From contig OZ316892.1 in the NCBI GenBank assembly GCA_973895155.1, positions 4,095,223 through 4,159,222 on the forward strand: a DNA stretch of 64,000 bases, written 5' to 3'. The notes below the pieces were generated by a model. The model did no database searches and was not told the origin of the DNA. It saw only the letters and a list, made by a program, of their open reading frames with translations. A program made the position numbers and the translations under genes. Source of the DNA: Marsupella aquatica. Its lineage: Eukaryota > Plantae > Marchantiophyta. Positions within the stretch are counted from its first letter, which is position 1. Each line of letters begins with the position of its first letter. Of this stretch, positions 1 to 64,000 are shown piece by piece.

Positions 1-48
1 GAGACAAAGAAAGAGAAAGAAAATGAAGGAAACGACGAGGTAGTGCAC

Positions 49-210
49 CTTCACGTGATCCAGAGCGCTGCCAACAGAATCGCGGAACTGTGATGTCGAG
101 ATGGACATGAGAGCCGCCAAGCCGTGCCCATTCTGAGAATTGATGCAGTCGATGAAGCGATTGACAAAGTCCTGGATCCTCTTTTGCCCCTCCAGCGTTC
201 CGTAAGCCAT
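49..210 (-). CDS. EER5: First coding exon of an EER5/THP1 (PCID2, TREX-2 PCI-domain) homologue; gene continues beyond the left window edge
   Basis: Manual minus-strand translation from ATG 210: MAYGTLEGQKRIQDFVNRFIDCINSQNGHGLAALMSISTSQFRDSVGSALDHVK, then a GT donor at 48-47. Resembles the plant EER5 N-terminus (MAY..GE..RRI..YLNRF.DAV..QD) as recalled. Not in the ORF track. Confidence 0.7.
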
Positions 211-681
211 TCCCGAGCGAAGGGGAGGGCTCTTCCCAACAAAAGCGTTGTCCGTCCGTCCGCAGGTCCTTTGTTTCGCACGGGACAGAAGGCGAAAACA
301 GGGCGTGATTCTTAATTTTCGTCAGTAGCTCGTTAGACCATGATAACCCAGAGTCCCAATTGCTGCAGACACATTCAAGTAAACTGCACCAGCCATCATT
401 GCATAAATTTTAGTACGTCAAATTCAAAGATCTCCGAATGCTGAACAAGCCCGTGCACAGACAGAATGCTCGTAAAGCTGAGTTTCAACAAAATGCTAAG
501 ACCTAACGAAATCGAGACAGAGAGTGAGTAGATCGAGCTAAGATTCCTTTCAAGAGAGCTTTAAAAAATGCTTCACCTGGTCGCGAACCTTGAACAACAC
601 AAAGGATTAATTGATAGAGCTCAGATTGCTGCACGAAGCCACAACAAAATGCATCAATCTGTAGTTGCAAACGAGCGCTCC

Positions 682-685
<4 letters not shown>

Positions 686-713
<28 letters not shown>
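686..713. repeat. (GA)n microsatellite, probably in the 5' region of the EER5-like gene
   Basis: Uninterrupted AG/GA run of about 14 units. Confidence 0.9.
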
Positions 714-716
<3 letters not shown>

Positions 717-3700
717 CACAACGAGACGTGGGTGCATCAACAGGCACTCAGAGAACGAGCTTGATTAGTTCAGTTGGCCAGGGAATGAGTATGACAAGAG
801 TGTGGGGCACTTGTGACTTTCATCACCAAAGCAAAGGGACATTTCTTGTTCTAGAGAGGGACTCCAGACCAGACCAAAGATCTTTCGAAATGATTGTGAA
901 CGTCATGAATGCAAAAGCCAAAGTCTGCAAACGTTTGTATTTAATAAATGCAATTCCCTTGAGTGAAGGACCAAAGTTTGCAAATGTGTTTGACTTTAGA
1001 CCATCTTCAAACTTTACAAGACTTTGGGTAACTCCTTGTTCTAAAGATACTTAATGGACCTCCAAATGAAACTTCTTTACTTAACCCACCAGAACGTGCA
1101 TATTTTTGCCCAGTGGACTCCGGGCCACCACAGGTACCATTTCATGTCAGATGTTCTTCTAATAAAATGTGCAGTCCTTAAAGTGCAAGAATGTCACTAT
1201 CAAAATGCAGCACGTTCTACTGTTCTTTGGTGTCCAAAGGCGTTGCCAAATGCAATTGACTACGACCGTAGTGTCGAATGAGCCAATGAATTGACATTGT
1301 GCATACACAGACTGCAGTGTCAAATGAACCATTTGTCGTGTGACCGTAACATGACATCGGGGGCACGACACATAGCATCGCAGTTAGATCTTGTATACAT
1401 TGACAATAATGTATAAACAGATCACAGTGTCAAATGAACCGGGCGTCGTGCAACCACAATACAATACAGAGCACCGTAGTTAGATTTTGTACACATAGAC
1501 ATCAATGCATACAAAATGTATTATATATGTTAGAGGACTTAGGGTTCAGGGTAACCAGAGAACACACGAGTAAAATCAAAATTGATATCTTGATTTGTTT
1601 TCTAAGTGTGAACTATGCATACAATGTGCATTGTGTATACATCACAGTCTTACTTCTATGTTGAATATGGTATGGTTTTGTTCATTTGGGCAAGTTTTGA
1701 CATCGTGTATACATCACAATCTTACTTCTATGTTGAAAATGCCATGGTTTTGAATTACTATGAACATTGTATACATTGTGCACCCTTGCATGCATGGTTG
1801 TTGTATCTGGAATACTAGAGCCACAATGTATTCTAAAAATCTGAGAGGCCGGCCCAAAGCACGACGCCGTAGGTGTGCTTCGATGCTGCCGTAAGGTCCT
1901 TAATGTATTTGTACTTATAATACAATAACCATATTGTATTCAACCAAACTAGGAAGCCCCTGCTTCATTGCCCAAGGGCTACGGCACTTGCATGATCTAT
2001 GCGCTGCATAGTTATCGTCTACCTTACTACACATGCCCATCCACAGTCCACACTATCGTATGGCTAATCAGTAAGCCTAAACTGTGTGGTGAACCCTTTC
2101 ACAAGAACATTGTTGTACGGAGTGGGCCCAGAGGTCCATTGGGCAAAATTCTGCATGTTTTGGTCAATTAAGTACAAATATTGTGTTTGGAGGTCAGTTA
2201 AGTATATATCTCTTCTAAAGATAGACTTCACGTTAATATAGGTCTTTTGAATTGTAAGCCTCCATAGGACTCCAGATTACCCAACGAGCTCATTTCACAT
2301 TTGTTCCTCCCTTGAAGAAAGCGGTTTGCCCCTGCGCCTCCCAGCAGCCGTCGACTTCCCACTCACCCTTGCGCATACTCTCCACCATTCGATGCAATCA
2401 AGGGCTCAAAAGAAAGCTCTCATCAAGATCTAAAATTGGTAAAAATTTCAGCCAAAACTTTTGAGTGTTAAGTGAGAAAAATAGAAAACCTGATCTCTTT
2501 GATCTTATTGGTGGATTTCAATTCCTGAGATCTTGTCCATCCATTCAAACTCTTGCTTTCTTGACCATCCGTTTTTGTTCCAGCCATCTCATTCTTCCAT
2601 TTCAGAAGACCATATAGGGCTCAAACAAAAGATCTCTGTCTGGGTTTTTTTAATTTAAAAAATGATTAACTTTTTCTCAAGATAAAAATAAATATAATTC
2701 TGATATAGGTCTGCCTGCTGGCCGTTTTGCTCTCTGTGAAAACTGAATGAGTATAATACCATACATTGGACAAACATGTGGGTATACACCTGTAGTTGTG
2801 GTGTAGTGCAACCCCTCAATGGGGCACTTGGACTTTTTTCACCAAATCAAAACCCTGAGATCAAAACGGATGGCCACTTCTTATTCTTATGACAGACTCC
2901 AGACCAAACCTCTTTTCAAATTAACTTCAATCAATGCAAATCTTTGAATGAAGGAGCCAAAGTTTGCAGTCCAGCATTTCCACTCTCCCTGGTTGCCTTT
3001 GTGACCCTCTTCTCTGGTATGGGATCCCCCAAGTAGATGCTATAGTGGGAGAAGTGCGATTGTCTCTACCATCCCTGTTTGATCACTTTGTGACCCTAGT
3101 TTAATCTTGTCTTGAAGAGCCTACAGGGTCACTTGTGTATGCCAAACTAAGATAATTGTCTAGGACGGATACTCTTGGCATGCACTTGATTGAACAACTG
3201 AGGATACCAAAGATGTTTCAGTCCTGTTGTAGGTCAATGTCTTACTGGGAATTGCTAGGAAATCAAATTTTAAATTTAAACCTGGTTGGCAACTAGGATT
3301 TGCCAACACAATCTTGGTTGGGATCCAAATATTTATACATGCCGAGAGTGTTTCAAATGAATTGAGAGCAGTGCAACAAGTGCATAACGGGCACATGACA
3401 TTGGACACAAGGTGGGGGAAAGTCTGAAGGAAGGTAGTCCAGGTTTAGTGTCCTATGTCATGATGCTCTCATTGGAAGGTGTGGATCAAATTGGATACTT
3501 GGGAATATTATCTCGGTGGAGGAGTATGAGTTTAGTATTTCAAATCATGACTGGGTTGGCTTAAACCACAAATCATACTACAAGTACTCCGGGTGACCCG
3601 AAGTAGACATAACAAAAATGCGACATTTGCATTTGCGGACGGGCGCCCATCGCCAGCCCTTCGATCAAAGCTTGCAGAAATCTTATCCGTTCACCAAATG

Positions 3701-4507
3701 ACCCAATCCACAGTTCAAATTCAAGATCTCTTCAAGATCTACGTATACAAAAAAACCAGGATTAAAAACGATAATAAAATAAGAAAGAAAATTATGAAAA
3801 ACAAATGCAATGTTCTGATTGGCAGAGCCACAAATTCAAATTTGAAAATTTCCGGGCAGGTCGGGCAGGGGACATCTGGCCTGCGGAAAATGCCTATCGC
3901 AGGGCTCTGTGCCCATATGGTCGGGCAACACAGGCCTTTGTTGTGTGGGACATGTGGCTAAAGAGGGCCCCGGCCCTGCCCTTGTGGGCCTGAGCGGCCT
4001 TCATTAGTTTACATATAGTTTTCGCTTTGTTCTTTTCGAAGATTTCCCCTAGCGTGTCGGTTCAAACTCTGTGTACTCGAGGTCTCAGGTTCAAAACTCG
4101 CAAGTGTCCTCTGTGTGACTTGGACCTTTTTGGCAGCTGCAGTGTGCGCTGCCCTATGTGGGTGGCGGAAAAAATTCTGCAATGTGAGTTAGCGTGGCGG
4201 CTGGTTAGGGAACATGTTAGGGTTACAAAAAAAATGCTTTGGACGACCAGGATCTAAGGGGATGTAGCCAATGGGGAAGAGGGGTAGAGGGCTGGCAGGG
4301 GGCAAAGAGCCTATGTGCTTGCATTCAGGCCTCATTGTCCTCCCCAAATTTTTATTCTCTCCTCTTACTATGTTTCTACTTGTGTTCAACTTGAGGTTTT
4401 TTGGTGCAACTTTGTAGTCCCTTGTCGGGTTGGACTTGGCATCCGGTCTCCATTCTCCGTTTAGAGCTTATAGGTTTTTTTTAGTGTAGGTTTTAGGATA
4501 GGCTAGT

Positions 4508-7500
4508 ATGAGTATTCTGGATGGGAGGCGGAAACGCCCCCCACAGGGTGGTGGTCCACCAAGGTAGCGATATCTGAGTGATGACATCAATTACAAGAAG
4601 AGGCGAAGACCGGATGCCAAGCCCAAACTCTGGGTCCCACTTGACTGGTGGGATGAGTGGGAGGACCTTAGAGCTTTACTTGGACAGGATATGACCCACT
4701 CTACTGTGGTCACATGGTTACTTGATCGTGCACGGCCTATAGTTCAGGAGCTTCGGGTATGGCAAGCAACTGAGGCCGCTCCAATTCCACCCGAGGCTAT
4801 GCCTTCGCCCACAAGTGGTCAGCACATGGGTCAGGCTTCACAGTCATCGCTTCAGGTGGGAACCTCCTTTCATTTACTCAATATTTACCCATTTTAGCAA
4901 TTCATTTTGGCCCTTTGTATAAACCCATTGATTTAGGCTTATCCTGTACTATGCTTCTTATTTGAAACATAAATAATAAATCACATTTGAAGGAAAATGA
5001 AAGTCTCCCATTGTACCAAGAAGCATAATTATTTATATTTGAATATATAAACCCTTCATTGAAGCTCGTGCTGTATTGTAATTTCCATTTGAAACAAATA
5101 TGTAGTAAACCTGATTAGGTCAGGTATTAGGGTACTCAAGGGTCATAATAAACAAGCACATGTATTTATATTTGAATATATAAACCCTTCATTGAAGCTC
5201 GTGCTGTATTGTAATTTCCATTTGAGACAAAAATGTAGTAAACCTGATTAGGTCAGGTATTAGGGTACTCAAGGGTCATAATAAACAAGCACATGTATTT
5301 ATATTTGTATGTTCCTTGGGTTCAAGCTTATGCTATACTGTGATTTCCATTTGGGTCATGCCTTGGGGGTCAGGTTTGTGTTTATTAAAGAAAATTGGCA
5401 TCAATAACCCTCCACCAATATGGTCAATAATTATTGGTCAAACTCTACCTTAGGATTTATTGTAACCATATTTGGGGAGTATTTATTTTTGTATAATCCC
5501 AACATTGTCTTCCAGGATGCACTACTCAAAGAGGATGTTGTCTTAGACGAGACTATTGCAGAGCAATATGTATCAGATGCAGAAGATGAAGCCATGTATC
5601 GGGATGATGACCCAGATGTTGTTGCAGCTTTAGGAGCTGACCACATTGGGGATGGGGATACCTTCCAGGTTTGAGCTCTTTCACATTATTTTGAAATTGT
5701 TGAGACACAATCTCTAATTCATATCCCTGACATTTTTTACAGGACTTGTTCATCGTCCCCGATTCCCAGACATCTCAACCTTCTCCAGATTTAGACCCTC
5801 AGCCATCTCCAAAGGCCAATGATCAGCCATCCCGGGTTGCAGACTCTCAGGCATCTCGCGCACCTGACTCTCAGCCGTTATGACCTCTCGACGCACTCCC
5901 AACTTGTAGAACGAGCCCTCGTGTACCAGCCAGGGTAGCATTTTTTGATCGCAACTTGTTGGGTACTTTTGTTGACAGGCTACTACCCCGGTGTCATACA
6001 TGCATGTCCTCGGTTTAGGGTTTGGGGTAGCGAGTGTCCGAGTTGCATCAGTTGTGGTCTATTCATATTGGTTGTGGAGAGGATGGACATGGCTGGACTT
6101 TTGTTACGGGTGACAATGAGCCTGGGAAGAGTATGCCTATGATTACCCTCAGTTGTATCATTCCACCCTTTGTATCCCTTTGCGCTAGCCTCACCTATAC
6201 CTCCTTGGCTGCTGTTGCCGCACATCTTGGATTACATGTCCCCACTGCAGCTCGTTGGCATGACTTTCAAAGTGGTCGTGGTCGTTCTTTTGGTGGATGG
6301 ATAGTAGCTGTGAGACAGCAATGGGAAGAAAACAAAAGGCATATGTGGCAGCAATTGAGGGATACTATTCAGCAGAGGCGAACGACTAAGACTAGTAAGT
6401 AATTTATTTTACTCTCTTTCACTTTTTCTAGTTACTCAAGGGTTAAAGTCTTATTGGGTCATGATGACTTTTGATTCTAATAGTTTGTATATGCATTGGT
6501 TATGACAGACCCTGGGTTAGTAGTGTATTTGGATACTCGATGGGATTCTTCTCGGAGCGGTTATCATGGTACCACCTCTATTTTGAGCATGGAAGATAAT
6601 AGGGTAATTGAGATGGTTACAAATACTAGAAGAGAGGAGAGAAATGCTTGGCACATGGAGGACAAGGGTACTCAGAGGGCATTGGATAATCTGAGAGAGG
6701 CTGGCATTTCTATCATAGAGGTTATCCATGATGACAAAGCCACTATTGATAATATTGTGGAGGACATGGAGATTAGGAACCAGAAGGACTTGTGGCACAA
6801 GGCCAAAAACCTTGTCAAGAAGTTTGTGGAGAAGATGGTGAGCGGCACATATACTGTGACTATTGACATTGATACTACCGCATCTCGTTCTGAGTTGCAA
6901 GCGGTAACCGCTAAGAGATTACAGGATTGGCTCAAGGCACGGGGAGTGAGAGGGTATTCAACCCTTAGGAAGGAAGCACTTGTTCACAAAGTTGGCAACA
7001 TGCGTGGATTGCCTCTAGGTGAACTGATACATATTTCGACACGTGGTCTCAAGTACCCAGAGTTGTCTCAGCACAACATTGCCACAAAGTTCAAGACCTG
7101 GTTTTATGTATGTTGTCGACGATGTAAGAGCAGGTATTTATAATGTTCATGTTTGGTGACTTTTCAATTTGATATAATGTGTAAATACTAATGTTGGTTT
7201 GGTTTGGGTTTATTTTACCCTAATTGACTATAGAATGTTCAATATGCAGTGGGGGGGGGGGGGGCGCTGCATCTCTGGCCCTCGAGTTGAGCAACTGTGG
7301 TGATCATTGGGCCGGGGATCATAGCTTATGTGCGAGATTATCTGACAGACCTTGTCAGCATCTTGAGGAACCAGGAGCTATCCAGCTTGACCATTACTAT
7401 GCAAGAGGTAAGTAATTTTGTGACCTCCTTTTGTGACTTATGTCACATGATTGTTAGCATGATTGAACTTCCATGCATGACCTTTTTTATTGAATTTTTG

Positions 7501-7870
7501 TACTTTGTGCATGTAGGTGGGGAGACTCACAAGGCTATGCAAAAGTTCATGAAAAAATACATTACTCTTGCGAATATGAAGTTTTATACCATGGCCCGGG
7601 AGAATTTCATGCCAGAGACCTACCATTCCGTCATGGGCAAGTATACCACCAAGCGTATTCATTTTTTGGCAAGCCACGAGGCCCATTTGTATTGTGCTGC
7701 CATGGATTGGAACGAGAATATAAGAAGACATGTTTAGAAGGTATATGATCGCACACCTGTGAATACAACTGTCAGAGAGCGTCCTCCTCAAACACGAGTA
7801 TTGGTGGACCGCACCACTAGTTGGAAGGACACAACAAGTGAACGCATTTATGGTGTGACAAGTCCATGAG
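4508..7870 (+). pseudogene. Kolobok-type DDE transposase, multi-exon, with in-frame stops
   Basis: GT-AG exons ~4508-4855, 5516-5668, 5743-6394, 6509-7133, 7250-7407, 7517-7870. Motifs: WEDLRALLG..TWLLDR; CHTC..C..GH.W; LDTRWDSSRSG (cf. GDGRxDSPG); IHDD (cf. TDRH); DLWHKAKNL (cf. DVWHVAKS); PETYHSVMGKYTTKRIHF..AAMDWNEN (cf. LExFHS..YxPKR..LDHNEN). Stops include TAG at 4565. Confidence 0.8.
5030..5310. repeat. Tandem duplication (~137 bp x2) in the first transposase intron
   Basis: tatttatatttgaatatataaacccttcattgaagctcgtgctg... occurs at ~5030 and ~5165. Confidence 0.85.
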
Positions 7871-8384
7871 GTAAGACACTCCTCCATAAATATGATTGCA
7901 AGCATAAAATGTAAGGATAGGGTATGTTTGAGGTAATTCTAATTACAAATTGTTTTTTTGCAGGATGATTTCATGTCATCCTAGATGCTCAGACATTACC
8001 ACCCAAGTGCTGTCTCTCTATAAGGTCAGCGTACATATGGAGTAACACCTCCATATATGACCTCGGCTAACATGTACCTCATGTGAGTGAAAATTGTGAC
8101 TTGTTCTTTTTGGAAACAATTCATTATAGTGTGAAAATTTATCATTTTGTGTACCTCAATGCTAATTTTATTATTTACCATTGCAGGGGTGATTTCCTTG
8201 AGGAGGGCTGAGACCTAGCACCACTTGTATTTCAGCCTTTTTGCATGGATAGTGTTAGCAATCCAGACTTGGGGGTACCCTATTACTATCAACTTGGAAT
8301 GCTATGCCAAAATTTCAAACTTTTATAAATTATGTTTTTTGTCAATTTTTCTCATACCATGCCCAAACAGTCTTATAACTTGGG

Positions 8385-8785
8385 CACCAAGTGAGGGAAT
8401 GAGAAAAGTTTAGAAGTGGAGCACCAAGCGAGGGAATGAGTAAAGTTTGTGGTTATTGAATAACATATGGCATTTCTGGGCAGCTTTGAGAGGTAGTAAT
8501 CATCTGGGTCCCTTTGCCAACCTAGTGATGGAATGAGAAAAGTTTAGAAGTGGAGCACCAAAGTGAGGGAATGAGTAAAGTTTGTGGTTGACATATGGCA
8601 TTTCTGGGCAGCTTTGGAGGTAGTAATCATTTGGGTCCCTTTGCCAACCTTGTGATGGAATGAGAAAAGTTTAGAAGTGGAGCACCAAAGTGAGGGAATG
8701 AGTAAAGTTTGTGGTTGACATATGGCATTTTTGGGCCGCTTTGAGAGGTAGTGATCATTAATTTGGGTCCCTTTGCCAACCTTAT
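8385..8785. repeat. Tandem repeat (~130 bp x3) between the Kolobok transposase and KolX
   Basis: ggaatgagaaaagtttagaagtggagcacc...gggtccctttgccaacct repeated three times. Confidence 0.85.
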
Positions 8786-9058
8786 CTCATTTTGGTTTCA
8801 TTGAATATGTTAACATCTGAAGGGAATTGATCTTTTCATGCTGCCAAACAAAAGCAAGAGTTGTCTCCCTGTAACAGGTGCAATTGCGATGCACAATATT
8901 TCAAACAAGAGTTCTCTTGGAAAAATTGCAATTGTGGTATCTCTAACCCATGTCTAACCCATGGCCATGTACTCCCAAGGGGAATTGAACCCCTTTTGCT
9001 GCCAACCAGCAGGAGTTATACTCTGCAAACAGTTTATTAGAAGATCTTGGCGGAAATT

Positions 9059-9499
9059 TCAAACAAATGTGAAACATATATAGCAGAAGCCTTTGTACTC
9101 CTCATTTGGGATAAATCCTACAAATTCCTCCCCTTCATCATGCCAACTTGCCTTCACACAAGCTTCAACAACTTTGGGAAACTTGGTTCTATCAGAAAAC
9201 CCTGCTATGTAAGCCAAGTGAGTGTAGACCTGAAATCTTTTCCTTCTCATGACAGTTTCAGCATAACTATATGCTGCGCACATGATAAATTGTTTCATCG
9301 GGACTACAGGATTGAGATCCATGTGACACTCTGAAATTGTAGTAGAGAATTCAGGAAAATCAGCTTGGACTTGTTCCAATGTGACAGTCCGAACAATAGG
9401 TGGAGCATCGCCAACATCAGCAGGATCCTGCCAACTCAAGGTGTAGGTCCCGTTTTCATGTTCAGTCAATGTGGCTCTCAACTTTCTAATTGGTGCCAT
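9059..9499 (-). CDS. KolX-like (P2X7 C-terminal 'ballast'-like) second protein of the Kolobok element
   Basis: ORF ends RRKRFQVYTHLAYIAGFSDRTKFPKVVEACVKASWHDEGEEFVGF, matching the KolX pattern R..AYR.F....G...R..IP.CV...IR..FP...G.Y.GF. It is opposite-strand and convergent to the transposase inside the TTAA boundaries. AG acceptor just before ATG 9499. Confidence 0.65.
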   Translation of the reverse strand: MAPIRKLRATLTEHENGTYTLSWQDPADVGDAPPIVRTVTLEQVQADFPEFSTTISECHMDLNPVVPMKQFIMCAAYSYAETVMRRKRFQVYTHLAYIAGFSDRTKFPKVVEACVKASWHDEGEEFVGFIPNEEYKGFCYICFTFV

Positions 9500-9774
9500 G
9501 TTCCTGAAAAAATCAAACACTCAAATATCACATATGTTGTTGCTGCCCAACACTCACATACAATATGAATTCAACAATAGAGATCCAGCAGAGAGACCGA
9601 CTCAAATCACCCAAAACCAAATCTGACTCATTGCAACAAGACATGAATACTACATTGCTCGAAAATTGACATTGCAATGTAACGAAGGAGGAGAGGGGAC
9701 CAGAGAGTTGATACTATCCCTAGTGAAGCTGAAGCTGGAATGTGGGCACAACGACATGAGCAAGGAGCTTGTTA

Positions 9775-10720
9775 GCTACGGAGCGAGCGACCTTGACCTA
9801 TAGCAACGAGCAAGCTTGAGCAGCAATCGAGCTTGGTGAGGGACCCCGAGGCAGAAGCAAGTTGAAGCAGCAAGCGAGCTTGGACAGAGGCAGCAACAAG
9901 TTGAAGCAGCGAGCTTTGACCGAGGCAGCAGCGAGTTGAAGTGGCGAGCTTCAGCAGCAACAGCCGAGGCTGTAGCAAGATTCAGCAGCAAGCTTGGACC
10001 GAGGCAGCAGCGAGTGAGGGCAACAACGAGTTGAAGCGGCGAGCTTCAGCAGCAACAGCCGAGGCAGCAACAAGATTTCAGCAGCAAGCGAGCTTGGACC
10101 AAGGCAGCAGCGAGCGAGGGCAGCAGCAAGTTGAAGCGGCGAGCTTCAGCAACAACAGTCGAGGCAGCAACAAGATTCAACAGCGAGTTCAAGCAATGAG
10201 TTGAAACAGCAAATCTATTCAACAGCAAGTTGAGTTGAAGCACAAAATTGATTCAGCAGCGAGATCAAGCAGGAAATCGAGCAACAACAGCGAGCAGGGG
10301 CAGCCGAGAGCTTTGCGAACAGGGGCAGCCAAGGGCGCAGCGAGTAAGGCAGTCCGTGGATGGCTATGGCAGTCGTAAGCTCGAAGGGAGGAGGCCATAC
10401 ATTCAGCTGGGAGGCAGGAGCGAGCCTCGGCAGCAATAGCCTCAGCAGCACCGAGTTGAAGTCAGCAGCAAGTCGAATGAAGCAGCGAGTTGAATGAAGC
10501 ACCAACAGCCAAGGATGCATCAAGCTTCGGCAATCGATTGAGTGGAAACAGCAACCAGGGGCAGCAGATGGCGCAACGAGCATGGGCACACTGTGGCTGG
10601 CTATGGCAGCCAAAACCTCGAAGGGAGGAGTGTGAGAGGAGGCCAGCAGCTCGCAGGGGTCGAAGGGAGGAGCGCGGGAGGAGGCGAGCAGCTCGCAGGG
10701 GCAGCTCGTTGCAGTCTAGG
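9775..10720. repeat. Low-complexity CAG/GCAGCAA-rich degenerate tandem repeats at the right end of the Kolobok element
   Basis: Repeated gcgagcttcagcagcaacagccgaggcagcaacaagattcagc-type units; spurious ORFs in many frames. Confidence 0.75.
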
Positions 10721-11772
10721 GCTGGTGGGGGAGGGGAGGGCGGTCCTGCTGACCCCGGGTTAGTCCCTCGGGTTCGAACTGGTCTCTGACCCAGCGGGCA
10801 GGGCTCGGGGTCCTTATGTACCCCGAGTTGTGGTTTAAGGGTTTGGATAGTATTGGAACTTGAAAACTTGTGGGGAAAGAAACAGGAATTTAGTGGCTTA
10901 CATATGTCTGGGCCAACTATATCCACGGCATCAGCATAGGCTCGAGCTAGAAGTTCTCTATATGTTTTAGCATTTTCAGTAACCACCTGGATGCCATGGG
11001 CACCATACTGACCTACTTGTAGTTCTTTCAAAGGTTAGGGGGTGAATCTGGTTCTATCGTGACACTTCAGGTCTCCATATATTGTTCTTTTTAGGTCGAC
11101 ATTCTCGTTGGTTTGTTGTTTGGTTTTCACTTGTTCTGGCATTTAAAACTTGTGTTGGGCTTTCTGGGGTTACAATTACACTTACTCTATTACGTAGGGC
11201 ACAAGCCAATACTACAAGGTACACTATTTACCATACTCAGTGTTACTACAAATATAGTGTAACAGGATTATGCGAGTAAGGAAGTTTTGAAACTCAACTA
11301 ACATTAATTACAGAACATACTAACATAACACTAAAATCAATGATTCCTGTGAGAATACACAATACACATTTGTAAATGGAATAATGATTAATGTAATGTA
11401 ATGGTTTAGTTAGGCTCTCTCATTTAATGCATTCATGGTCTATGTTATTGTCTAAAAATTCTAGTTTTTCATAACATTGTCATCTCACACTTTCCACACC
11501 CAAATAGTGTGCCTACCTGACAACAAGATTCATTGTTTCAAGCAATATTTTGGGTATCAATCTTCCCACCACAAATAATGTGAGCTGAATGTCCCCTTTT
11601 TGGATCACTTGCAATTAATAGCTTACTGATAATACTGAGTAAGTGTTAGTGACAATTTTTTGTGCTGTTCAAATTTTTGGAAGTCACACAATTAGTGTTA
11701 GTAACACTATAATTTTTAATAATTTAAAAAAAATAAAAATGTAAGGGGAAATCTGTAAAACCCCACAGATAA

Positions 11773-11895
11773 GGATCAGTCAGTCACAACTTTTGAACCC
11801 AGGGCCTAATACTCACTACTCAAGTGAGCTAGGGATCAGTCAATCACAACTTTTGAACCCAGGACCTAAGTCTCACCACTCAAGTGAGCTACCAC
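11773..11895. repeat. Tandem duplication (~60 bp x2)
   Basis: ggatcagtca(g/a)tcacaacttttgaacccagg..ctcaagtgagcta occurs twice. Confidence 0.85.
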
Positions 11896-12458
11896 ACAAC
11901 CATCTCTCTTGCCTCTCTTGGCAGTTTCCTCAACCCTTGTAACTATCATGATGAAAGCTGCCAATTCAGCGAGAGACACAACCTCTCTCTCAAGCAAGGT
12001 ATAGAATAGTGGAGTTTATTGAAGCTCTTCTCTCTCTTTATCCAGTGCGGCAGTCACGCCAAATCTCGTCCCCAAATAATTTGCGTTATCGGGCCATTGG
12101 AGGCCCGAGGCCGTCCATCTATAACATCCACGGCAGTGGAGCAGCTAGTCAAACTACAGTCCTGTACGGTCGCCCCGAAGTGCCGCCAGTTTAGCTGACC
12201 CGCTTTCCAGTGAAGGACAGCTACTGTAGATTAGCTGAAGAATTGAAGACGAACGAGAGAACATATCGATCAACGAGGAAACATCGAGAGTAGAGCTCCG
12301 TAATAAATCATATGTCGCTCCGAATTGTGTGAGACATATGAAGGGGATCGATCGAAGGCGAGCTCTCCAGTCTAGTCGACGCCCCGACGAACGTAAGACA
12401 CGCAGGTAGGGAGGGCGCAGGAGGGAAGAGTGGAGGTGGAGGTGGAATTGCAAGAGCA

Positions 12459-16489
<4,031 letters not shown>

Positions 16490-17348
16490 TAGGATGGACG
16501 TGATCCTTTGGCGTTTACACATCAGAGTATAGTTGCTCGCTGTAAATATTGTATCTGCCCTTTTATTTGGCAGTCCATTTTTTGGGTACCTCCAAATAAC
16601 CATTGTGGATCAGAAACCTCACTTACAAAATTTTGGGATAGGACAGCCCCAATTGTTTCAGGAAAAGATTTATAGGCGGTTAGATTGAAGTCACTCCTCC
16701 GTCACTGCAAGTACAAAAGAGTGTTTAGCCCGATGAGAAATCTCATCTTTTGTGAAATTCGATACAACAGCAGTTGCTGTACATTCTCTTTTCTGGCCTG
16801 GCTAACTCAGGGACCTGAGATTTCTGCGTGACGAGTCAATATATCCAGGACAGTTGTTAAAGGAAGTATAAAGATTCAATGATGTCAAATCCAGAAGTTC
16901 GAAAGAAAACGGAATTCTGTGGGATGGCTCAGAGTTGGCTAGTAGCGAGAAGCGTCGATGTGTTGCATTTGGCCTAGGTCTCAGAAATCAGCCCTGCCCA
17001 ATGTCATTAGGATTGCATGCACTTATCATAAGCTTCTAGAAAAGTACAAGCAGCAGAGGCAACTCACCTTGTTGCAAGTCTAGGCTAAGTGAGCAGACAA
17101 CCTTTGTTTAAAGAGAGTTTTGGAAAATTCTAACCAGGGTGGATCAATGAAATAGACTTCCTTCTCTGGAATTTTGGCTGGGACTGAGTGAAGATAGGTC
17201 CGCAGCCAAAGAAAACAAGGCCCCCTGCCTGGTCACTATTCACTTCTGCCCAAGTGAACAGTGCCATCCCATTCTGTTCCACCCCCGACCTCGCTTACTG
17301 GCTATCTGCAAAGAAGGAAAGATGTTGGCTGAGTTGGGTTGTAACCGT

Positions 17349-17442
17349 GGAAAAGCATGGTTAGGCTAATGAGTGCTGTCAACCAAAGTAGGGTGGAAAA
17401 GCATGGTTAGGCTAATGATGGCTGTCAACCAAAGTAGGGTGG
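17349..17442. repeat. Tandem duplication (~46 bp x2)
   Basis: ggaaaagcatggttaggctaatga..gctgtcaaccaaagtagggt occurs twice. Confidence 0.85.
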
Positions 17443-18129
17443 GAGGTTTTTGAGGGCACAAAAACACGGATTCAAACTTCTCATGTGACTTTGGATGAAG
17501 GCGACAGTTGTTGGCCAAGTTGCACGCAGTGCAGGAGCTGGCCCCTGTTTAACTCAACCATGCTCGAAAACTCAGTTCACTTTATGGATATCTAAAACTT
17601 TTGCAAATTTCTCACAAAATAGAAAGTATTCTGGAAGCCATTGTCTTCCAGTTGAAGATCTTGTTGTCTGTCTATCTCGGAATGGTGAGCGGATTCCTCA
17701 TACTTCTAATATCAGTGGTGTCCATTGTCATGGTTTTATCGAGATAGAACGTACCCAAACTAGAAGTTTGAAGCTAGGATGGATGCCTGCTTCTGGTTTG
17801 GTGCTAGGGAAGAATTATTTTATCTGGGCACCCTCCATCCTGTGGGAACACCAGCATATCCCTTGGGAGCTTCAAACTCCCTAGACAAGTGACAAACCTT
17901 CAACGCAATTTATTCCTTAATCTCTTGTGGAGAACACTGCAACTCACTCCAAATATCAAGGCAGGCTCTTAGACAAGGATGGACCTCATCACTCCAAAAT
18001 ATGTCTGGTCTTTTGCTGTCTACCTGTCATGGTAATGTGCAACTAGCCACAAGGTAGTATGGCTGGCAAAAGATGTAAAATACAGGACATTGGGGAATTT
18101 CAATACTGTGTAAAATGAACGGATGATGG

Positions 18130-19125
18130 AGGAAGGGAAAACTACCAACGAACCCTTACAAGTTGCCTAATTTACCAAAATGCCCCTCCTAATCGTTGGC
18201 ATGCAAGTGTTCTCATTACTCTGCAGAACGAACTAAAACTATAGGAAGGGAAAATTATCAAAGAACCCTCACAAATTGATTAATTTACCAAATTACCCCT
18301 CCTAATTCTATGGAATGCAACTGTTCTCATTACTCTGCAGAACGAACTAATAATATAGAAAGGGAAAATTACCAACGAACGCTGACAAGTTGCCTAATTT
18401 ACCACAATACCGCTCCTAATTCTTTGGAGTGCAAGTGTTCCTTCTGCTGCCTGTCAATGGCCATTGAGAGTAGTTTGCTATGCAATGTGCACTGTGATGC
18501 ACAATACAGGACAATATATAGACTACGATTTGTTGCAAGTCCCCTACAAGAGTCAGTGGCCTTGTGAGAAACAAGGAACACCTTTGCCTAGTTGAGACAT
18601 TGCAGGGATATTCTAGTAAATTCCAAACTTTAATGGCATTTTGGTATTTTTGGTAGCTTATTGGGGTAAGTTTAAAACTTTCCCATGCATGAATACATGC
18701 ACACAATGTGCAACCTAATACCAATGTCAGCTGTCACCGAGGTTAATCATTTATAACCCAGTCTACAACGAAGTACTTTTCCAGTATACCCTTAATTTGG
18801 GCTTCACTGTGACTTGTCCAGGATTAGCTAAGATAACCTACGTAAAACCATTGTCTGTTGTAACCCTGGTTAACAATTTCTCAACCTAGTCTACCATGGA
18901 GTCCTTTTCCAGTTTACAGCTAATTAAACTTCTCTGTGACTTCTCCATGGTTAGTTTAGCCTAAATACCATTGCCCGCTGCAACCCTGGGTAACAGTTTC
19001 TCAACCCAGTCCACTACGGGAGGACTTCTGCAGTGTACACTTAATTAAGGTTCCCTGAACATGTCCAGGGTTAATTAGGTACCATTGTCAGTTGTAACTT
19101 TCTTTAAAACGGTTCTCAACCCAGC
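18130..19125. repeat. Two adjacent degenerate tandem arrays (~115 bp x3 at 18130-18440; ~125 bp x3 at 18730-19125)
   Basis: Recurring gaagggaaaa(c/t)taccaacgaac..aatttacca and accattg.c.g.tg.aaccctgg.taaca.tttctcaaccc.agtc units. Confidence 0.7.
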
Positions 19126-19230
19126 CGATTACTTTCAGGAAAGGCAGTCGCATAAAATGACGTGGGGCCAATAAGGTCAGGCCAAGAGGACGACAGACTG
19201 ACAGAGGAAGCTAAGGGGGGCGTTGAGATA

Positions 19231-19275
19231 GAACCATAAGTTTAGTGCGCGCTGTGGTAGGGAGGCAGTACAAGG
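19231..19275 (+). promoter_or_regulatory. Possible snRNA promoter: USE-like AACCATAA at about -67 and weak TATA-like TACAA at about -30 of U1
   Basis: Positions fit Pol II snRNA promoter spacing. The motif resembles the (A)ACCCATAA-type USE recalled for algae and early land plants, not angiosperm TCCCACATCG. Inference only. Confidence 0.35.
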
Positions 19276-19298
19276 GCCTGGAGCATACCGTGGGTTGC

Positions 19299-19460
19299 AT
19301 ACATACCTGGGCGGGGTTAATCGCTGATCCTGAAGGGCGACAGCCTAAGACGAGCTCTCCCATTGCACATGACGGCCGGGTGAGTCTTAGCATTTCTCCA
19401 AGGGGAATATGCACGTCATAATTTGTGCTCGAGGAGGCTCGCGTTCGCGCGGCCTCCACC
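19299..19460 (+). ncRNA. U1: U1 spliceosomal snRNA, variant 5' end AUACAUACCUGG
   Basis: 162 nt. 5' ATACATACCTGG; SL1 loop GATCCTGAAG; SL2 CTAAGAC/GTCTTAG stem with ATTGCAC U1A loop; SL3; Sm site ATAATTTGTG; SL4 GGAGGC-T-CGCG-TTCG-CGCG-GCCTCC. Confidence 0.93.
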
Positions 19461-19569
19461 AATGTAAAAGGACCATCATCTGAATTTTGATATGGACGGC
19501 GCGTCCTCCGATTTTCAGGTGTCCAGGCAGTTTTCCTTCGTCGCAGTCAGTCGGAGGATCTTGTCTGGT

Positions 19570-21535
19570 CTTGCGATTTCTTCAACATTCGGTGTTGAGA
19601 CAGCTTCTTCTGAATCGTCGTCGGGATCTAGTGAGGTTCGCGCGTTTCTTCAACCACTCAGTCAGTCGGAGGATCGTCTTGCGATTTCTTCAACATTCGG
19701 TGTTGAGACAGTCTTCTGCTGAATCGTCGTCGGGATTTAGTGAGGTTTGCGCGTTTCTTCAACCACTGCGTCGAGACAGCCTTTTTTCAATGGTCGTCGG
19801 GTTTATGTAAGGTTCGCGCGTTTTGTACAACCTTCGGTGTTGAGACAGTCTTCTTCTGAATCGTCGTCGGGATTTAGTGAGGTTCGCGCGTTTCCTCAAC
19901 CACTGCGTCGAGACAGCCTTTTTTCAATGGTCGTCGGGTTTATGTAAGGTTCGCGCGTTTTGTACAACCTTCGGTGTTGAGACAGGTTCTTCTGAATCGT
20001 CGTCGGGATTTAGTGAGGTTCGCGCGTTTCTTCAACCACTGCGTCGAGACAGCCTTTTTTCAATGGTCGTCGGGTTCATGTAAGGTTCGCGCGTTTTGTA
20101 CAACCTTCGGTGTTGAGACAGGTTCTTCTGAATCGTCGTGGGGATTTAGTGAGGTTCGCGCGTTTCTTCAACCACTGCGTCGAGACAGCCTTTTTTCAAT
20201 GGTCGTCGGGTTTATGTAAGGTTCGCGCGTTTTGTACGACCTTCGGTGTTGAGGCAGTCTCCTTCTAAATCTTCGTCGGGATTTAGTGAGGTTCGCGCGT
20301 TTTTTCAACCACTGTCGAGACAGCTTTTTCTCAATGGTCGTCGGGATTATGTGAGGTTCGCGCGTTTCTACAACCTTCGGTGTTGAGACAGCTCCTTCTG
20401 AATCGTCGTCGGGATTAAGTGAGGTGCGCGCGTTTCTTCAACCACTGTGTCGAGACGGCTTTCTCTCAATGGACGTCGGGATTATGTGAGGTTCGCGCGT
20501 TTCTTCAACTTTCGATGTCTAGACAGCTTTTTCTCCATCGTCGTTGGGATTAAGTGAGGTTCGCGCGTTTCTACTTCCTTCGGTGTTGAGACAGCCTCTT
20601 CTGAACCGTCGTCGGGATTAAGTGAGGTTCGCGCGTTTCTTCAACCTTCGGTGTCTAGACAGCTTTTTCTCAATGGTCGTCGGGATTATGTGAGGTTCGC
20701 GCGTTTCTACAACCTTCGGTGTCGAAACAGCTTTTTCTCAATTGTCGTCGGGTTTAAGTGAGGTTTGTGCGATTCTTCAACCTTCGGTGTCGAGACAGCT
20801 TCTTCTGAATCGTCGTCGGGATTAAGTGAGGTTCGCGCGTTTCTTCGACCTTAGGTGTCGAGACAGCTTTCTCTCAACCGTCGTCATTTTGGGATTAGTC
20901 ATTGGGGTTTAAGTGAGGTTTGCGCGTTTCTTCAACCTTTGCTGTCGAGACAGTCTTTCCTCAACCGCCGTCGTCGGGATCTAAGAGGTGCGGGCGTTTC
21001 TCTTACAGTCGGGTCGAGAGTGGATCGAGACAGTGCTTTAACTTTAGTGTCGAGAGTCGAGATAGTGCTCCATCGTTATCGGGGTCGAATTGAGAGGTCG
21101 GGGGGTTTCTCCAACCTCTGCTGTGGAGAGGTTAGACTCCTGCTCCATCACTATCGGGACCTAATCGGGAGTTTCGGGCATTGCACCACCCTTTGGTGTC
21201 GACAGTCGAGATATTGCTCCATCGTTATCGGGAGCTAATTGAGAGGCTCTGGCATTTCTCCAACATTTGGTGTTGAGAGTCGAGACAGTGGTCCATCGTT
21301 ATCGAAAGCTAAATGAGAGCTTCCGGCGTTTCTCAAACCTTTGGGGCCGAGAGTCAAACAGTGCTCCTTTGTTATCGCGTATAATTTAGAGATTCGGGCA
21401 TTGCTCCAACCTTTGGTTTCGAGAGTAGAGACTTCGAGAGTTGAGACAGTACTCTATAGTTCTCGTAATCTAATTGAGAGGTTCGGGCATTGCTCTAACC
21501 TTTGGTGTTGAGAGTCGAGACAGTGGTCCATCGAC
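19570..21535. repeat. CpG-rich satellite: ~68-bp monomers (136-137-bp dimeric higher-order repeat at ~19690-20400) grading into ~72-bp diverged units
   Basis: tagtgaggtt landmarks at 19741, 19878, 20014, 20150, 20287. Monomer gtgaggttcgcgcgtttcttcaacc...gagacagc...cgtcgtcgggat. Diverged units run from ~20990 to 21535. Confidence 0.92.
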
Positions 21536-22449
21536 GGGTGTAGCTGAGAGGTGCCGCTGCTAATTAGGTGTTCTTCTGCGACGACGGAATTATAGCAGAA
21601 GCATATTTCATGAACAGTCGAACGGGAGGAAGTAATTAACGGGCACTGTGTGAAGTGCTGGATGCTGGAGGTTTTCTTTTGGAATTTGAATGGTAGTAAT
21701 TTTCGTAGATAGACTTCTTCAAACCTCGAAACGAGAAGCTGTGACGTGAATGTTAAGAGTAGGTGACGACTTTTCGTCGAATTTGGCCTCTTCGGAAGTA
21801 GTGCTTGCTTCTCAGGAACGTTTTGCGCGACAGTTTCTTGATTTGGTGTAGGGTTTCAGGGTTTATAGTTTTGTACGATGCGAATGACACTGAAGAGTTT
21901 TGTCCTTGAAGATGCGAGCTCACGGTTTTGGATCCCTGGCATCGTGATTGAGGGGTTAGAGTTTAGCATGAGGCCAATTTACACTGCGCCATGTCTCCGT
22001 TCCTGAATAGTGTTATCCTTAAAGAAGCCAGTTCATGGATCTGGATTACTGGCATCGTGTTCACTTGTGGAACCGAGCGCGGGTGGTGGTTGAGGTACAG
22101 TATCTTAAAGTGAAAGTGTGCTCACAGAAGCCAGTTCAGTTGGAGTCCAATTGTTTCTGTCCGTGGCGGGGGAGACATACTAAGGTTTCGCATCGTCCTC
22201 CCAGAATGGTTACAACAAATCCACGAGGTCTCCACCCTCCCCAGTTATCTGCATCGCCCCTCCCTAAACCTGAATTCGAGTGTGTGGCAAACCTTCACCT
22301 ATGACTGCGGTGGACGGAGTTTCTACCTCACAAGGGTGCATGTTTTCTGACTCCCTGCAATGGAGATGTGCCCTTCCGCTATCAACAATGTCACGTTTCG
22401 AGAACATGTAGTGCATGATTGTGCTCCCCAGAAGCCTCAGCGTAGGTGC

Positions 22450-23375
22450 ACAGCTTGCTGTTCAGACTCGAGATCATTGCAGTTTGGTTTACCCAGACTC
22501 GAATGGTCTTGACTCAGACAACAAGTTGGGTTCACCACCTCCATGTCGCAGTGTGCCGAACTTTCTATTTAGAGTCCAGTCCCTTAGTGTGAACAACTTT
22601 CTGGTGCACAACTTGCTGTTGAGAGTCGAGGTTGTTGAAGTTCGGTTTACCCGGACTGGACTTCAATGATCTCGACCCAGGACGCCAAGTTGTGTCCATC
22701 ACCTCCATATGGCTACGTGCACAATTGAATCAACAACACGAGTGCACACTTTGCTGTTCAGAGTCTAGATCAATGCAGTTTGGTTTACCCAGACTTCAAT
22801 GATCCCGACCCAGGATAGCAATGTCCCTCGATTCACCGCTTCCATGTGGCCACGTGCACAACTGAATCAACAACATAGGTGCACAATTTGCTGTTGATTC
22901 TAGATCTATGAAGTTCGGTTTTACCAAGACTTCAATGATCTCGACTCAGGACACCAAGGTCTGCACTTCACAACAGTTTTGATCTATGAAGTTCGGTTTT
23001 ACCAAGACTTCAATGATCTCGACTCAGGACACCAAGGTCTGCACTTCACAACAGTTTTGCTCCACGGTAGAACACTTCCATTTCCATCTGACATCACTTG
23101 GGTTGGACAACATTTTTACTTGACGTCAGTGGCGCCCAATAACATTTACACTGAACAACAGTTGCCCTTGACAACCTCAAAATGATCAACATTTCCATCT
23201 CGTGCCCAATAACATTTACACTGAACAACAGTTGCCCTTGACAACCTCAAAATGATCAACATTTCCATCTGACATCACTTGGGTTGGACAACATTGTTAC
23301 TTGACGTCAGTGGCGCCCAATAACATATACACTGAACAACAGTTGCCCTTGACAACCTCAAAATGATCAACAACA
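22450..23375. repeat. Cluster of tandem duplications (degenerate ~125-bp units, exact 78-bp duplication at 22903-23058, partial repeats at 23080-23375)
   Basis: gatctatgaagttcggttttaccaagacttcaatgatctcgactcaggacaccaaggtctgcacttcacaacagtttt x2; gcccaataacatttacactgaacaacagttgcccttgacaacctcaaaatgatcaac x3. Confidence 0.85.
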
Positions 23376-24021
23376 GTACTGCTCAATTATTTGCCTTGAT
23401 TGATAGCACTTCGGCTACAGTTCATGAAGATTGCCCAAATTTTGTTTACAGCCACTTTAATTTAAGAAGAGGGAGTAACAAATGAACTTGAAAGATCAAG
23501 AACTAAGGACAAAGGCGCTCGCATGGATTTTCTTGTGAATTCAAAGCGAAATTTTCCAAATTGTCGGTCAAGTCAAATGTAATAATTACTGACAAACAAG
23601 ATGAGCAATGAATTGATGCCGTGAGAAAAAAGGCATCTAAGATCAGGCAGCGAAAGACACTGCAGTTATCGAAACGTTCCTTCTCAAGCAAAATTGAATC
23701 ACTAGCTTGGTCTTTGCATGAAGTTGACGAATAAGTGCCAGAAGTTCATTGTCAACAGTCTGGAGGAGACTCGTGTGCAAGAGCCAGGGCATTGTGAAAC
23801 TTCTCTAGTTTTACTGTTAAAAAAAGAAACTCTTAGGCCTTTTAATGCTTAGGCCCTAAAACCAGGTCCTAAAAGGGAGGCCCAAAGTCTCTCTAAAGGG
23901 GACAATGGGCAAAACAACCATGAGAAGTATGAAGGGTGAGTGGTATTCTAGTGCTCAGGCCCTAAAAGGGAGGCAAAAGGTTTCTCTAATGGATATATCA
24001 ACCACTTGTAAGTGCATAACA

Positions 24022-24535
24022 CGCTCCTCCATAGGTGGGTATGTCCTAGCCAACTAAGTAAGATGCTCTACCTAAGTGAAAGCATCTCAAAAGCATCATA
24101 AAGGCACTTCAAGGATCGCTCCTCCATAGGTGGGTATGTCCTAGCCAACTAAGTAAGATGCTCTACCTAGGTGAAAGAATCTCAAAAGCATCATAAAGGC
24201 ACTTCAAGGATCGCTCCTCCATAGGTGGGTATGTCCTAGCCAACTAAGTAAGATGCTCTACCTAGGTGAAAGAATCTCAAAAGCATCATAAAGGCACTTC
24301 AAGGATCACGTATCCTATAAAGATCAAGGATCACAAATGCACTTAGGTAGCAAGGAAGTTGGGACTAAATCCTATAAAGAACTAGCAAAAGTAGTCACTA
24401 CCAAGTGGTGTATCCTATAAAGATCAAGGTTCACATATACTAGGATCAAGGATCACAAATGCACTTAGGTAGCAAGGAAGTTGGGACTAAATCCTATAAA
24501 GAACTAGCAAAAGTAGTCACTACCAAGTGGTGAAC
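24022..24535. repeat. 95-bp tandem repeat x3 followed by a ~121-bp repeat x2
   Basis: cgctcctccataggtgggtatgtcctagcc...gcacttcaaggat at 24022, 24117, 24212; gatcaaggatcacaaatgcacttaggtagc...accaagtggtg at ~24322 and ~24443. Confidence 0.9.
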
Positions 24536-24664
24536 TGAGTATCCAAAGAACACCTGGAGCACACCAAAAACCCAGGTGGTGCTCTAAATTTGAGGGTAAC
24601 CCTCAAGGACCCCACCAAACAGCACCAACTACGCAAAAAGGATGACTACCGTTTTCCCCCGAAC

Positions 24665-25008
24665 TGTTAGATATTGCTCTAGTCTTGTGACTCATGAGCT
24701 AACCACAGTTAGTCTAACTCGGGTTAGGACTTAGCTAATGTTAGTGGTAGTGTTGTTGTGTATATAGCCAGGGCTGATGCCAGACCCTGGTGGAACTTAG
24801 GCTCATTGTTACGGAGCTAGTTGAGAGATAGGGAGAGCTTGTGCTGTGGATGTTTGGTATGGCCGGTCGGCCTAGAGTGCAGTAAAGCTCTTGTGTGTTC
24901 CCGTGGACGTAGCCTCATGTGGAGGTGAACCACGTATCTCTCTGTGTTGACTATTGTGCGTTGGATGGTTCATGGGCTTGCCGTTACGAATGTCGTCTAT
25001 GCTCAACA
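24665..25008 (+). repeat. Copia 5' LTR (344 bp)
   Basis: TGTTAGATATTGCTC...GCTCAACA; about 11 substitutions and one 4-bp indel versus the 3' LTR (manual count). Confidence 0.97.
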
Positions 25009-26506
25009 AGTGGTATGAGAGCATGCTTGGGAGGTGACAAGGTTTTTTTGTGATAGGTTTTTCCAGCGTTCATTGTCGCTGATACATTCGGAGTTTCGTC
25101 GCATGAAACTCAAATGTGTGTGGCTGTGAGGACAGGTTAGTGAGAGGGCTTTCTAACGGTGGTTAGAACTCGCTGATCGGTATCCGTGGTGCGGAGGAAT
25201 TGAAGTTTGCGTCATTCAGGTTTTATTCGTGTTCGATGACTTTTCGGGGGAGAGACCAGAGATCGCATTTTTCAACGGTGTGAGCCGTGCGGTGCGAGAG
25301 GGATCGCACATTATAGCTCAAGTTGAAGGTTGAAGCGAGCTGGTCGTTTCGGTAGCTGGATTGCTGCCGAGTTGTTACCAAGTGTGTCGTGACGAGTGAA
25401 GGAGGCGTTCAGGTTTTTTCACAAGCTATGGAGCTTGTTCCCATCTGAACCGGGTTTCTCTTTGTGACGTCCGACTCGGTGGAAGAAACACGAAGTGCTA
25501 CGGCTCAACGGTTTGATCACGGCGAGGCGGTCGTTTTGAGTCCGGGAATGGCACTTGATGCGGAGTGAAGGCGACACGACAAAATTTTTGACTCTGCTGA
25601 GCTTGTAGACGGCGCCAACTCAATTCGGCAACTTTTCATGTCGGTGCACTTCACTTTCTCTAGCTAAACGGCATTTAGGTTTATTACACGGCCTTATTTG
25701 TGGTTAAATCAACTTTGTTTTTAAAGGTTACTTTAGACTCCCGTTTTACTGCCTTGCCCTACGGGGGTTCCCTCGGCCCGGTCCTCCTTATTTACCACCA
25801 CGCCCCGCCCCTCTGTACTTCAGCTGAGCCCAGCCGGCCCTGCCTTCCCTCTCGCGACCGGGACCTGCCGCCCGTCGCCCCTCCCTCGTCATTTTTTCCC
25901 CGTACGCGGCTGCGTACGCAGCCGCCCGTATTCTCCCCCGATGTTACGCCCTTCGTACCCCCGGCCCATACGGGGTATTTTTGGCAAATAAGGGGCTTTG
26001 GACCCCCTTTAGGGCCCCTTTTTAACCTTTTTTCCCTCTTTCTTATTTTACTTGGAAACGGGACTAGCCGCCCTCCGTTTTCACCGCTCCGACAAGGGGA
26101 ACGGCCCCCTATGAGACCTATCAGACCGTGCGGGAATATTCCTGAAAAACAGAGAGCTGTTTTTTGGCCGTCCGACAAAGATTTTGTCTGCCGAACGATA
26201 ACTTTTTTGGTTCTTTTTCGGTGAGGACGTTGCCACTGGAGTTAGCAACGCGGCGCACCAATCACATCGTGATTCCGACGACGGGTTGTTCTGGGTATTT
26301 TGGTTATTCTCCGAGGTGGTCAAAATGGGGGAGTTTCTCAAGGTTTTACCCACCCTAACCAAAATTTGAATAACTTTTCCGTCAAATTTTGATTTTGATT
26401 TCGGCTTTCAGTATTGGACTCCTAGCTTCGTGGGCTACGCGGCAGTGTTGAGTTTTGAGTTTTATGAGAAGTTTCAAAAAAAGACGTTTTTTCGTGATTG
26501 TTTCAT

Positions 26507-27644
26507 ATGAGTGACTCGGAGGATATTGGAAGAATTGGCGTCGGTGGAGCTTCAGGATCGCGATGGTCAGACGGAGAGTCTGAGGAAGAGCTGCTACCGT
26601 TTGAGGAGGAACTAGTGACACCGGTAAGATCATCGGTGCGGCGTGCAATGGAGGAAGCTGTACTACTACCAGAGCTGTTGGTAGTGGGGAAGAAGAGGAA
26701 GATGGCTAGATTTGGAGGAGTGAAGTTTGAGGTGGAGAAGTATGATGGTCATACTGATTACTTGCTCTGGGAGAAGCAAGTGAAGGGTGTTCTACGTGCC
26801 ATGGGCTTAGCTCATCTGCTTTCTTTGCGAGAGCAGTATGATGAAGAGGAGGAGATTTCTGTGAGATAGTGGAGACAGGAGCAGGTGATTGCTGTCAACG
26901 CAGTGATGCTATATCTCAAGCCGCACATCATCAAATAACTAGATGATTATGCGGATTGCACGTCACTATTCAAGGCTCTAAGAGAGAAGTACTACCGGAA
27001 AGATGTGTCAGACCGGCTGTACAAGAAGTCTCTCTTGACGAGCCTCAGGCTCAAGGAAAGGAGCAAGATGCAAGATCACTTGGATGAGTTTGACAGTCTA
27101 GCGGTGGATCTGTCAAACCTGGGAAAAGGAGTTGAAGATGAGGATAAGGCCTTGCTTTTGCTAAGCTCCTTACCGCCGTCATATCAGGGCTTGAAATAGG
27201 TGCTCTTGTACAGAGATCTAAAGTCCATTTTGTATAATGAGGTGGTGAGCTCTTTACTGTCTGATGATGCTTAGAAGAAGCTGGGTCAATCACAGACAGC
27301 ATCTTCTTCTGGCAGTGCACTGAATGTGAACCGTGGGAGAGCAGCGCAACGCTCAAATGGACAGAACAGGTGTAGATCTACATCACGGGGGAGATCTAAA
27401 TCCAGAGGAAAATCACAAGAGAGAAAGCCTCTTGCATGTTGGAATTGTGGCAAGCCTGGCCACATGAAAAGGGATTGTCGAGTAAAGGTCCCTACTGCAT
27501 CTGCTAACGCGGCATCGAGCTTGCATGAGGTAGATTTACTCGATGATGATGACATATTGTGATGCCAAGGTTATCCTCTCAACGTAGTGTCAAATCCAGG
27601 TAGTGATGACTGGATTCTAGATAGTGCATGTAGTTTTCACATTT
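26507..27644 (+). pseudogene. Copia gag and start of protease
   Basis: KFEVEKYDGHTDYLLW; EDEDKALLLLSSLPPSY; zinc knuckle CWNCGKPGHMKRDC; protease WILDSACSFHI cut by the insertion; in-frame stops. Confidence 0.92.
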
Positions 27645-28240
27645 ATCACTATATTCATTAAAACTGAAATTATAAATGATATAGGGAAATTTGGCGATTT
27701 AAAAACATAGTTTTAGGCATGAAAATTGTAAGTTTGGAAGATGAAAAATGAAAATTCAAGCATCATTAAATGTAAAATTGAGGACAAAAAATGAAATTTT
27801 GGGAAAATAAAATATTAAATTGGATGATATTAAAAAATATTTGGGTGATAAAAGTGTTCATTTGGTTGGAAAATAGATAGAATCTAGTAATAACATATAA
27901 GCTTGGATAGCATCTATATTCAAAACATTTAGCTTGAGTAAGATATCTAACTAAGCACCAATACAATGGAATGACTATATTGTCTAGACAAAGTTAACTA
28001 GGATGATATCCAACCTACTAGACTAGAAGGAATGAAATGACATCATTTTCTAGAATTAAAATATACTAAGACAAATAAAATAATAATTATAAGAAAGTCC
28101 ATTCAATAACTTTGAGAGATCATAGAGTATTAATTTGATTGTCTTGTTATCTCACTTTAGACAAACGCATGGAAATCAACTCGACCCTCTTAATCACAAG
28201 TCATTTGAGTGGAGACTTGTAACCTACGAGTTCTATCAAT

Positions 28241-31200
28241 CTACTCATCAATTATACCTTCCATGTAAATTTTGAGAGTTTTCAAAACATTCTTAGAAAT
28301 TGTCAAACCTCTATCCATAATATTTTGTTCTTTAGCACCTGACTTAAACCCATACATTGCAGAATTTGCAAACTGCCAACTTTGAGTAACATTGTCAAAC
28401 CCAGGATCCAGCTCCCAAGTCTTAGTGGTTTGAAAGTAACGTTCATATCGAACATCATCCTTTGCATCATGCTTACCATGTTTAGGCCTCCACCATTGTA
28501 CTTGGAACATAGGAGCATTCCTCTTAGGAATGCTCTCAATAGACATTGAAGAAGACCCTTCAATATGTTGCAAATCTGTTGAGGGAACCTCATGGTTTGG
28601 ATCCACACCACCCAAAGCTTGAACCTTTGCCATTTTCCTGTTCCCATTCATCCTCTGGACGTAAAAATACAAAGTGACCTTCTTGAATATCTTGTAGAGG
28701 AATCCACCTTGCAGGTTCTTGCTCTTGTCGTGCACCAACAAAGGGTGCAGCTTGATCTTCCATCTCTTCCATGTACTCATTTTGAAGGTCCATCATCTCT
28801 GGATTTTGATAAGGTTCACTTGACGGCTGAGATGTCCCCAAAATCATCTTGTAACCTGTGCCATGGTTAGTCTTTGGCCAAAAATCAGTTGTCAATGGCA
28901 ATTGTCTTTCCCCCTCCCCTTCTATTGTAAGTTCCTCGGACAGTGCTTGCACAAGATTCTTCCAATATTTGACCAGAGGAAATCTCTCTCGATATGCTGC
29001 AGAGGTCTCATCCTTACAACTTTTCTTCAAGAAATCAATATAGCGATTAAGGAATGGGATGATTTCTCCAGCCTTCTTTTGTACATCCCCAGATATAGGT
29101 TTTGCAAATGGTTGGCCTTCCGGTAAAATGAGCGCATTTGTGATGGGATTAGTTCTCCAAATGGACCTCCCCATTGCCGGAAGCCAAGGTTGCTTGACAT
29201 GTGCTTTATATTGATACACTGGCACATTATCCCTCATGGAGAAAAGAAATGCCACTGGTTTTGAGTGACCTTGTATCTCTTTCACCTGGAAAGTTTTCAA
29301 ATACTCCTTCTAAGATGCAACCTCTTGAATCAATCGTGGTACAGGATGAATGCTTTCACACTCCCAAACCTCAGCCATCAACCCCAAGAGGGTAGCAACC
29401 TCTTTGTATCTGACTTGTTTGGATACTTGAGAAAATAATGCATCCACGTCTTCATGGGTGTGGCCAACCATGAGGAATGACATTTGCACAGTTTCAAACA
29501 CCCCCTGCTAACAAGCTCAATGCAAAATGCCATCACATATTGATTTTTGTTATCTTTCCCTGAATTGTCCATCTGCAACGTTAGGTGCCTTGGTAAGGGC
29601 TTGAAAGAGCCCCTAGTAGTCTCAGGATCATCCTTAGAACCAACATCCACTGTGCTTGACTTTTTAGTCTCCTGACCATCTTCAATGCCTTGAAATCGAA
29701 CAATTGAAATATTTTTGGGTTCCAAGTAACCGGCCAGAAATGCTTCAAAGTCTAGAAGGGACTGAAATATTGGCCTAGTTGCATTCCAATTCAATCCTTC
29801 AAGAAGGTCTCCAATTTTGTCTCCTGTGTAATCTTCCAAATCTTAGAGGCATTTGGCCAAAGATGTCACGGTAAAGTCTGCATCTCCAGGCCAAAGTCCA
29901 GTCAAACTAAAATGTGCATACACTCCAGGATCTCTTCCATGGGTTAACATCCCAGTAAGAGCAATAGGCAAAGGCTGACCACTACCAGAGAGGGATTTTG
30001 GAGTGGGGACCAACTTGGGGATCCAAGTCTTGGCTTGATCCATCTTATCATGAATAATGCAAAGATAGTTTTGAGGATCCTTCTTTGCAAGAACCCTATG
30101 AGCATAGTAAACATATCTTCTTGACATTTGTTCACGAAGATGTCGCGCTCTTTTCTCTTCAATCTCTGCACGCTCTTTTTTTCTCTTCTCCCGCATCAAT
30201 TGATCTTTGAACTCAGTGCAAAACGTGCACTTAGCAAATGCACTTCCCTTGTGAAAGTCAAAATTATCAAATGAGTTTTTCCAGATGTTGTACATAGTAA
30301 CTTCAGTAACCTTAGCAAACCCATCTAATTCCATCTTGGTAAACACCTCTTGGAAAATCTCCTTCTTAGTAAAACAAGATGGGAGCCGATATTCAATAGT
30401 GTCAGTGCCGTTGGACCCACCATAGGGAAGATGTGGCATTGGTTCCCCATTTTGGATTAAAATGGACTCCAACAAGGCGCGAGCGTGCAAAGTGCTTGAT
30501 CGTGTCTTCCGTTGTGGAAACCAATTGTGCAACCAGCTTCGTATTGATTTTTGTAGTCATAGTACTTTGTTGTACTGAACCCATGCATTTTAATAAATGC
30601 ATCTTTACAAACCACACGTCCCTTTAGAACAAAAAATCCCTTTCTCTTGACTTGCTCCTCTCTACACCCAAAGAGACTAAAGATGTGACTTGTTTTGTTG
30701 TCACTTGACATTCCATGGTATTCCCTCCTCATTGCCTCTAAGTCCTCCCTGCGCATGTTCAAGCAACACTTCAGCTTGCAACAACCTTCTCTTTGGATGG
30801 AATCAATGGACTCCTCGGTAATTTTCAAAAGTGCCCTCGACTCCAAATGCCTTTTCTTCTTCTCCTCAAGATCAACTTTTGTCCTCCTCATGAAATTGTA
30901 TGGTTTTTTTGTAGGTTTACCATCACCATCTGAATCCGGATCGCCCTTAGTTTGACCCGACTCCATCCACTTCTCTGAAACTTCCTCAAGGATATCCCCA
31001 AGAAACCTTTGAGACAAAATCAATAGAAGGGATTTGATTTCCCACCTCACCAAGCCAGGGGTACCAACACGGATATTTGGAAATAATCCAGGTTCATTGA
31101 TATTCACAACAACAACACCAACATGATCTGCACCAAGAAGTTCATCGTCAATGGCACCTGTTTCAAATGGGACCGTGATAACACCTGTTGCAACCTTTCG

Positions 31201-31929
31201 ACAATGAGAAGCGTCATACAAATCAACCTCCTCCGCCATCCAGTTGGAACGTAGTGTAAAATCTTTTAATGGAAGATCATTGAAAATATTTGAACTACCA
31301 AACATGCCAAAATCTCGTAGAGTGCCCTTTCTAGAAACATGCGCAACATCCCAGATAACTTAGGTATGCAAGGCCTCTTCTATTGTATCAGCTCCAAGGT
31401 GCGAGTATGGCAATTTTTGATTTCCCTTAACAATATCAGATATTCTTATACTGATGCAACCAACCCCGAGTCTTTCAGTATGACAAATATCCATCGGATT
31501 TGTCTTGAAAATGACTCCATTTGCAACCAACTGATCAAAAATGAACATCTGAACTTCATCTCCTTCCTTGAACACGTCCTCTTCAACCCTTGCATCAATT
31601 TTGGATTTATCATTTCCAACATCTCCAGCCAAAGAGAAATCATCGACATTGATTCTTCGACGCTGAGTTGATGACCTCAAGTATGCCAATGCACAATCCC
31701 AAATCACGCAGGAGTCAATTGCCTCAGCCAATGTAGAAAATTTGGGTGAAGGAAATGGAAGTTGATGCGATCCATCAAAACACTTTTTGATCAATACCCC
31801 AATTTGATTATCCCCTAGATAAATGTTATGTATAGTATCCTGGGGGTCAATCTTTTGAACTATCCCAATTGCCATTTCAAATCCATCGATCACCAATGAC
31901 ACTTCATCCCCTCATGTAAAATTGATCAT
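28241..31929 (-). pseudogene. Sola-type DDD transposase (DUF7869-like) with three N-terminal Tnp1/EnSpm-like domains; frameshifted
   Basis: Consecutive ORF fragments: CCKLKCC..GRVVCKDAF; FAKCTFC; catalytic IIHDKMDQAK, LTLQMDNSGKDNKN, FLMVGHTHEDVDALFS. N-terminal repeats AIGIV..LG..IGV..VIWD, VANGVI..LG..VIWD, VATGVI..LG..VGV. Confidence 0.82.
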
Positions 31930-32061
31930 GATAGCAGACTATCTGTATTCAAATAAAGTTAGAAATTGTTAAGTTCCCCATGTTACAATCATGTTTCAAA
32001 ATCTGGACTCTCCTCCAAAAAATATTGTAAAATCACTCAAAACCCTAAACACATTCAAGTT

Positions 32062-32427
32062 GGGTCGAACTTATTCCGACCCTCTGACAACAATATGTCT
32101 TAAAACGATTGAATTGGCTAAACATTTACAAGTCGGGTCGGAATTATTTCGACCCTCCTCCAACAATGTCTTAAAATGATTGAATTGACTAAACATTTAC
32201 AAGTCGGGTTGGAATTATTTCGGCCCTCCTCCAACAATATGTCTTAAAATGATTGAATTTACTAAACATTGACAAGTTGGGTCAGAATTATTTCAACCCT
32301 ACTCCAACTATTAAGTTGAAATTATGTCAAAACTATTCGTGAAACTATCTTGCTTATGCTTTTATATACCAGATTAAAATGCTAGTTAAGATGACATAGT
32401 CAAGTCGACACGAAATAATTCCGACCC
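32062..32427. repeat. Array of 21-bp palindromes GGGTCGGAATTATTTCGACCC (~72-bp spacing) upstream of the transposase
   Basis: Copies at 32062, 32135, 32206, 32279 and an inverted partial copy at 32407. Confidence 0.85.
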
Positions 32428-34183
32428 ACTTCTAGAAACTATGTTAGTAATCACACAAAGGGGTACAGTAAGTTCTACACATGCTAGAGTGTGGATAAAA
32501 GTCTAGAAATGAGTAAAGTATATGATCTAGAACCTAATGTGTAAATCTTAATCTAGGTTTGGCTTAAAGGAATTGAATTAGATGCAGTTGAGCTACTACT
32601 TCTAAGATAAATAAATAAAATCACTAACTTGCTCTGCAATATATCTCTACCCACCCTTGTACAAGCTAAATGGGTACCTAGGATGCCAACATTGTAACTC
32701 TTAGCACCACAGTGCTCACCAGTGCCCTTACCAAACCTTGCATTCAACCATGCGGACCTAAACAAGGCACTCGGACAGAGGAGAGTCAGTGACCGTACCA
32801 ATCACTGTCTAAATGACAATGAACCAAAAAATGGATTGTGGGAGGTCTATACTTAGTTTGAGAGGCAAAAAACCCACACATTACCCAGCACACGAGTGGA
32901 CACCAACAGATTGGGCACGGGTGGATCAGGCACGCACCCAGCACACAAGTAGACATTGGATAGGGTGTCAGCCAATCACTCACGAGTGATAGGTGAGTTG
33001 CAAGCACACACCGCTGACAGCTTGGAAGTTTAAAATTGGTAGGTGAGTCGCGAGTGGTCGTGAGTGGTCACGCCATCACAGGTGACTCACGAGCACATGC
33101 AGCAAGGAGGATCTCCATCATTGGCGTGCATTGATGCCTCCGTATCCTCTCGGATCCTTGCCTCCTCAGACTCCTCACTCGCAGGGGGTATAGGAAGGCA
33201 GGCCTTGCGCTTGAGGTCTCACTTCCTTGCCTCCCTCTTGCCTCCTCTCTTTCCTCCTCTCCGGGCTCCTCTCTCGTCTCCTCACTCCTTGCCTCCCTCT
33301 TGTCTCGCTCTTGGTGTGAGATAAGGATGTTTATAAAAGAAGGGTTAACTAACCATAAATTTTAGAATTTTTACGTTTAAGATCTTAAATAATGCTGAAG
33401 AGGGACCTGAAGACTACTTTGAAGTGTTATGAGACTTTCAAGCCCATCTGAGGTCAACCCGGATTGATATTAGAGAAGGAGGATCGACCCGGAACTTTTT
33501 GTTATAAGCCTGGAATGAGATAAAAATCTTATACCGAGACTCTACTCAACAACAGCTGTCCATTGCCAAAGTTTTTAAAACCATAAGTCAAACACAGGCA
33601 CGACCACAGTCAAATCCGGATATAAGGAAGGAGAGTCGATCCGGCCTCTCACACCTCTCAAAGCCGAACTTAGTAAGTTTTGAGCTCCCGAGTGCATTAG
33701 GCTGTTTAAGCAATAGAGTGAGGAGGCTCTACCCTTTTGGTAGAGGATCTTGGGTCCGGATTATAGGACCAATCTTGCATTGCATGATGAGAGCCTGGAT
33801 ATGAGGGTACTGACTGATTCGTTGTGAGGGGAATGCCTACTCCACCGCTGGAAGTGAAGGCAGGAATTTTGAGATCCTGATCGTGGATACATCGGTTGTG
33901 AGAAGGGCGGCCAGGTCGACCCGGACATCACCATTGCAGGCCCGATTGAGTCCAGATTTTCCCCACGTTAGATGACCCTGCAGTGTGGTTGACGAAAACT
34001 TGATGCAATTCTTCCGAAACGATTTTCAGTTGATCAGAAACGCTGTGGCCAGGTCAACCCGGACATTTCTACCAGTGGTCGACATCGAAGAGATTGAATA
34101 GTCTGAAGTCGCAACATTGTAGAGCTTGCCGTAGAGGAGGCAGAACAGTTACCAAAAATCAATTTTCTGCTTCCAGAAATCCT

Positions 34184-35865
34184 ATGGAGCAAGGGGCGGA
34201 TCCAGCCGGAATGTCTACTTCTCGCGTCTCTAAGGGGCATTCAACCTCAACATCACCTGCACCTACTCCGGTTAAAGCCCCTGTGAGACGATCGAAGAGA
34301 AAGGAGGTCCCTATTGCCATGAAAATTCTGAGGCCAACTATTCCGGACAGTGAAGCTGAGAAGGTTAAACTGAGGGAGTCTTTGCTCAGGATGGGCTGTG
34401 AGTCTCTGATGGAGCTACCTTGGAGTTATCAAAGCGAAGATATGATCAGAGAGATCCGATCTAAGGAGTATCGGGCTGAGTTTAAGGATACCTCCAGAGT
34501 CCATCACCTGAGCGATGGACTCAGATGATGATTGCAGGAGCTTTTGTATTGGAAGATGAAGGAGAAGGTCCAGTGGGGAGAGCTGTCAATCTAATCCTTC
34601 CTTACTTCAAAGGAGCCATCAACAGTAAGGACGGGTTCAATGTTTCTAAGTGTTTGGATCCTGATCTGAGACGAGTCTTCAGCTTTCTGCTACCCCTGCT
34701 GTACCCTGAGAAGCCAAGAAGAGTTACTGTTGGAGTTGGCTCTACCATTGTTGTTGCTTACAAGGGAGAAAGAAAAGTCAACTGGGCTAAGCTTATCTTT
34801 GATTTGATAAGGAAGTTGGTACAGAACCTATCCAACAAGAGTCCTACTCCCCTCTCCTGCTACCTGGTACATCTATATAGCTTTGAAGGAGTTTTGTTCA
34901 GAGAGGAGAAGAAATTACTATTGGCCAAGTACAACTTCATCAAGTATGGAGAGACAGATCCAGATATCACCCAGGCCACCTCTAATGACAGTGAGGATGA
35001 GGAGCCAGCAAAGAAAAATCCTCGAAAGACCCGGTCTGCTGCCCGGAACCTCGATCCGGACTTTTCCGACCCGGCCTTCGTCGACCCGACTGAATTTCCG
35101 GATGCACCCGGCCATGCCTCCCTAGACACCCTAGCTGATTTCCAGATCATCTCAGACACATTCCAGAAGGTGAAGAGGAAGACCACTGTAATGGAGAAGG
35201 CCATCACTGACATTTCTCAGAAGTTAGGAGTGAAACCAGGGCAGATTCTTGAGAAGATCTCCACCATGAGTGATGCCACAGATAAGAGGAAGTTGGAGAA
35301 GGAGAATGAGTTCCTCAAGAAGAAGGTATCTGAACTCAAACAGCAGTTGGAAAGGAGTAAGAAGAAGAATGAGCTTGAGCATACTCTCCAACTCAGTATC
35401 ACTCAATCTTTGGATCTGATTGAGCCTTTGACTAAGATAGCTTCTCTGGATCTTCTTAAGGCCCAAATTTATGATGAGTATTTGGCCAAGAACACCACAC
35501 CCATCCTTTTCTCCAAGATTAACCATTTAGTGGTAGATGTGAGTACCAAGGTGGATGATGCACTTACAGGCCTCTCAAAGACCTGTGAAACCTTAACGGA
35601 GATGAGTGACTTGACTACTGAGGAGCTATTAGCTGATACTGAGATTCCTCCCTTTACTACCAGATCTTTCTCTCCTAGTCCTCATGAAGGAGTCTATTCC
35701 ACTGGCCCCTCATCACCCCTCAACCCTCCTGGTTTCCCCACTCCCAGTACACACTTCCACTCCCATTCTTACACCTATTCTCATGACCCAAGTGCCCATC
35801 AGGAGAACATGGATATTGACCCGTCCATCCCTTTTACCACTGGCCAGCAAGGAGTTTTCCTTTGA
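34184..35865 (+). pseudogene. Gypsy accessory (non-gag/pol) coiled-coil ORF, one frameshift near 34500
   Basis: MGCESLMELPW..EDMIRE..SKDGFNVSKCLDPDLRRVFSFLLPLLYPEKPRRVTVGVGSTIV..RKVNWAKLI..PTPLSCYLVHLY, then a coiled coil; resembles accessory ORFs of bryophyte Gypsy elements as recalled. Confidence 0.6.
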
Positions 35866-37068
35866 CCAGAACCCCTTGCCATGGCTAACCCTGAGGAGGT
35901 TCCTTCCCAAAAGCTAGGACCAGAATAGAGTTATATTTAGAGAGTTAGAGCCACATTAGTTTAGACTTAGAAATATCTATATAGATTAGTATATGACTAA
36001 GTAGACTCCAATATTTTGTTGATGTATCCATTGGAGACTCTACTCCATTTTTGACTAGGATAGTTCGCTTTTATTTACATATTTATTTAGACTTGGGTTT
36101 TGAAGAGGCATGTCTTTTCATAATCTCCACTTTTAGTACAAAAGGAGGAGAACCCAAAGTCAACAGGGAGAGAAAACATACATTTTGATTTCCTCATTGC
36201 CTTTGAAGGAATCTATGTCTTTTCTTCCCTTCCTTTTTACCATGGTTGAGTAAAAGGAAGAAGTTTAGCAACCCTTGAGTTGTTGTGAAGTGTTCAATGA
36301 ATGCTAGAGTGTGCCTTAATGATATTGAAAGATCAATGAGATTTGTGATCAATACATTTGGAAGATTCACCAAAGAGGAAATTGACATTTGCACAAAACC
36401 CAAACAAGCAATCTTAAGGATTGTAGGAGAAGTAAACCAATTCGAGTATCCTAGTACCGTCTTAAGCAAGACCAGAAAAGTGTCCCGAGTTGATTTACAT
36501 TGTTGTCTTCTAAATTCAATAGATGGAGAAGAGTTGCTACAAAAAATCAAAAAGCATAGAAAATGTTGATTTCTGAATCTTAAATTAAGCCATAATCCTT
36601 ATTGAAGGAGTGGTGATGGTCAGAAATTCAATTCCCTTGCACTTTGAAAACTCCTATCTACTCTCTCTCTAGTTTCAATTTTTGTTAATTCTAGTCTTTA
36701 TTATTGCACTGTGAATCCTAAGGATTACCCACTTGAGTTTGTGGTTAAACACTTATGTTAAGGAGATCACTAGAAATCTCTCCAACCTAAGAATGTTGGT
36801 GTAAACTTCTCAAATTGTGTTAATTCAGTCTTTTTGATTTTATCCACTCCTAACCGGAACGAAATCGAGTTGTTAAGGAGTAAATAGTCATTTATCTCTT
36901 TATCACCTTGCTACATACTACACCCATTTTGGCGCCGCTGCCGGGGAGTAACTGAGATCGGGAGACCTGCCGCGACAGTGGATGTCAAAAGGAGATCAAC
37001 AAAAACAGTCAAGAAGTAACGGCAAAAAGGTACTTGATTAAGGAAAAGAGGCTGGAACCTCCTAAGTT

Positions 37069-37956
37069 ATGGTGAGGAGAAGTCGACCTCAAAAGAGGGA
37101 GAGAGCCCAAATCAAGTCAAGAGAGAACCAAACCCAAAATATCAAAGATGCTACTACACATTCAAGAGCAACAATTGTGAGAAGTAGTGGAGGAAGTTAC
37201 TTTTGGGGAGGAGAATTGATTAAAGTTGATTCATGGGACACGAATGTTTTTCTTGATTGTTTGTTGATTTTTAGAAGATTTGTAAATGGTAGATTCGAAT
37301 TGGTGGAAGCCACTTATGATGAAAAATTTGACAAGGATTGTATTCCTGATTTATTGAGGGACCACCACATTGAAGAGGAAATCCTAGACATAGAAATTGA
37401 AGAGGAATTAAAGGAAGCATTGGCAACATTGAAAGGAGATCAATATTGGAGAAACAAGCTTGACAATGTACTAGTGAAGTTCTATGAGAATTCAAATGTA
37501 CTTCTAAACGAAGAGAAGCCTGTTGTGACTTTGGAAAGGCAAGAGTTGATAGGAACATTGGACCATTATAATAGAAACGGTTGGATTCTACTCAAATGGA
37601 AGGATTGGAGGGCAGGAAAACCCTGTTTTCAATGGAGTTCCCATTTGCCAGAAATGTTTGATTTGACCAATGTTTTAGTATTGAAGAGACTTTGGATTGA
37701 TGATGGTGAGTATAAGTTATTACCCATCAAGGAGGAGAATGATTTTGAATTTCTGTTAAAGAAGCACAAGCACCATACTATTTGGGCGTCTGAAACAGAG
37801 GAAATCAAAATCAAGGAGACGTTAGCCGTATTACATGAGATTAGTGAACCTTGGGTAGATACACTTGATTTCCTAGAAAATCTATTGAATGGATATAGGA
37901 CGTTAGTAGAGCAAGTGGTGTTGAATAATGGATTCTTCCAAGTAGATTTAAATTGA
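37069..37956 (+). CDS. Uninterrupted 295-aa ORF of unknown function just downstream of the PBS (possible extra 5' ORF of the retroelement)
   Basis: ATG-initiated, no stops, globular composition; followed by an 88-aa ORF at 37966-38232; no motif recognised. Confidence 0.5.
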   Translation: MVRRSRPQKRERAQIKSRENQTQNIKDATTHSRATIVRSSGGSYFWGGELIKVDSWDTNVFLDCLLIFRRFVNGRFELVEATYDEKFDKDCIPDLLRDHHIEEEILDIEIEEELKEALATLKGDQYWRNKLDNVLVKFYENSNVLLNEEKPVVTLERQELIGTLDHYNRNGWILLKWKDWRAGKPCFQWSSHLPEMFDLTNVLVLKRLWIDDGEYKLLPIKEENDFEFLLKKHKHHTIWASETEEIKIKETLAVLHEISEPWVDTLDFLENLLNGYRTLVEQVVLNNGFFQVDLN

Positions 37957-38514
37957 TACCCCAAAATGCCGAGACCCCAACCAAGATCACTTGGTAGTTT
38001 TAGAGTTCAAAACATTAGGGATTCTTATTTGCGAACGAGAGTACTCAGTCTAAGAGGTAGACGAGGGATTCACTGGTTATCAATCACGTGGTGGGAAGGA
38101 GATCTCCTACATTTAGTAATTCTCAAACTGAACGGAAGGATCAGTGGAGAAAGATACATTGTTATTTCAATTTCAGAATTGGCCAGAGACCTCATGACCA
38201 GGAGGAATGATAGGAGAAGAGATCAGCAGTAAGAAGATTGTCTTTTTGGAAGAGGAAAAAGGGAGAAGAAGAGACCCGGACCAATGTCCAACCCGGACCC
38301 GGACATTTGTCCAGGTAGGCCATTGTCCGACCCGGATCAGAAGCCGGGTCTGAACCGTCGTACCCAAAAGGCACCCGGAAACTCAAGAGTAGGAGGTAAA
38401 CGTCGTGACCTAGGGAACCTCAGGGTGGACCCTCGGCAAGAAAAAGAGGAGTATGTCCAGGAATCTCATGAGGATCGATTCATTCAATTATTCCAATCAG
38501 ATTTATGAGTTGGT

Positions 38515-41500
38515 ATGTCAAACAAAGGAAAGTCAAATTGGAGAAAGAAGAGTAACGTTGACTCTGAGGACGAATCATCAGGAGTGACATCAGTGCAGCC
38601 ACGACAATTATTTCCTGATTCACCACCTGTTGGGATCGTTTCTGATCGACTAACGGAACTCCAAGATCGATACGGAAAAGGGAGTATTGAAAACCCTACC
38701 TCCAGTCGTCCAACCTACATTAATTTAAGATCTGGACCTAAATTGGTACCACCAACCCAGATTGGTAGGGGATATATACCCACGGGAAGAGGATGTCAAA
38801 AGTCTACAAGTTTAGACAGATTGAAGACCACATGTCAATGTTAAAAATATGATGTTGACCATTTTGTTTTCAATGTTTCTTACCAGAAAAAAATCTTGAG
38901 AAGCCGGAGTTAAATATTATGGATGAGGATATCAAGGACTTTGTTTTCCCTGACCAAGATACTCCAGGATTTAGATGGGCACTAGAAGTTGGGGTGTCGG
39001 CGAAAGGCAGTCTCTTGATTTGTTTCAAGGGCCTCACAAGTCAATTGAATGACCGCAAGACAATTGTTACTCTAGGTCTAGTCGTCCTTGTGAACACGGA
39101 CAACAACCGCAATGCAACAATTATTGTTGAGTCCAATGAGAAATCTCAGTGGATGAGACTTCTGGTGCCAATAAAACTCTACTCGACTTTACTGAATGTT
39201 GAGTGGATGGCTTGATTGGAGATAAGCGTAGCTGATATGGGATTCTTCCCAGATGGAGTAACAATTGATCAGATGTTTGAGAAGACGCATTCTCAAATAA
39301 GTGGAGTTGACCTAGTGTTTGGATTTCTCTACGTAAAGAAGCACATGCATGACAATGCGGACAGTGTGGACCCTCCGTCTACTTGGATAGTTGAAAGGAT
39401 GATTGAGAAGGCACATTTTTCATACGAGCAAGCAATCGACAAGAGTTTCATTTTTTGTCCAGAGTTTCAAGAGGCCGCATGCCGGACGTGGATTTCAGAG
39501 ATGAAGAAAAAAGAAGCAAAGCATAAGGCAAAGGAGAGAAAGAAGACAATGGAAAGAAGCGCGCAATCAAAGACAGAGAAGAAATGAAAGCTTCGAGAGC
39601 CGGTTGTTCAACAAGAGAAACAATATGGGAGTTCACGCCGTAAGAAGATGGCTTAAAAAAATGAAGATGATGAGGGCCCCCAAAAAAAGCAGACAAAGAA
39701 GGCAAAGGTTGCAAAATCAAAACCAATGTCAGCGTCGACTTCAAACTTTGTCTTGCATCCAGAGGATGATATGTGTCCGACAGAAGGACCCAAAGAAGAT
39801 GATGTGCTCAAAGGCCAAGAGGTTTTGCGTAATATTGAGCAGTATTATACTTTTGGCATCCGCAAAGTTTTTGATATTCCTGTAAAAAGTATTATTCCGC
39901 CATCGGCCATTTTTGTATATCGAATGTTCAATCTTTTGCATGCAATGGAGATATCAAAGTCTATGATGAAAAACCCTGGATAGGAACCATAAGTTGCTGA
40001 TTTGATTCTGTATCACGAGAGCACTAAATAGTTGCTTCTTATGACAACACACCTCAAGATAGGAAAGAGTTTTTGATTGGTGTGAAGAAGCATGAGATCC
40101 AATTCCTTGCCATCAGTGGCCAGCATTCTGCAAGAGCTGCCCAATGGATCCAAGGGGGGGCCGAGACTGACGCCAAGCTGACAGATCTTGCCAACAAACT
40201 AAAGTATAGGAAAGCAAGGATCCTATCTGACCTCACTCCGAAGACAATTTTGGTTGAGCATTCAAGTTTATCGAATGCTGTCAATGATACTATGCAATTT
40301 AAGTCTTGTTTTTTAGAGACTATTGTTCATGCACGAAGGCAGTTTGAGGAGTGCGGGAAACCGCCGCGTCCAAGGATTGGGACCAATCAAAATACAGACA
40401 GGAAAAACTATCAGGTACATGTTGGAGCAACACAAACTATTCTTGATCCGCTTTGTTTAAAGATTGTCAGTGGTAGAGGTTTGCCTGGCCCCAAGGGCGA
40501 GACTGCCTTGTCTTGTTTTCCTTGGTTAGAAGATTAAAGCAAATGTTTGCCTCGCCCTCAGGGCAAGGTAACCTAGACTAGTCTCTCTAAGAATAATTCC
40601 CTAGTTCCATTTCAGTCAATTGCGGTTAGATGTAGAGGTTCGCCATGCCCTTGGGGCGAGGCGGCTTAGCCTGTTTCAAACATAGGTATAAATTTTCTAA
40701 TATATGCATTGTACCCTGAAACTAATGTCAAGTCCATTGGATATGCAGGATTGGTTTGCCCTTGCAAAGGTTACAATGGGGAAGTCAAGCCTAAAGAGCA
40801 TTTATTGGTTACTTTTTGCCGAAGATGAGCTCTTTGAATTATGGCGGAATGTGTGTGCAAAATGGTTGAGTGGGAAGCTCCAAGATGGGGCTGGTGGGTA
40901 TGGAGGGCCAAGACCCCCAAAATTGATCACTCCCGGTACCTTCGATGCTTTGAAGGAGAGATTAGTAGCAAACAGATAATTGAGATCTTGAAGGACGTTG
41001 AAGAGGAGCGTGCCTTGCTGAAGAAGGATATCACCAACAAATCAGAGCTTGTCGCAATGGGAGACTTGGCCCTTACAATCAAGATAATGTCCAAATTGAG
41101 AACAGTCATTATTGGCTATTTCATGGAAAAGTATCGTGAGAAGTTTCCTGTTGGCACATCTTGGGAGTCTCTGGTGATATTGTTGCCTTCCTTGAAATCT
41201 GAGCTTGAGATGACAAAATTGAGGAGAGCAGCGGGTGAGGTTTACCTCAACAATTCATTGAAGAAGAATGTGGTCAAGGAGAGTTTCCCACAAAGTCGGA
41301 TGGTCAGACTAGATGGGGTGTATTGTAAAGAATTTGGTGGGATTGGTCGTTCTCGCACGGAGCCTTTCTTGACATTTTTTAGTGATAATTTGATGAAGAC
41401 GACCGTGCCGGAAATGCTACAAGAGCCTTCGCCTTTGTGTCCTCTTGCCATTGTTGACTTCAGTAGGCTCCGACAACATGTTTGGACCGATGCTGAAATT

Positions 41501-43027
41501 ATTGCATTACTACAATACATTGTGGATCTTCCAAGAAATCCAACAATTGTTGTTGTCATGACTGTGCATCCGGGGCCACTTGCTACAAACATTTTGAGTG
41601 CCCTTACGAAATTGCAACATGAAAAGGGAATGGACATCCACGTTGACTACGGGAGCTATCGACGGAGTGATACACCAGTTCCAGAGGGCTTACTTTTCAG
41701 TTGTGGTATGGAGGAGATAATCTTTGAAGGAATCACCACTGAGGAGAAATTTGATTGGAAGCAAGTGTTCAGGCCTGGATTTAATTGCCAATTTTCTTAC
41801 AATTCGGCGATCGACCCTAATTTCCAAGTGGAAGACAAGACGGAGAAGCGAGATAAGAATAAGAGTAAGACAAGTAAGGAGACAGAGACTGAGTCAACTT
41901 CGGCATTTCACATTGGAGATTTCTTACGAAAGGCTCCCATGTTTGAGATGGTGGGAAGTAGAGGTGGCTTTGTGAATATTCACGCTAAGCCAAAATGTAT
42001 ACTGCAGAGTATTATTGATTTTTTTTTGGCTGAAGGGGAGACTATACTTGACTTTTTCTCGGGAGGACAGGTTATGAAGGTGTCATTGTTGTGTTTCAGA
42101 GAATGCTTTGCGTATTCAGACACTGAGGATGAATATGATTTCACTCAGGCATATGGAAGGGTTCTCTGCGAGAAATTTCCTTCCATAATGAGTGACCGGA
42201 TGGGCGGTTCCAAATTTGGTAGAGCCCGTGATGGGGTTTCCAAGCATGTTGGCGCCAAAGAAGGCGTAGACCAGGGCGAAGATGAGATTGAGGAAGGAGA
42301 ATTGGGTCATGACACAGACGATAGGGTCACCCGAATTTTGGATGAACGTGGAACACAAGTGGTAGGTATTCCCTACTTTGGTGTGGGGTTGGCCGATTTT
42401 GTGGGTCAACCTGAGGGCGACCCACCAAGAAATCCCTTTGCCGGTGTAGAGAATTGGATGCACCAGGCGGACCCAAATCTTACATCCTCCACATCAGACG
42501 CACATTGGAAGGCAACCGCAGATGATCGAGGCAATATTGACGCAGTAGAATTGGGAGAAATGTCAGACATTGCGCTTGCTAAGGAGGATGATCGTCAAGT
42601 ACCTGAGATCGCTGCAAATGAAGAAGAGAAGGCAGGTGCTTCAAATCCTCCCCTGTCTCCTCTATATTGCTCATCAGAGACTAAATTGGTTTTTACAAGT
42701 GCTTCTACAGGAAGCCCCGTAGTATTATCATTTTCACAAAATTCTGGATCCGAGATCGACAGGACTGGATATATGAAAACAGTCGGTCCTGCAACTCATT
42801 TTATATGGAGAAATGGACCAAAGGTTGGAATGATAGAATCACTAGACGATGCTCCAAAGATAATGGCAAAATCAGATTACAAAAAACTGAACTTGAGACT
42901 GAGCCCAGTTTTTGCACCCCCATCCTTTGAAGAGCAACTTCCCAGTGGTATCAATTCCGAGATACAGAGTGTTCTAGGTGATCAAACAATAGATGAATTT
43001 GGGCATTTTAGCATTGGAAATTATTAG
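38515..43027 (+). pseudogene. Transposon cargo gene: ParB/Srx-like domain fused to a beta-class N6-adenine/N4-cytosine DNA-methyltransferase-like domain
   Basis: GT-AG introns ~38765-38886 and 40415-40748 join the ORF pieces in frame. ParB-like YRMFNLLHAMEISKSM..FLAISGQHSARAA (~39900-40290). MTase-like PLAIVDFSR (motif IV position, ~41450) and VNIHAKPKCILQSIIDFFLAEGETILDFFSGG..RECFAYSDTEDEY (motifs X-I-II, 41970-42140). Several stops and frameshifts. Confidence 0.72.
40483..40662. repeat. Three 21-bp near-palindromes (consensus GCCTCGCCC-N3-GGGCGAGGC) in the cargo-gene intron
   Basis: Copies at 40483, 40549, 40642. Confidence 0.75.
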
Positions 43028-43371
43028 CCCTTTCTTTGGTTCTTGGTATTTTAATGACAATCTAAGCTTTGTCTTTGTAATAATATACTTTTTTACAGAC
43101 CAAAGTTCCATCGTAGAATCTCCTTCCTCAAAGGATTTTGTTGGCATTCCCTCGAAAAGCGTTGCTGTGGACGAAGGGTTTGACCCAGGTATACTTTGGA
43201 TCTAAAAAATGACAAGTGAATGTAATTAATGTTTTTCTAGGAGGGTCGCCCCAGGGTCGTTCCTCTCTACTTCAAATGCTATAACAAAGTTTGTTTGATT
43301 TCAAATTTTGAGAGTTTTCCTCCGTAGTAATTGTTTAAACTTTGAGTCGCATTGACTAAAGGCTTATTTTA

Positions 43372-44383
43372 ATGTTTCCAGAATTCACTCCAATACTACA
43401 CTCTCCGATCCGGCAAAAGCTCTTGGTTCTTGACCTTAACAAGATTTGTTGGGATTGCATTAAGACCAGAAGCTCAGGACCATGGCAAAATCAGACAAGT
43501 TTACGTGGTGTGCACTGGGGGAGACGTGGAGGGTTTAATTTCATGTATGTGGAGCGCCCATACCTCCACGAATTTCTATATGCAGCTTTCATGGTTTTTG
43601 ACGTCGCAATTTGGACCTGTGCAAGGAGGCCAAAAACAATGGAGTTAATGGAGTTGATTTTCACTGAGGAGGAGCGACAGAAGTTCAAGTTTGTCTTTAC
43701 TCAAGAAGATACCTTTGATAGTTGCATCCAAAGGCCAGATATAACAGATGGGAAGGCCAATTTACTTCTGAATAATTTGCAAACCATTTGGGACCGTTTT
43801 CCAGAAAAATATGACGCTTCTAATACAGTTCTTATTGATGATTCTCCATTGAAGGCATTTTTGAATTATGACGTGAATGGACACTTTTTTGCCCGAGATA
43901 TTATGGCCGTATCTTTGCAAATTGAGAAAGGCTTACTGCGTTCAACATTATATCACTGTCAACAATCCAAAGTGGTCTGTTTTCAATTTATTAACAAGCA
44001 AGGAGGATCATGCTGCCATCTATGCTCTTTTGGAACAGAAGTGGGCAGATTGTCGTTGTATCCATAAGGAGTTTGGAACCATCTTGGATGTGACTCCTGA
44101 AGAGATTCCTTGGGACGGAAAGAACGAGGTGCAGCATTACCCACCACTGGAGACGTGGACCACGGATGAGATCGAAGAAACTGCAAACGCAATACTTGGA
44201 GACAACTATTCTGGTCCTCAAAGACAAAATAGAAGGCATTTTATTTGGAAAGTTCTCAGAACTAGGGATCTCACCAATAAGTTTAAGAACCACCATGCGA
44301 GAGATACTTGCAACCGTGACATCCGCTATGATAAATCAGGAAGCAAACTTTCTTGTTCAAATGAGTTTTGTCTTGATCATTAG
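43372..44383 (+). pseudogene. Transposon cargo: FCP1/NIF-family HAD phosphatase-like domain (one frameshift ~43875); separate gene or last exon of the cargo gene
   Basis: KLLVLDLNKIC; ERPYLHEFL..FDVAIWTCA; NLQTIWDRFP..YDASNTVLIDDSPLKAFLN; lies inside the right TIR. Confidence 0.8.
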
Positions 44384-44851
44384 GAGATAGGGTTGCTCTA
44401 GTGCCTACCCTGAATTGTATATTCATATTATGTCAAAGGATATGTTTTGAACATGTAGGATAAAGTAAATAATTATGATATGCTTAGTGTGAGGCTCTCT
44501 CACTGGACTGGACAATTTAATAATTATATAGTGGGTCAATCTCATTTTGACCCTTGATTTATGACCATATATATTTTTTAATTTATAGATGGTCTGAGTG
44601 GTATTGGCCTCTGATTTTTGGACTAAATCAAATTTACTCTAATTTTTAAATTAATTAGAATATATGATTTAAGTTATTATTAAACATTTGGGTGAAAAAA
44701 AACAAAATTTTGGGCGTTCAAAAGTGTATATTTGGGCTGAAAAAAATTAACTTTTGGGAATGCTTTAATAGAAATTTGGCTTGAAAAAAAAACTTTAGGG
44801 TTCATCTTATGGACTTTTAAAAGTACAATTTTAATGAAAATAGTGATATTT

Positions 44852-47800
44852 GCTCTAGGAGAGATTTTTCAGTTCTTACACGGTTTCCAACGGGTCAGTG
44901 TTGATGGGAAATGGAATCCCATGTCAAGTTGTTGGACTTGGATCTGTAAGATTTCAGATGTTTGATGGTGTTGTAAGAACGTTGAGGAATGTGAGACACA
45001 TTCCCAGCATGATGAAAAATCTCATTTCACTTGGAGTTTTAGAAGCAAATGGCCATCAGTGGAGTTATGCTAATGGTGTCCTTCAGGTTTCAACTGGTAC
45101 TAAAGTTGTATTGAAGGGAAAAAGACATAGCAATCTATACATTTTGGAGGGCAGTGTTGTTTGTGATGAAGCCAATGTAACCTTATCTCACGAGGAGACG
45201 GCCCGGGTGTGGCACTTCCGTTTGGGCCACATGAGTGAAAAAGGTTTGGCTATTCTTCAGAAGAAAGGATTACTTTCTAATTTGCAATCTTGTAAGTTGG
45301 AATTCTATGAGCATTGTGTGCTTAGAAAGCAGCACATGAAACCCTTCAGAGTTAGAACTCACACCAACAAGGAGGTACTTGAGTATGTACATAGTGATGT
45401 GTGGGGTCCAGCCCCTACTCCCTCACATTCTGGATGATTATACTATGTCACGTTCATAGACGATTACTCAAGGTATGTGTGGATCTACTTTCTACACAGT
45501 AAGTCTGATATTTTTGCCACTTTTAAGGAGTGGAAAGCCCAAGTTGAGAATCAGATTGGTAACAAGGTGAGATATCTTCGATCGGATAACGGCGGTGAAT
45601 ACAGTTCCGGGGAATTTGGAATGTATTGTAAGGAGCAGGGGATTACCCGCCATCTCACAACAAGTTATACTCCTCAACGGAATGGTATTTCTAAGAGACT
45701 CAACTGAACACTATTGGACCGCTCGAGGAGTATGTTGAGTCAATCATGCTTACCACATGAGTTTTGGGCTGAAGCTGTCAACACTACAGCTTATTTGGTA
45801 AATTTTTCTCCATCAAGTTCTATTGGATTCAAGACGCCATTTGAAATGAGGTACGGGCGTCTAGCAGATTACTCACATCTAAGGATTTTTGGATGTGATG
45901 CTTATGTGCTTACACCTTCCCAGCTTCGATCCAAGCTGGAGTCCAAGTCGAAGAAGTGCATTTTCCTTGGCTATTAGAAAGGTGTGAAGGATTATAGGTT
46001 ATGGGATCCAGTAACCTGTAAACTAATTGTCAGTAGAGATGTGTCCTTTAATGAATCCAGATCATCAAAGGAGGGGGAGAGTTCTCAGGACTCCCATACT
46101 GACAAGGGGAGATCTCCCATCCCGGACCGGGTTGAGGGGGAGATTAGTCATGATGATGTTTATGACAGGAGAGATGGAGAAGCTCCGGGCTTGGAGCTGG
46201 TTCCTGTGATGGAACAAGAGGAGCATATTGTTGCTGGGGTACCTCAAATTCAGCCAGCAGCAGCAACAGATCAGCCTAAGTCATCTACTAGAAGAACTTC
46301 CAATCGTTCTAGTAGAGCTCCTACCAGGTATGGTCAATGGGCAGACTCATCTAAATTAGATGACATTGACATTGCACCCGATGATGATGATGATATGGCT
46401 TTGATCTTGGAAGAAGGAGAGCCTTCTTCGTACAGTGAGGCTTGTGCTTCAGAGCATAAGCATGAGTGGAATGCTCGGTGGAATGCAGCAATGCAGAGGG
46501 AGTTGCAATCTTTGAGTGACAACAAGACATGGGAGCTGGTGGAGCTTCCAAGAGGTCAGCAAGTGGTGGACAGCAAGTGGATTTACAAGTTGAAGGATAG
46601 TCCTTCAGAGGGTGGAGACAAGATCTACAAGGCAAGGCTTGTTGCCAAGGGGTTCACTCAAGAGAAAGGAGTGGACTACAATGAGGTCTTTTCACCGGTG
46701 GCTAAGTATTCCACAATTCAGATCTTGTGTCAGCTTGTTGTGTTTTTTGGTCTGGTGATGGATCAGATGGATGTTGTTACTGCTTTTCTCTATGGCAACT
46801 TGGAAGAGTTGATCTTCATGAGATAGCCACTAGGCTTTATGAAGAAGGGCCAAGAGAACTTAGTTTGCAGATTGCTCAAGTTCTTGTATGGATTGAAGCA
46901 GTCTCCCAAACAGTGGAACAAACGGTTTGATGATTTCATGCTTGCTCAAGATTTTACAAGGATGGTGTATGATCCTTGTGTGTATACAAAATCAGTCAAG
47001 AATGATGTATTTGGTTTCATCATTCTAGTTATTTATGTGGATGACATGCTGATTGTGGCTAAAGATCAATCTGAGGTTGACAGTCTCAAGGCAAAATTGA
47101 GTGCTGAATTCAGGATGAAGGATCTTGGTAAGGCCAAGAGGATCTTAGGGATGGAGATTTTTAGGAACTCTGAGACTGGACAGTTGTGCTTGAGTCAAGG
47201 CCCGTATGCGAGGAAAGTACTTGCACGATTCAACATGGAGAACTGTAAGCCAGTGAGTATTCCTTTAGCTTCACATTTCAAGTTATCATCGGCTTTCTCT
47301 CCTACGGATGCTGTGGAGAAAGGTCTGATGGCTAAGATTCCTTATGAGAAGGCAGTAGGCAGTGTGATGTATTTGATGACTTGTACTAGGCCTGACTTGG
47401 CCCTAGCGATGGGCAAGGTTAGCAAATTCATGTCAAATCCAAGGAATGTTCATTGGGAAGCTGTGAAGTGGATTCTCAAGTATGTGAAGGGAACACAGGA
47501 CTATGGATTATTATTTGATAATAGATCAGATAGAACGTTGGTTGGCTATGTAGATTCTGACTATGGAGGCTGTCTGGACACAAGGAGGTCTACAACTGGG
47601 TTTGTATGCACTCTTGGAGGAGGATGTATCAGTTGGAAATCTACCTTGCAAAAGTGCATTTCTCAGTCTACTACAGAAGCAGAGTATGTTGCAGCAGTAG
47701 AAGCAGCAAAGGAAGCAATTTGGTTGGACAAGTTGATCGCGTAGATGGGTTTAGAGCATGCCAAAATGACTCTAAACTGTGATAGTCAGAGTGCTCTTCA

Positions 47801-48002
47801 CTTGGCTGCTAACCAGGTGATGGATAGCAGGGTGAAGCACATTGATATCAGGTACCATTTTATCAGGCAAGCAGTGTCTGATAAAACTTTTGATCTAGTC
47901 AAGATTGATGGGAAGCTCAATCCTGCTGATGCCTTTACCAAAGTGATTCCTTTGGAGAGTTTCTCAAGACACTGTGCTACTTTGCAAGTTTTGCAGTTGT
48001 AG
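44852..48002 (+). pseudogene. Copia pol (rest of protease, integrase, reverse transcriptase, RNase H)
   Basis: WHFRLGHMSEKG; VHSDVWGP; LRSDNGGEY; IFLGY; YKARLVAKGFTQ; LYGLKQSP; IYVDDML; SDYGG; KHIDIRYHF; several in-frame stops. Confidence 0.96.
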
Positions 48003-48209
48003 TGCAAGTAGAGTTATTTAGCAATGTGTGACTATTTGTATATGGATTACTCATTCCTGTTTGGCTACGGCTTAGTTCTAGTTAACCCTTAGTTAACCCT
48101 TGTGGTTTTTAGGGGGAGACCTGGTTTGGTAATTGTCTAGAACTTCCCGCTGAGGAATCCATATGGTAGCATTTAGTCCAGTCCCCAAGATAAGAGTCAA
48201 GGGGGAGTT

Positions 48210-48557
48210 TGTTAGATATTGCTCTAGTCTTGTGACTCATGAGCTAACCACAGTTAGTCTAACTCGGGTTAGGACTTAGCTAATGTTAGCGATAGTGTTG
48301 TGGTGTATATAACCAGGGCTGATGCCAGACCCTGGTGGAACTTACTAAGGCTCATTGTTACGGAGCTAGTTGAGAGATAGGGAGAGCTTGTGCTGTGGAT
48401 GCTTGGTATGGCCGGTCGGCCTAGAGTGCAATAAAGCTCTTGTGTCTTCCCGTGGATGTAGCCTCATGTGGAGATGAATCACGTATCTCTCTGTGTCGAC
48501 TATTGTGCGTTGGATGGTTCATGGGCTTGCCGTTACGAATGTCGTCTATGCTCAACA
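48210..48557 (+). repeat. Copia 3' LTR (348 bp)
   Basis: Direct repeat of 24665-25008, preceded by the PPT and followed by TSD CGAAC. Confidence 0.97.
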
Positions 48558-50105
48558 CGAACACAGCGCCCGGGCGTTGTGTTCAAAAGTTGAAAATTTA
48601 GTGTCCTTATACAAAAAAGCATGTTTTTTTCGAACACAACGTTACTTTTACACAACTCCCGGGCGCTTTGTTCGAATTTGGCATTGTGTTCGAGGATGAC
48701 GTTGTGTTCGAACTTGGGCACTATGTTCGAGTGAGGGGTTTGCTGTCGTGTCTTTTGTTATAATGAAGTGTTCAAAGTTGACAGTATGTTGGAGTGAGGA
48801 CATTGTGAAAGCAATCTACAATGAGCTCACAGAAAGCAAATATGTTTCACATTATAATTATATGCTTACCATGGGATAACATTTGTTGACTTGGTGCATA
48901 TTATTCATGGTTTGTAAGGTCTAATTTTGTGATACAAATCATTTGTTATCTGCCCATGTTGAATTCAGTGTTTAAATTAACTAAATATTCACAATTTAAC
49001 ACTTATCTCTAACACATCAATTCTATCCTATAATTCCAGCTTATACCCCAATCCATACCCCAATCCAGCATATGCCTAAATTTGAACACAACGCCACTAT
49101 TCAAACACAACATTAATTTTCAAACACAACGCCAATATTCGAACACAACACTACATGTTACAAAAATCCAAAACAAAGTGTCAAAATTCAAACTAAACAC
49201 CCAGGGCTCACTAATCGAATATAGCGTCCCTTGACTCACTATTCGAATATAGTGCCCGGGCGCTGTGTTCAGGGGAAGACGGTAGTGTAGAAGCTATCTG
49301 ATCAGGTGGACAAATGGTGTGGGTATTATCCAAAAGTAATGAGAATATACATAAAGGGTGGCCAGTGGGCACTTGCCCGATATGCAGTTAAATGTGCAAT
49401 GACCAAAAGAAGGATGCCCAAAGGATCTTCCTATCATGTACCCTTTGAAAAAAAAGAATGGCTCAAATAATGGTGTACTCTCCTATAGATGTAAGATGAA
49501 ACTATACCAGGGGGCTCTCAAAACCATATATAGGCTAGATGAAATGGATATGTCATATGTCTAGATATGGAGCTCTCAATGTAAGATATATGGCCACTTG
49601 TGAGATTCTGTTGAAAGTTAGAGTCATCCACATAGCCTACAATCCAATCACTCCTCCAAGAACAACAACTGCAAACTGATATGGAGATAGATGATCGGAT
49701 AATGCACAACAATATTGTGATGATGATAGAGTCCAAGACACAACACATAAAAACTTCTCTCCAGTGCCAAGGGGGTGAAATCTAAACCATGGCTAATAAG
49801 CAAGATGCTCCCAAAATCCGAGATACTCAGAGGCAAATGCCGTACTGCAGCACACTGATAAAGGGAAAACATCACGGATGGAAGCCTAAGTATTGGTCTT
49901 TAGTTGTTCAAAATAAAGCTCGAAAATGCTCAGAAACCCTACACTCTAAACCCCCTATATGCAAGCCCTTGGGCAGGCAGCCCTTAGTCTTTTATTTAAG
50001 AGAACTTCCTCTTGAGAGAACTTTACTTTATACATAGCAACTTCGGTAGAATGAGCCCAAATGGGGACTACGAACTCTGCTGTGAAACTTTACTACGTCA
50101 ACTGG

Positions 50106-53100
50106 TCAAGATTTGCAAATCGATTCGCTTTGGATCCTTTCCTCTTTACATCGAGGACAGGAGCAAACAAAACCATAATCAGCAAGCATAGCCTGCCTAT
50201 CTTCAAGGTCTGCATCTTCATCAATATAGCTTATTGTTATCTGCATGGAGGACAGTTCCAAGCAACCAACATTAGATATCCACCACTTGATATGTTCATA
50301 AAAAAATCCACACGACAAGTCAAGGCCAAAAACTAGAGCCAAATTAGACTCTCGATCTCAGACAAAGAATTCAGCTATAAATCGAAAACCGTTATGTGCG
50401 AACCAAATCAGCGACACATCCCCTTTCTTTCGACACCAAGAGTTTCGTACGAAGTTGGGTAATCTCTCTTGTGCCTGTCAGAGGCAGTTTCTCGTAGTAG
50501 AGTCACGGATACGGTGAAATGGCCAAAGCTAGGGGGAAACTTATCTCAAAGGAAAGTACGGTGGATTCAACGAACTCATACGAGCCACCTTTCACTCTTT
50601 TCAGTTAGGCCTAGCTGATAACTTCCCGAAGGATCACTTTTGATAATTCATACTGAAGATGCACTGGCAGACGAGCCACCAAAGAAATATTCATCTTGGA
50701 AATTAGACTATGTTCATATGTAGTCTAAGGAGAAGAGCGAAGGAGAAGAGCGAAGGAGAAGAGCCGGAGGTACTGTACATACCTCCTCACCTTTCCTGAT
50801 TGGCCTTGCTGCGAGCACCACAGCATGGCCATCCCTATCCTGGTGAATATCAATAACAGTCAAATTAGTACTGTTAAGGCTGGCAGTCAAAGTTAAGCTT
50901 CGCAGTTACATAAAGACGGGCATCAAGAGCAATATACTGCAAGACTCAAGACACTAGCACGAGAAAAGATAAATTAACGAACCTTCTACATGACAGACAT
51001 TACCTCTACAAATTTCGCTTTGAAACTTGTAAAACAAAACCTACCTCATCCCTCTTGAAGGCCTTGGCATTGGGCTGACAGGAATGATTGATACAACTCT
51101 GTAGAGCAAAAAATCCTGAACCTGCAACATTGAAGCTGGGGTCAATTTCAAACCTTGAAGTGAAGCAAAACTTTGAGCGGAACCTGTGAGGCCCACAGAC
51201 AACGTGGATCTTGCATGACATTTATCAGAGAAAGAAGCTAAGCAGAAATAACTTCGATGGACTAGTGAAAGGCAGTCAATAAACTTAAACAGCTGTCAAT
51301 AAATGTTGCAAAGTTCAGGAAAGGGTACTACCTTGACAATAAGCTGCATATTCAGAACCCAAGGCATCTAAGAATGGCTTAACAATCAAGTCCGCTTCAG
51401 CCTGGTTACGAGATGTGACATGCAGAGATTTTAGCGAATTTAGTAATTGTCCATAATATTCTGTGCCGTCCAAAGAGATTGCCGTTTACGAATGAGAAGA
51501 ATGGATGCCACCGGGACCCAGAAACAAGGGGTAATTTTGAACAGCCGAACCTACTTTGGCCAAAGGTGGAAGATCATCAATGTATATGAAATAGTCCTCC
51601 ACTGGTGAAGCGACCACTATCTCCCTGAACATGTAACCAGCTAGAAAATTTGAGAGAGAATGTGAGCAGATTTATCTTCACAATGAAGAAAGCTTTTAGC
51701 TTATTTTCAAAAAGAAAAGTGAACATCTACAGGAGAAACCATTACAAGTTGTTTTGCTCGAACATGCCGATAACGTGCCCGTAAACCTCCATAGAAAATA
51801 CTGAAGAATCCAGTTAAGGTTGGACATTGTCTACTACATTGAGATACCAACGTCCTTCAACAAAAGAAAGAACAAGCCCGGTAGAGAAAGAACAAGGCTA
51901 GGACTCCTTGATGCTTCCAACAATGATCCACAAGCACACTTTTACTACTCAATAGAGATCGAATGAAAATTTAAGGAATCGTACGTCTACTAGACTCGAG
52001 CTGGTTAAGGAGAGCAGAGAAAGGGAAAGAGTCGAGAAGGTAGTCGTTCACAAGGATACAAGGTGAAAACCCTTCTTCATAGACAGCTTCTTTCAAGTAT
52101 TTCAAGGACTGCCAAACCAACATCCGACTGGATAAATTTCTGTACAAATTATGTATCCAAAAGTGTTTTCTTAATAAATAACTCATGAATACTTGTGCTG
52201 TCTTTAGTGTGGTTTTTCATCATTCATGATCAAACTCAAACTCTACCACCAGTATACTGTTCGAACATCTCGTTGCTTTAAAAGCTGGGAGCACACTAAT
52301 AAAGCAAGTTGTTGCTGATATTTCCAACATTATGTTGATTCTTTCAAGATGACCTTTATATCTCAATCATTTTGGGAAACAAACCTTGGAGGCAAGCCCT
52401 TGTATCTGTTCTCTGAACGCTGTTTCCTCTGAGGAACTCATCCCGGATGGCAATGCAACAGCTTCCCACCACCTTCCACCCACACGGCAAAACGTTGGCA
52501 AAGTCAGTACATAGCAGGACCAACCAGCTGCTTTCACCCTAAATTAGACAGGCCAAACAGCTCCCTTAGAGCCGAATAATTACCTGTTGAGAACGCATCA
52601 CACTTCAGATTATAGACTTCGGGATGAACCTTACAATTTCTTGTGGCCCATTGCAAAGGGCTCCCAAGCCTCCAGCAAAATATCGAGATCGTCTTGTTCT
52701 TGGTCAAGACCTGTCAGCTTCCTCCGATTTTGATGTTCACATTTCTCATTCTTTAGTCTCCGTCCTTGCAAGATAGTCCCCGAGATGACCTACAGGATTC
52801 AGGCCCAACACTTACCCAGGATTACTTATGCTCCGTTAAATAAAAACTTACAAGTCATGTCGTCACACGGCAATCGATATTTACATACCTGGGCAGCAAC
52901 ATGAAATATGTCATTGGTTTCTGCACACGATAACTCGATGTTACAAACAAACATCAATTTTTTTCCAAATTCGAGCAATCGGATATTAATATATGAATGT
53001 AGTGGAACTACACAGGGCGCACACGTGTTCTTGACAGCGCATAAATACGTGAATCAGTTTTATAAGGATTCTCAATCCCAGTCCCAAAGCAGTATAGCCT

Positions 53101-55143
53101 ACCTGTAAGCTGACCAACACACATAATTCAGGGCAAACTGTGACCTACCATCTGCAAAGTCCTTGAATCTGGCCAGGGCTTGTTGGTCCTGACACAGAGA
53201 ACCTGGACCACTGCATAGAAGTGAGTGGTAGCTATTCCATGCGTCACCTGCACATGCATTGCTGGCACCAACACCGCTGTTACCAACTCTTAACCAGAAG
53301 ACGCTCCTACCTGCCTCCCAAGTACAGCTGAAAATTGACAGGTTCATCCAAATACTCTCCAGAAAAATAGATGGGTGCAACACTACAACTTCAAGGTTCA
53401 GAAAACTGGAGTTAACTTTCTTAGCGAGAGCCTACACTACCTCAGAGCAGATGAAAGCCACAAAATCATTCTGCAAAGGACATTTGAAAACAATTCTGCA
53501 ACATGGTGACTTCGCTACTACTTTAAAACTTGATCATTAACACGAACCTGCAAAAGAGTTCTTCATTGCAACCACCAAGGCAATTTATTATTGCGGGTAA
53601 TGGGAAGAGGTCCCTTTCAGGCAAGCTAATGTCACCATTCAAAAGTGCGTTCACGAGCTTTGCTGAGATAGGTTTCTTTCCACTCGGCAAGTCCTCACAA
53701 CCACACCCTTCTTCCCCATCATTACTTTCCTGTCTACTAGATTCGTCGATATCCATAGCTAAATCCTCAAATCCCCTGGAGTTGGACGCAGCTATTATTG
53801 GTCCATGTGTACTAGTATGCGATTGGTGATGATGTTGGGAAGCATCGGGTAAACACTCATCTCCTCCCTCAAGAAGTCGACGTCCAATTTGAAGCTCTAG
53901 GGAGCCGATGTACTGGAAACAGAAACTGCAAACCAGAGCATCTGCCTGTTTGATTGAAAGACGTTCACAAATACAAGATGTCAGTTAGACCTCACAACTG
54001 TATCCTCGCTGTGCAAAAAAGAACAAGTGAATGTAAGTCATGGCCTTTAGGAACGTTCTCAAAAGTACTTTACATATACAGCAAAATACTTCAAGGACAG
54101 AAAAGAGAGGGCACCTTATTTGCAGTGTGTTGAGCTCCAACCAGCTTAGGTTCTCGTAGCACAAGATCATCCTCCTTAAAATCTCTCTCAGCAAACAAAC
54201 CTGGAGGCACGCATTACGTACCAGGGATGCATTATATAAAGGAGATGGCATGGCATGGCATGGCATGGCATGTGCACGGTTCAGCGCACACCTTTCACTA
54301 CCAATTTGGAGAATCGGTAAAATTAGAACAAGGGTACATGAATGCCCTACCTTTTCCCAGAGCACCTCCAATCTGGTCCACTCGCAACCCAGGTCCTCTT
54401 CCTGATGCTGACAGCTTATCATAATAATTCTGGTGGCACAGTCCCATCCAAAGTTTTAGATGTGGACACTTACTACACTCATGGCAGAGAAGCTAGACAT
54501 CACACATCTACACTAAACTTGTCATGGACACTGCAACTGCATGAAGATAGTATTCAATACTTGCTCTGCGCACAAGGAATCTCAAGGGTTTTAAAGTTTA
54601 GAAGTAAGAATTGTAAAGAGCCCCCTATCGAGCCACTCTATTGTCCCTCAGTTTCTCAACTCAAAAATTCGGCTGGTATGTGAACTCTTATTCACCCACA
54701 TCCTTCACAAGGCCAAACTAGTTCAAATCTATCCGCGATTGACACTTCACTTGTTACAACGAAGTGAATAACCGACTACAAACGAGGCAAAATCTCTGAT
54801 ACAACCAAAAATTCAATGCAAGTTCCCAAGCATCGTCAATGAGTGACTACATCGTCAATTCCCCTCTAACAAAACTAATGGATTACTTTTCAGAATTTAT
54901 AACTTTCAAAGACGGACGATGAGACAAAGACCGCCTTCGCTGATAATATTGGACTCCAATGCAATGCGCGAGATGTGACATAGAATTAACAAAAACGATA
55001 GAAGGGATACTACTCATAGAAACAACAACAACCACAACAACAACATCAAATATTAAATACTACAAACTCACCCGCATGGCGGAATCGGGCGGACGTGCCA
55101 GCAGTTGCTCCACCATGACTACAGACCTGAGCTCCCTCGGCAT
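50106..55143 (-). CDS. ATXR2: SET-MYND histone-lysine methyltransferase of the ATXR2 type, ~15 exons
   Basis: Exon translations VEQLLARPPDSAMR / NYYDKL..GKG / LVGAQHTANK / CLVCSFCFQYIGS..CLGGCNEELFC / HSLLCSG / WWEAVALP / YGHVIGMFEQNNL / VVASPVEDYFIYIDDLP / LQSCINHSCQPNAKAFKRDE / ISYIDED..LADYGFVCSCPRC are collinear with Arabidopsis ATXR2 as recalled. Start codon uncertain. Confidence 0.92.
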
Positions 55144-55213
55144 CAGTCAAGTGACAATTTTCTGGACGCGAACGAGACTTGGGTGAGGAAACTACGGACA
55201 ACAATTGCGAAAG

Positions 55214-55227
55214 TTTAGGGTTTAGGG
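55214..55227. promoter_or_regulatory. Telo-box-like (TTTAGGG)2 in the ATXR2 5' region
   Basis: Two plant telomere-type repeats ~70 bp upstream of the putative ATG; function inferred only. Confidence 0.35.
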
Positions 55228-56094
55228 TAAACCCCCAAATGCCACATAGAACGATTCATCTTGGAGAACACCTTGCTGCTGGAGGACGTCGAGCACGACA
55301 ATGCCGTGTCTGCTGCTGCTGCTGTAGACAGAAGCACCGTCGTCATTTTCTTCTCCCACAGCGTTCACCCTGTAAACTCAGAAGGCCCGCACGTCGAGAG
55401 ATACACCAAGCGCCTTAAACCCCTGAAACTACAAGTTTCGTTTCCAAGATTGGTATGCAACCAGTCCAATTAAGATGGTTGTAGAGTATCTTGTTGACTG
55501 TATTTGGTAATTTACAACTATAATAAAGGATCCTGTCGTTTTTAGTCCTTCTTTCCCATACAAAAAAATTTCTGGGCAGGGAAAATCCAGAGCCATTGGA
55601 TTTGATTAGCTGTTTTTGCTCACCATTGATGAAAAAAATGTACACCCTATCACGTATTTGCTTCCCGCTGCCCCATAATGCCCCCGGCCAATCCCTATGG
55701 GCCTACCCTCCTTGCACACTGGCATAGAGCTCGTCTTAGTATAAAAGTGCAAGGATTGGTATGCAACCAGTCCAGTTAAGATGGTTGTCTAGTATCTTGT
55801 TGACTGTATTTGGTAATCTTATTATAAAAGCGCCAATAAAAGTTTACTCTTAAGGGTCACGGTCTAGAAGGGTCACGGTCTAGACAGTAACTCTCCCTAT
55901 AGAGACAAGGCTGATAATGAGGTTCAATAAGGTAAACATCTTAAATGAGGATGAACAAAATTGACATTAACTAAAGACAAACCTGAAATGAGAATGGACA
56001 AAAAACAAGGATGAGTCAAAGACTGATCAAATAGCATATAAATTGTAGCAAGATTTTCCTTCATATCCATATATGTTGAAGGAATGGGTCATGG

Positions 56095-56735
56095 GAGCTA
56101 GTTTTCAATAACTTTGGTTTGTCCAGAAATAGTGTGACTTAACATGTTTAATTAGTGTGATTCCTGATGAAAAAACAAATTCACACTAATTCTATAATAT
56201 TGGTGTCACACTAATTAGTTTCTTGTTGTCTGGTATCTTGTTGACTGTAATTGGTAATTTTCAATAACTTTGATTTGCCCAGAGTGACTTAACATGTTTA
56301 ATTAGTGTGAATCCTGATGAAAAAACAAATTCACATAAATTAGTGTGAGTCACTCTATAATATTGGTGTCACACTAATTAGTTTCTGTAACTTGTTGACT
56401 GTAATTGGTAATTTTCAATAACTTTGATTTGTCCATAATAGTGACTTAACATGTTTAATTAGTGTGATTCCTGATGAAAAAACAAATTCACATAAATTAG
56501 TGTGAGTCATTCATAATATTGGTGTCACACTAATTAGTTTCTTGTTGTCTGGTATCTTGACTGTAATTGGTAATTTTCAATAACTTTGGTTTGTCTGTAA
56601 ATAGTGTGACTTAACATGTTTAATTAGTGTGATTCCTGATGAAAAAACAAATTCACATAAATTAGTGAGTCACTCTATAACATTGGTGTCACACTAATTG
56701 GTGTCACATTAATTGTTCATTCACACTAATTGCGG
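56095..56735. repeat. AT-rich tandem repeat (~160 bp x4) with CACACTAATT/AATTAGTGTG inverted motifs
   Basis: ttttcaataactttg..gacttaacatgtttaattagtgtga.tcctgatgaaaaaacaaattcaca repeated four times; part of the unit also occurs at ~55450 and ~55755. Confidence 0.85.
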
Positions 56736-56755
56736 TGGACTGCGTACTAAACCTA

Positions 56756-56950
56756 GCCCAGATCCTATACTTACATTTGCTCTACTCTAGAGAAACTCTA
56801 ACCTTAATTCACTATCTAGTCACATGGTCGGGGTTAGAAGCCAACAACCCCGGCCCAGACAGCCTTTTTCCTATAGTTACTTTAGATTGTGTCCAAGCAC
56901 TCCCGTAATCACTTGCTTCTCTAGAGTAGAGCAAAGTTAGTATCTGGGCA
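56756..56950. repeat. Short inverted-repeat (MITE-like) element
   Basis: cccagat..atact..tttgctctactctagagaa pairs with ttctctagagtagagcaaagttagtatctggg; TSD not established. Confidence 0.55.
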
Positions 56951-58111
56951 GGGTTCTATCCTGCACCCTGTTTACTAGCATTTTGGGAACAGGGTTCAGG
57001 CTAGAACCCTCCAAAGAAACTCCTTTATATCCAGGCAAATCCAGAAATGGTTACAGGCTAGAACCCTGCAAAGAACTTCTTTATATCCAGGCAACTCCAG
57101 AAATGATTACCCTTATATCAGGTAATTATTGTCCCTATCCAGGCACCTCCAGAAGGCAACTCCAGAAATGGCTACACTTATTCATGTAATTATTGTCCCT
57201 ATCCAGGCAACTGCAGAATTAGTTACACTTACATCATGTAATTATTGTCCCTAAAAATGTGACAGATTACTGTAATAGCAAGACCTACTTTACATATTCT
57301 AATTGCTGTCCAGAAAAAAGGTTACATATCACAGAGATGGTTACACACAGGTAACCTGTATTCCTGACAGCAATTACAAAGGATGATCAATATTTTTCAA
57401 TAGAACTGAAGCCTTGTAAACAGGATCCAAACGATAATCAACGTGTTTCGATAGAACTGAAGTCTTGACAACAGGATAAGAGCTGACATATCTGGGACAA
57501 TGGAAACATGATCATCTCCAAAGATCTGAAACTTTGTACCTTCCTAAATTCTGTAAGCCAGTGGATGGCAATTAACATGGTTGCCGGTGATATTCATACG
57601 CTATATGTTGCTCCAAAAACGACAAGACACCAATGAGGATGTTGTCTTACATAACACGAAAAATCTGTACTCTAATGAGCAGAGAAGAAGCCATGCAGAA
57701 TGCAGAAGACAAATTCTCAATCTCGAAAGACACATCGGTCTCATAAATAAATCAAGTTTGAGGGACGAACTTGACGTAGAATACCCAAATCATTCCAAGC
57801 GAAGATGCACAGTGATCAATATTGGGTACACAAATCCGTGCACGAACAGCAGAGGTCGACCCTTCAAAAGAACCTTTGTCACTAGAAACTACTAGGTCGA
57901 TCATGCACCTCGGAGCATTCGGGAATTGACCAAGCTTCAGGGGAGTAGACGTACCATAATCTCTCCGAGGAAGCACAACGAAATGAAGTTGTCAACGATA
58001 TCACTACCTACAGTGGCAAAAATCCTTCCACACGGACCCCCAGCATGAGAAAGGGTCATGTGAAAAGACGAACAAAAAGTACAATGGCTGCTTCTAGAGC
58101 TACAACAGAGG

Positions 58112-58846
58112 CTACAAACTTCCTAGTGCCTTAGAAATCTCGGAGGTAACGTCTTTCGGAGATTTCTCCGCATGAAGATGGGCCACTATTCCCTTCCGTT
58201 CATAATAGTCAACCACAGGGCTCGTTTGCTGATGAAAGGCCTCCAGCCTGCTCTTGAGAACGTCCGCATTATCGTCCTTCCTCTGGATCAGCTTCTCACC
58301 GGTCACGTCATCGATCCCGGCCTTCTTGGGTGGCGCGAACTTTGTGTGGTATGATCGTCCACTGGCAGGGTGAATCCAACGACCTGTAATGCGCTCTTCG
58401 AGCACAGAATCTGCAATCTCGAAATCCAAAACCTTATCTATCTTGGTGCCCTTTTTCGCAAGCATCTCATCCAACTTCTGAGCTTGGACCACCGTGCGAG
58501 GAAACCCATCCAGAATGAACCCTTTCGAGCACGACGGACGCTTCAGGGCTTCGTCAATGATGCCAACGACGAGATCGTCACTCACGAGCTCTCCCTTCTC
58601 CATGGCCTTCTTCGCCACCACTCCAAGAGGAGTTTGTGCCGCCACCGCGGCCCTCAGCATGTCTCCAGTGGCAAGATGACAGAGGCAGTAATCTTCTTTG
58701 ATCACGGGAGATTGAGTCCCTTTTCCGCACCCGGGTGGCCCGATGAGGATCAATCGCTTCTCAGACTTTGGAGCGCATCGCAATCGCCTCAACACCTCGG
58801 TCATGAGGCTATCAATGGGCACGTCCTCCAAATTTGGCGTTGCCAT
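58112..58846 (-). CDS. ADK: Adenylate kinase (AK2/plant ADK3-4 type), 244 aa, no coding introns
   Basis: P-loop [10 protein letters not shown]; HLATGDMLR; [13 protein letters not shown]; [10 protein letters not shown]; [19 protein letters not shown]; QRKDDN. Confidence 0.97.
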
Positions 58847-60055
58847 CTTCCCAAGTCTCGATCGATCGAAAGAGAAGAGCTAATCAAGACGCGTCCGAGG
58901 AACAAATCTACTGACTTCCCAGAATCCCTGTCCCCGTTTCCTCGTTTACTCAATGTCAAGACGATCCAGCAAATCCGGCGGCTATGCAACAATGGCAGCT
59001 GTCTTGAAGCTCGAGTCGGCCCTACAAAACCGGCAAAAAACGGCTGCACCCGAGACCAATTTAAAATCTATAGGGTATTTAAAGTGCTCATCACGCAGTA
59101 ACCCAGAAACGATCCGCATGACAATCTCCAGGTGCCACTTATTGCAGCCAACTCCCAAGTCTGAGGTGGTCATTGCATCCAAAGATTTACCTCTTAGGGT
59201 AGCAACACAAAACTAAACACAAACACATAGAAAATCCGCGGAAGAAAGATTCTTTCTCGTCTTTACCTAGCCCTCCAGCATGGTTATAAAGAAATAAAAA
59301 GTCTTTCAAGATATTTCCTTCTCTTACAGTAGTCGATCACTAAATCACTTCGCCAACAAAAAGAATCAACAAATGCTAATCGTCAGTCTCCGGCCGCGCA
59401 GATGTCCCCTTACAACGAGACTCCCCGCTCTGTCTAAGACTAAACTCGAGACCATGGATTACTTCTCCACATCGCCGAACATCCGTCAAATGGACGGGGG
59501 CACACAAAGACCTAATAGGGGCGAACTACTAGTCTCTCACATCTCACCAAACTCGAAGATCTCCAAAAGACTGCTTCAAACAGATGAGACCACAAGCGTG
59601 TTATCAGCTCGATTGATCGATCGCCAGAGAGAGCTAGAGGGAGATCTTCGGGACCATACCTAATCACACATCGAAGGAGCGAGAGAGCAACCCGCAGCTG
59701 CCGATAGATCACTCCCTTCCGTTCTTTCACTCGCGCGACCGACCAGCAGCACCTCCCTCCATCATTCAAGCATTTTGGTGGATCGATCTCCTCGAGTCCT
59801 CGTCGCCTCGATCGCTGGTCAGTAGAATAGCAGAATCCAACAATTGGAAAGCTGTGACACCTACTCGCAACCTCCGAAGAAATGGCAGCCCCTGTGATGT
59901 TGGCGTTGTCACAAAATCGTCGTGGAAACCTTCTTAGAGTCTTTACTTCACCAACTTCAGTCAAATGTGCTCACACGATTTCTCTGAGCTCGGATCCGAT
60001 TTCTGCTGTCACGCGGAGTAATCGAAAATTTTCTCGTCTCCCCTAAAACAAGAAT

Positions 60056-60442
60056 ATGCTCTCATGGACCACAACGTTGGTCTTTGAAACCCCCATGGAC
60101 CACAATTCCCAAAATTTGAGTTTAATTACAATAATCTCATGTTTTTCATTCAAATATTTTTTGGTTTTTAGTAGGTGCTAGAGGAGTAGGTAAGCTACAC
60201 TTCCATAAAAGTGACCGTGATTTTTTGGCCATTTTGGTTGAATTATTCATCATGGAATTATTCATCATATTAGGTTAATTTCTATTGCATTAATATGAAA
60301 TATTAGGGTTTGTGTGCTTTTGTGTCTCCTCCTTCTCTACTTGCCTTTCCAATGACAAACTAAAAATCATTTTCAGACTCATGGATCATCAAATAAGCCC
60401 AAAACTCCCAAGTACCACCAAAATGTGGTCCACGGGAGCATT
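60056..60442. repeat. Inverted-repeat-bounded AT-rich segment (possible MITE)
   Basis: ATGCTCTCATGGACCACA at ~60056 versus revcomp ATGCTCCCGTGGACCACA ending ~60441; no TSD identified. Confidence 0.45.
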
Positions 60443-63400
60443 TTGTCCAACGTGGTGGTCGATCCAAGCCTCACTGTCCCGCTAAAAACTTATCGTTTTG
60501 TTTTTCAGGATTCTGTTTTTGGCAACTGAAGCCCAGGTCTACCAAGCACGGGAACCATGCAACCCAAATGGACCCTGATGCCCTTTACACCTTCACTCGT
60601 TGACACCTTTCTTGTAGCCCAGATGACTGTACCCAGCACATGAACCATGCATCTCAAATGGATGTAGACATCCTTTACATGTTCATTTGTTGACACCCTT
60701 CTTGTAGCAGAAAATGTTTCAGTTTTCAATAGACTAATTATAGATTTATCTATAAACTCACATGTTTTTTTATGCTCTAGAGGCAAATACACCCTTCCAG
60801 TTTCTGAAAATGTTTCAATTTTAGTAGAGTACTAGATTTTTAAGGAAAAATCTAGAGGCTAATAGTGCCAAGTAAACAAAGTTGGGGCAGAAGGTTAGAT
60901 ACCATACTAGAGTTTTCTGTAAAGTGGCAGACTTAGGTGAGTTCTCTATTATTTGGTAGGGTTCAGACTGAGTTTTTGTGAGTCATCGGGTAGTTTTAAA
61001 GGATACTCATTCTAGGATTAACTAACCACATTTTTTTGAGTTTCACCCTCTAATTTTAGATATAACTCTAATGTGTCCTAAAATGTGAGAATTCTGAAAA
61101 ACTCATGGTGAGATTGCAAATTGCTTGTGCTCTGATCCTATTTCTGTCTTTCTAGGATGTTACGACGAGCAATGGAAACTATTTTCTTCTCCCCTAAAAC
61201 TTATATGTTTGTCTTTCAGGTTTCGCTTCTCAAAATTGAAGCCTGGATGGACCAAGCCCTTGAACCATGCAACCCAAATGGACCATGACACCATTTCAAA
61301 CCTTCCCTTGTTGACACCTTCCCCAATTCCATAATTAAATGTTTCAAGAGTAAAGTTTTATATGTCTATAGACTATAATATGCAATCTCACTCTTTCTTT
61401 CTTATGTGGTCTAATTAAGAAATGTTGCTTTCGCCAGAAGCCTCCCTGGCCATTGGATTATGGTGATATGTTTCCCTAACCATGAGATGGACATAAGGGT
61501 GTTAGTGTGCCCTTTCCCATGCCCGACCCCCACCAAACCTGTCACTCTCCTTAACTTGCACACTGACTCCTTGAATCCAGTTGTCAGGCCTACTTGCTGA
61601 TCAGCGCTTTCCTGCCTGGCCATCTCACTTATGTTCATCAACACTTCCACTCAACATTGTTTACTATTGACATTAATAACTACACAATGCACAGGTATTG
61701 GACTAGTCTTCAATACCTCTCTTGATGCTCAATTGAATCGGGTTTTAATGGGCCTGTTAGAATCCTCCTTGAAACATCCTTCCAATGTGTCTAACACAGT
61801 TAGTTTTCATGAACATTTGAGAAAGATGAGAATTTCTCAAGACTACGCGGTCACTCACTATCCACACTTTGTCCTTCCAATAGATTTTGAGTAAATTGTT
61901 CGAGTCTATATCAATGCCTCCCTCAACATCCAATGAAAGTAGTCTACTTCTAGGTTCATTAGAAGAGACTTGGAAAGATCTTTTCAATCTACTTAATAGA
62001 GGGATTTGCTTGTTGGGACCTAACATGAAAATGTTACTTGATAGGATTTTTTGGGTCCGTTGATTCAAGGTCAATCAACAGTCTGGATCACTCAAGGGTC
62101 CTACCAAGTAACACATTTCATTTTGGGGTCCCATCAACTTTCATGGGAGGGATATGCTTAGGAGACCCCCTACCAGTAAAACTTTTCCTGATCAGCCCCC
62201 AAGAAAGTTTTTGCCCTGATCAACCCCCACTTAATGAGCCGTACACTCGGTTCTTCTATAAGGCAAAAATGCACATGCATGTCCTTACGGTGCCTTACCT
62301 TGTCACCACAACAGTTGCCTCGTGTGCTTGACCATGTCTTTGTGTATGTAGTGGGGCCGCAGTTTCCTGCTGTCGCAAGTCTAACTCAATTCCCTGGTTA
62401 AGATTTGAAGACATTATGGATTATGTCTTCAAATTGTTTTAGAGTTTTGATAAGTTGGGACGCAATGTGCTGTGGAGCATCAGTGTCACTTTTTCTTGTG
62501 GGTTCTAGGCAGGAGCGTCATTCTCTTATGGGTTTAGGCAAGCACTATTATTTAGTGAGTTTGGGCAAATTAAGGCAATGACAAGATTAGGCGGGCCCAA
62601 AGTCAGTACGCAAGGCTTGAAGCAAAGCTTGACCCCAAGTATAAACTAGCAAGCCATGTGGGACTCTTTTCTAATAATTTTAATGTTTATTTTTAGGTGA
62701 GCCTTATGTCCCTTATGCCTTTTAGATATGCCATATTAGTCCTGGAAATGCAAAAGTGTGTATTATTAACAATATTAACCACGCTATCCCTGGGCCACAA
62801 TAACCAGAAGGGAGAAAGGGGTTTAGGGGTTAGAGTTTGTGGTTTGGAATCAAACAAATTGAGTATGATTAAATTGGTAGTGTTTATTGCCACAAGCATG
62901 TCCTTACCTTTGCATATTAGCGATCATGATTCAATCCCCGATTCAATAGACAAGTGCTGAATATGAATGCAACGAGAACCAGGGCTATCAGCTACTAACA
63001 AAATCCAATGATAAGGAAGACGCCAAAGAGTAAATTCAAATGAATATGAATGAATAAAAAATCCCATGAAAACCCTCGCTTCAGTTGATATGAAGGTGTA
63101 AGGTACTAGTTAGTGTCTCCATGTGAAATAATGACTACATCAAGTTTTTGCCATTTTGTCCAAAGCCCAAAGACCACCCATGCCCAACTCTTGCATTACA
63201 AAACTAGCTGGTCGATCAAATGTTTATGGGGGACATTCTTTGTCATTAAATGCAAATTCCTTACATAAAATCCTTCAGTTTGGAGGTAGTCAAAAGGTTT
63301 GGGAAGACCCTAGGCAGCCCACTAATTGACAGCCAGGTAGGATCAGTAAATTGCAAGCAAAACACAAGTATTTATGGATTTAGGGTTTAAAATACACATT

Positions 63401-64000
63401 GTCTTCATTGGCCTTTTTCCCAGAAAAAATAGTCTTGCCATGTTTGTGCAGGCAGGGGTCCGTGAATGGCCGAGACTGGTGGTTTTCATAGACATTGTGG
63501 AGATTGTCTTCAAATAACACTTAGCATTGTTTGTAAAAGTGGTTGTATTGCGTGTGCACAATTGGCACTCCCTTTACATGTCATGCCTGCCCCCATATAT
63601 GATGAGGACAAATATAACCTTTTGATTTAAAGAATTACCCTCTTTGAAGTTTAAATCTCAAAAGGGGAAACGGAATCATGCTGGGCTTTAGTTCTTGCGC
63701 AGTTCTATGGGATACTCTCAGGCTCTTTGGATTTCATGGGTTTTTTTTTCTGTTTCCTCCTTTATTGGGTCTTGTGCCCACTGTTCTTTGGTAGTGTGAC
63801 ATATGTTTTGAGATTTGAATCTCCAAAATATGTATTACAGTGCAAACAAACAAAAACACCAATGAAACCGGGAGACAAGGTCCCAAAGGCAAAGGGAAAA
63901 GGAGGGGACAAAACCCAAAGAAGACCAAAGAGGCCAAACAAGCAACCAAAGATACTACAAAGTGGCCTTTAAAACTAATACCCTATAGGGCAGAGAACTA

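What the first reader, a model, noticed from the sequence alone, without database searches (positions are those of the whole stretch)
3561..10838. Complete two-gene Kolobok-like transposon in a land plant, with atypical AC..GT termini
Seen: TTAA on both sides, short imperfect TIRs, a spliced DDE transposase and a convergent small ORF. Established: Kolobok elements make TTAA TSDs, encode a transposase plus KolX, usually have 5'-RR..YY-3' ends, and are mainly described from animals, fungi and protists. Inference: this is a divergent plant Kolobok lineage (ends 5'-ACCAC..GTGGT-3') with at least five spliceosomal introns, implying long residence in plants or an old horizontal transfer.
Basis: partly seen in the sequence, partly recalled or inferred. 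Interest (0 to 1): 0.75.

Follow-up and report, generated by a model that had tools for sequence, protein, structure and literature searches.

The report
Kolobok-like jumping gene in liverworts
This is a broken copy of a real, multi-copy DNA transposon in a liverwort-like plant; it likely belongs to an undescribed green-plant branch of the Kolobok transposons, a group described mainly from animals, fungi and algae, and its transposase carries an extra SAP motif, of a kind that usually binds DNA.

Summary
The element is real: 3565-10834, with TTAA on both sides. The 7-bp inverted end alone is at chance level. Public contigs settle the ends: other copies leave the window sequence at the TTAA on both sides, and an empty site holds one TTAA. 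Five predicted GT-AG introns give one 762-codon transposase frame, but it has five stops, so this copy is dead, not autonomous. The host is liverwort-like. Named relatives are in Riccia, Calypogeia, Chara and Closterium. The transposase has D-D-E, DxxH and the Kolobok-type zinc finger, plus a SAP domain inserted in the catalytic core. It resembles Kolobok in target and motifs but fails the RR..YY end rule, and no tree with known Kolobok could be built. The second gene resembles KolX by eye only. Verdict: new variant of a known kind. The scan noted Kolobok elements and cysteine-poor KolX-like genes on other genomes before; none it listed was from a plant.

The parts
3561..3564 (.). left TTAA (target-site duplication)
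   Evidence: sequence; other copies join here with unlike flanks, and the empty site has one TTAA
3565..3595 (+). left end: 7-bp perfect inverted repeat core (3565-3571) and loosely matching extension
4508..4855 (+). transposase exon 1 (predicted): small conserved N-terminal helical domain; stop at 4565
   Evidence: family profile match E 1e-14
5018..5353 (.). 133-bp tandem repeat inside predicted intron 1 (4856-5515)
5516..5668 (+). transposase exon 2 (predicted; acidic linker, weakest support)
   Evidence: keeps the frame with GT-AG ends; little homology support
5743..6394 (+). transposase exon 3 (predicted): pre-catalytic Cys/His motif; stops at 5881, 6016, 6028; local frame slip against other copies
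   Evidence: indels at 5995, 6023, 6028 in contigs (table 4)
6509..7133 (+). transposase exon 4: first D (6532), second D (6730), DxxH (6787-6798), SAP insert (about 6890-7000)
7250..7407 (+). transposase exon 5: H-H-C-C zinc-finger motif (about 7305-7355)
7517..7869 (+). transposase exon 6: catalytic E (7615); stop at 7735; natural stop 7867-7869
   Evidence: contigs of all 4 runs read G at 7736 (table 3)
8386..8783 (.). about 127-134-bp tandem repeat between the two convergent genes
9059..9499 (-). second gene, 146 codons, convergent; cysteine-poor, tail KolX-like by eye; likely about 14 codons longer than its relatives
   Evidence: acceptor-like site just before the ATG
9846..10187 (.). GC-rich degenerate repeats upstream of the second gene
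10804..10834 (-). right end: inverted repeat, perfect core 10828-10834
10835..10838 (.). right TTAA (target-site duplication)
   Evidence: 6 contigs of X1 diverge behind 10838 (table 7)

Best explanation
This is a decayed copy of a multi-copy, TTAA-flanked DNA transposon in a liverwort-like plant, and it likely belongs to an undescribed green-plant branch of, or sister to, the Kolobok superfamily. Shown: the ends, the duplicated TTAA, many copies at different sites, an empty site, and the stops in this copy. Inferred mechanism: in intact copies a spliced RNase H-fold D-D-E transposase binds the short ends, cuts the element out and inserts it at TTAA with a 4-base stagger, which duplicates the TTAA. 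The SAP domain inside the insertion domain likely adds a grip on AT-rich DNA. The convergent small gene is likely a cysteine-free KolX-type helper of unknown role. This copy could move only with a transposase made by another copy. The lineage likely came down from streptophyte algae.
For: Ends, copies and empty site. Spliced frame colinear with Riccia P0001. D, D, DxxH, zinc-finger and E motifs line up across relatives and read like Kolobok rows in Data S5 of PMC9587614, for example the DxWHKAK stretch of Kolobok_1_NV1p and the HWxGDHS..C stretch of Kolobok_1_CCri_1p (by eye). That paper says the zinc finger between C/DxxH and E marks nearly all Kolobok and is absent in MuDR, P and hAT. The model of P0001 (mean pLDDT 82.9) matches the C/DxxH clan: P element E 3e-4, ISCth4 4e-4, Hermes 6e-3. 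piggyBac ranks far lower (Z 6.2 against 12.3 and 11.5). SAP: 19 of 54 aligned sequences match Pfam SAP, and the profile hits the Ku70 SAP domain (E 7e-5). Named relatives in Riccia, Calypogeia, Chara and Closterium.
Against: The ends are AC..GT, not RR..YY. No known Kolobok sequence could be placed in a tree or profile comparison. The best structural row is ISCth4, an IS256/Mutator relative (Z 12.3, rmsd 6.9, 315 aligned), tied with Hermes (Z 11.5, rmsd 4.3, 244 aligned). The only transposase family that Pfam names is PF20700 'Mutator-like' (11 of 54, best E 3e-7). A protein cluster with Pyramimonas and Prorocentrum records sits nearer the liverwort rows than Chara does (long branch), which does not fit simple descent. 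Introns are predicted only.
Confidence: 0.8

Rival explanations
1. It is a separate superfamily-level lineage of the C/DxxH clan that targets TTAA like Kolobok but is not nested in it.
For: AC..GT ends break the Kolobok rule. About 131-159 residues lie between DxxH and the zinc finger in all 18 of 26 rows where both motifs were found, against about 60 in Kolobok_1_XT1p (my count). The 150 best profile hits all had a best match among the plant and algal references.
Against: TTAA duplication, zinc finger and motif wording all match Kolobok. The 2022 paper already describes Kolobok as many diverse lineages. The 1118 weaker hits were not listed, so the link outward was not seen.
Confidence: 0.1
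2. It is an unusual MULE/Mutator element.
For: Weak PF20700 'Mutator-like' matches. The atlas's nearest clusters carry PF20700 on 12% and 31% of members, with scores under 0.9. ISCth4 is the top structural row.
Against: A 4-bp fixed TTAA duplication, whereas MuDR duplications vary in sequence and are 8-11 bp (recalled). No MULE, Transposase_mut, DBD_Tnp_Mut or SWIM match among the 14 families hit by 54 sequences. The zinc finger before E is said to be absent in MuDR. From recall, PF20700 covers Kolobok-type proteins; no paper with that accession was found.
Confidence: 0.06
3. The ends are parsed wrongly: the duplication is TA and the element runs AACCAC..GTGGTT, which obeys RR..YY, with TTAA only a target preference.
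For: The two parsings give the same filled and empty sites, so sequence alone cannot tell them apart.
Against: No displayed loose-end row joins at 3562 or 3563, or short of 10838 (many rows hidden), so the outer T and A look fixed. The motifs fit Kolobok, which duplicates TTAA.
Confidence: 0.12

Closest known systems
Kolobok superfamily, Kol0 lineage (type Kolobok-1_XT; Kojima and Bao 2022, PMC9587614)
   Same: TTAA duplication, short inverted ends, DDE transposase with C/DxxH and a zinc finger before E, no second CCHC finger after the first D, and a second small gene
   Different: Ends AC..GT instead of RR..YY; SAP domain inserted between DxxH and the zinc finger; second gene lacks the 7-cysteine cluster; liverwort host. 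The paper lists only chlorophytes and rhodophytes as plant hosts.
Kolobok_1_KlNi_1p and Kolobok_1_MicRcc299_1p (rows in Data S5 of PMC9587614; that KlNi stands for Klebsormidium nitens is my reading of the label)
   Same: Kolobok transposases from green algae
   Different: Both carry the second zinc finger after the first D, which this lineage lacks, and neither shows a long insert after the DxxH position (by eye)
KolX and the KolX-like proteins of piggyBac-2_GrCh (Data S6 of PMC9587614)
   Same: The last 26 aligned residues match piggyBac-2_GrCh_2p without gaps at 7 positions, and both families end just after a GF pair (by eye)
   Different: No Pfam P2X7-tail or PDB match by sequence; the N-terminal half is a predicted three-strand unit of unknown kind
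ISCth4 (IS256), Hermes (hAT) and P-element transposases
   Same: RNase H fold split by a helical insertion domain
   Different: 8-12% identity; their targets are not TTAA and their duplications are longer (recalled)

Membership tests
Kolobok superfamily | TTAA 4-bp target-site duplication | tested here: met
   filled site, other copies and empty site; a TA parsing cannot be excluded by sequence
Kolobok superfamily | termini 5'-RR..YY-3' | tested here: not met
   inside TTAA the ends are AC..GT; a related left end in X3 also starts ACCACAA (row 3586); rule
Kolobok superfamily | DDD/E transposase with C/DxxH signature | tested here: met
   D393, D459, D478xxH481, E679, conserved in relatives; fold
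Kolobok superfamily | zinc finger between C/DxxH and the last E | tested here: met
   H-H-C-C motif from H612; strict pattern found in 19 of 26 rows; by motif only
Kolobok superfamily | transposase groups with known Kolobok on a tree | not testable with these tools
   no Repbase or Dfam Kolobok sequence could be loaded; the tree has no outgroup
Kol0 lineage | second protein is KolX (P2X7 ballast fold, 7 cysteines) | tested here: inconclusive
   tail matches by eye; model weak in that half (pLDDT under 50); one invariant Cys in 5 sequences
KolobokP, E, D, H | long terminal direct repeats, or a His-Me, lambda-type, DnaQ nuclease or RecQ accessory protein | tested here: not met
   no long terminal direct repeat; no such Pfam domain in the ORFs scanned
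MuDR/MULE | long (8-11 bp, recalled), variable target duplication | tested here: not met
   fixed TTAA
MuDR/MULE | MULE or Transposase_mut domain | tested here: inconclusive
   only weak PF20700 matches; ISCth4 tied first by fold
piggyBac | TTAA duplication with a DDD transposase lacking C/DxxH, and YY..RR-type ends (recalled) | tested here: not met
   DxxH and a final E are present; piggyBac fold Z 6.2 against 12.3

The most novel reading that the evidence does not exclude
A distinct, unnamed transposon lineage of green plants, sister to or deep within Kolobok, handed down from algal ancestors into liverworts. It is marked by a SAP domain built into the catalytic core, AC..GT ends and a zinc-free KolX. 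It was abundant in liverworts and Chara and was lost from flowering plants, so standard plant repeat annotation misses it and calls its genes 'SAP domain proteins'.
Probability: 0.35. Interest if true: 0.7.

Novelty: new variant of a known kind. Interest (0 to 1): 0.5.

Why it matters
Kolobok is described from animals, fungi, protists and a few algae (PMC9587614). A 2025 screen of 1007 plant genomes looked for it and reported active elements from seven other superfamilies only (PMC12973397). A TTAA-duplicating family in leafy and thalloid liverworts, with kin in Chara and Closterium, extends the group to land plants. It would also show that the RR..YY end rule is not general. Many Riccia gene models named 'SAP domain-containing protein' are transposases of this family, which matters for annotation of early land plants. 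A TTAA-specific plant-native transposase could interest tool builders if an intact copy exists.

Tried and rejected
Whole genome: none is held, so copies were judged from contigs of 4 public runs (2 studies; one may be the window's own source). No RNA holder listed. Second gene: no Pfam match that makes sense, no PDB sequence match beyond weak formate-dehydrogenase rows, no usable atlas hit, no fold match (best Z 4.1; no E under 0.001; P2X7 not listed in either, on a low-confidence model). No related loci in metagenome or viral contigs. Intron-position conservation, tested through gaps in relatives' gene models: 10, 7 and 6 boundaries near introns 3-5 against a mean of 5.3, no signal. The inverted repeat as sole proof of the ends: rejected. 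No second copy in the window's first 13 kb against the whole window. Papers: no description of Kolobok in bryophytes or land plants in searches; none on SAP in a DDE transposase or on PF20700. Three angiosperm papers list 'Kolobok' only as a small automatic repeat class. Repbase and Dfam could not be searched and may already hold this family. Figure S6 of PMC9587614 (KolX alignment) is a picture and was not seen; PMC3093488 is not held.
Full report
Observation. TTAA stands at 3561-3564 and 10835-10838. Between them lie 7,270 bases that begin ACCACAA and end with its reverse complement. That 7-bp match is not rare: 4 of about 14,700 TTAA pairs in the window match as well. No host assembly is held, so I laid contigs of 4 of the 5 listed public runs on the region. 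Summed contig depth rises inside the element; in X4 it is 10-19 in the flank bins 2800-3387 and 11032-11325 and 231-3463 between them. The tool warns that this is no copy number. At the left end, contigs with unlike flanks join at 3559-3561: 8 in X2, 7 in X3, 2 in X1 and 1 in X4. One X1 contig joins at 3566. Of 49 loose-end rows, 24 were shown. At the right end 6 X1 contigs diverge behind 10838 (24 of 531 rows shown). In X3 a contig runs from 3552 into 10831 through one TTAA and goes on with the right flank: an empty site, slightly different from the window's flank, so an allele or a paralogue. X4 holds the filled left junction (3484-3605, one difference). The ends and the duplication are therefore real.

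Transposase gene. Exons 4508-4855, 5516-5668, 5743-6394, 6509-7133, 7250-7407 and 7517-7869, with five GT-AG introns of 28-33% GC against 44-55% in the exons, give one frame of 762 codons. It aligns with Riccia P0001 over residues 9-659 (35%, E 4e-134). The introns are predicted from homology and frame; exon 2 has the least support. The frame has five internal stops. Contigs of all four runs read G at 7736, and three nearby indels in exon 3 separate this copy from others, so at least these defects are not shared by the whole family. The commonest differences are A>G and T>C, and CpG is depleted (0.44 of expected in the gene). This fits methylation-driven decay of this copy (inference).

Host and relatives. 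An adenylate kinase in the window is 89% identical to a Calypogeia fissa protein, 83% to Marchantia paleacea and 80-81% to Riccia; other listed plants reach at most 81% (the top row by E-value is a 418-residue Cynara protein at 73%). The host is thus likely a leafy liverwort. Exon 4 finds 9 proteins, 8 from Riccia sorocarpa and 1 unnamed (38-43%). A profile finds 1268 proteins at E up to 0.001, of which 150 were listed. I looked up 20 of them: 5 Riccia, 1 Calypogeia, 5 Chara braunii, 3 Closterium, 1 mixed cluster with Pyramimonas and Prorocentrum transcriptome records (one is probably a contaminant), and 5 unnamed. No moss, fern or seed plant appeared, but 20 of 1268 cannot show absence. The tree (26 of 30 rows; P0220, P0227, P0266 and P0294 left out as too short) separates Chara from the rest at 100/100. 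It gives the window row no supported small group and puts the Pyramimonas cluster, on a long branch, with unnamed rows on the liverwort side. It has no outgroup. Long residence in streptophytes is likely; transfers are not excluded.

What kind of transposase. The window protein has D393, D459, DxxH at 478-481, an H-H-C-C motif from 612 and E679. Kojima and Bao (PMC9587614; main text parts 1-5 of 6, Data S5 and S6 read) define Kolobok by TTAA duplication, RR..YY ends and C/DxxH, and note a zinc finger before E that MuDR, P and hAT lack. By eye the motifs follow the Kolobok rows that lack the second zinc finger. The model of P0001 falls in the C/DxxH clan, with ISCth4 and Hermes tied (Z 12.3 and 11.5) and piggyBac at 6.2. 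No Kolobok structure appeared in the lists, so the fold cannot choose within the clan. Pfam gives only weak PF20700 'Mutator-like' matches (11 of 54). The new trait is a SAP domain between DxxH and the zinc finger: 19 of 54 sequences match Pfam SAP, and the profile hits the Ku70, Tho1 and MKL1 SAP structures. The window's own insert scores only weakly (Rho_N, E 0.09). The spacing of 131-159 residues holds in Chara too. A small N-terminal helical domain is shared across the liverwort-side proteins; it looks like a ribbon-helix-helix to me (recalled, untested), and an earlier scan note describes an unnamed N-terminal domain in an oyster Kolobok, which I could not compare.

Second gene. ORF 9499-9059 has 4 unnamed relatives at 50-66%. 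Three of them end right after GFxxN, so this copy likely reads 14 codons past a lost stop. Its tail matches the KolX-like protein of piggyBac-2_GrCh at 7 of 26 ungapped positions (by eye), and it has no cysteine cluster. The model is weak in that half. I put KolX kinship at about 60%.

Mechanism. Shown: mobility with TTAA duplication and fixed ends. Inferred: cut-and-paste by the DDE enzyme with a 4-base stagger; end binding by the N-terminal domains; SAP as an added contact to AT-rich DNA; a helper role for the second gene; two inward-facing promoters. A C precedes TTAA in 5 of 8 left flanks in X2 and 3 of 7 in X3, a possible weak CTTAAG preference.

What is known. PMC9587614 names chlorophytes and rhodophytes as plant hosts, and Data S5 has a row whose label I read as Klebsormidium, of another sub-type. 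PMC12973397 (passages and section 4.1) screened 1007 plant genomes for 17 superfamilies, Kolobok among them, and reports active clusters from seven others. Xenopus Kolobok ends are AG (PMC6004289, passages with Table 5). PMC11735767 (passages) gives only broad repeat classes for Riccia. Three angiosperm papers list Kolobok as a minor automatic class (passages). PMC13565253, PMC12676858, PMC8616336 and bioRxiv 2021.09.26.461848 were seen as passages and add nothing on plants. My ten searches found no account of such an element in bryophytes, but Repbase and Dfam were out of reach.

Verdict. It works like a Kolobok element. It is not filed as a strict member, because the RR..YY rule is not met and no tree test was possible. 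It is a new variant of a known kind; this copy is dead. Interest 0.5.

Noticed in passing
window 3599-3642: Contigs in three runs share the first 35 bases of the left end and then turn to another sequence, and some rejoin at 3634-3642: sister subfamilies or non-autonomous elements with the same end.
   Followed up: no
window 3440-3560 and 10839-10870: The target is itself a repeat: other copies in X1-X4 lack the element, some with CTCAAG in place of CTTAAG.
   Followed up: partly
window 28241-31911 (-): A broken transposase-like gene with a DUF7869 match (E 2e-10), probably another DNA transposon.
   Followed up: no
window 37066-44383 (+): A run of long ORFs without Pfam matches (one of 729 codons) that ends in a NIF phosphatase-like ORF (E 1e-11); possibly a large unannotated mobile element.
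   Followed up: no
window 44859-47744 (+): Decayed copia-type retrotransposon pol (gag_pre-integrs, RVT_2).
   Followed up: partly
window 58112-58846 (-): An intronless adenylate kinase gene, 89% identical to a Calypogeia fissa protein; used as host marker.
   Followed up: yes
P0152 cluster: Near-identical transposase records are filed under both Pyramimonas and Prorocentrum transcriptomes; one is probably cross-contamination, so the true host is open.
   Followed up: no
window 34486-35865 (+): A 459-codon ORF with no Pfam match.
   Followed up: no

Follow-up and report, generated by a model that had tools for sequence, protein, structure and literature searches.

The 64,000-nucleotide stretch of liverwort DNA analysed here (the window) contains a full-length U1 snRNA gene on the forward strand (19299–19459) whose 5′ splice-site-pairing arm carries A instead of U at nucleotide 5. 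The A5 variant is real and apparently constrained, and a function for it is plausible. At nucleotides 3–8 the window gene reads ACAUAC where canonical U1 has ACUUAC and, judged by both sequence and duplex energies, its arm is complementary to GUAUGU, as in the variant U1 of Physarum. U1 of the ACAUAC type is a kind already known from that organism, to which the liverwort case adds a land plant; a literature search, which covers few subscription journals, found no land-plant U1 with A5.

The gene belongs to the U1 snRNA family (RF00003, variants included) by a full-length covariance-model match at 19299–19459 (model positions 1–166, 107.3 bits, E = 4.6e-26; gathering score 69.5), which is the sole Rfam match within the window. 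When folded with the protein-binding loops kept open, the RNA adopts the U1 cloverleaf (a four-way junction with SL1–SL3) followed by SL4 at −53.2 kcal/mol, whereas its free fold (−58.3 kcal/mol) is no better than those of shuffled sequences (z = −1.32, with 20 of 200 shuffles equalling it). Along the forward strand the parts are the pairing arm AUACAUACCUG (19299–19309), with A5 at 19303; the SL1 loop GAUCCUGAAG (19326–19335), which is the U1-70K site and has C at nucleotide 32 (19330); the U1A motif AUUGCAC in the SL2 loop (19362–19368); the Sm site AAUUUGUG between the junction and SL4 (19420–19427); and the SL4 hairpin with its UUCG loop (19432–19457). The Rfam alignment and the constrained fold bear out the original prediction that the stems, U1A loop, Sm site and SL4 still pair. 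The gene resembles canonical U1 in length, cloverleaf, U1A motif, Sm site and SL4 and departs from it at nucleotide 5, which is normally a pseudouridine and here is A, and at nucleotide 32, which is normally A and here is C. The SL1 loop is otherwise close to standard: of its 10 letters, 8 agree with the Rfam consensus, and of the two that do not, one falls at a variable place. Position 32 is A in all 14 of the other U1 sequences collected, among the matches listed, and in human U1 this base is reported to stack on the RRM of U1-70K (PMC4383343, available text).

The substitution at 19303 was compared across contigs from six of ten sequencing runs (X1, X2, X3, X4, X9 and X10), the small-share air-metagenome runs X5–X8 being left out. 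A 7,826-nt contig of X1 is identical to the window over 18900–19597, including A19303; X1 is possibly the source run of the window and so not independent. Runs X2 and X4 come from another study, labelled organism B, and hold two versions of the locus, one of them identical to the window over 18900–19329; A19303 is present in both. In X10, from a further study, a depth-2 contig is identical over 19298–19360, while its 155 upstream letters fail to align. The contigs of X3 and X9 do not span nucleotide 5. The same base in contigs of other studies rules out a base-call error, and its presence in the second locus version means that the U-to-A change, as originally called, is no singleton.

The second locus version in X2 and X4 allows the RNA body to be compared with its flanks. 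The upstream flank differs from the window by 34 substitutions in 399 nt plus 16 gaps, and the downstream flank by 16 substitutions in 151 nt plus 2 gaps. By contrast, the RNA body has three changes in 161 nt (1.9%) and no indels: A1C, U99C and U131A, the last being placed in this version by depth sums. The contrast between body (3/161) and flanks (50/550, 9.1%) gives a Fisher P of 0.0006; the comparison is of assembled contigs, which collapse variants, and assuming six or eight body changes raises P to 0.015 or 0.06, respectively. An X4 contig over 19239–19329 differs from the window at eight places, none of them 19303, such that A5 is kept. Both U99C, which turns a U–G pair into a C–G pair, and U131A, at an unpaired position, are structurally mild. 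The C at nucleotide 1 breaks the conserved AU start, and an altered initial AU can reportedly shift the start of U1 and weaken cap-binding (PMC5766165, available text). The A32C change is common to both locus versions and to the X10 contig. Run X9, from a third study, likewise labelled organism B and of low depth, holds pieces of the diverged version only (19366–19468, one change in 103 nt). The two versions could be homeologues in a hybrid or polyploid, orthologues if the sample was mixed, or paralogs. The contrast between body and flanks points to selection on the U1 gene and not specifically on A5, because at 9% divergence any one base would be kept by chance with a probability of ~0.9. The marks of a pseudogene are missing here: the body does not diverge at the rate of the flanks, and the gene is full length and without a poly(A) tail.

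Each run also holds several further U1-like contigs that align only over 19388–19469; in X2 and X4 these paralogs show 5–11 differences in 53–81 nt of the 3′ part. Plant U snRNAs are described as multicopy (PMC5079582, available text). One paralog contig in X4 aligns over 19297–19329 and has an upstream flank unrelated to the window, and depth arithmetic shows that X1 has a contig there too. Because the X1 contig of the window locus runs unbroken through the gene, the sequence of this close paralog must depart from that of the window close to an end of 19297–19329, and a U at nucleotide 5 would fit.

The upstream sequence contains a putative TATA-like box near −30, TACAAGG (19269–19275, +), as expected of a Pol II snRNA gene. 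The same seven letters stand in the same register in the unrelated flank of the X4 paralog, and no change in the box is listed for the second locus version. An upstream sequence element is less certain. The candidate AACCATAA (19232–19239, +) has one mismatch to the green-algal element ACCCATAA given in the available text of PMC8287931, a consensus that is not from a liverwort, and it lies 29 nt from the −30 box as against 32–34 nt for Arabidopsis Pol II genes. Downstream, a 3′-box-like element (19457–19469, +) is one mismatch from the plant motif CA(N)3-10AGTNNAA (PMC5079582, available text); a search for that motif found no exact copy and one match when a single substitution was allowed.

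Donor sites were mapped in two neighbouring genes by spliced alignment to proteins of Calypogeia and of Marchantia, both of which gave the same 25 introns (11 in CNOT11 and 14 in the ATXR2-like SET gene). One intron, at 52059, with what we take to be a U12-type donor, was left out, and all donor counts are for the 24 major-type donors of these two genes. The commonest hexamers are GTATGT and GTAGGT, tied at 4/24 each, with GTAAGT at 1/24. The four GTATGT sites to which the original prediction had drawn attention all proved to be true donors: intron 5 (14100–14105, +) and intron 11 (16203–16208, +) of CNOT11, and intron 6 (52883–52888, −) and intron 14 (50777–50782, −) of the SET gene. They represent a possible target class and not a cis-acting part of the gene. 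These donors lend no support to a re-tuned U1, since for an RNA that works in trans it is irrelevant what lies next to its gene. Nor is an excess of +4U visible among the 24 mapped major-type donors, in which the +4 letter is A in eight, G in seven, U in five and C in four. Donors with +4G are frequent in CNOT11 (12460–16490, +) and the SET gene (55140–50100, −), although the sample is small. The intron set aside (52059–51801, −), presumed to be U12-type from the consensus, has GT–AG ends, the donor GTATCCTT and a branch-site-like CCTTAAC motif near its acceptor.

The pairing logic of the original prediction is right, in that nucleotide 5 of U1 faces intron position +4 (PMC3753624, available text) and the A5 arm is predicted to pair with the four GUAUGU donors more strongly by ~4 kcal/mol, as computed without pseudouridine. 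Across all 24 donors, duplex energies are better with the A5 arm in 5 cases and with the canonical arm in 17, with 2 ties. Because the canonical arm pairs better with 17/24 donors, canonical U1 is probably required by the host genome, with no more than a minority donor class left for A5 to serve.

Altered U1 arms of this kind have been described elsewhere, and the closest parallel is that in Physarum polycephalum, which has the same ACAUAC arm and in which standard and modified U1 genes are said to coexist (Roy and Bowser, bioRxiv 10.1101/2022.06.08.495308, available text). GUAUGU is the commonest donor in Physarum, whereas in the two genes mapped here it makes up 4/24 of a mixed set and is tied with GUAGGU. 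Unlike the Physarum U1, the window gene is from a land plant and also carries A32C. According to the available text of the same source, the U1s of Entamoeba (ACAAAC) and Mastigamoeba (ACGUAC) are likewise altered at letters facing +3/+4 with the rest of the RNA intact; each of those organisms has a single clear U1 candidate that matches a shifted donor consensus, while the window gene is one of several paralogs. Such matching is described there as rare and unexplained: lineages with GUAUGU introns almost never alter nucleotide 5 to suit, U5 is kept in 69/69 Saccharomycotina U1 candidates, and yeasts, Giardia and Trichomonas retain it despite their GUAUGU donors. The substitution of the window gene has also been engineered in yeast as the U1-U5A laboratory allele, which removes the U:U mismatch with GUAUGU; unlike the natural window gene it is a construct, and cells that carry no other U1 allele are viable but grow slowly, while U5C grows like wild type (PMC3753624, available text). 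Human variant U1 genes are paralogs whose changes, as here, affect the arm and the loops for U1-70K or U1A. Those with altered arms are common and their expression has been shown, at a very low level (together <0.1% of U1 in 293T cells; PMC8457000, available text), whereas what is seen for the window gene is conservation across two diverged versions of its locus.

Metagenomes were scanned for U1-like patterns carrying A, C or G at nucleotide 5; the pattern excluded U5, and the scan hence has no denominator. It returned 25 loci, of which 23 were rejected as not U1 by Rfam and two were U1-like, both having A5 with a normal A32. These two unrelated genes are a clean U1 with 152.4 bits (L007:601–766, +) and a U1-like sequence of 59.2 bits, below the Rfam cut-off (L004:338–502, −). 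Finding A in both cases would happen by chance one time in nine if A, C and G were equally frequent. A hint of selection, albeit a weak one, may be seen in the recurrence of A and not C, because yeast growth is unharmed by C5 but slowed by A5, so that mere tolerance would rather predict C. A scan of genome contigs gave at least 12 U1 matches on at least seven contigs among the 125 loci listed, all with U5; the ones that were examined do not resemble liverwort sequences. Bacterial genome bins also contain U1 genes of eukaryotic type, some in tandem and several with unusual SL1 loops (L053–L056, L092–L094, L041, L052, L064, L083 and L123), likely on contaminating contigs.

We tentatively favour, at somewhat less than an even chance, the explanation that this full-length gene with its ACAUAC arm encodes a transcribed, Sm-assembled auxiliary U1 favouring GUAUGU introns, with presumed canonical paralogs handling the rest. 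Pol II would transcribe the gene from the −30 box, and the A5 RNA would be capped and assembled into an snRNP. This particle would bind +4U donors through a Watson–Crick A–U pair in place of the usual pseudouridine–U pair, and the gene would have been retained because of that preference. The +4 position is reported to be read again at the U6 m6A step, where U is disfavoured and +4 separates donor classes (PMC11732430, available text); more speculatively, stronger U1 binding could offset the disadvantage of +4U at that later step. An auxiliary U1 is supported by the contrast between body and flanks, the shared −30 box, the recurrence of A5, the Physarum precedent and the place of GTATGT as joint commonest donor. 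Weighing against it are A32C at the U1-70K-stacking base, A1C in the second version, the missing +4U excess, the doubtful upstream element, the imperfect 3′ box and the weak expression of human variants. The specificity-shifted U1 for +4U introns that had been proposed is in this way partly upheld, in that the pairing logic stands and the base is real and no singleton, while the neighbouring donors fall away as evidence and A32C and A1C weigh against full function. A bolder version, in which leafy liverworts keep, beside canonical U1, a conserved and expressed A5/C32 U1 subfamily dedicated to reading +4U donors, and in which A5 arose repeatedly (Physarum, L007 and L004), is possible but doubtful.

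The gene might instead be a working U1 retained for dosage or for U1 function in general, its A5 and C32 being quirks that are tolerated and have no target class of their own. We consider this unlikely, but not strikingly so: conservation extends over the entire RNA without singling out A5, the donors have no +4U excess, plant U snRNAs are multicopy (PMC5079582, available text) with further U1-like contigs present here, and yeast survives on U5A alone (PMC3753624, available text). What speaks for a role of A5 itself is that A occupies nucleotide 5 in 2/2 non-U metagenome U1s and in Physarum, and that C, harmless in yeast, was never seen. Loss of function altogether, with the gene a silent or decaying paralog whose low body divergence reflects chance, assembly collapse or gene conversion between versions, appears improbable. 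Three functional positions (nucleotides 1, 5 and 32) are altered across the two versions, the promoter and 3′ box are imperfect, and the gene is flanked by degenerate 120-bp repeats on one side and a satellite array on the other; against these stand the P of 0.0006 for body versus flanks, the lack of body indels, the pair-preserving change, the full length without a poly(A) tail and the kept −30 box. Conversion from the other paralogs would not explain the low divergence, as they differ at 5–11 of 53–81 nt in the 3′ part.

It is highly improbable that A5 is simply the usual U1 of the lineage, carried by most or all paralogs. The other paralogs align only over 19388–19469, which leaves their 5′ ends unseen and agrees with such a view, but an A5-only pool would pair worse with 17/24 of the mapped donors, and the close paralog over 19297–19329 in X1 and X4 differs near one end, which fits U5 without proving it. 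U5 is also the letter in all of the at least 12 genome-contig matches listed, of which those examined are not liverwort-like. Least probable of all is an atypical, U1-70K-poor particle acting outside normal donor selection, for instance by masking cryptic GUAUGU or polyadenylation sites. Roles of this sort have been suggested for human variants (PMC8457000, available text), and A32C recurs in both versions and in the X10 contig; the SL1 loop nonetheless matches the Rfam consensus at 8/10 letters, with one of the two differences at a variable place. If the auxiliary U1 that we favour is true, a natural A5 U1 that is kept alongside further U1 genes, in a land plant whose donors are mixed, would directly test the influence of U1 arm variants on the choice of donors in vivo. 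A dedicated +4U reader, if true, would give a land plant a natural second specificity within its major spliceosome. Marchantia, a related model, would allow the question to be tested.

Three neighbouring genes have their closest named homologues in the leafy liverwort Calypogeia fissa: adenylate kinase (89%), CNOT11 (405/427 identities) and the ATXR2-like SET protein (435/504). By these matches the window belongs to a leafy liverwort, probably a species other than C. fissa. The adenylate kinase gene (58112–58879, −) is one uninterrupted reading frame. Four degenerate copies of a ~120-bp unit lie upstream of the U1 promoter (18720–19135), and just downstream of U1 is a tandem array of 68/136-bp units (19685–20885, ~18 units), similar sequence to which occurs at high depth in the runs. 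A 9-mer common to SL4 and this satellite was judged by a rough estimate to be a chance match. Broken ORFs at 26498–27562 and 44859–47744 (+) presumably represent gag/pol pieces of Copia-type LTR retrotransposons, going by their motifs.

Follow-up and report, generated by a model that had tools for sequence, protein, structure and literature searches.

A Sola-like element inside a Copia retrotransposon

The window, that is the whole 64,000-nucleotide stretch of Marsupella aquatica DNA that we analysed, contains a 17,203-bp element inserted within the gag-pol frame of a Copia retrotransposon. The ends of the element and its surroundings are as follows.

24667-48559, plus strand: host Copia LTR retrotransposon (context, outside the element), with LTRs at ~24667-25010 and 48212-48559 and a 5-bp target site duplication (TSD)
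27641-27644, plus strand: left TSD, ATTT, read from the sequence
27645-27676, plus strand: left terminal inverted repeat (TIR), 32 bp, 27/32 identical with the right TIR
44816-44847, minus strand: right TIR, 32 bp, pairing with the left TIR
44848-44851, plus strand: right TSD, ATTT, read from the sequence

A preliminary description, made from the letters alone, had claimed both the 32-bp TIRs and the ATTT duplication, and we confirmed them. The repeats are identical at 27 of 32 positions (binomial p ~6e-8 for this single pair; self-BLAST E 0.022), the element termini read ATCAC and ATTT stands on both sides. Pfam places Copia gag and pol domains on both flanks, with matches to gag, zinc knuckle, integrase and RT, and an empty-site reconstruction that excises the element and one ATTT restores the frame of the Copia protease region. 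Between the two host LTRs there are 11 mismatches in 344 positions and a single 4-bp indel. Duplications of the form AWWT are a hallmark of Sola1 (PMC3845634), and in this one insertion ATTT fits that 4-bp type, as had been proposed.

A broken transposase on the minus strand

28241-31929, minus strand: Sola-like DDD transposase, broken, ~1230 codons (end at ~28241, ATG at 31929), identified by DUF7869 and relatives
30235, 30052, 29575 and 29465, minus strand: transposase motifs from motif tallies, a CxxC at 30235 and acidic motifs starting at the other three positions

The minus-strand DDD transposase of the preliminary description was borne out. Its sole Pfam match is DUF7869 (E 2.4e-10) and it is collinear with a relative of 1300 aa (P0187), at 36-60% identity, with 4 stops and 3 frameshifts in 1229 codons. 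The N-terminal part consists of repeated TNP1-like domains. We found 26 relatives, and the family is present in Riccia sorocarpa and Calypogeia fissa. A 25-row alignment has three acidic motifs that are invariant among the rows spanning each of them: HDKMD (20/20), Q/E-x-D (22/22) and HED-V/I-D (16/16). The window copy has all three. Sola1 transposases reportedly carry a DDD catalytic triad (a description ascribed to Bao, 2009); within the three motifs we assign the catalytic aspartates putatively, from the sequence. A search of the PDB found no relative of the transposase, and a search of the literature found no paper naming DUF7869. The element is likely Sola-like, a placement made by TSD, TIRs and DDD motifs.

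The segment between the two genes

33400-38850, plus strand: probable nested Ty3/Gypsy-type remnant, edges uncertain, the left one between ~32430 and ~33455

This segment holds an extra ORF, an LTR-like stretch, truncated 5' ORFs and a PBS-like site at ~36930, and a private repeated word occurs at its two ends. It has no Pfam match, and neither an LTR pair nor a TSD was found when looked for. The PBS-like site, which we take to resemble that of Tat/Athila, is the reason to read the segment as a probable retrotransposon remnant of Ty3/Gypsy type. Removing it leaves 11-12 kb, where the earlier figure was about 11 kb; the edges of the remnant are uncertain.

A divergent, spliced second gene

38919-39791, plus strand: likely N-terminal section of the gene, sharing the frame of the ParB-like part and holding 3 stops
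39792-40414, plus strand: ParB/Srx-fold domain, collinear with P0157 residues 53-257, 2 stops and 1 frameshift
40415-40748, plus strand: GT-AG intron, position shared with a metagenome relative, three second-type palindromes inside
40749-41356, plus strand: conserved all-helical region, one frameshift at ~40943
41357-42200, plus strand: beta-class amino-methyltransferase fold, DFSR codons from 41456 and DFFSGG at 42050
42670-43027, plus strand: small conserved C-terminal domain after an acidic linker, from the alignment (pLDDT ~95 at P0157 941-980)
43099-43188, plus strand: putative linker exon, 90 bp, splice sites read, phase fitting the NIF exon
43382-44383, plus strand: NIF-type HAD domain, motif I DLNKI, one frameshift at ~43880

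The plus-strand gene, which we call the cargo gene, diverges from the transposase and is collinear with an unbroken relative of 1009 aa (P0157). Together with the intron position shared with the metagenome relative, this upholds the earlier reading of a divergent, spliced gene. No relatives were found for its N-terminal part (38919-39791). With 5 stops and 3 frameshifts in ~1600 codons the cargo gene is broken like the transposase, and the window copy is dead in both genes. The host Copia has 9 stops and 1 frameshift in 1342 codons; decay is thus similar in transposase, cargo and host, which fits a cargo gene still intact at the time of insertion.

Fold predictions were made on P0157, which is 33-42% identical, and not on the broken window copy. 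Its ParB part aligns with Myxococcus ParB over 95 residues (VIA Z 9.2, rmsd 2.8). All 34 matches listed for this part belong to the ParB/Srx fold group or are SspE, and the top Foldseek matches are Noc, ParB, KorB and Srx (best ParB E 1.8e-3). The ParB/Srx-like domain claimed from the letters is therefore supported by the model of a relative, but sequence profiles did not pick up ParB in the cargo protein. ParB CTPases carry a GxxR nucleotide-binding motif. The corresponding motif is SGQHS in the window (at 40115) and SGQHS, SGAHS or SRQHS in the family, ending in H-S, with Ser replacing Arg, in 8 of 8 rows. The all-helical region that follows is a candidate DNA-reading part; it gave no HTH match in whole-model searches of P0157, which were filled by matches to the methylase domain.

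The methylase part of the model is a permuted Rossmann fold, with motif IV before motif I. It aligns with CcrM over 216 residues (Z 17.2, rmsd 3.5) and scores Z 15-16 against M.RsrI, M.PvuII (15.5) and MboIIA, with a Foldseek E of 7e-7; a profile match to M.RsrI (E 1.6e-8) agrees. The amino-methyltransferase fold thus stands. Its catalytic motif does not. The motif IV position, to which we assigned DFSR by strand order and aligned ranges, reads D-F-S/T/A/G-R, and the canonical (D/N/S)PP(Y/F/W) occurs in 0 of 47 aligned rows; the first Asp is kept in 41 rows and Arg takes the fourth place in 31. The word [DNS]PP[YFW] was searched for anywhere in 158 proteins and never found. Motif I and the Lys preceding it are strongly kept (39/41). 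DFFSGG is exact in 24 of 39 rows, and its alignment with the M.RsrI sequence DFFAGSG opens a gap of one residue. Since METTL14 chains, which are inactive, reach similar fold scores, the fold alone is no sign of activity.

The HAD domain claimed downstream is present (Pfam NIF PF03031, E 1.3e-11, 44.9 bits for a cut-off of 21.8), and its best PDB match is UBLCP1 (E 7e-7). The two Asp of the phosphatase motif DxDxT act as nucleophile and acid-base (PMC3592404). Motif I reads DLNKI in the window and DVEGL in the three relatives in which it is visible, so that the second Asp is replaced by Asn in the former and by Glu in the latter, and DxDxT is absent from all. In the DD motif, too, the second Asp is missing from the relatives. 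The absence of DxDxT leaves the suggested Pol II CTD phosphatase activity unsupported. Judging from gene models, the domain may be spliced onto the cargo protein in the same chain: three Riccia gene models join methylase-like and NIF domains in one protein. Against this, the donor required at ~43016 is non-canonical in the window copy, and P0157 stops short of any NIF domain.

Palindromes in the element

32045-32427, no strand: five 21-bp palindromes GGGTCG-N9-CGACCC, in a tandem array (3.6 copies of 73 bp) and at one further site
44533-44553, no strand: one degenerate palindrome of the form GGGTC-N11-GACCC, located subterminally on the right, 260 bp inward of the TIR there

The preliminary description had missed the palindrome arrays. 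Those at 32045-32427, which are candidate binding sites, precede the transposase start by 130-500 bp. The cargo intron at 40415-40748 holds three more, of a second type with the core TCGCCC-N3-GGGCGA. Palindromes are thus concentrated ahead of the transposase and inside introns of the cargo gene. Allowing at most one mismatch, GGGTC-N11-GACCC occurs 7 times in the element and not once in the remaining 46.8 kb (mean of shuffles 0.32), and 11 is the preferred spacing; the shuffle figures overstate significance because the patterns were derived from the window itself and 3 of the 7 matches come from one tandem array.

Relatives in other liverworts

The cargo family has 222 representatives at E<=1e-3. 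The 24 that we looked up include 14 separate loci of Riccia sorocarpa and 2 of Calypogeia fissa, and no algal protein. Judging from these sequences, the cargo is an old multicopy family in two liverworts and not a one-off. Comparing Riccia locus tags of 14 cargo and 12 transposase genes gave no neighbours, the nearest being 107 apart, and a metagenome scan for other copies gave one locus of 1.8 kb. Evidence that transposase and cargo travel together is limited to the window copy.

Discussion

We showed that the window contains a dead, large Sola-like element with a second gene. Our best explanation, to which we give about even chances, is that this gene encoded a non-catalytic, sequence-specific helper that bound the element's own palindromes and likely controlled transposase expression. 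The usual catalytic letters are replaced throughout the family, hence the protein would more likely bind and regulate its own palindromes than mark DNA. The ParB fold and helical part might dimerise on these palindromes, as ParB and KorB do on theirs. The methylase fold, with its SAM-site motif kept and motif IV lost, might serve as a DNA-gripping or SAM-binding module, and the HAD fold, probably on the same chain, as a phospho-protein docking module and not as a phosphatase. By analogy with VANC of VANDAL, the net effect would most likely be to keep the element transcribable despite host silencing; repression in the style of KorB is an alternative. This copy would have jumped into the Copia element, probably still intact, and then decayed.

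One might speculate further, though we find it improbable, that the protein is an anti-silencing factor made of three pseudoenzymes in an old land-plant Sola lineage. ParB would clamp the palindromes, the methylase would be a reader that grips target bases or shields them from 5mC set by the host, and the dead CTD-phosphatase would trap phosphorylated Pol II at the transposase promoter. Transposon control would then consist entirely of bacterial and host enzymes that have been disarmed.

The helper might instead act in transposition itself, as a cofactor that, bound at internal sites, assists in pairing distant ends or loading the transposase. TnpA of En/Spm and the Myb-like protein of Harbinger are transposition cofactors that bind element sites, and ParB-fold proteins dimerise and bridge DNA. 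The length of the element, its short imperfect TIRs and the palindrome 260 bp inside the right TIR are compatible with such a role. Yet most palindromes stand at the 5' region of the transposase or within introns of the cargo gene, at distances of over 4 kb from either end, and none was found near the left TIR. We regard this role as rather unlikely.

We are more doubtful that the protein, with its non-canonical DFSR, is an active amino-methyltransferase that marks element DNA, as the preliminary description and the Ectocarpus proposal would have it. The predicted beta-class fold is complete and of high confidence, motif I with its Lys and the leading Asp of motif IV are strongly kept, and the M.RsrI profile matches. 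But the Pro-Pro and the stacking aromatic of motif IV are missing from all 47 rows, the cargo is one residue shorter than M.RsrI after motif I, and METTL14 resembles it by fold while inactive. With motif IV replaced family-wide, DNA marking is unsupported. Equally doubtful is a cargo of independent or captured origin, for instance from another mobile element, once trapped between the TIRs and useless to the transposon: the 5-6 kb foreign segment between the genes and the non-adjacent Riccia locus tags are in its favour, but both genes are equally decayed, no inner TIR pair or TSD was seen around the cargo, the palindrome geometry is common to both arms and found nowhere else in the window, and a Sola1 of Ectocarpus is described with the same divergent layout (PMC12477816).

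Of the proposed self-encoded epigenetic module, the TIR- and TSD-bounded element, the transposase and the three folds are supported; DNA marking, CTD phosphatase activity and a role as vehicle for plant amino-methyltransferases are not. The cargo family is an unlikely source of plant 4mC enzymes because Marchantia DN4MT1 keeps TSPPY at motif IV, which this family lacks, and the origin of the Marchantia enzyme is left unexplained by it. In this branch conserved replacements affect the catalytic signatures of all three domains, which moves the hypothesis from a writer to a binder. How transposons withstand silencing by the host has been worked out thoroughly in only a handful of systems, such as VANC. 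Candidate binding sites and intact relatives make direct testing possible in a liverwort or moss model.

One of the closest known systems is Sola1-1_Ec32 of the brown alga Ectocarpus, whose published account describes a 21.5-kb element with a 282-bp TIR, AACCG termini and a 4-bp TSD. Its 1104-aa protein, on the strand opposite the transposase, has ParB-like and N4/N6 methyltransferase domains, and the proposal made there is that it binds the DNA of its own element and modifies it; the best match listed is Sola1-1_PPa (PMC12477816). This contradicts the earlier premise that Sola elements carry only a transposase, and a ParB-methylase gene on the divergent strand of Sola1 is already published there. 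By description, our element is alike in being a giant of Sola type with a 4-bp TSD and a divergent ParB-methylase gene; it differs by its 32-bp TIR, ATCAC termini and HAD domain, the available account of Sola1-1_Ec32 mentioning no phosphatase and leaving the catalytic motifs of its protein undiscussed. New are the presence in land plants, a HAD domain in addition, and the loss of motifs across the family. For the algal helpers a role in marking their own DNA was put forward in 2025, and the window copy and its relatives extend the design to land plants.

Two further systems are comparable. The giant Plavaka (EnSpm) elements of the red alga Bostrychia carry a PF01555 methylase and ParB-like domains in PAG2 and PAG3 (bioRxiv 10.1101/2025.02.11.637652), and inverted-repeat tandem arrays adjoin the ParB-like gene; yet they belong to another superfamily and the domains are in separate genes, the methylase fused to SET and ParB to a 2OG oxygenase. 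VANC of the Arabidopsis VANDAL (Mutator) elements is an anti-silencing protein with 9-bp non-palindromic sites whose effect is shown by experiment (PMC5735166), whereas ours are 21-bp palindromes. It is likewise an accessory gene, with motifs amassed in the tandem repeats, introns and upstream regions of its element, a functional analogy that claims no relation of sequence or fold. Among enzymes, CcrM, M.RsrI, M.PvuII, rotifer N4CMT and Marchantia DN4MT1 share with the cargo the fold, the motif order and the motif I region, but beta-class amino-methyltransferases keep motif IV where the cargo family has D-F-x-R. The phosphatases FCP1, SCP and UBLCP1 have the NIF domain in common with the cargo HAD, and differ from it by their DxDxT.

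The element and its insertion site

The giant Sola-like transposon of the preliminary description is a real element, and the site that it entered gives the best view of its ends. It has 32-bp ends identical at 27 of 32 positions and ATTT on either flank. When the element and one ATTT are excised, a Copia gag-pol frame becomes whole again; this host Copia has gag, integrase and reverse transcriptase domains, a 5-bp target site duplication (TSD) and a pair of LTRs with 11 differences in 344 positions. Taken together, the restored site and the features of the Copia show that the boundaries are real. Since the element sits inside the Copia, its insertion is no older than that copy. The empty site is stronger evidence for the ends than repeat searches: the terminal inverted repeats were found by self-BLAST (E 0.022) and were not among the 25 longest pairs of a generic repeat finder. 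The main features of the element are the following.

27645-44847, the whole element, 17,203 bp
31929 to about 28241, minus strand, transposase gene
32062-32427, five 21-bp palindromes just upstream of the transposase, four of them within a 73-bp tandem array
about 33400-38850, nested segment
38919-39500, plus strand, about 190 codons 5′ of the ParB-like part
39792-43009, plus strand, cargo region collinear with an intact relative, P0157
40415-40748, plus strand, cargo intron
42670-43027, plus strand, small beta-rich domain closing the methylase exon

Other observations concern the surrounding sequence.

19555-21533, long CG-rich tandem arrays with repeat units of 68 and 74 bp, which could be an arm of another large element
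48559-49270, MITE-like short inverted-repeat element directly after the Copia 3′ LTR and TSD, with 29-bp arms 83% complementary
55478-56720, array of AT-rich 150-165-bp repeats, some copies inverted
58115-58879, minus strand, adenylate kinase ORF with no introns (Pfam ADK, E 6e-59), which may be a retrocopied host gene

Transposase and decay

The transposase matches DUF7869 in Pfam, a name that our literature search found in no paper. Its 26 database relatives come from Riccia sorocarpa (12), Calypogeia fissa (1) and sequences without organism name (13), and a 1300-aa relative is collinear with the window gene at 36-60% identity. CxxC and three acidic motifs are kept in every aligned row spanning them. 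We found no relative of solved structure, and a scan of prokaryote genomes with the transposase alignment retained none of 18 candidates. A 4-bp AWWT target is the hallmark of Sola1 (PMC3845634), and the available text of PMC4455052 and bioRxiv 2021.09.26.461848 only lists Sola subgroups. Judged by its target site duplication, terminal repeats and acidic motifs, the element is Sola-like and probably a Sola1. At the N-terminus of the transposase lie two or three repeated TNP1/Transposase_23-like domains (31360-31929 and 30900-31250, minus strand), weak in the window and matched at E 2e-8 in P0177, a Calypogeia relative. This module usually goes with En/Spm elements. The transposase (28241-31911) is also more depleted in CpG (0.37) and CHG (0.66) than the cargo (0.58 and 0.91), possibly a trace of differing host methylation histories.

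The nested segment is a probable Ty3/Gypsy remnant, judging from a PBS-like site near 36930, its two ORFs and a word that recurs at both ends. Its ORFs had no Pfam match, and its edges are uncertain because we found neither an LTR pair nor a TSD around it. The cargo may have lost its promoter through a deletion in this segment. Stops and frameshifts have about equal densities in the transposase (four stops and three frameshifts in 1229 codons), the cargo (8 in about 1600) and the host Copia (10 in 1342), which fits both genes having been intact when the element landed.

The cargo gene and its folds

The largest open piece of the cargo retrieved five relatives, whose profile reached 222 representatives at E≤1e-3, the best 150 of them being listed. 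The 24 relatives looked up comprise 14 distinct Riccia loci, two from Calypogeia and eight without organism name; among those looked up, the nearest named relatives are liverworts, and the host is presumably bryophyte-like. In a midpoint-rooted FastTree of 27 of the 108 rows (coverage of at least 55% of 415 columns), the window groups with Calypogeia and sequences without organism name (support 0.98) and falls outside the Riccia groups, with names too few to place the host. P0157 (1009 aa, a cluster member) is unbroken, and the position of the cargo intron is the same in a metagenome locus. The only related DNA obtained is 33% identical at the protein level. Scanning metagenomes with the cargo alignment yielded one locus of 1.8 kb from 384 pattern matches. 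The sampled Riccia locus tags of cargo and transposase showed no neighbours, a weak negative since gene models sample decayed copies.

Models of P0157 bear out the preliminary description of the cargo as a real gene with ParB and amino-methyltransferase folds. The AlphaFold model (108-row alignment, core pLDDT above 90) resembles beta-class amino-methyltransferases (Foldseek E 7e-7; VIA Z 17.2 to CcrM over residues 463-736). A separate N-terminal model (pLDDT 74; two of five models above 60) resembles ParB, Noc, KorB and sulfiredoxin (Foldseek best E 1.8e-3, VIA Z 9.2). Sequence alone did not reveal ParB: a Pfam search of 10 rows returned none, and a PDB profile with the ParB part had no match except a fimbrial subunit, by way of a repeated match of 35 residues that we attribute to chance. 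An ESM Atlas search with the 129-aa ParB piece gave no usable match. The N-terminal 291 codons have no match in Pfam or in the longest Riccia relative; the stretch 5′ of the ParB-like part looks like a folded domain and matched none of the families or relatives tested. The small beta-rich domain (P0157 929-997) is confidently modelled and kept in many relatives.

The NIF domain lies above the Pfam cut-off. In three Riccia gene models a methylase-like and a NIF domain belong to a single chain, and the phases of the window's 90-bp exon and NIF exon are compatible with such a fusion. The first splice donor for it is non-canonical in the window and P0157 has no NIF part, so that on these gene structures a single fused protein is only likely. 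None of 2759 candidates was a longer fused form (1578-4505 aa).

Loss of catalytic motifs

Motif IV was placed from aligned ranges, with the DPPY/SPPF positions of the solved enzymes as guide. At that site, where the methylase domain's second strand ends, the family has D-F-S/T/A/G-R and the canonical motif in 0 of 47 rows; [DNS]PP[YFW] occurs nowhere in the chain of any of 158 proteins. DFFSGG stands as motif I in 24 of 39 rows. The ParB motif, GxxR, ends in Ser instead of Arg in 8 of 8 rows, and HAD motif I reads DLNKI in the window and DVEGL in all three relatives. Judging from these alignments, the missing catalytic words are traits of the family rather than decay of the window copy. The active-site residues thus lend no support to a self-encoded epigenetic writer, and the motif for FCP1-type catalysis is absent from the HAD domain; DxDxT enzymes require both Asp (PMC3592404). 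However, the first Asp of motif IV is kept in 41 of 47 rows and the SAM-site motifs are kept, which counts against full inactivity. Inactive methylase domains have a precedent on transposons in DIRS1 elements (PMC4738411). An active methylase with an odd motif is, on balance, quite improbable. The idea that such elements carried amino-methyltransferases into plants fares no better: Marchantia DN4MT1 has TSPPY (bioRxiv 2021.02.12.428880), a motif absent from the cargo family, which is therefore not likely its source.

Palindromes and a possible function

Besides the palindromes upstream of the transposase there is a second type, of which intron 1 has three copies and the linker and the intron preceding the NIF exon have one each; the preliminary description mentions neither type. 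The element holds 7 matches to GGGTC-N11-GACCC (at most one mismatch), against none in the remaining 46.8 kb of the window (shuffle mean 0.32, maximum 2 in 100). This enrichment is suggestive only, since the patterns were derived from the window itself and three hits come from one array.

Starting from the ends, genes, folds, lost motifs and palindromes that the analysis shows, we infer from this one copy that the cargo protein would bind the palindromes as a dimer and regulate the promoter of the transposase, most likely to the element's benefit, its methylase and HAD folds serving as binding modules. We give this reading an even chance. That the cargo is instead a transposition cofactor seems unlikely, and there is little chance that it is an accidental passenger.

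Comparison with known systems

The core design is already in print: a 21.5-kb Ectocarpus Sola1 carries, opposite its transposase, a gene with ParB-like and N4/N6 methyltransferase parts, for which self-modification was proposed, and the same source cites Iyer 2011 for green algal cases (PMC12477816). Our literature search turned up neither a land-plant report of such elements nor one that includes a NIF domain. In Bostrychia, inverted-repeat arrays adjoin the ParB-like PAG3 (bioRxiv 2025.02.11.637652). The targets of VANC, the anti-silencing proteins of Arabidopsis VANDAL elements, are motifs in upstream repeats and introns (PMC5735166), and the palindromes described here have the same placement, in repeats upstream of the transposase and in the introns of the cargo.

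What the first reader, a model, noticed from the sequence alone, without database searches (positions are those of the whole stretch)
41360..42160. Amino-methyltransferase fold with a non-canonical catalytic motif (DFSR in place of DPPY/SPPY)
Seen: the SAM-binding half is clear (HAKPKCILQSIIDFFLAEGETILDFFSGG..RECFAY, cf. H.TQKP..L...I...S..GD.VLDPF.GSG..R..IG.E), in beta-class order, but the motif IV position reads LAIVDFSR and motif I is FSGG. Inference: a catalytically dead reader or decoy, an enzyme with altered substrate, or decay of this copy; three changed residues argue against simple decay.
Basis: partly seen in the sequence, partly recalled or inferred. Interest (0 to 1): 0.7.

Follow-up and report, generated by a model that had tools for sequence, protein, structure and literature searches.

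The report
Dead DNA methyltransferase on plant transposon
A 17-kb plant DNA transposon carries a gene for a bacterial-type DNA-methyltransferase fold whose catalytic and cofactor-binding residues are lost across the whole protein family, so it is likely a dead enzyme that is probably kept as a DNA-binding helper of the transposon.

Summary
41354-42187 is predicted to fold as a beta-class amino-methyltransferase (AlphaFold pLDDT 90; CcrM Z 17.3), with DFSR at the DPPY position. This is not decay: among family rows covering each motif, 0 of 66 have a motif-IV proline, 78 of 79 lack the motif-I serine, and 0 of 72 keep the ribose-binding acidic residue, so the SAM half is damaged too. The domain belongs to a spliced gene (ParB/Srx-like domain, helical domain, pseudo-methyltransferase, NIF/FCP1-like domain) inside a 17.2-kb element with terminal inverted repeats, a 4-bp ATTT target duplication and a DUF7869 transposase-like gene: a Sola-like DNA transposon, inserted in a Copia element. 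This copy is broken upstream (5 stops, 2 frameshifts). The family has at least 150 clusters; named members are from liverworts. A sister family (Ginkgo and unnamed records) has the same N-terminal domain but DIP[HY], FxGxG and motif II intact, so it is predicted active. Best reading: a pseudoenzyme serving the transposon, likely by binding DNA; five 21-bp palindromes upstream of the transposase gene are a candidate site. The function is untested. My ten literature searches found no description.

The parts
27645..44847 (.). Sola-like TIR DNA transposon, 17,203 bp, inserted in a Copia LTR element
   Evidence: TIR pair, 4-bp TSD ATTT on both sides, contigs joining 27640 to 44848 in 4 of 4 runs laid
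27645..27676 (+). left terminal inverted repeat (ATCACTA...)
   Evidence: longest of 570 inverted pairs in 27400-45100, 33 nt, 85% complementary; 18 of the first 19 bases match the right end
44816..44847 (-). right terminal inverted repeat (...TAGTGAT)
27641..27644 (+). target-site duplication ATTT, left copy (right copy 44848-44851)
28590..31911 (-). broken transposase-like gene (DUF7869); candidate DDD motifs HDKMDQ 30052-30035, MDNSGKDNKN near 29570, GHTHEDVD 29465-29442
   Evidence: Pfam DUF7869 E 2.4e-10 on one piece, 0.032 on another; pieces in three frames; motif places; the catalytic reading of the motifs is recalled, not from a call
32045..32427 (.). 73-bp tandem repeat holding five copies of a 21-bp imperfect palindrome, upstream of the transposase-like gene; candidate cis site (speculative)
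   Evidence: the five sites are the only ones in the window at <=3 mismatches
38919..40414 (+). first predicted exon of the accessory gene; ParB/Srx-like domain at about 39792-40414 (ISGQHS 40112-40129); five in-frame stops (39213, 39585, 39654, 39981, 39990) and a frameshift near 40010-40030 in this copy
   Evidence: tblastn with intact homologues P0162, P0055; stops; fold of the homologous region of P0162 matches ParB/Srx proteins; start codon is a guess
40415..40748 (+). predicted GT-AG intron
   Evidence: splice dinucleotides; homologues P0003 and P0055 run straight across
40749..41353 (+). helical domain before the MTase fold; frameshift near 40940 in this copy
   Evidence: model residues 1-140 helical; frame change against P0002; no confident fold match (best Z 5.2, rmsd 7.8)
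41354..42187 (+). beta-class amino-methyltransferase fold, predicted catalytically dead
41456..41467 (+). motif IV position, DFSR in place of DPPY
   Evidence: family tally
41972..41995 (+). motif X position, VNIHAKPK (Asn/His and Lys retained)
42050..42070 (+). motif I position, DFFSGGQ: one residue shorter than DPFSGSGT, Ser and Thr lost
42113..42124 (+). motif II position, YSDT: Ser at the column where active enzymes have Asp/Glu
42188..43027 (+). acidic low-complexity linker and a small conserved C-terminal segment (AGAS...KLVF...DEFG)
   Evidence: alignment A1
43382..44383 (+). NIF/FCP1-like HAD domain (LVLDLNK in place of DxDxT), probably a later exon of the same gene
   Evidence: Pfam NIF E 1.3e-11; fused to the pseudo-MTase in the Riccia sorocarpa gene model P0049; splice signals

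Best explanation
The region encodes a beta-class DNA amino-methyltransferase fold inside a multidomain accessory gene of a Sola-like DNA transposon, and it is likely a catalytically dead pseudoenzyme that is probably kept to bind DNA for the transposon's benefit. Shown: the fold (by prediction and fold search), the family-wide loss of the motif IV Pro-Pro-aromatic and of three SAM-contacting positions, the place of the gene inside a TIR/TSD-bounded element, and a sister family with intact motifs and the same N-terminal domain. Inferred: an active ParB/Srx-MTase fusion of bacterial or phage origin was captured by plant transposons, and one lineage lost methyl transfer while selection kept the fold. 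Most likely job (inferred, untested): the ParB/Srx-like, helical and pseudo-MTase modules bind the element's own non-coding DNA, for which the five palindromes at 32062-32427 are the candidate, and help keep the transposase gene expressed against host silencing, as VANC does for VANDAL elements; the degenerate NIF/FCP1-like domain would be a protein-docking module. My odds: about 0.75 that it cannot methylate A or C amino groups, about 0.45 for the whole reading. This particular copy is a pseudogene.
For: Fold: (top 11 rows of the wide search are all beta-class MTases, Z 14.2-17.3). Motif IV in 66 family rows: Asp 61, Pro at position 2 or 3 in 0, Tyr/Phe at position 4 in 0 and Trp in 1 (Arg 36, His 10). 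Motif I: 78 of 79 rows have G-G with nothing between, the one insertion is Pro; the following Thr is found in 0 of 81. Motif II: Asp/Glu in 0 of 72 at the canonical column. In rotifer N4CMT these positions are the SAM contacts Pro109, Ser283, Thr285, Asp301 and the base-stacking Tyr110 (PMC10406627, section 12 read; mapping to those residues is by motif, not by superposition). Selection on the fold: 13 relatives at 26-61% identity, 165 clusters at E<=0.001 in the 50%-identity library, 28 degenerate cores on one side of a 100/99 branch against 3 sister and 3 bacterial cores. Element. In run X1 the long contigs on the transposase-like gene and on the MTase gene have like depths (509 against 474, 480, 515) while the 37254-38773 stretch has 36-50, a hint that both genes were multiplied together. 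The neighbouring domains look degenerate too: GQHS/GSHS where ParB has GxxR, DLNK where FCP1 has DxDxT (canonical motifs recalled). VANC precedent with tandem-repeat targets: abstract of PMC5735166.
Against: Pocket residues are still strongly conserved: motif IV Asp 61 of 66, motif X Lys 75 of 77 and Asn/His 71 of 77, motif I Phe 75 of 81, and 27 of 72 rows have Asp/Glu one column after the motif II position, including this copy; that fits a pocket that still binds something. MT-A70 enzymes bind SAM without FxGxG (recalled). Nothing here shows DNA binding, expression or an effect on silencing. Linkage to a transposase is shown for this copy only; contig depth is not a copy number and no contig spans both genes. 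The palindromes lie 6 kb from the gene, and many transposons have internal repeats.
Confidence: 0.45

Rival explanations
1. An active methyltransferase with a rebuilt active site and another substrate (RNA, a small molecule, a protein side chain, or a DNA base held by Arg/His stacking).
For: Asp of motif IV, Lys and Asn/His of motif X and DFFSGG are the most conserved residues of the family; the Pro of DPPY acts through its main-chain carbonyl (PMC10406627 section 12), which any residue has; Asp at motif II +1 in 24 of 72 rows.
Against: Ser, Thr and Asp/Glu SAM contacts are all gone; the +1 acidic residue is missing in 45 of 72 rows, whole subfamilies included; motif IV positions 3 and 4 vary freely.
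Confidence: 0.17
2. A METTL14-like inactive partner or competitor: it pairs with an active beta-class MTase (the DIP[HY] sister family or a host N4C enzyme such as MpDN4MT1) and steers or blocks it.
For: Beta-class MTases work as dimers with divided tasks (PMC10406627 passages); METTL14 is described as an inactive subunit (PMC4738411 passage); a sister family with intact motifs exists in plants; Marchantia has N4C enzymes (bioRxiv 2021.02.12.428880 passage).
Against: No active partner gene was seen in the element or among the ORFs scanned in the window; the named sister sequences are from Ginkgo while the named degenerate ones are from liverworts, so co-occurrence in one genome is not shown.
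Confidence: 0.15
3. Dead fold kept for a role other than DNA-based anti-silencing, for example a structural spacer or a scaffold for transposase assembly or RNA polymerase II docking.
For: All three recognisable domains appear degenerate; inactive DIRS1 MTase domains were proposed to bind transcripts or mimic PCIF1 (PMC4738411 passage); an FCP1-like domain points to the polymerase CTD (recalled function of FCP1).
Against: ParB-type and beta-MTase folds are both DNA-associated in their known members; palindromic repeats lie upstream of the transposase gene.
Confidence: 0.2
4. Simple decay of one copy of an active MTase gene.
For: This copy has five stops and two frameshifts upstream of the domain.
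Against: The same non-canonical motifs stand in relatives down to about 20% identity; 0 of 66 rows are DPPY-like.
Confidence: 0.02

Closest known systems
Beta-class N6A/N4C DNA methyltransferases (CcrM, M.RsrI, M.MboIIA, M.PvuII; Pfam PF01555)
   Same: Fold and motif order IV...X-I-II; Z 15.4-17.3 over about 190-226 residues; Asp of motif IV and Lys of motif X kept.
   Different: No Pro-Pro-aromatic, motif I one residue short, no motif II acid; below the Pfam cut-off; fused to ParB/Srx-like and NIF-like domains; spliced; on a eukaryotic transposon.
Eukaryotic N4C methyltransferases: rotifer N4CMT and Marchantia MpDN4MT1a/b
   Same: Beta-class fold in a eukaryote (N4CMT Z 14.3-15.1); MpDN4MT1 is from a liverwort, the group of the named family members.
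   Different: Those have SPPY/TSPPY and are active host genes. N4CMT does not rank above bacterial enzymes in the fold search.
METTL14/Kar4 and the inactive MTase domain of DIRS1 retrotransposons
   Same: Amino-MTase folds described as inactive through motif loss; the DIRS1 case is also transposon-borne (PMC4738411 passages).
   Different: Other lineages (MT-A70 and PCIF1-like); this one is nearer bacterial beta-class enzymes (Z 17 against 9.6 for METTL14 chains) and sits on a TIR DNA transposon.
ParB-linked MTases of phage ParB-terminase loci and their algal/fungal derivatives (clades of Iyer, Zhang and Aravind 2016)
   Same: MTase associated with ParB-type proteins or domains, moved from prokaryotes to eukaryotes.
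   Different: Those clades are reported from haptophytes, chlorophytes and chytrids, with FHA or ParB-HTH fusions; the passages read say land plants have few N6A MTases and name no bryophyte transposon family. The paper's supporting information was not read and may list more.
VANC anti-silencing proteins of VANDAL (Mutator) transposons
   Same: Transposon-encoded accessory protein; targets often in tandem repeats (abstract).
   Different: No homology tested or claimed; an analogy for function only.
Sola DNA transposons
   Same: 4-bp TSD, short TIRs, some over 15 kb, present in moss (PMC10741241 passage); AT-rich AWWT-type TSD incl. ATTT (PMC3627910 passage).
   Different: The transposase motifs here do not look like the Sola2 alignment (PMC3627910 Additional file 10, part 1 of 2); they resemble Sola1 as I recall it, untested. 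No such cargo gene is mentioned in the passages read.

Membership tests
beta-class amino-MTase (PF01555) | Rossmann-like fold with catalytic region N-terminal to SAM-binding region | tested here: met
beta-class amino-MTase (PF01555) | motif IV (D/N/S)-P-P-(Y/F/W) | tested here: not met
   DFSR; Pro in 0 of 66 rows at positions 2-3
beta-class amino-MTase (PF01555) | motif I F-x-G-x-G-(T) | tested here: not met
   F-x-G-G in 78 of 79 rows with both Gly columns; Thr 0 of 81
beta-class amino-MTase (PF01555) | motif II Asp/Glu binding the SAM ribose | tested here: not met
   0 of 72 at the column; 27 of 72 one column later
beta-class amino-MTase (PF01555) | motif X H-x-T-Q-K-P | tested here: inconclusive
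   Asn/His 71 of 77 and Lys 75 of 77 kept, Thr-Gln not
beta-class amino-MTase (PF01555) | Pfam gathering score 26.7 bits | tested here: not met
   12.9-14.7 bits for this copy; 15-22 bits for the relatives that hit; three relatives carry a precomputed PF01555 tag
beta-class amino-MTase (PF01555) | SAM-dependent methyl transfer to A-N6 or C-N4 | not testable with these tools
   needs an assay
Sola DNA transposon | 4-bp target-site duplication | tested here: met
   ATTT/ATTT; joint 27640>44848 with 4 shared letters
Sola DNA transposon | terminal inverted repeats of 11-1124 bp | tested here: met
   33-nt arms, 85%; range
Sola DNA transposon | transposase homologous to Sola DDD transposases | tested here: inconclusive
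   DUF7869 hit and three Asp motifs; unlike Sola2 by eye; no Sola1/Sola3 sequences or the original paper were available
ParB/Srx superfamily (N-terminal domain) | ParB/Srx fold | tested here: met
   model of homologue P0162 residues 55-300 (pLDDT 84.8): top 7 rows of the wide search are PadC, SerK, KorB, pNOB8 ParB, SbnI, Srx, Atu1540, Z 5.6-8.1; Foldseek best E 5e-3, Noc/ParB. Scores are modest; the agreement of the rows carries it
ParB/Srx superfamily (N-terminal domain) | GxxR nucleotide-binding motif (recalled) | tested here: not met
   SGQHS / GGSHS in alignment A5
FCP1/NIF HAD phosphatases | DxDx(T/V) motif (recalled) | tested here: not met
   LVLDLNK at 43423-43443, seen in this copy only; Pfam NIF score passes the cut-off
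VANC-like anti-silencing factor | sequence-specific binding to own element and loss of DNA methylation in trans | not testable with these tools
   only a candidate repeat was found

The most novel reading that the evidence does not exclude
Large Sola-like transposons of early land plants carry a prokaryote-derived ParB/Srx-methyltransferase cassette in two states: an active form (DIP[HY], seen in Ginkgo) that writes 6mA or 4mC on plant DNA, and a widespread dead form (D-F/L-x-R) that binds the element's palindromic repeats and counters host silencing, a bryophyte counterpart of VANC built from a restriction-modification enzyme.
Probability: 0.2. Interest if true: 0.85.

Novelty: new variant of a known kind. 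Interest (0 to 1): 0.58.

Why it matters
Bacterial-type amino-methyltransferases are rare in land plants; the Marchantia sperm N4C enzymes are the one case my searches turned up. Here is a large family of the same fold carried, at least in this genome, as transposon cargo, with a dead branch under long selection and a sister branch predicted active. It gives a testable candidate for a transposon anti-silencing or DNA-binding factor outside flowering plants, a candidate source of non-5mC DNA methylation in plants (the DIP[HY] branch), and a natural series for what a beta-class MTase fold does without catalysis.

Tried and rejected
No whole genome is held for this window, so copies and consensus within the genome could not be examined. 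A CACTA reading of the ends (CACTA at 27647, TAGTG at 44845) was rejected: it gives no 3-bp TSD, whereas ends at 27645/44847 give ATTT/ATTT and match where contigs start and stop. Pattern scans with alignment A2 found no relative in viral contigs (0 of 43 candidate stretches) or prokaryote genomes (0 of 78), and one 1.8-kb metagenome locus without flanks (1 of 384, L001; it reads DFAR and DFFSGG). No RNA holder was listed for 39400-44400: no evidence on expression. A planned synonymous/non-synonymous comparison between runs was not obtained, so the place of the one-base gaps in the high-depth contigs is not known. PHROGs gave no hit for this copy's MTase or ParB-like piece, and neither Pfam nor PHROGs named the ParB-like domain in relatives; ESM Atlas gave no usable hit for the ParB-like piece. 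The transposase piece had no plasmid match. The Ginkgo sister protein matches 94 phage records only over the MTase part at about 25-27%, which names no donor. The helical domain has no confident fold match but was not folded alone. Three look-ups in earlier findings returned nothing. The original Sola paper was not held. No complex prediction was sent, since the report claims no binding pair.
Full report
Observation. Pfam sees N6_N4_Mtase only weakly in this copy (E 0.03-0.11), but a six-sequence family profile hits M.RsrI at E 5.8e-6, ESM Atlas returns N6_N4_Mtase clusters at 0.94, and an AlphaFold model built from 92 family sequences with no canonical enzyme among them (pLDDT 90.1) matches CcrM at Foldseek E 1.7e-8 and Z 17.3 (rmsd 3.4, 215 residues), then M.BceJIV, M.RsrI, M.MboIIA, M.PvuII and rotifer N4CMT at Z 14-16.

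The motif is a family trait. Two word-index searches gave 13 relatives at 26-61% identity; the full profile search gave 165 clusters at E<=0.001, of which 150 were listed. I realigned the 160 proteins then stored (159 aligned), left out five hits with canonical-type motif I (P0133, P0142, P0148, P0151, P0158) and one near-duplicate (P0008), and tallied the rows covering each motif. Motif IV, 66 rows: Asp 61; Phe or Leu 61 at position 2; Pro in none at position 2 or 3; Arg 36, His 10, Trp 1, Tyr/Phe 0 at position 4. Motif I: 78 of 79 rows have two adjacent Gly, one residue shorter than F-x-G-S-G, and the following Thr occurs in 0 of 81. Motif II: Asp/Glu in 0 of 72 at the canonical column, 27 of 72 one column later. 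Motif X: Asn/His 71 of 77, Lys 75 of 77. A joint alignment with canonical enzymes places DFSR on DPPY/DPPF. In the N4CMT-sinefungin structure the lost positions are Pro109, Tyr110, Ser283, Thr285 and Asp301, the kept ones His253, Phe280 and the first motif IV residue (PMC10406627, section 12 and passages read; mapped by motif). So both halves of the active site are altered, which favours a dead enzyme, but the strict keeping of Asp, Lys and DFFSGG leaves a rebuilt pocket possible. Named members are from the liverworts Calypogeia fissa (2) and Riccia sorocarpa (6 records); most are unnamed. The window is a plant genome by its content; I infer a bryophyte-like host and did not determine it.

A sister family with intact motifs. 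Ginkgo gene models and an unnamed record read DIPH or DIPY, F/C-x-G-S/T-G-S/T-T and Glu/Asp at motif II (P0151, P0167, P0171) and pass the Pfam cut-off. Ginkgo models and further unnamed relatives share the N-terminal domain with the degenerate family. In a tree of 34 cores the 28 degenerate ones lie on one side of a 100/99 branch, with 3 sister and 3 bacterial cores on the other (unrooted, thin outgroup, long branches, MpDN4MT1 and N4CMT absent). One loss of the motifs is the simplest reading; the direction is inferred from the bacterial state. Activity of the sister is a prediction from motifs.

The gene. tblastn with intact homologues shows one gene from about 38919: a first exon to 40414, a GT-AG intron 40415-40748, then the helical domain, the MTase fold, an acidic linker and a small conserved segment, and probably, after two more introns, a NIF/FCP1-like domain (Pfam E 1.3e-11) that is fused to the pseudo-MTase in a Riccia gene model (P0049). 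The N-terminal domain, folded from homologue P0162 because this copy is broken there, matches ParB/Srx proteins: the top seven rows are all of that superfamily, at modest Z 5.6-8.1. Its motif is GQHS, and the NIF motif DLNK, both unlike the canonical GxxR and DxDxT (recalled). This copy has five in-frame stops and two frameshifts upstream of the MTase domain. In run X1 the two high-depth contigs over these stretches are each one base longer than the window, with one gap, which fits other copies lacking the frameshifts, though the gap places were not shown.

The element. Contigs of all 4 runs laid join 27640 to 44848. The longest inverted repeat in 27400-45100 is exactly at these ends (33 nt, 85%), and ATTT flanks both. 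The 17,203-bp element interrupts a Copia element whose LTRs (about 24665-25008 and 48210-48557) are 332 of 343 identical. On the minus strand it has a broken DUF7869 gene with three Asp motifs. A 4-bp TSD, short TIRs, a size above 15 kb and presence in moss fit Sola (PMC10741241 passage; PMC3627910 passage); the motifs do not look like Sola2 (supplement part 1), and Sola1 is a recalled likeness, so I call it Sola-like. Like contig depths over the transposase and MTase genes in run X1 (509; 474, 480, 515) against 36-50 at 37254-38773 hint that the two genes were multiplied together and that part of 33-38.8 kb is a nested insert; depth is not a copy number and no contig spans both genes. Upstream of the transposase-like gene lie five copies of a 21-bp imperfect palindrome in a 73-bp tandem repeat; the pattern was taken from one of the copies, so the count shows repetition, not function.

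How it most likely works. Shown: fold, motif loss, family breadth, place in a TIR element, sister family. Inferred: capture of a prokaryotic ParB-MTase cassette by plant transposons, loss of catalysis in one lineage (about 0.75), and retention as a DNA-binding accessory factor that favours the element's expression (whole reading about 0.45). The model for the last step is VANC, whose targets often form tandem repeats (abstract of PMC5735166). Rivals: other scaffold role 0.2, rebuilt active enzyme 0.17, METTL14-like partner or competitor 0.15, decay 0.02.

Comparison and novelty. It is a homologue of beta-class amino-MTases but fails three defining motif tests, so it should not be filed as an N6A/N4C enzyme. 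Inactive MTase folds are known (METTL14; the DIRS1 retrotransposon domain; PMC4738411 passages), as are active beta-class enzymes in Marchantia (bioRxiv 2021.02.12.428880 passages) and rotifers (PMC8885841 passages, which states that the bdelloid enzyme has no eukaryotic homologues). Ten searches of the held library listed no paper whose title or abstract start describes this family or this cargo; I read passages of only the papers cited. The published Cell version of the Marchantia paper, the original Sola paper, Repbase entries and the supporting information of PMC4738411 were not seen and could mention it. Verdict: a real, apparently undescribed variant of known kinds, function untested; interest 0.58.

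Noticed in passing
proteins P0151, P0164-P0167 (Ginkgo gene models), P0168-P0171, P0148, P0133, P0158 (unnamed): Sister family with ParB/Srx-like domain and, where the MTase part is present, intact-looking motifs (DIPH/DIPY, FSGSGTT, motif II Glu/Asp): a predicted active bacterial-type DNA amino-methyltransferase in several copies in a seed plant, possibly transposon-borne. May deserve its own study.
   Followed up: partly
window 24665-48557: Copia LTR element with 96-97% identical LTRs and a 5-bp TSD (CGAAC), interrupted by the 17.2-kb DNA transposon at its protease motif; internal stops present.
   Followed up: partly
window about 33000-38800: Probable nested insert inside the element: a 459-aa ORF (34486-35865) and a 296-aa ORF (37066-37956) without a Pfam match above cut-off; contig depth differs from the rest of the element. 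Ends not defined.
   Followed up: no
window 32045-32427: 73-bp tandem repeat with five 21-bp imperfect palindromes, the last one inverted, upstream of the transposase-like gene.
   Followed up: partly
window 31360-31911 and 30457-31359 (-): The 5' part of the transposase-like gene has repeated segments weakly like Pfam Transposase_23 (TNP1/En/Spm, E 0.042).
   Followed up: no
window 43880-43881: Contigs of runs X1, X2 and X3 have 36 extra bases here relative to the window, where the NIF-like reading changes frame: this copy has a deletion or a shortened intron.
   Followed up: no
window 19555-21533: Arrays of 68-bp and 74-75-bp tandem repeats.
   Followed up: no
window 6484-7737 (+): Broken ORFs that look by eye like a Mutator-type transposase (HDD...QKDLWH); no Pfam hit above cut-off.
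   Followed up: no
window 58112-58879 (-): Adenylate kinase coding sequence in one uninterrupted frame, GC 53%, CpG not depleted (o/e 0.94 against 0.29-0.59 in the repeats): the one clear host-like gene seen, possibly a retrocopy.
   Followed up: no
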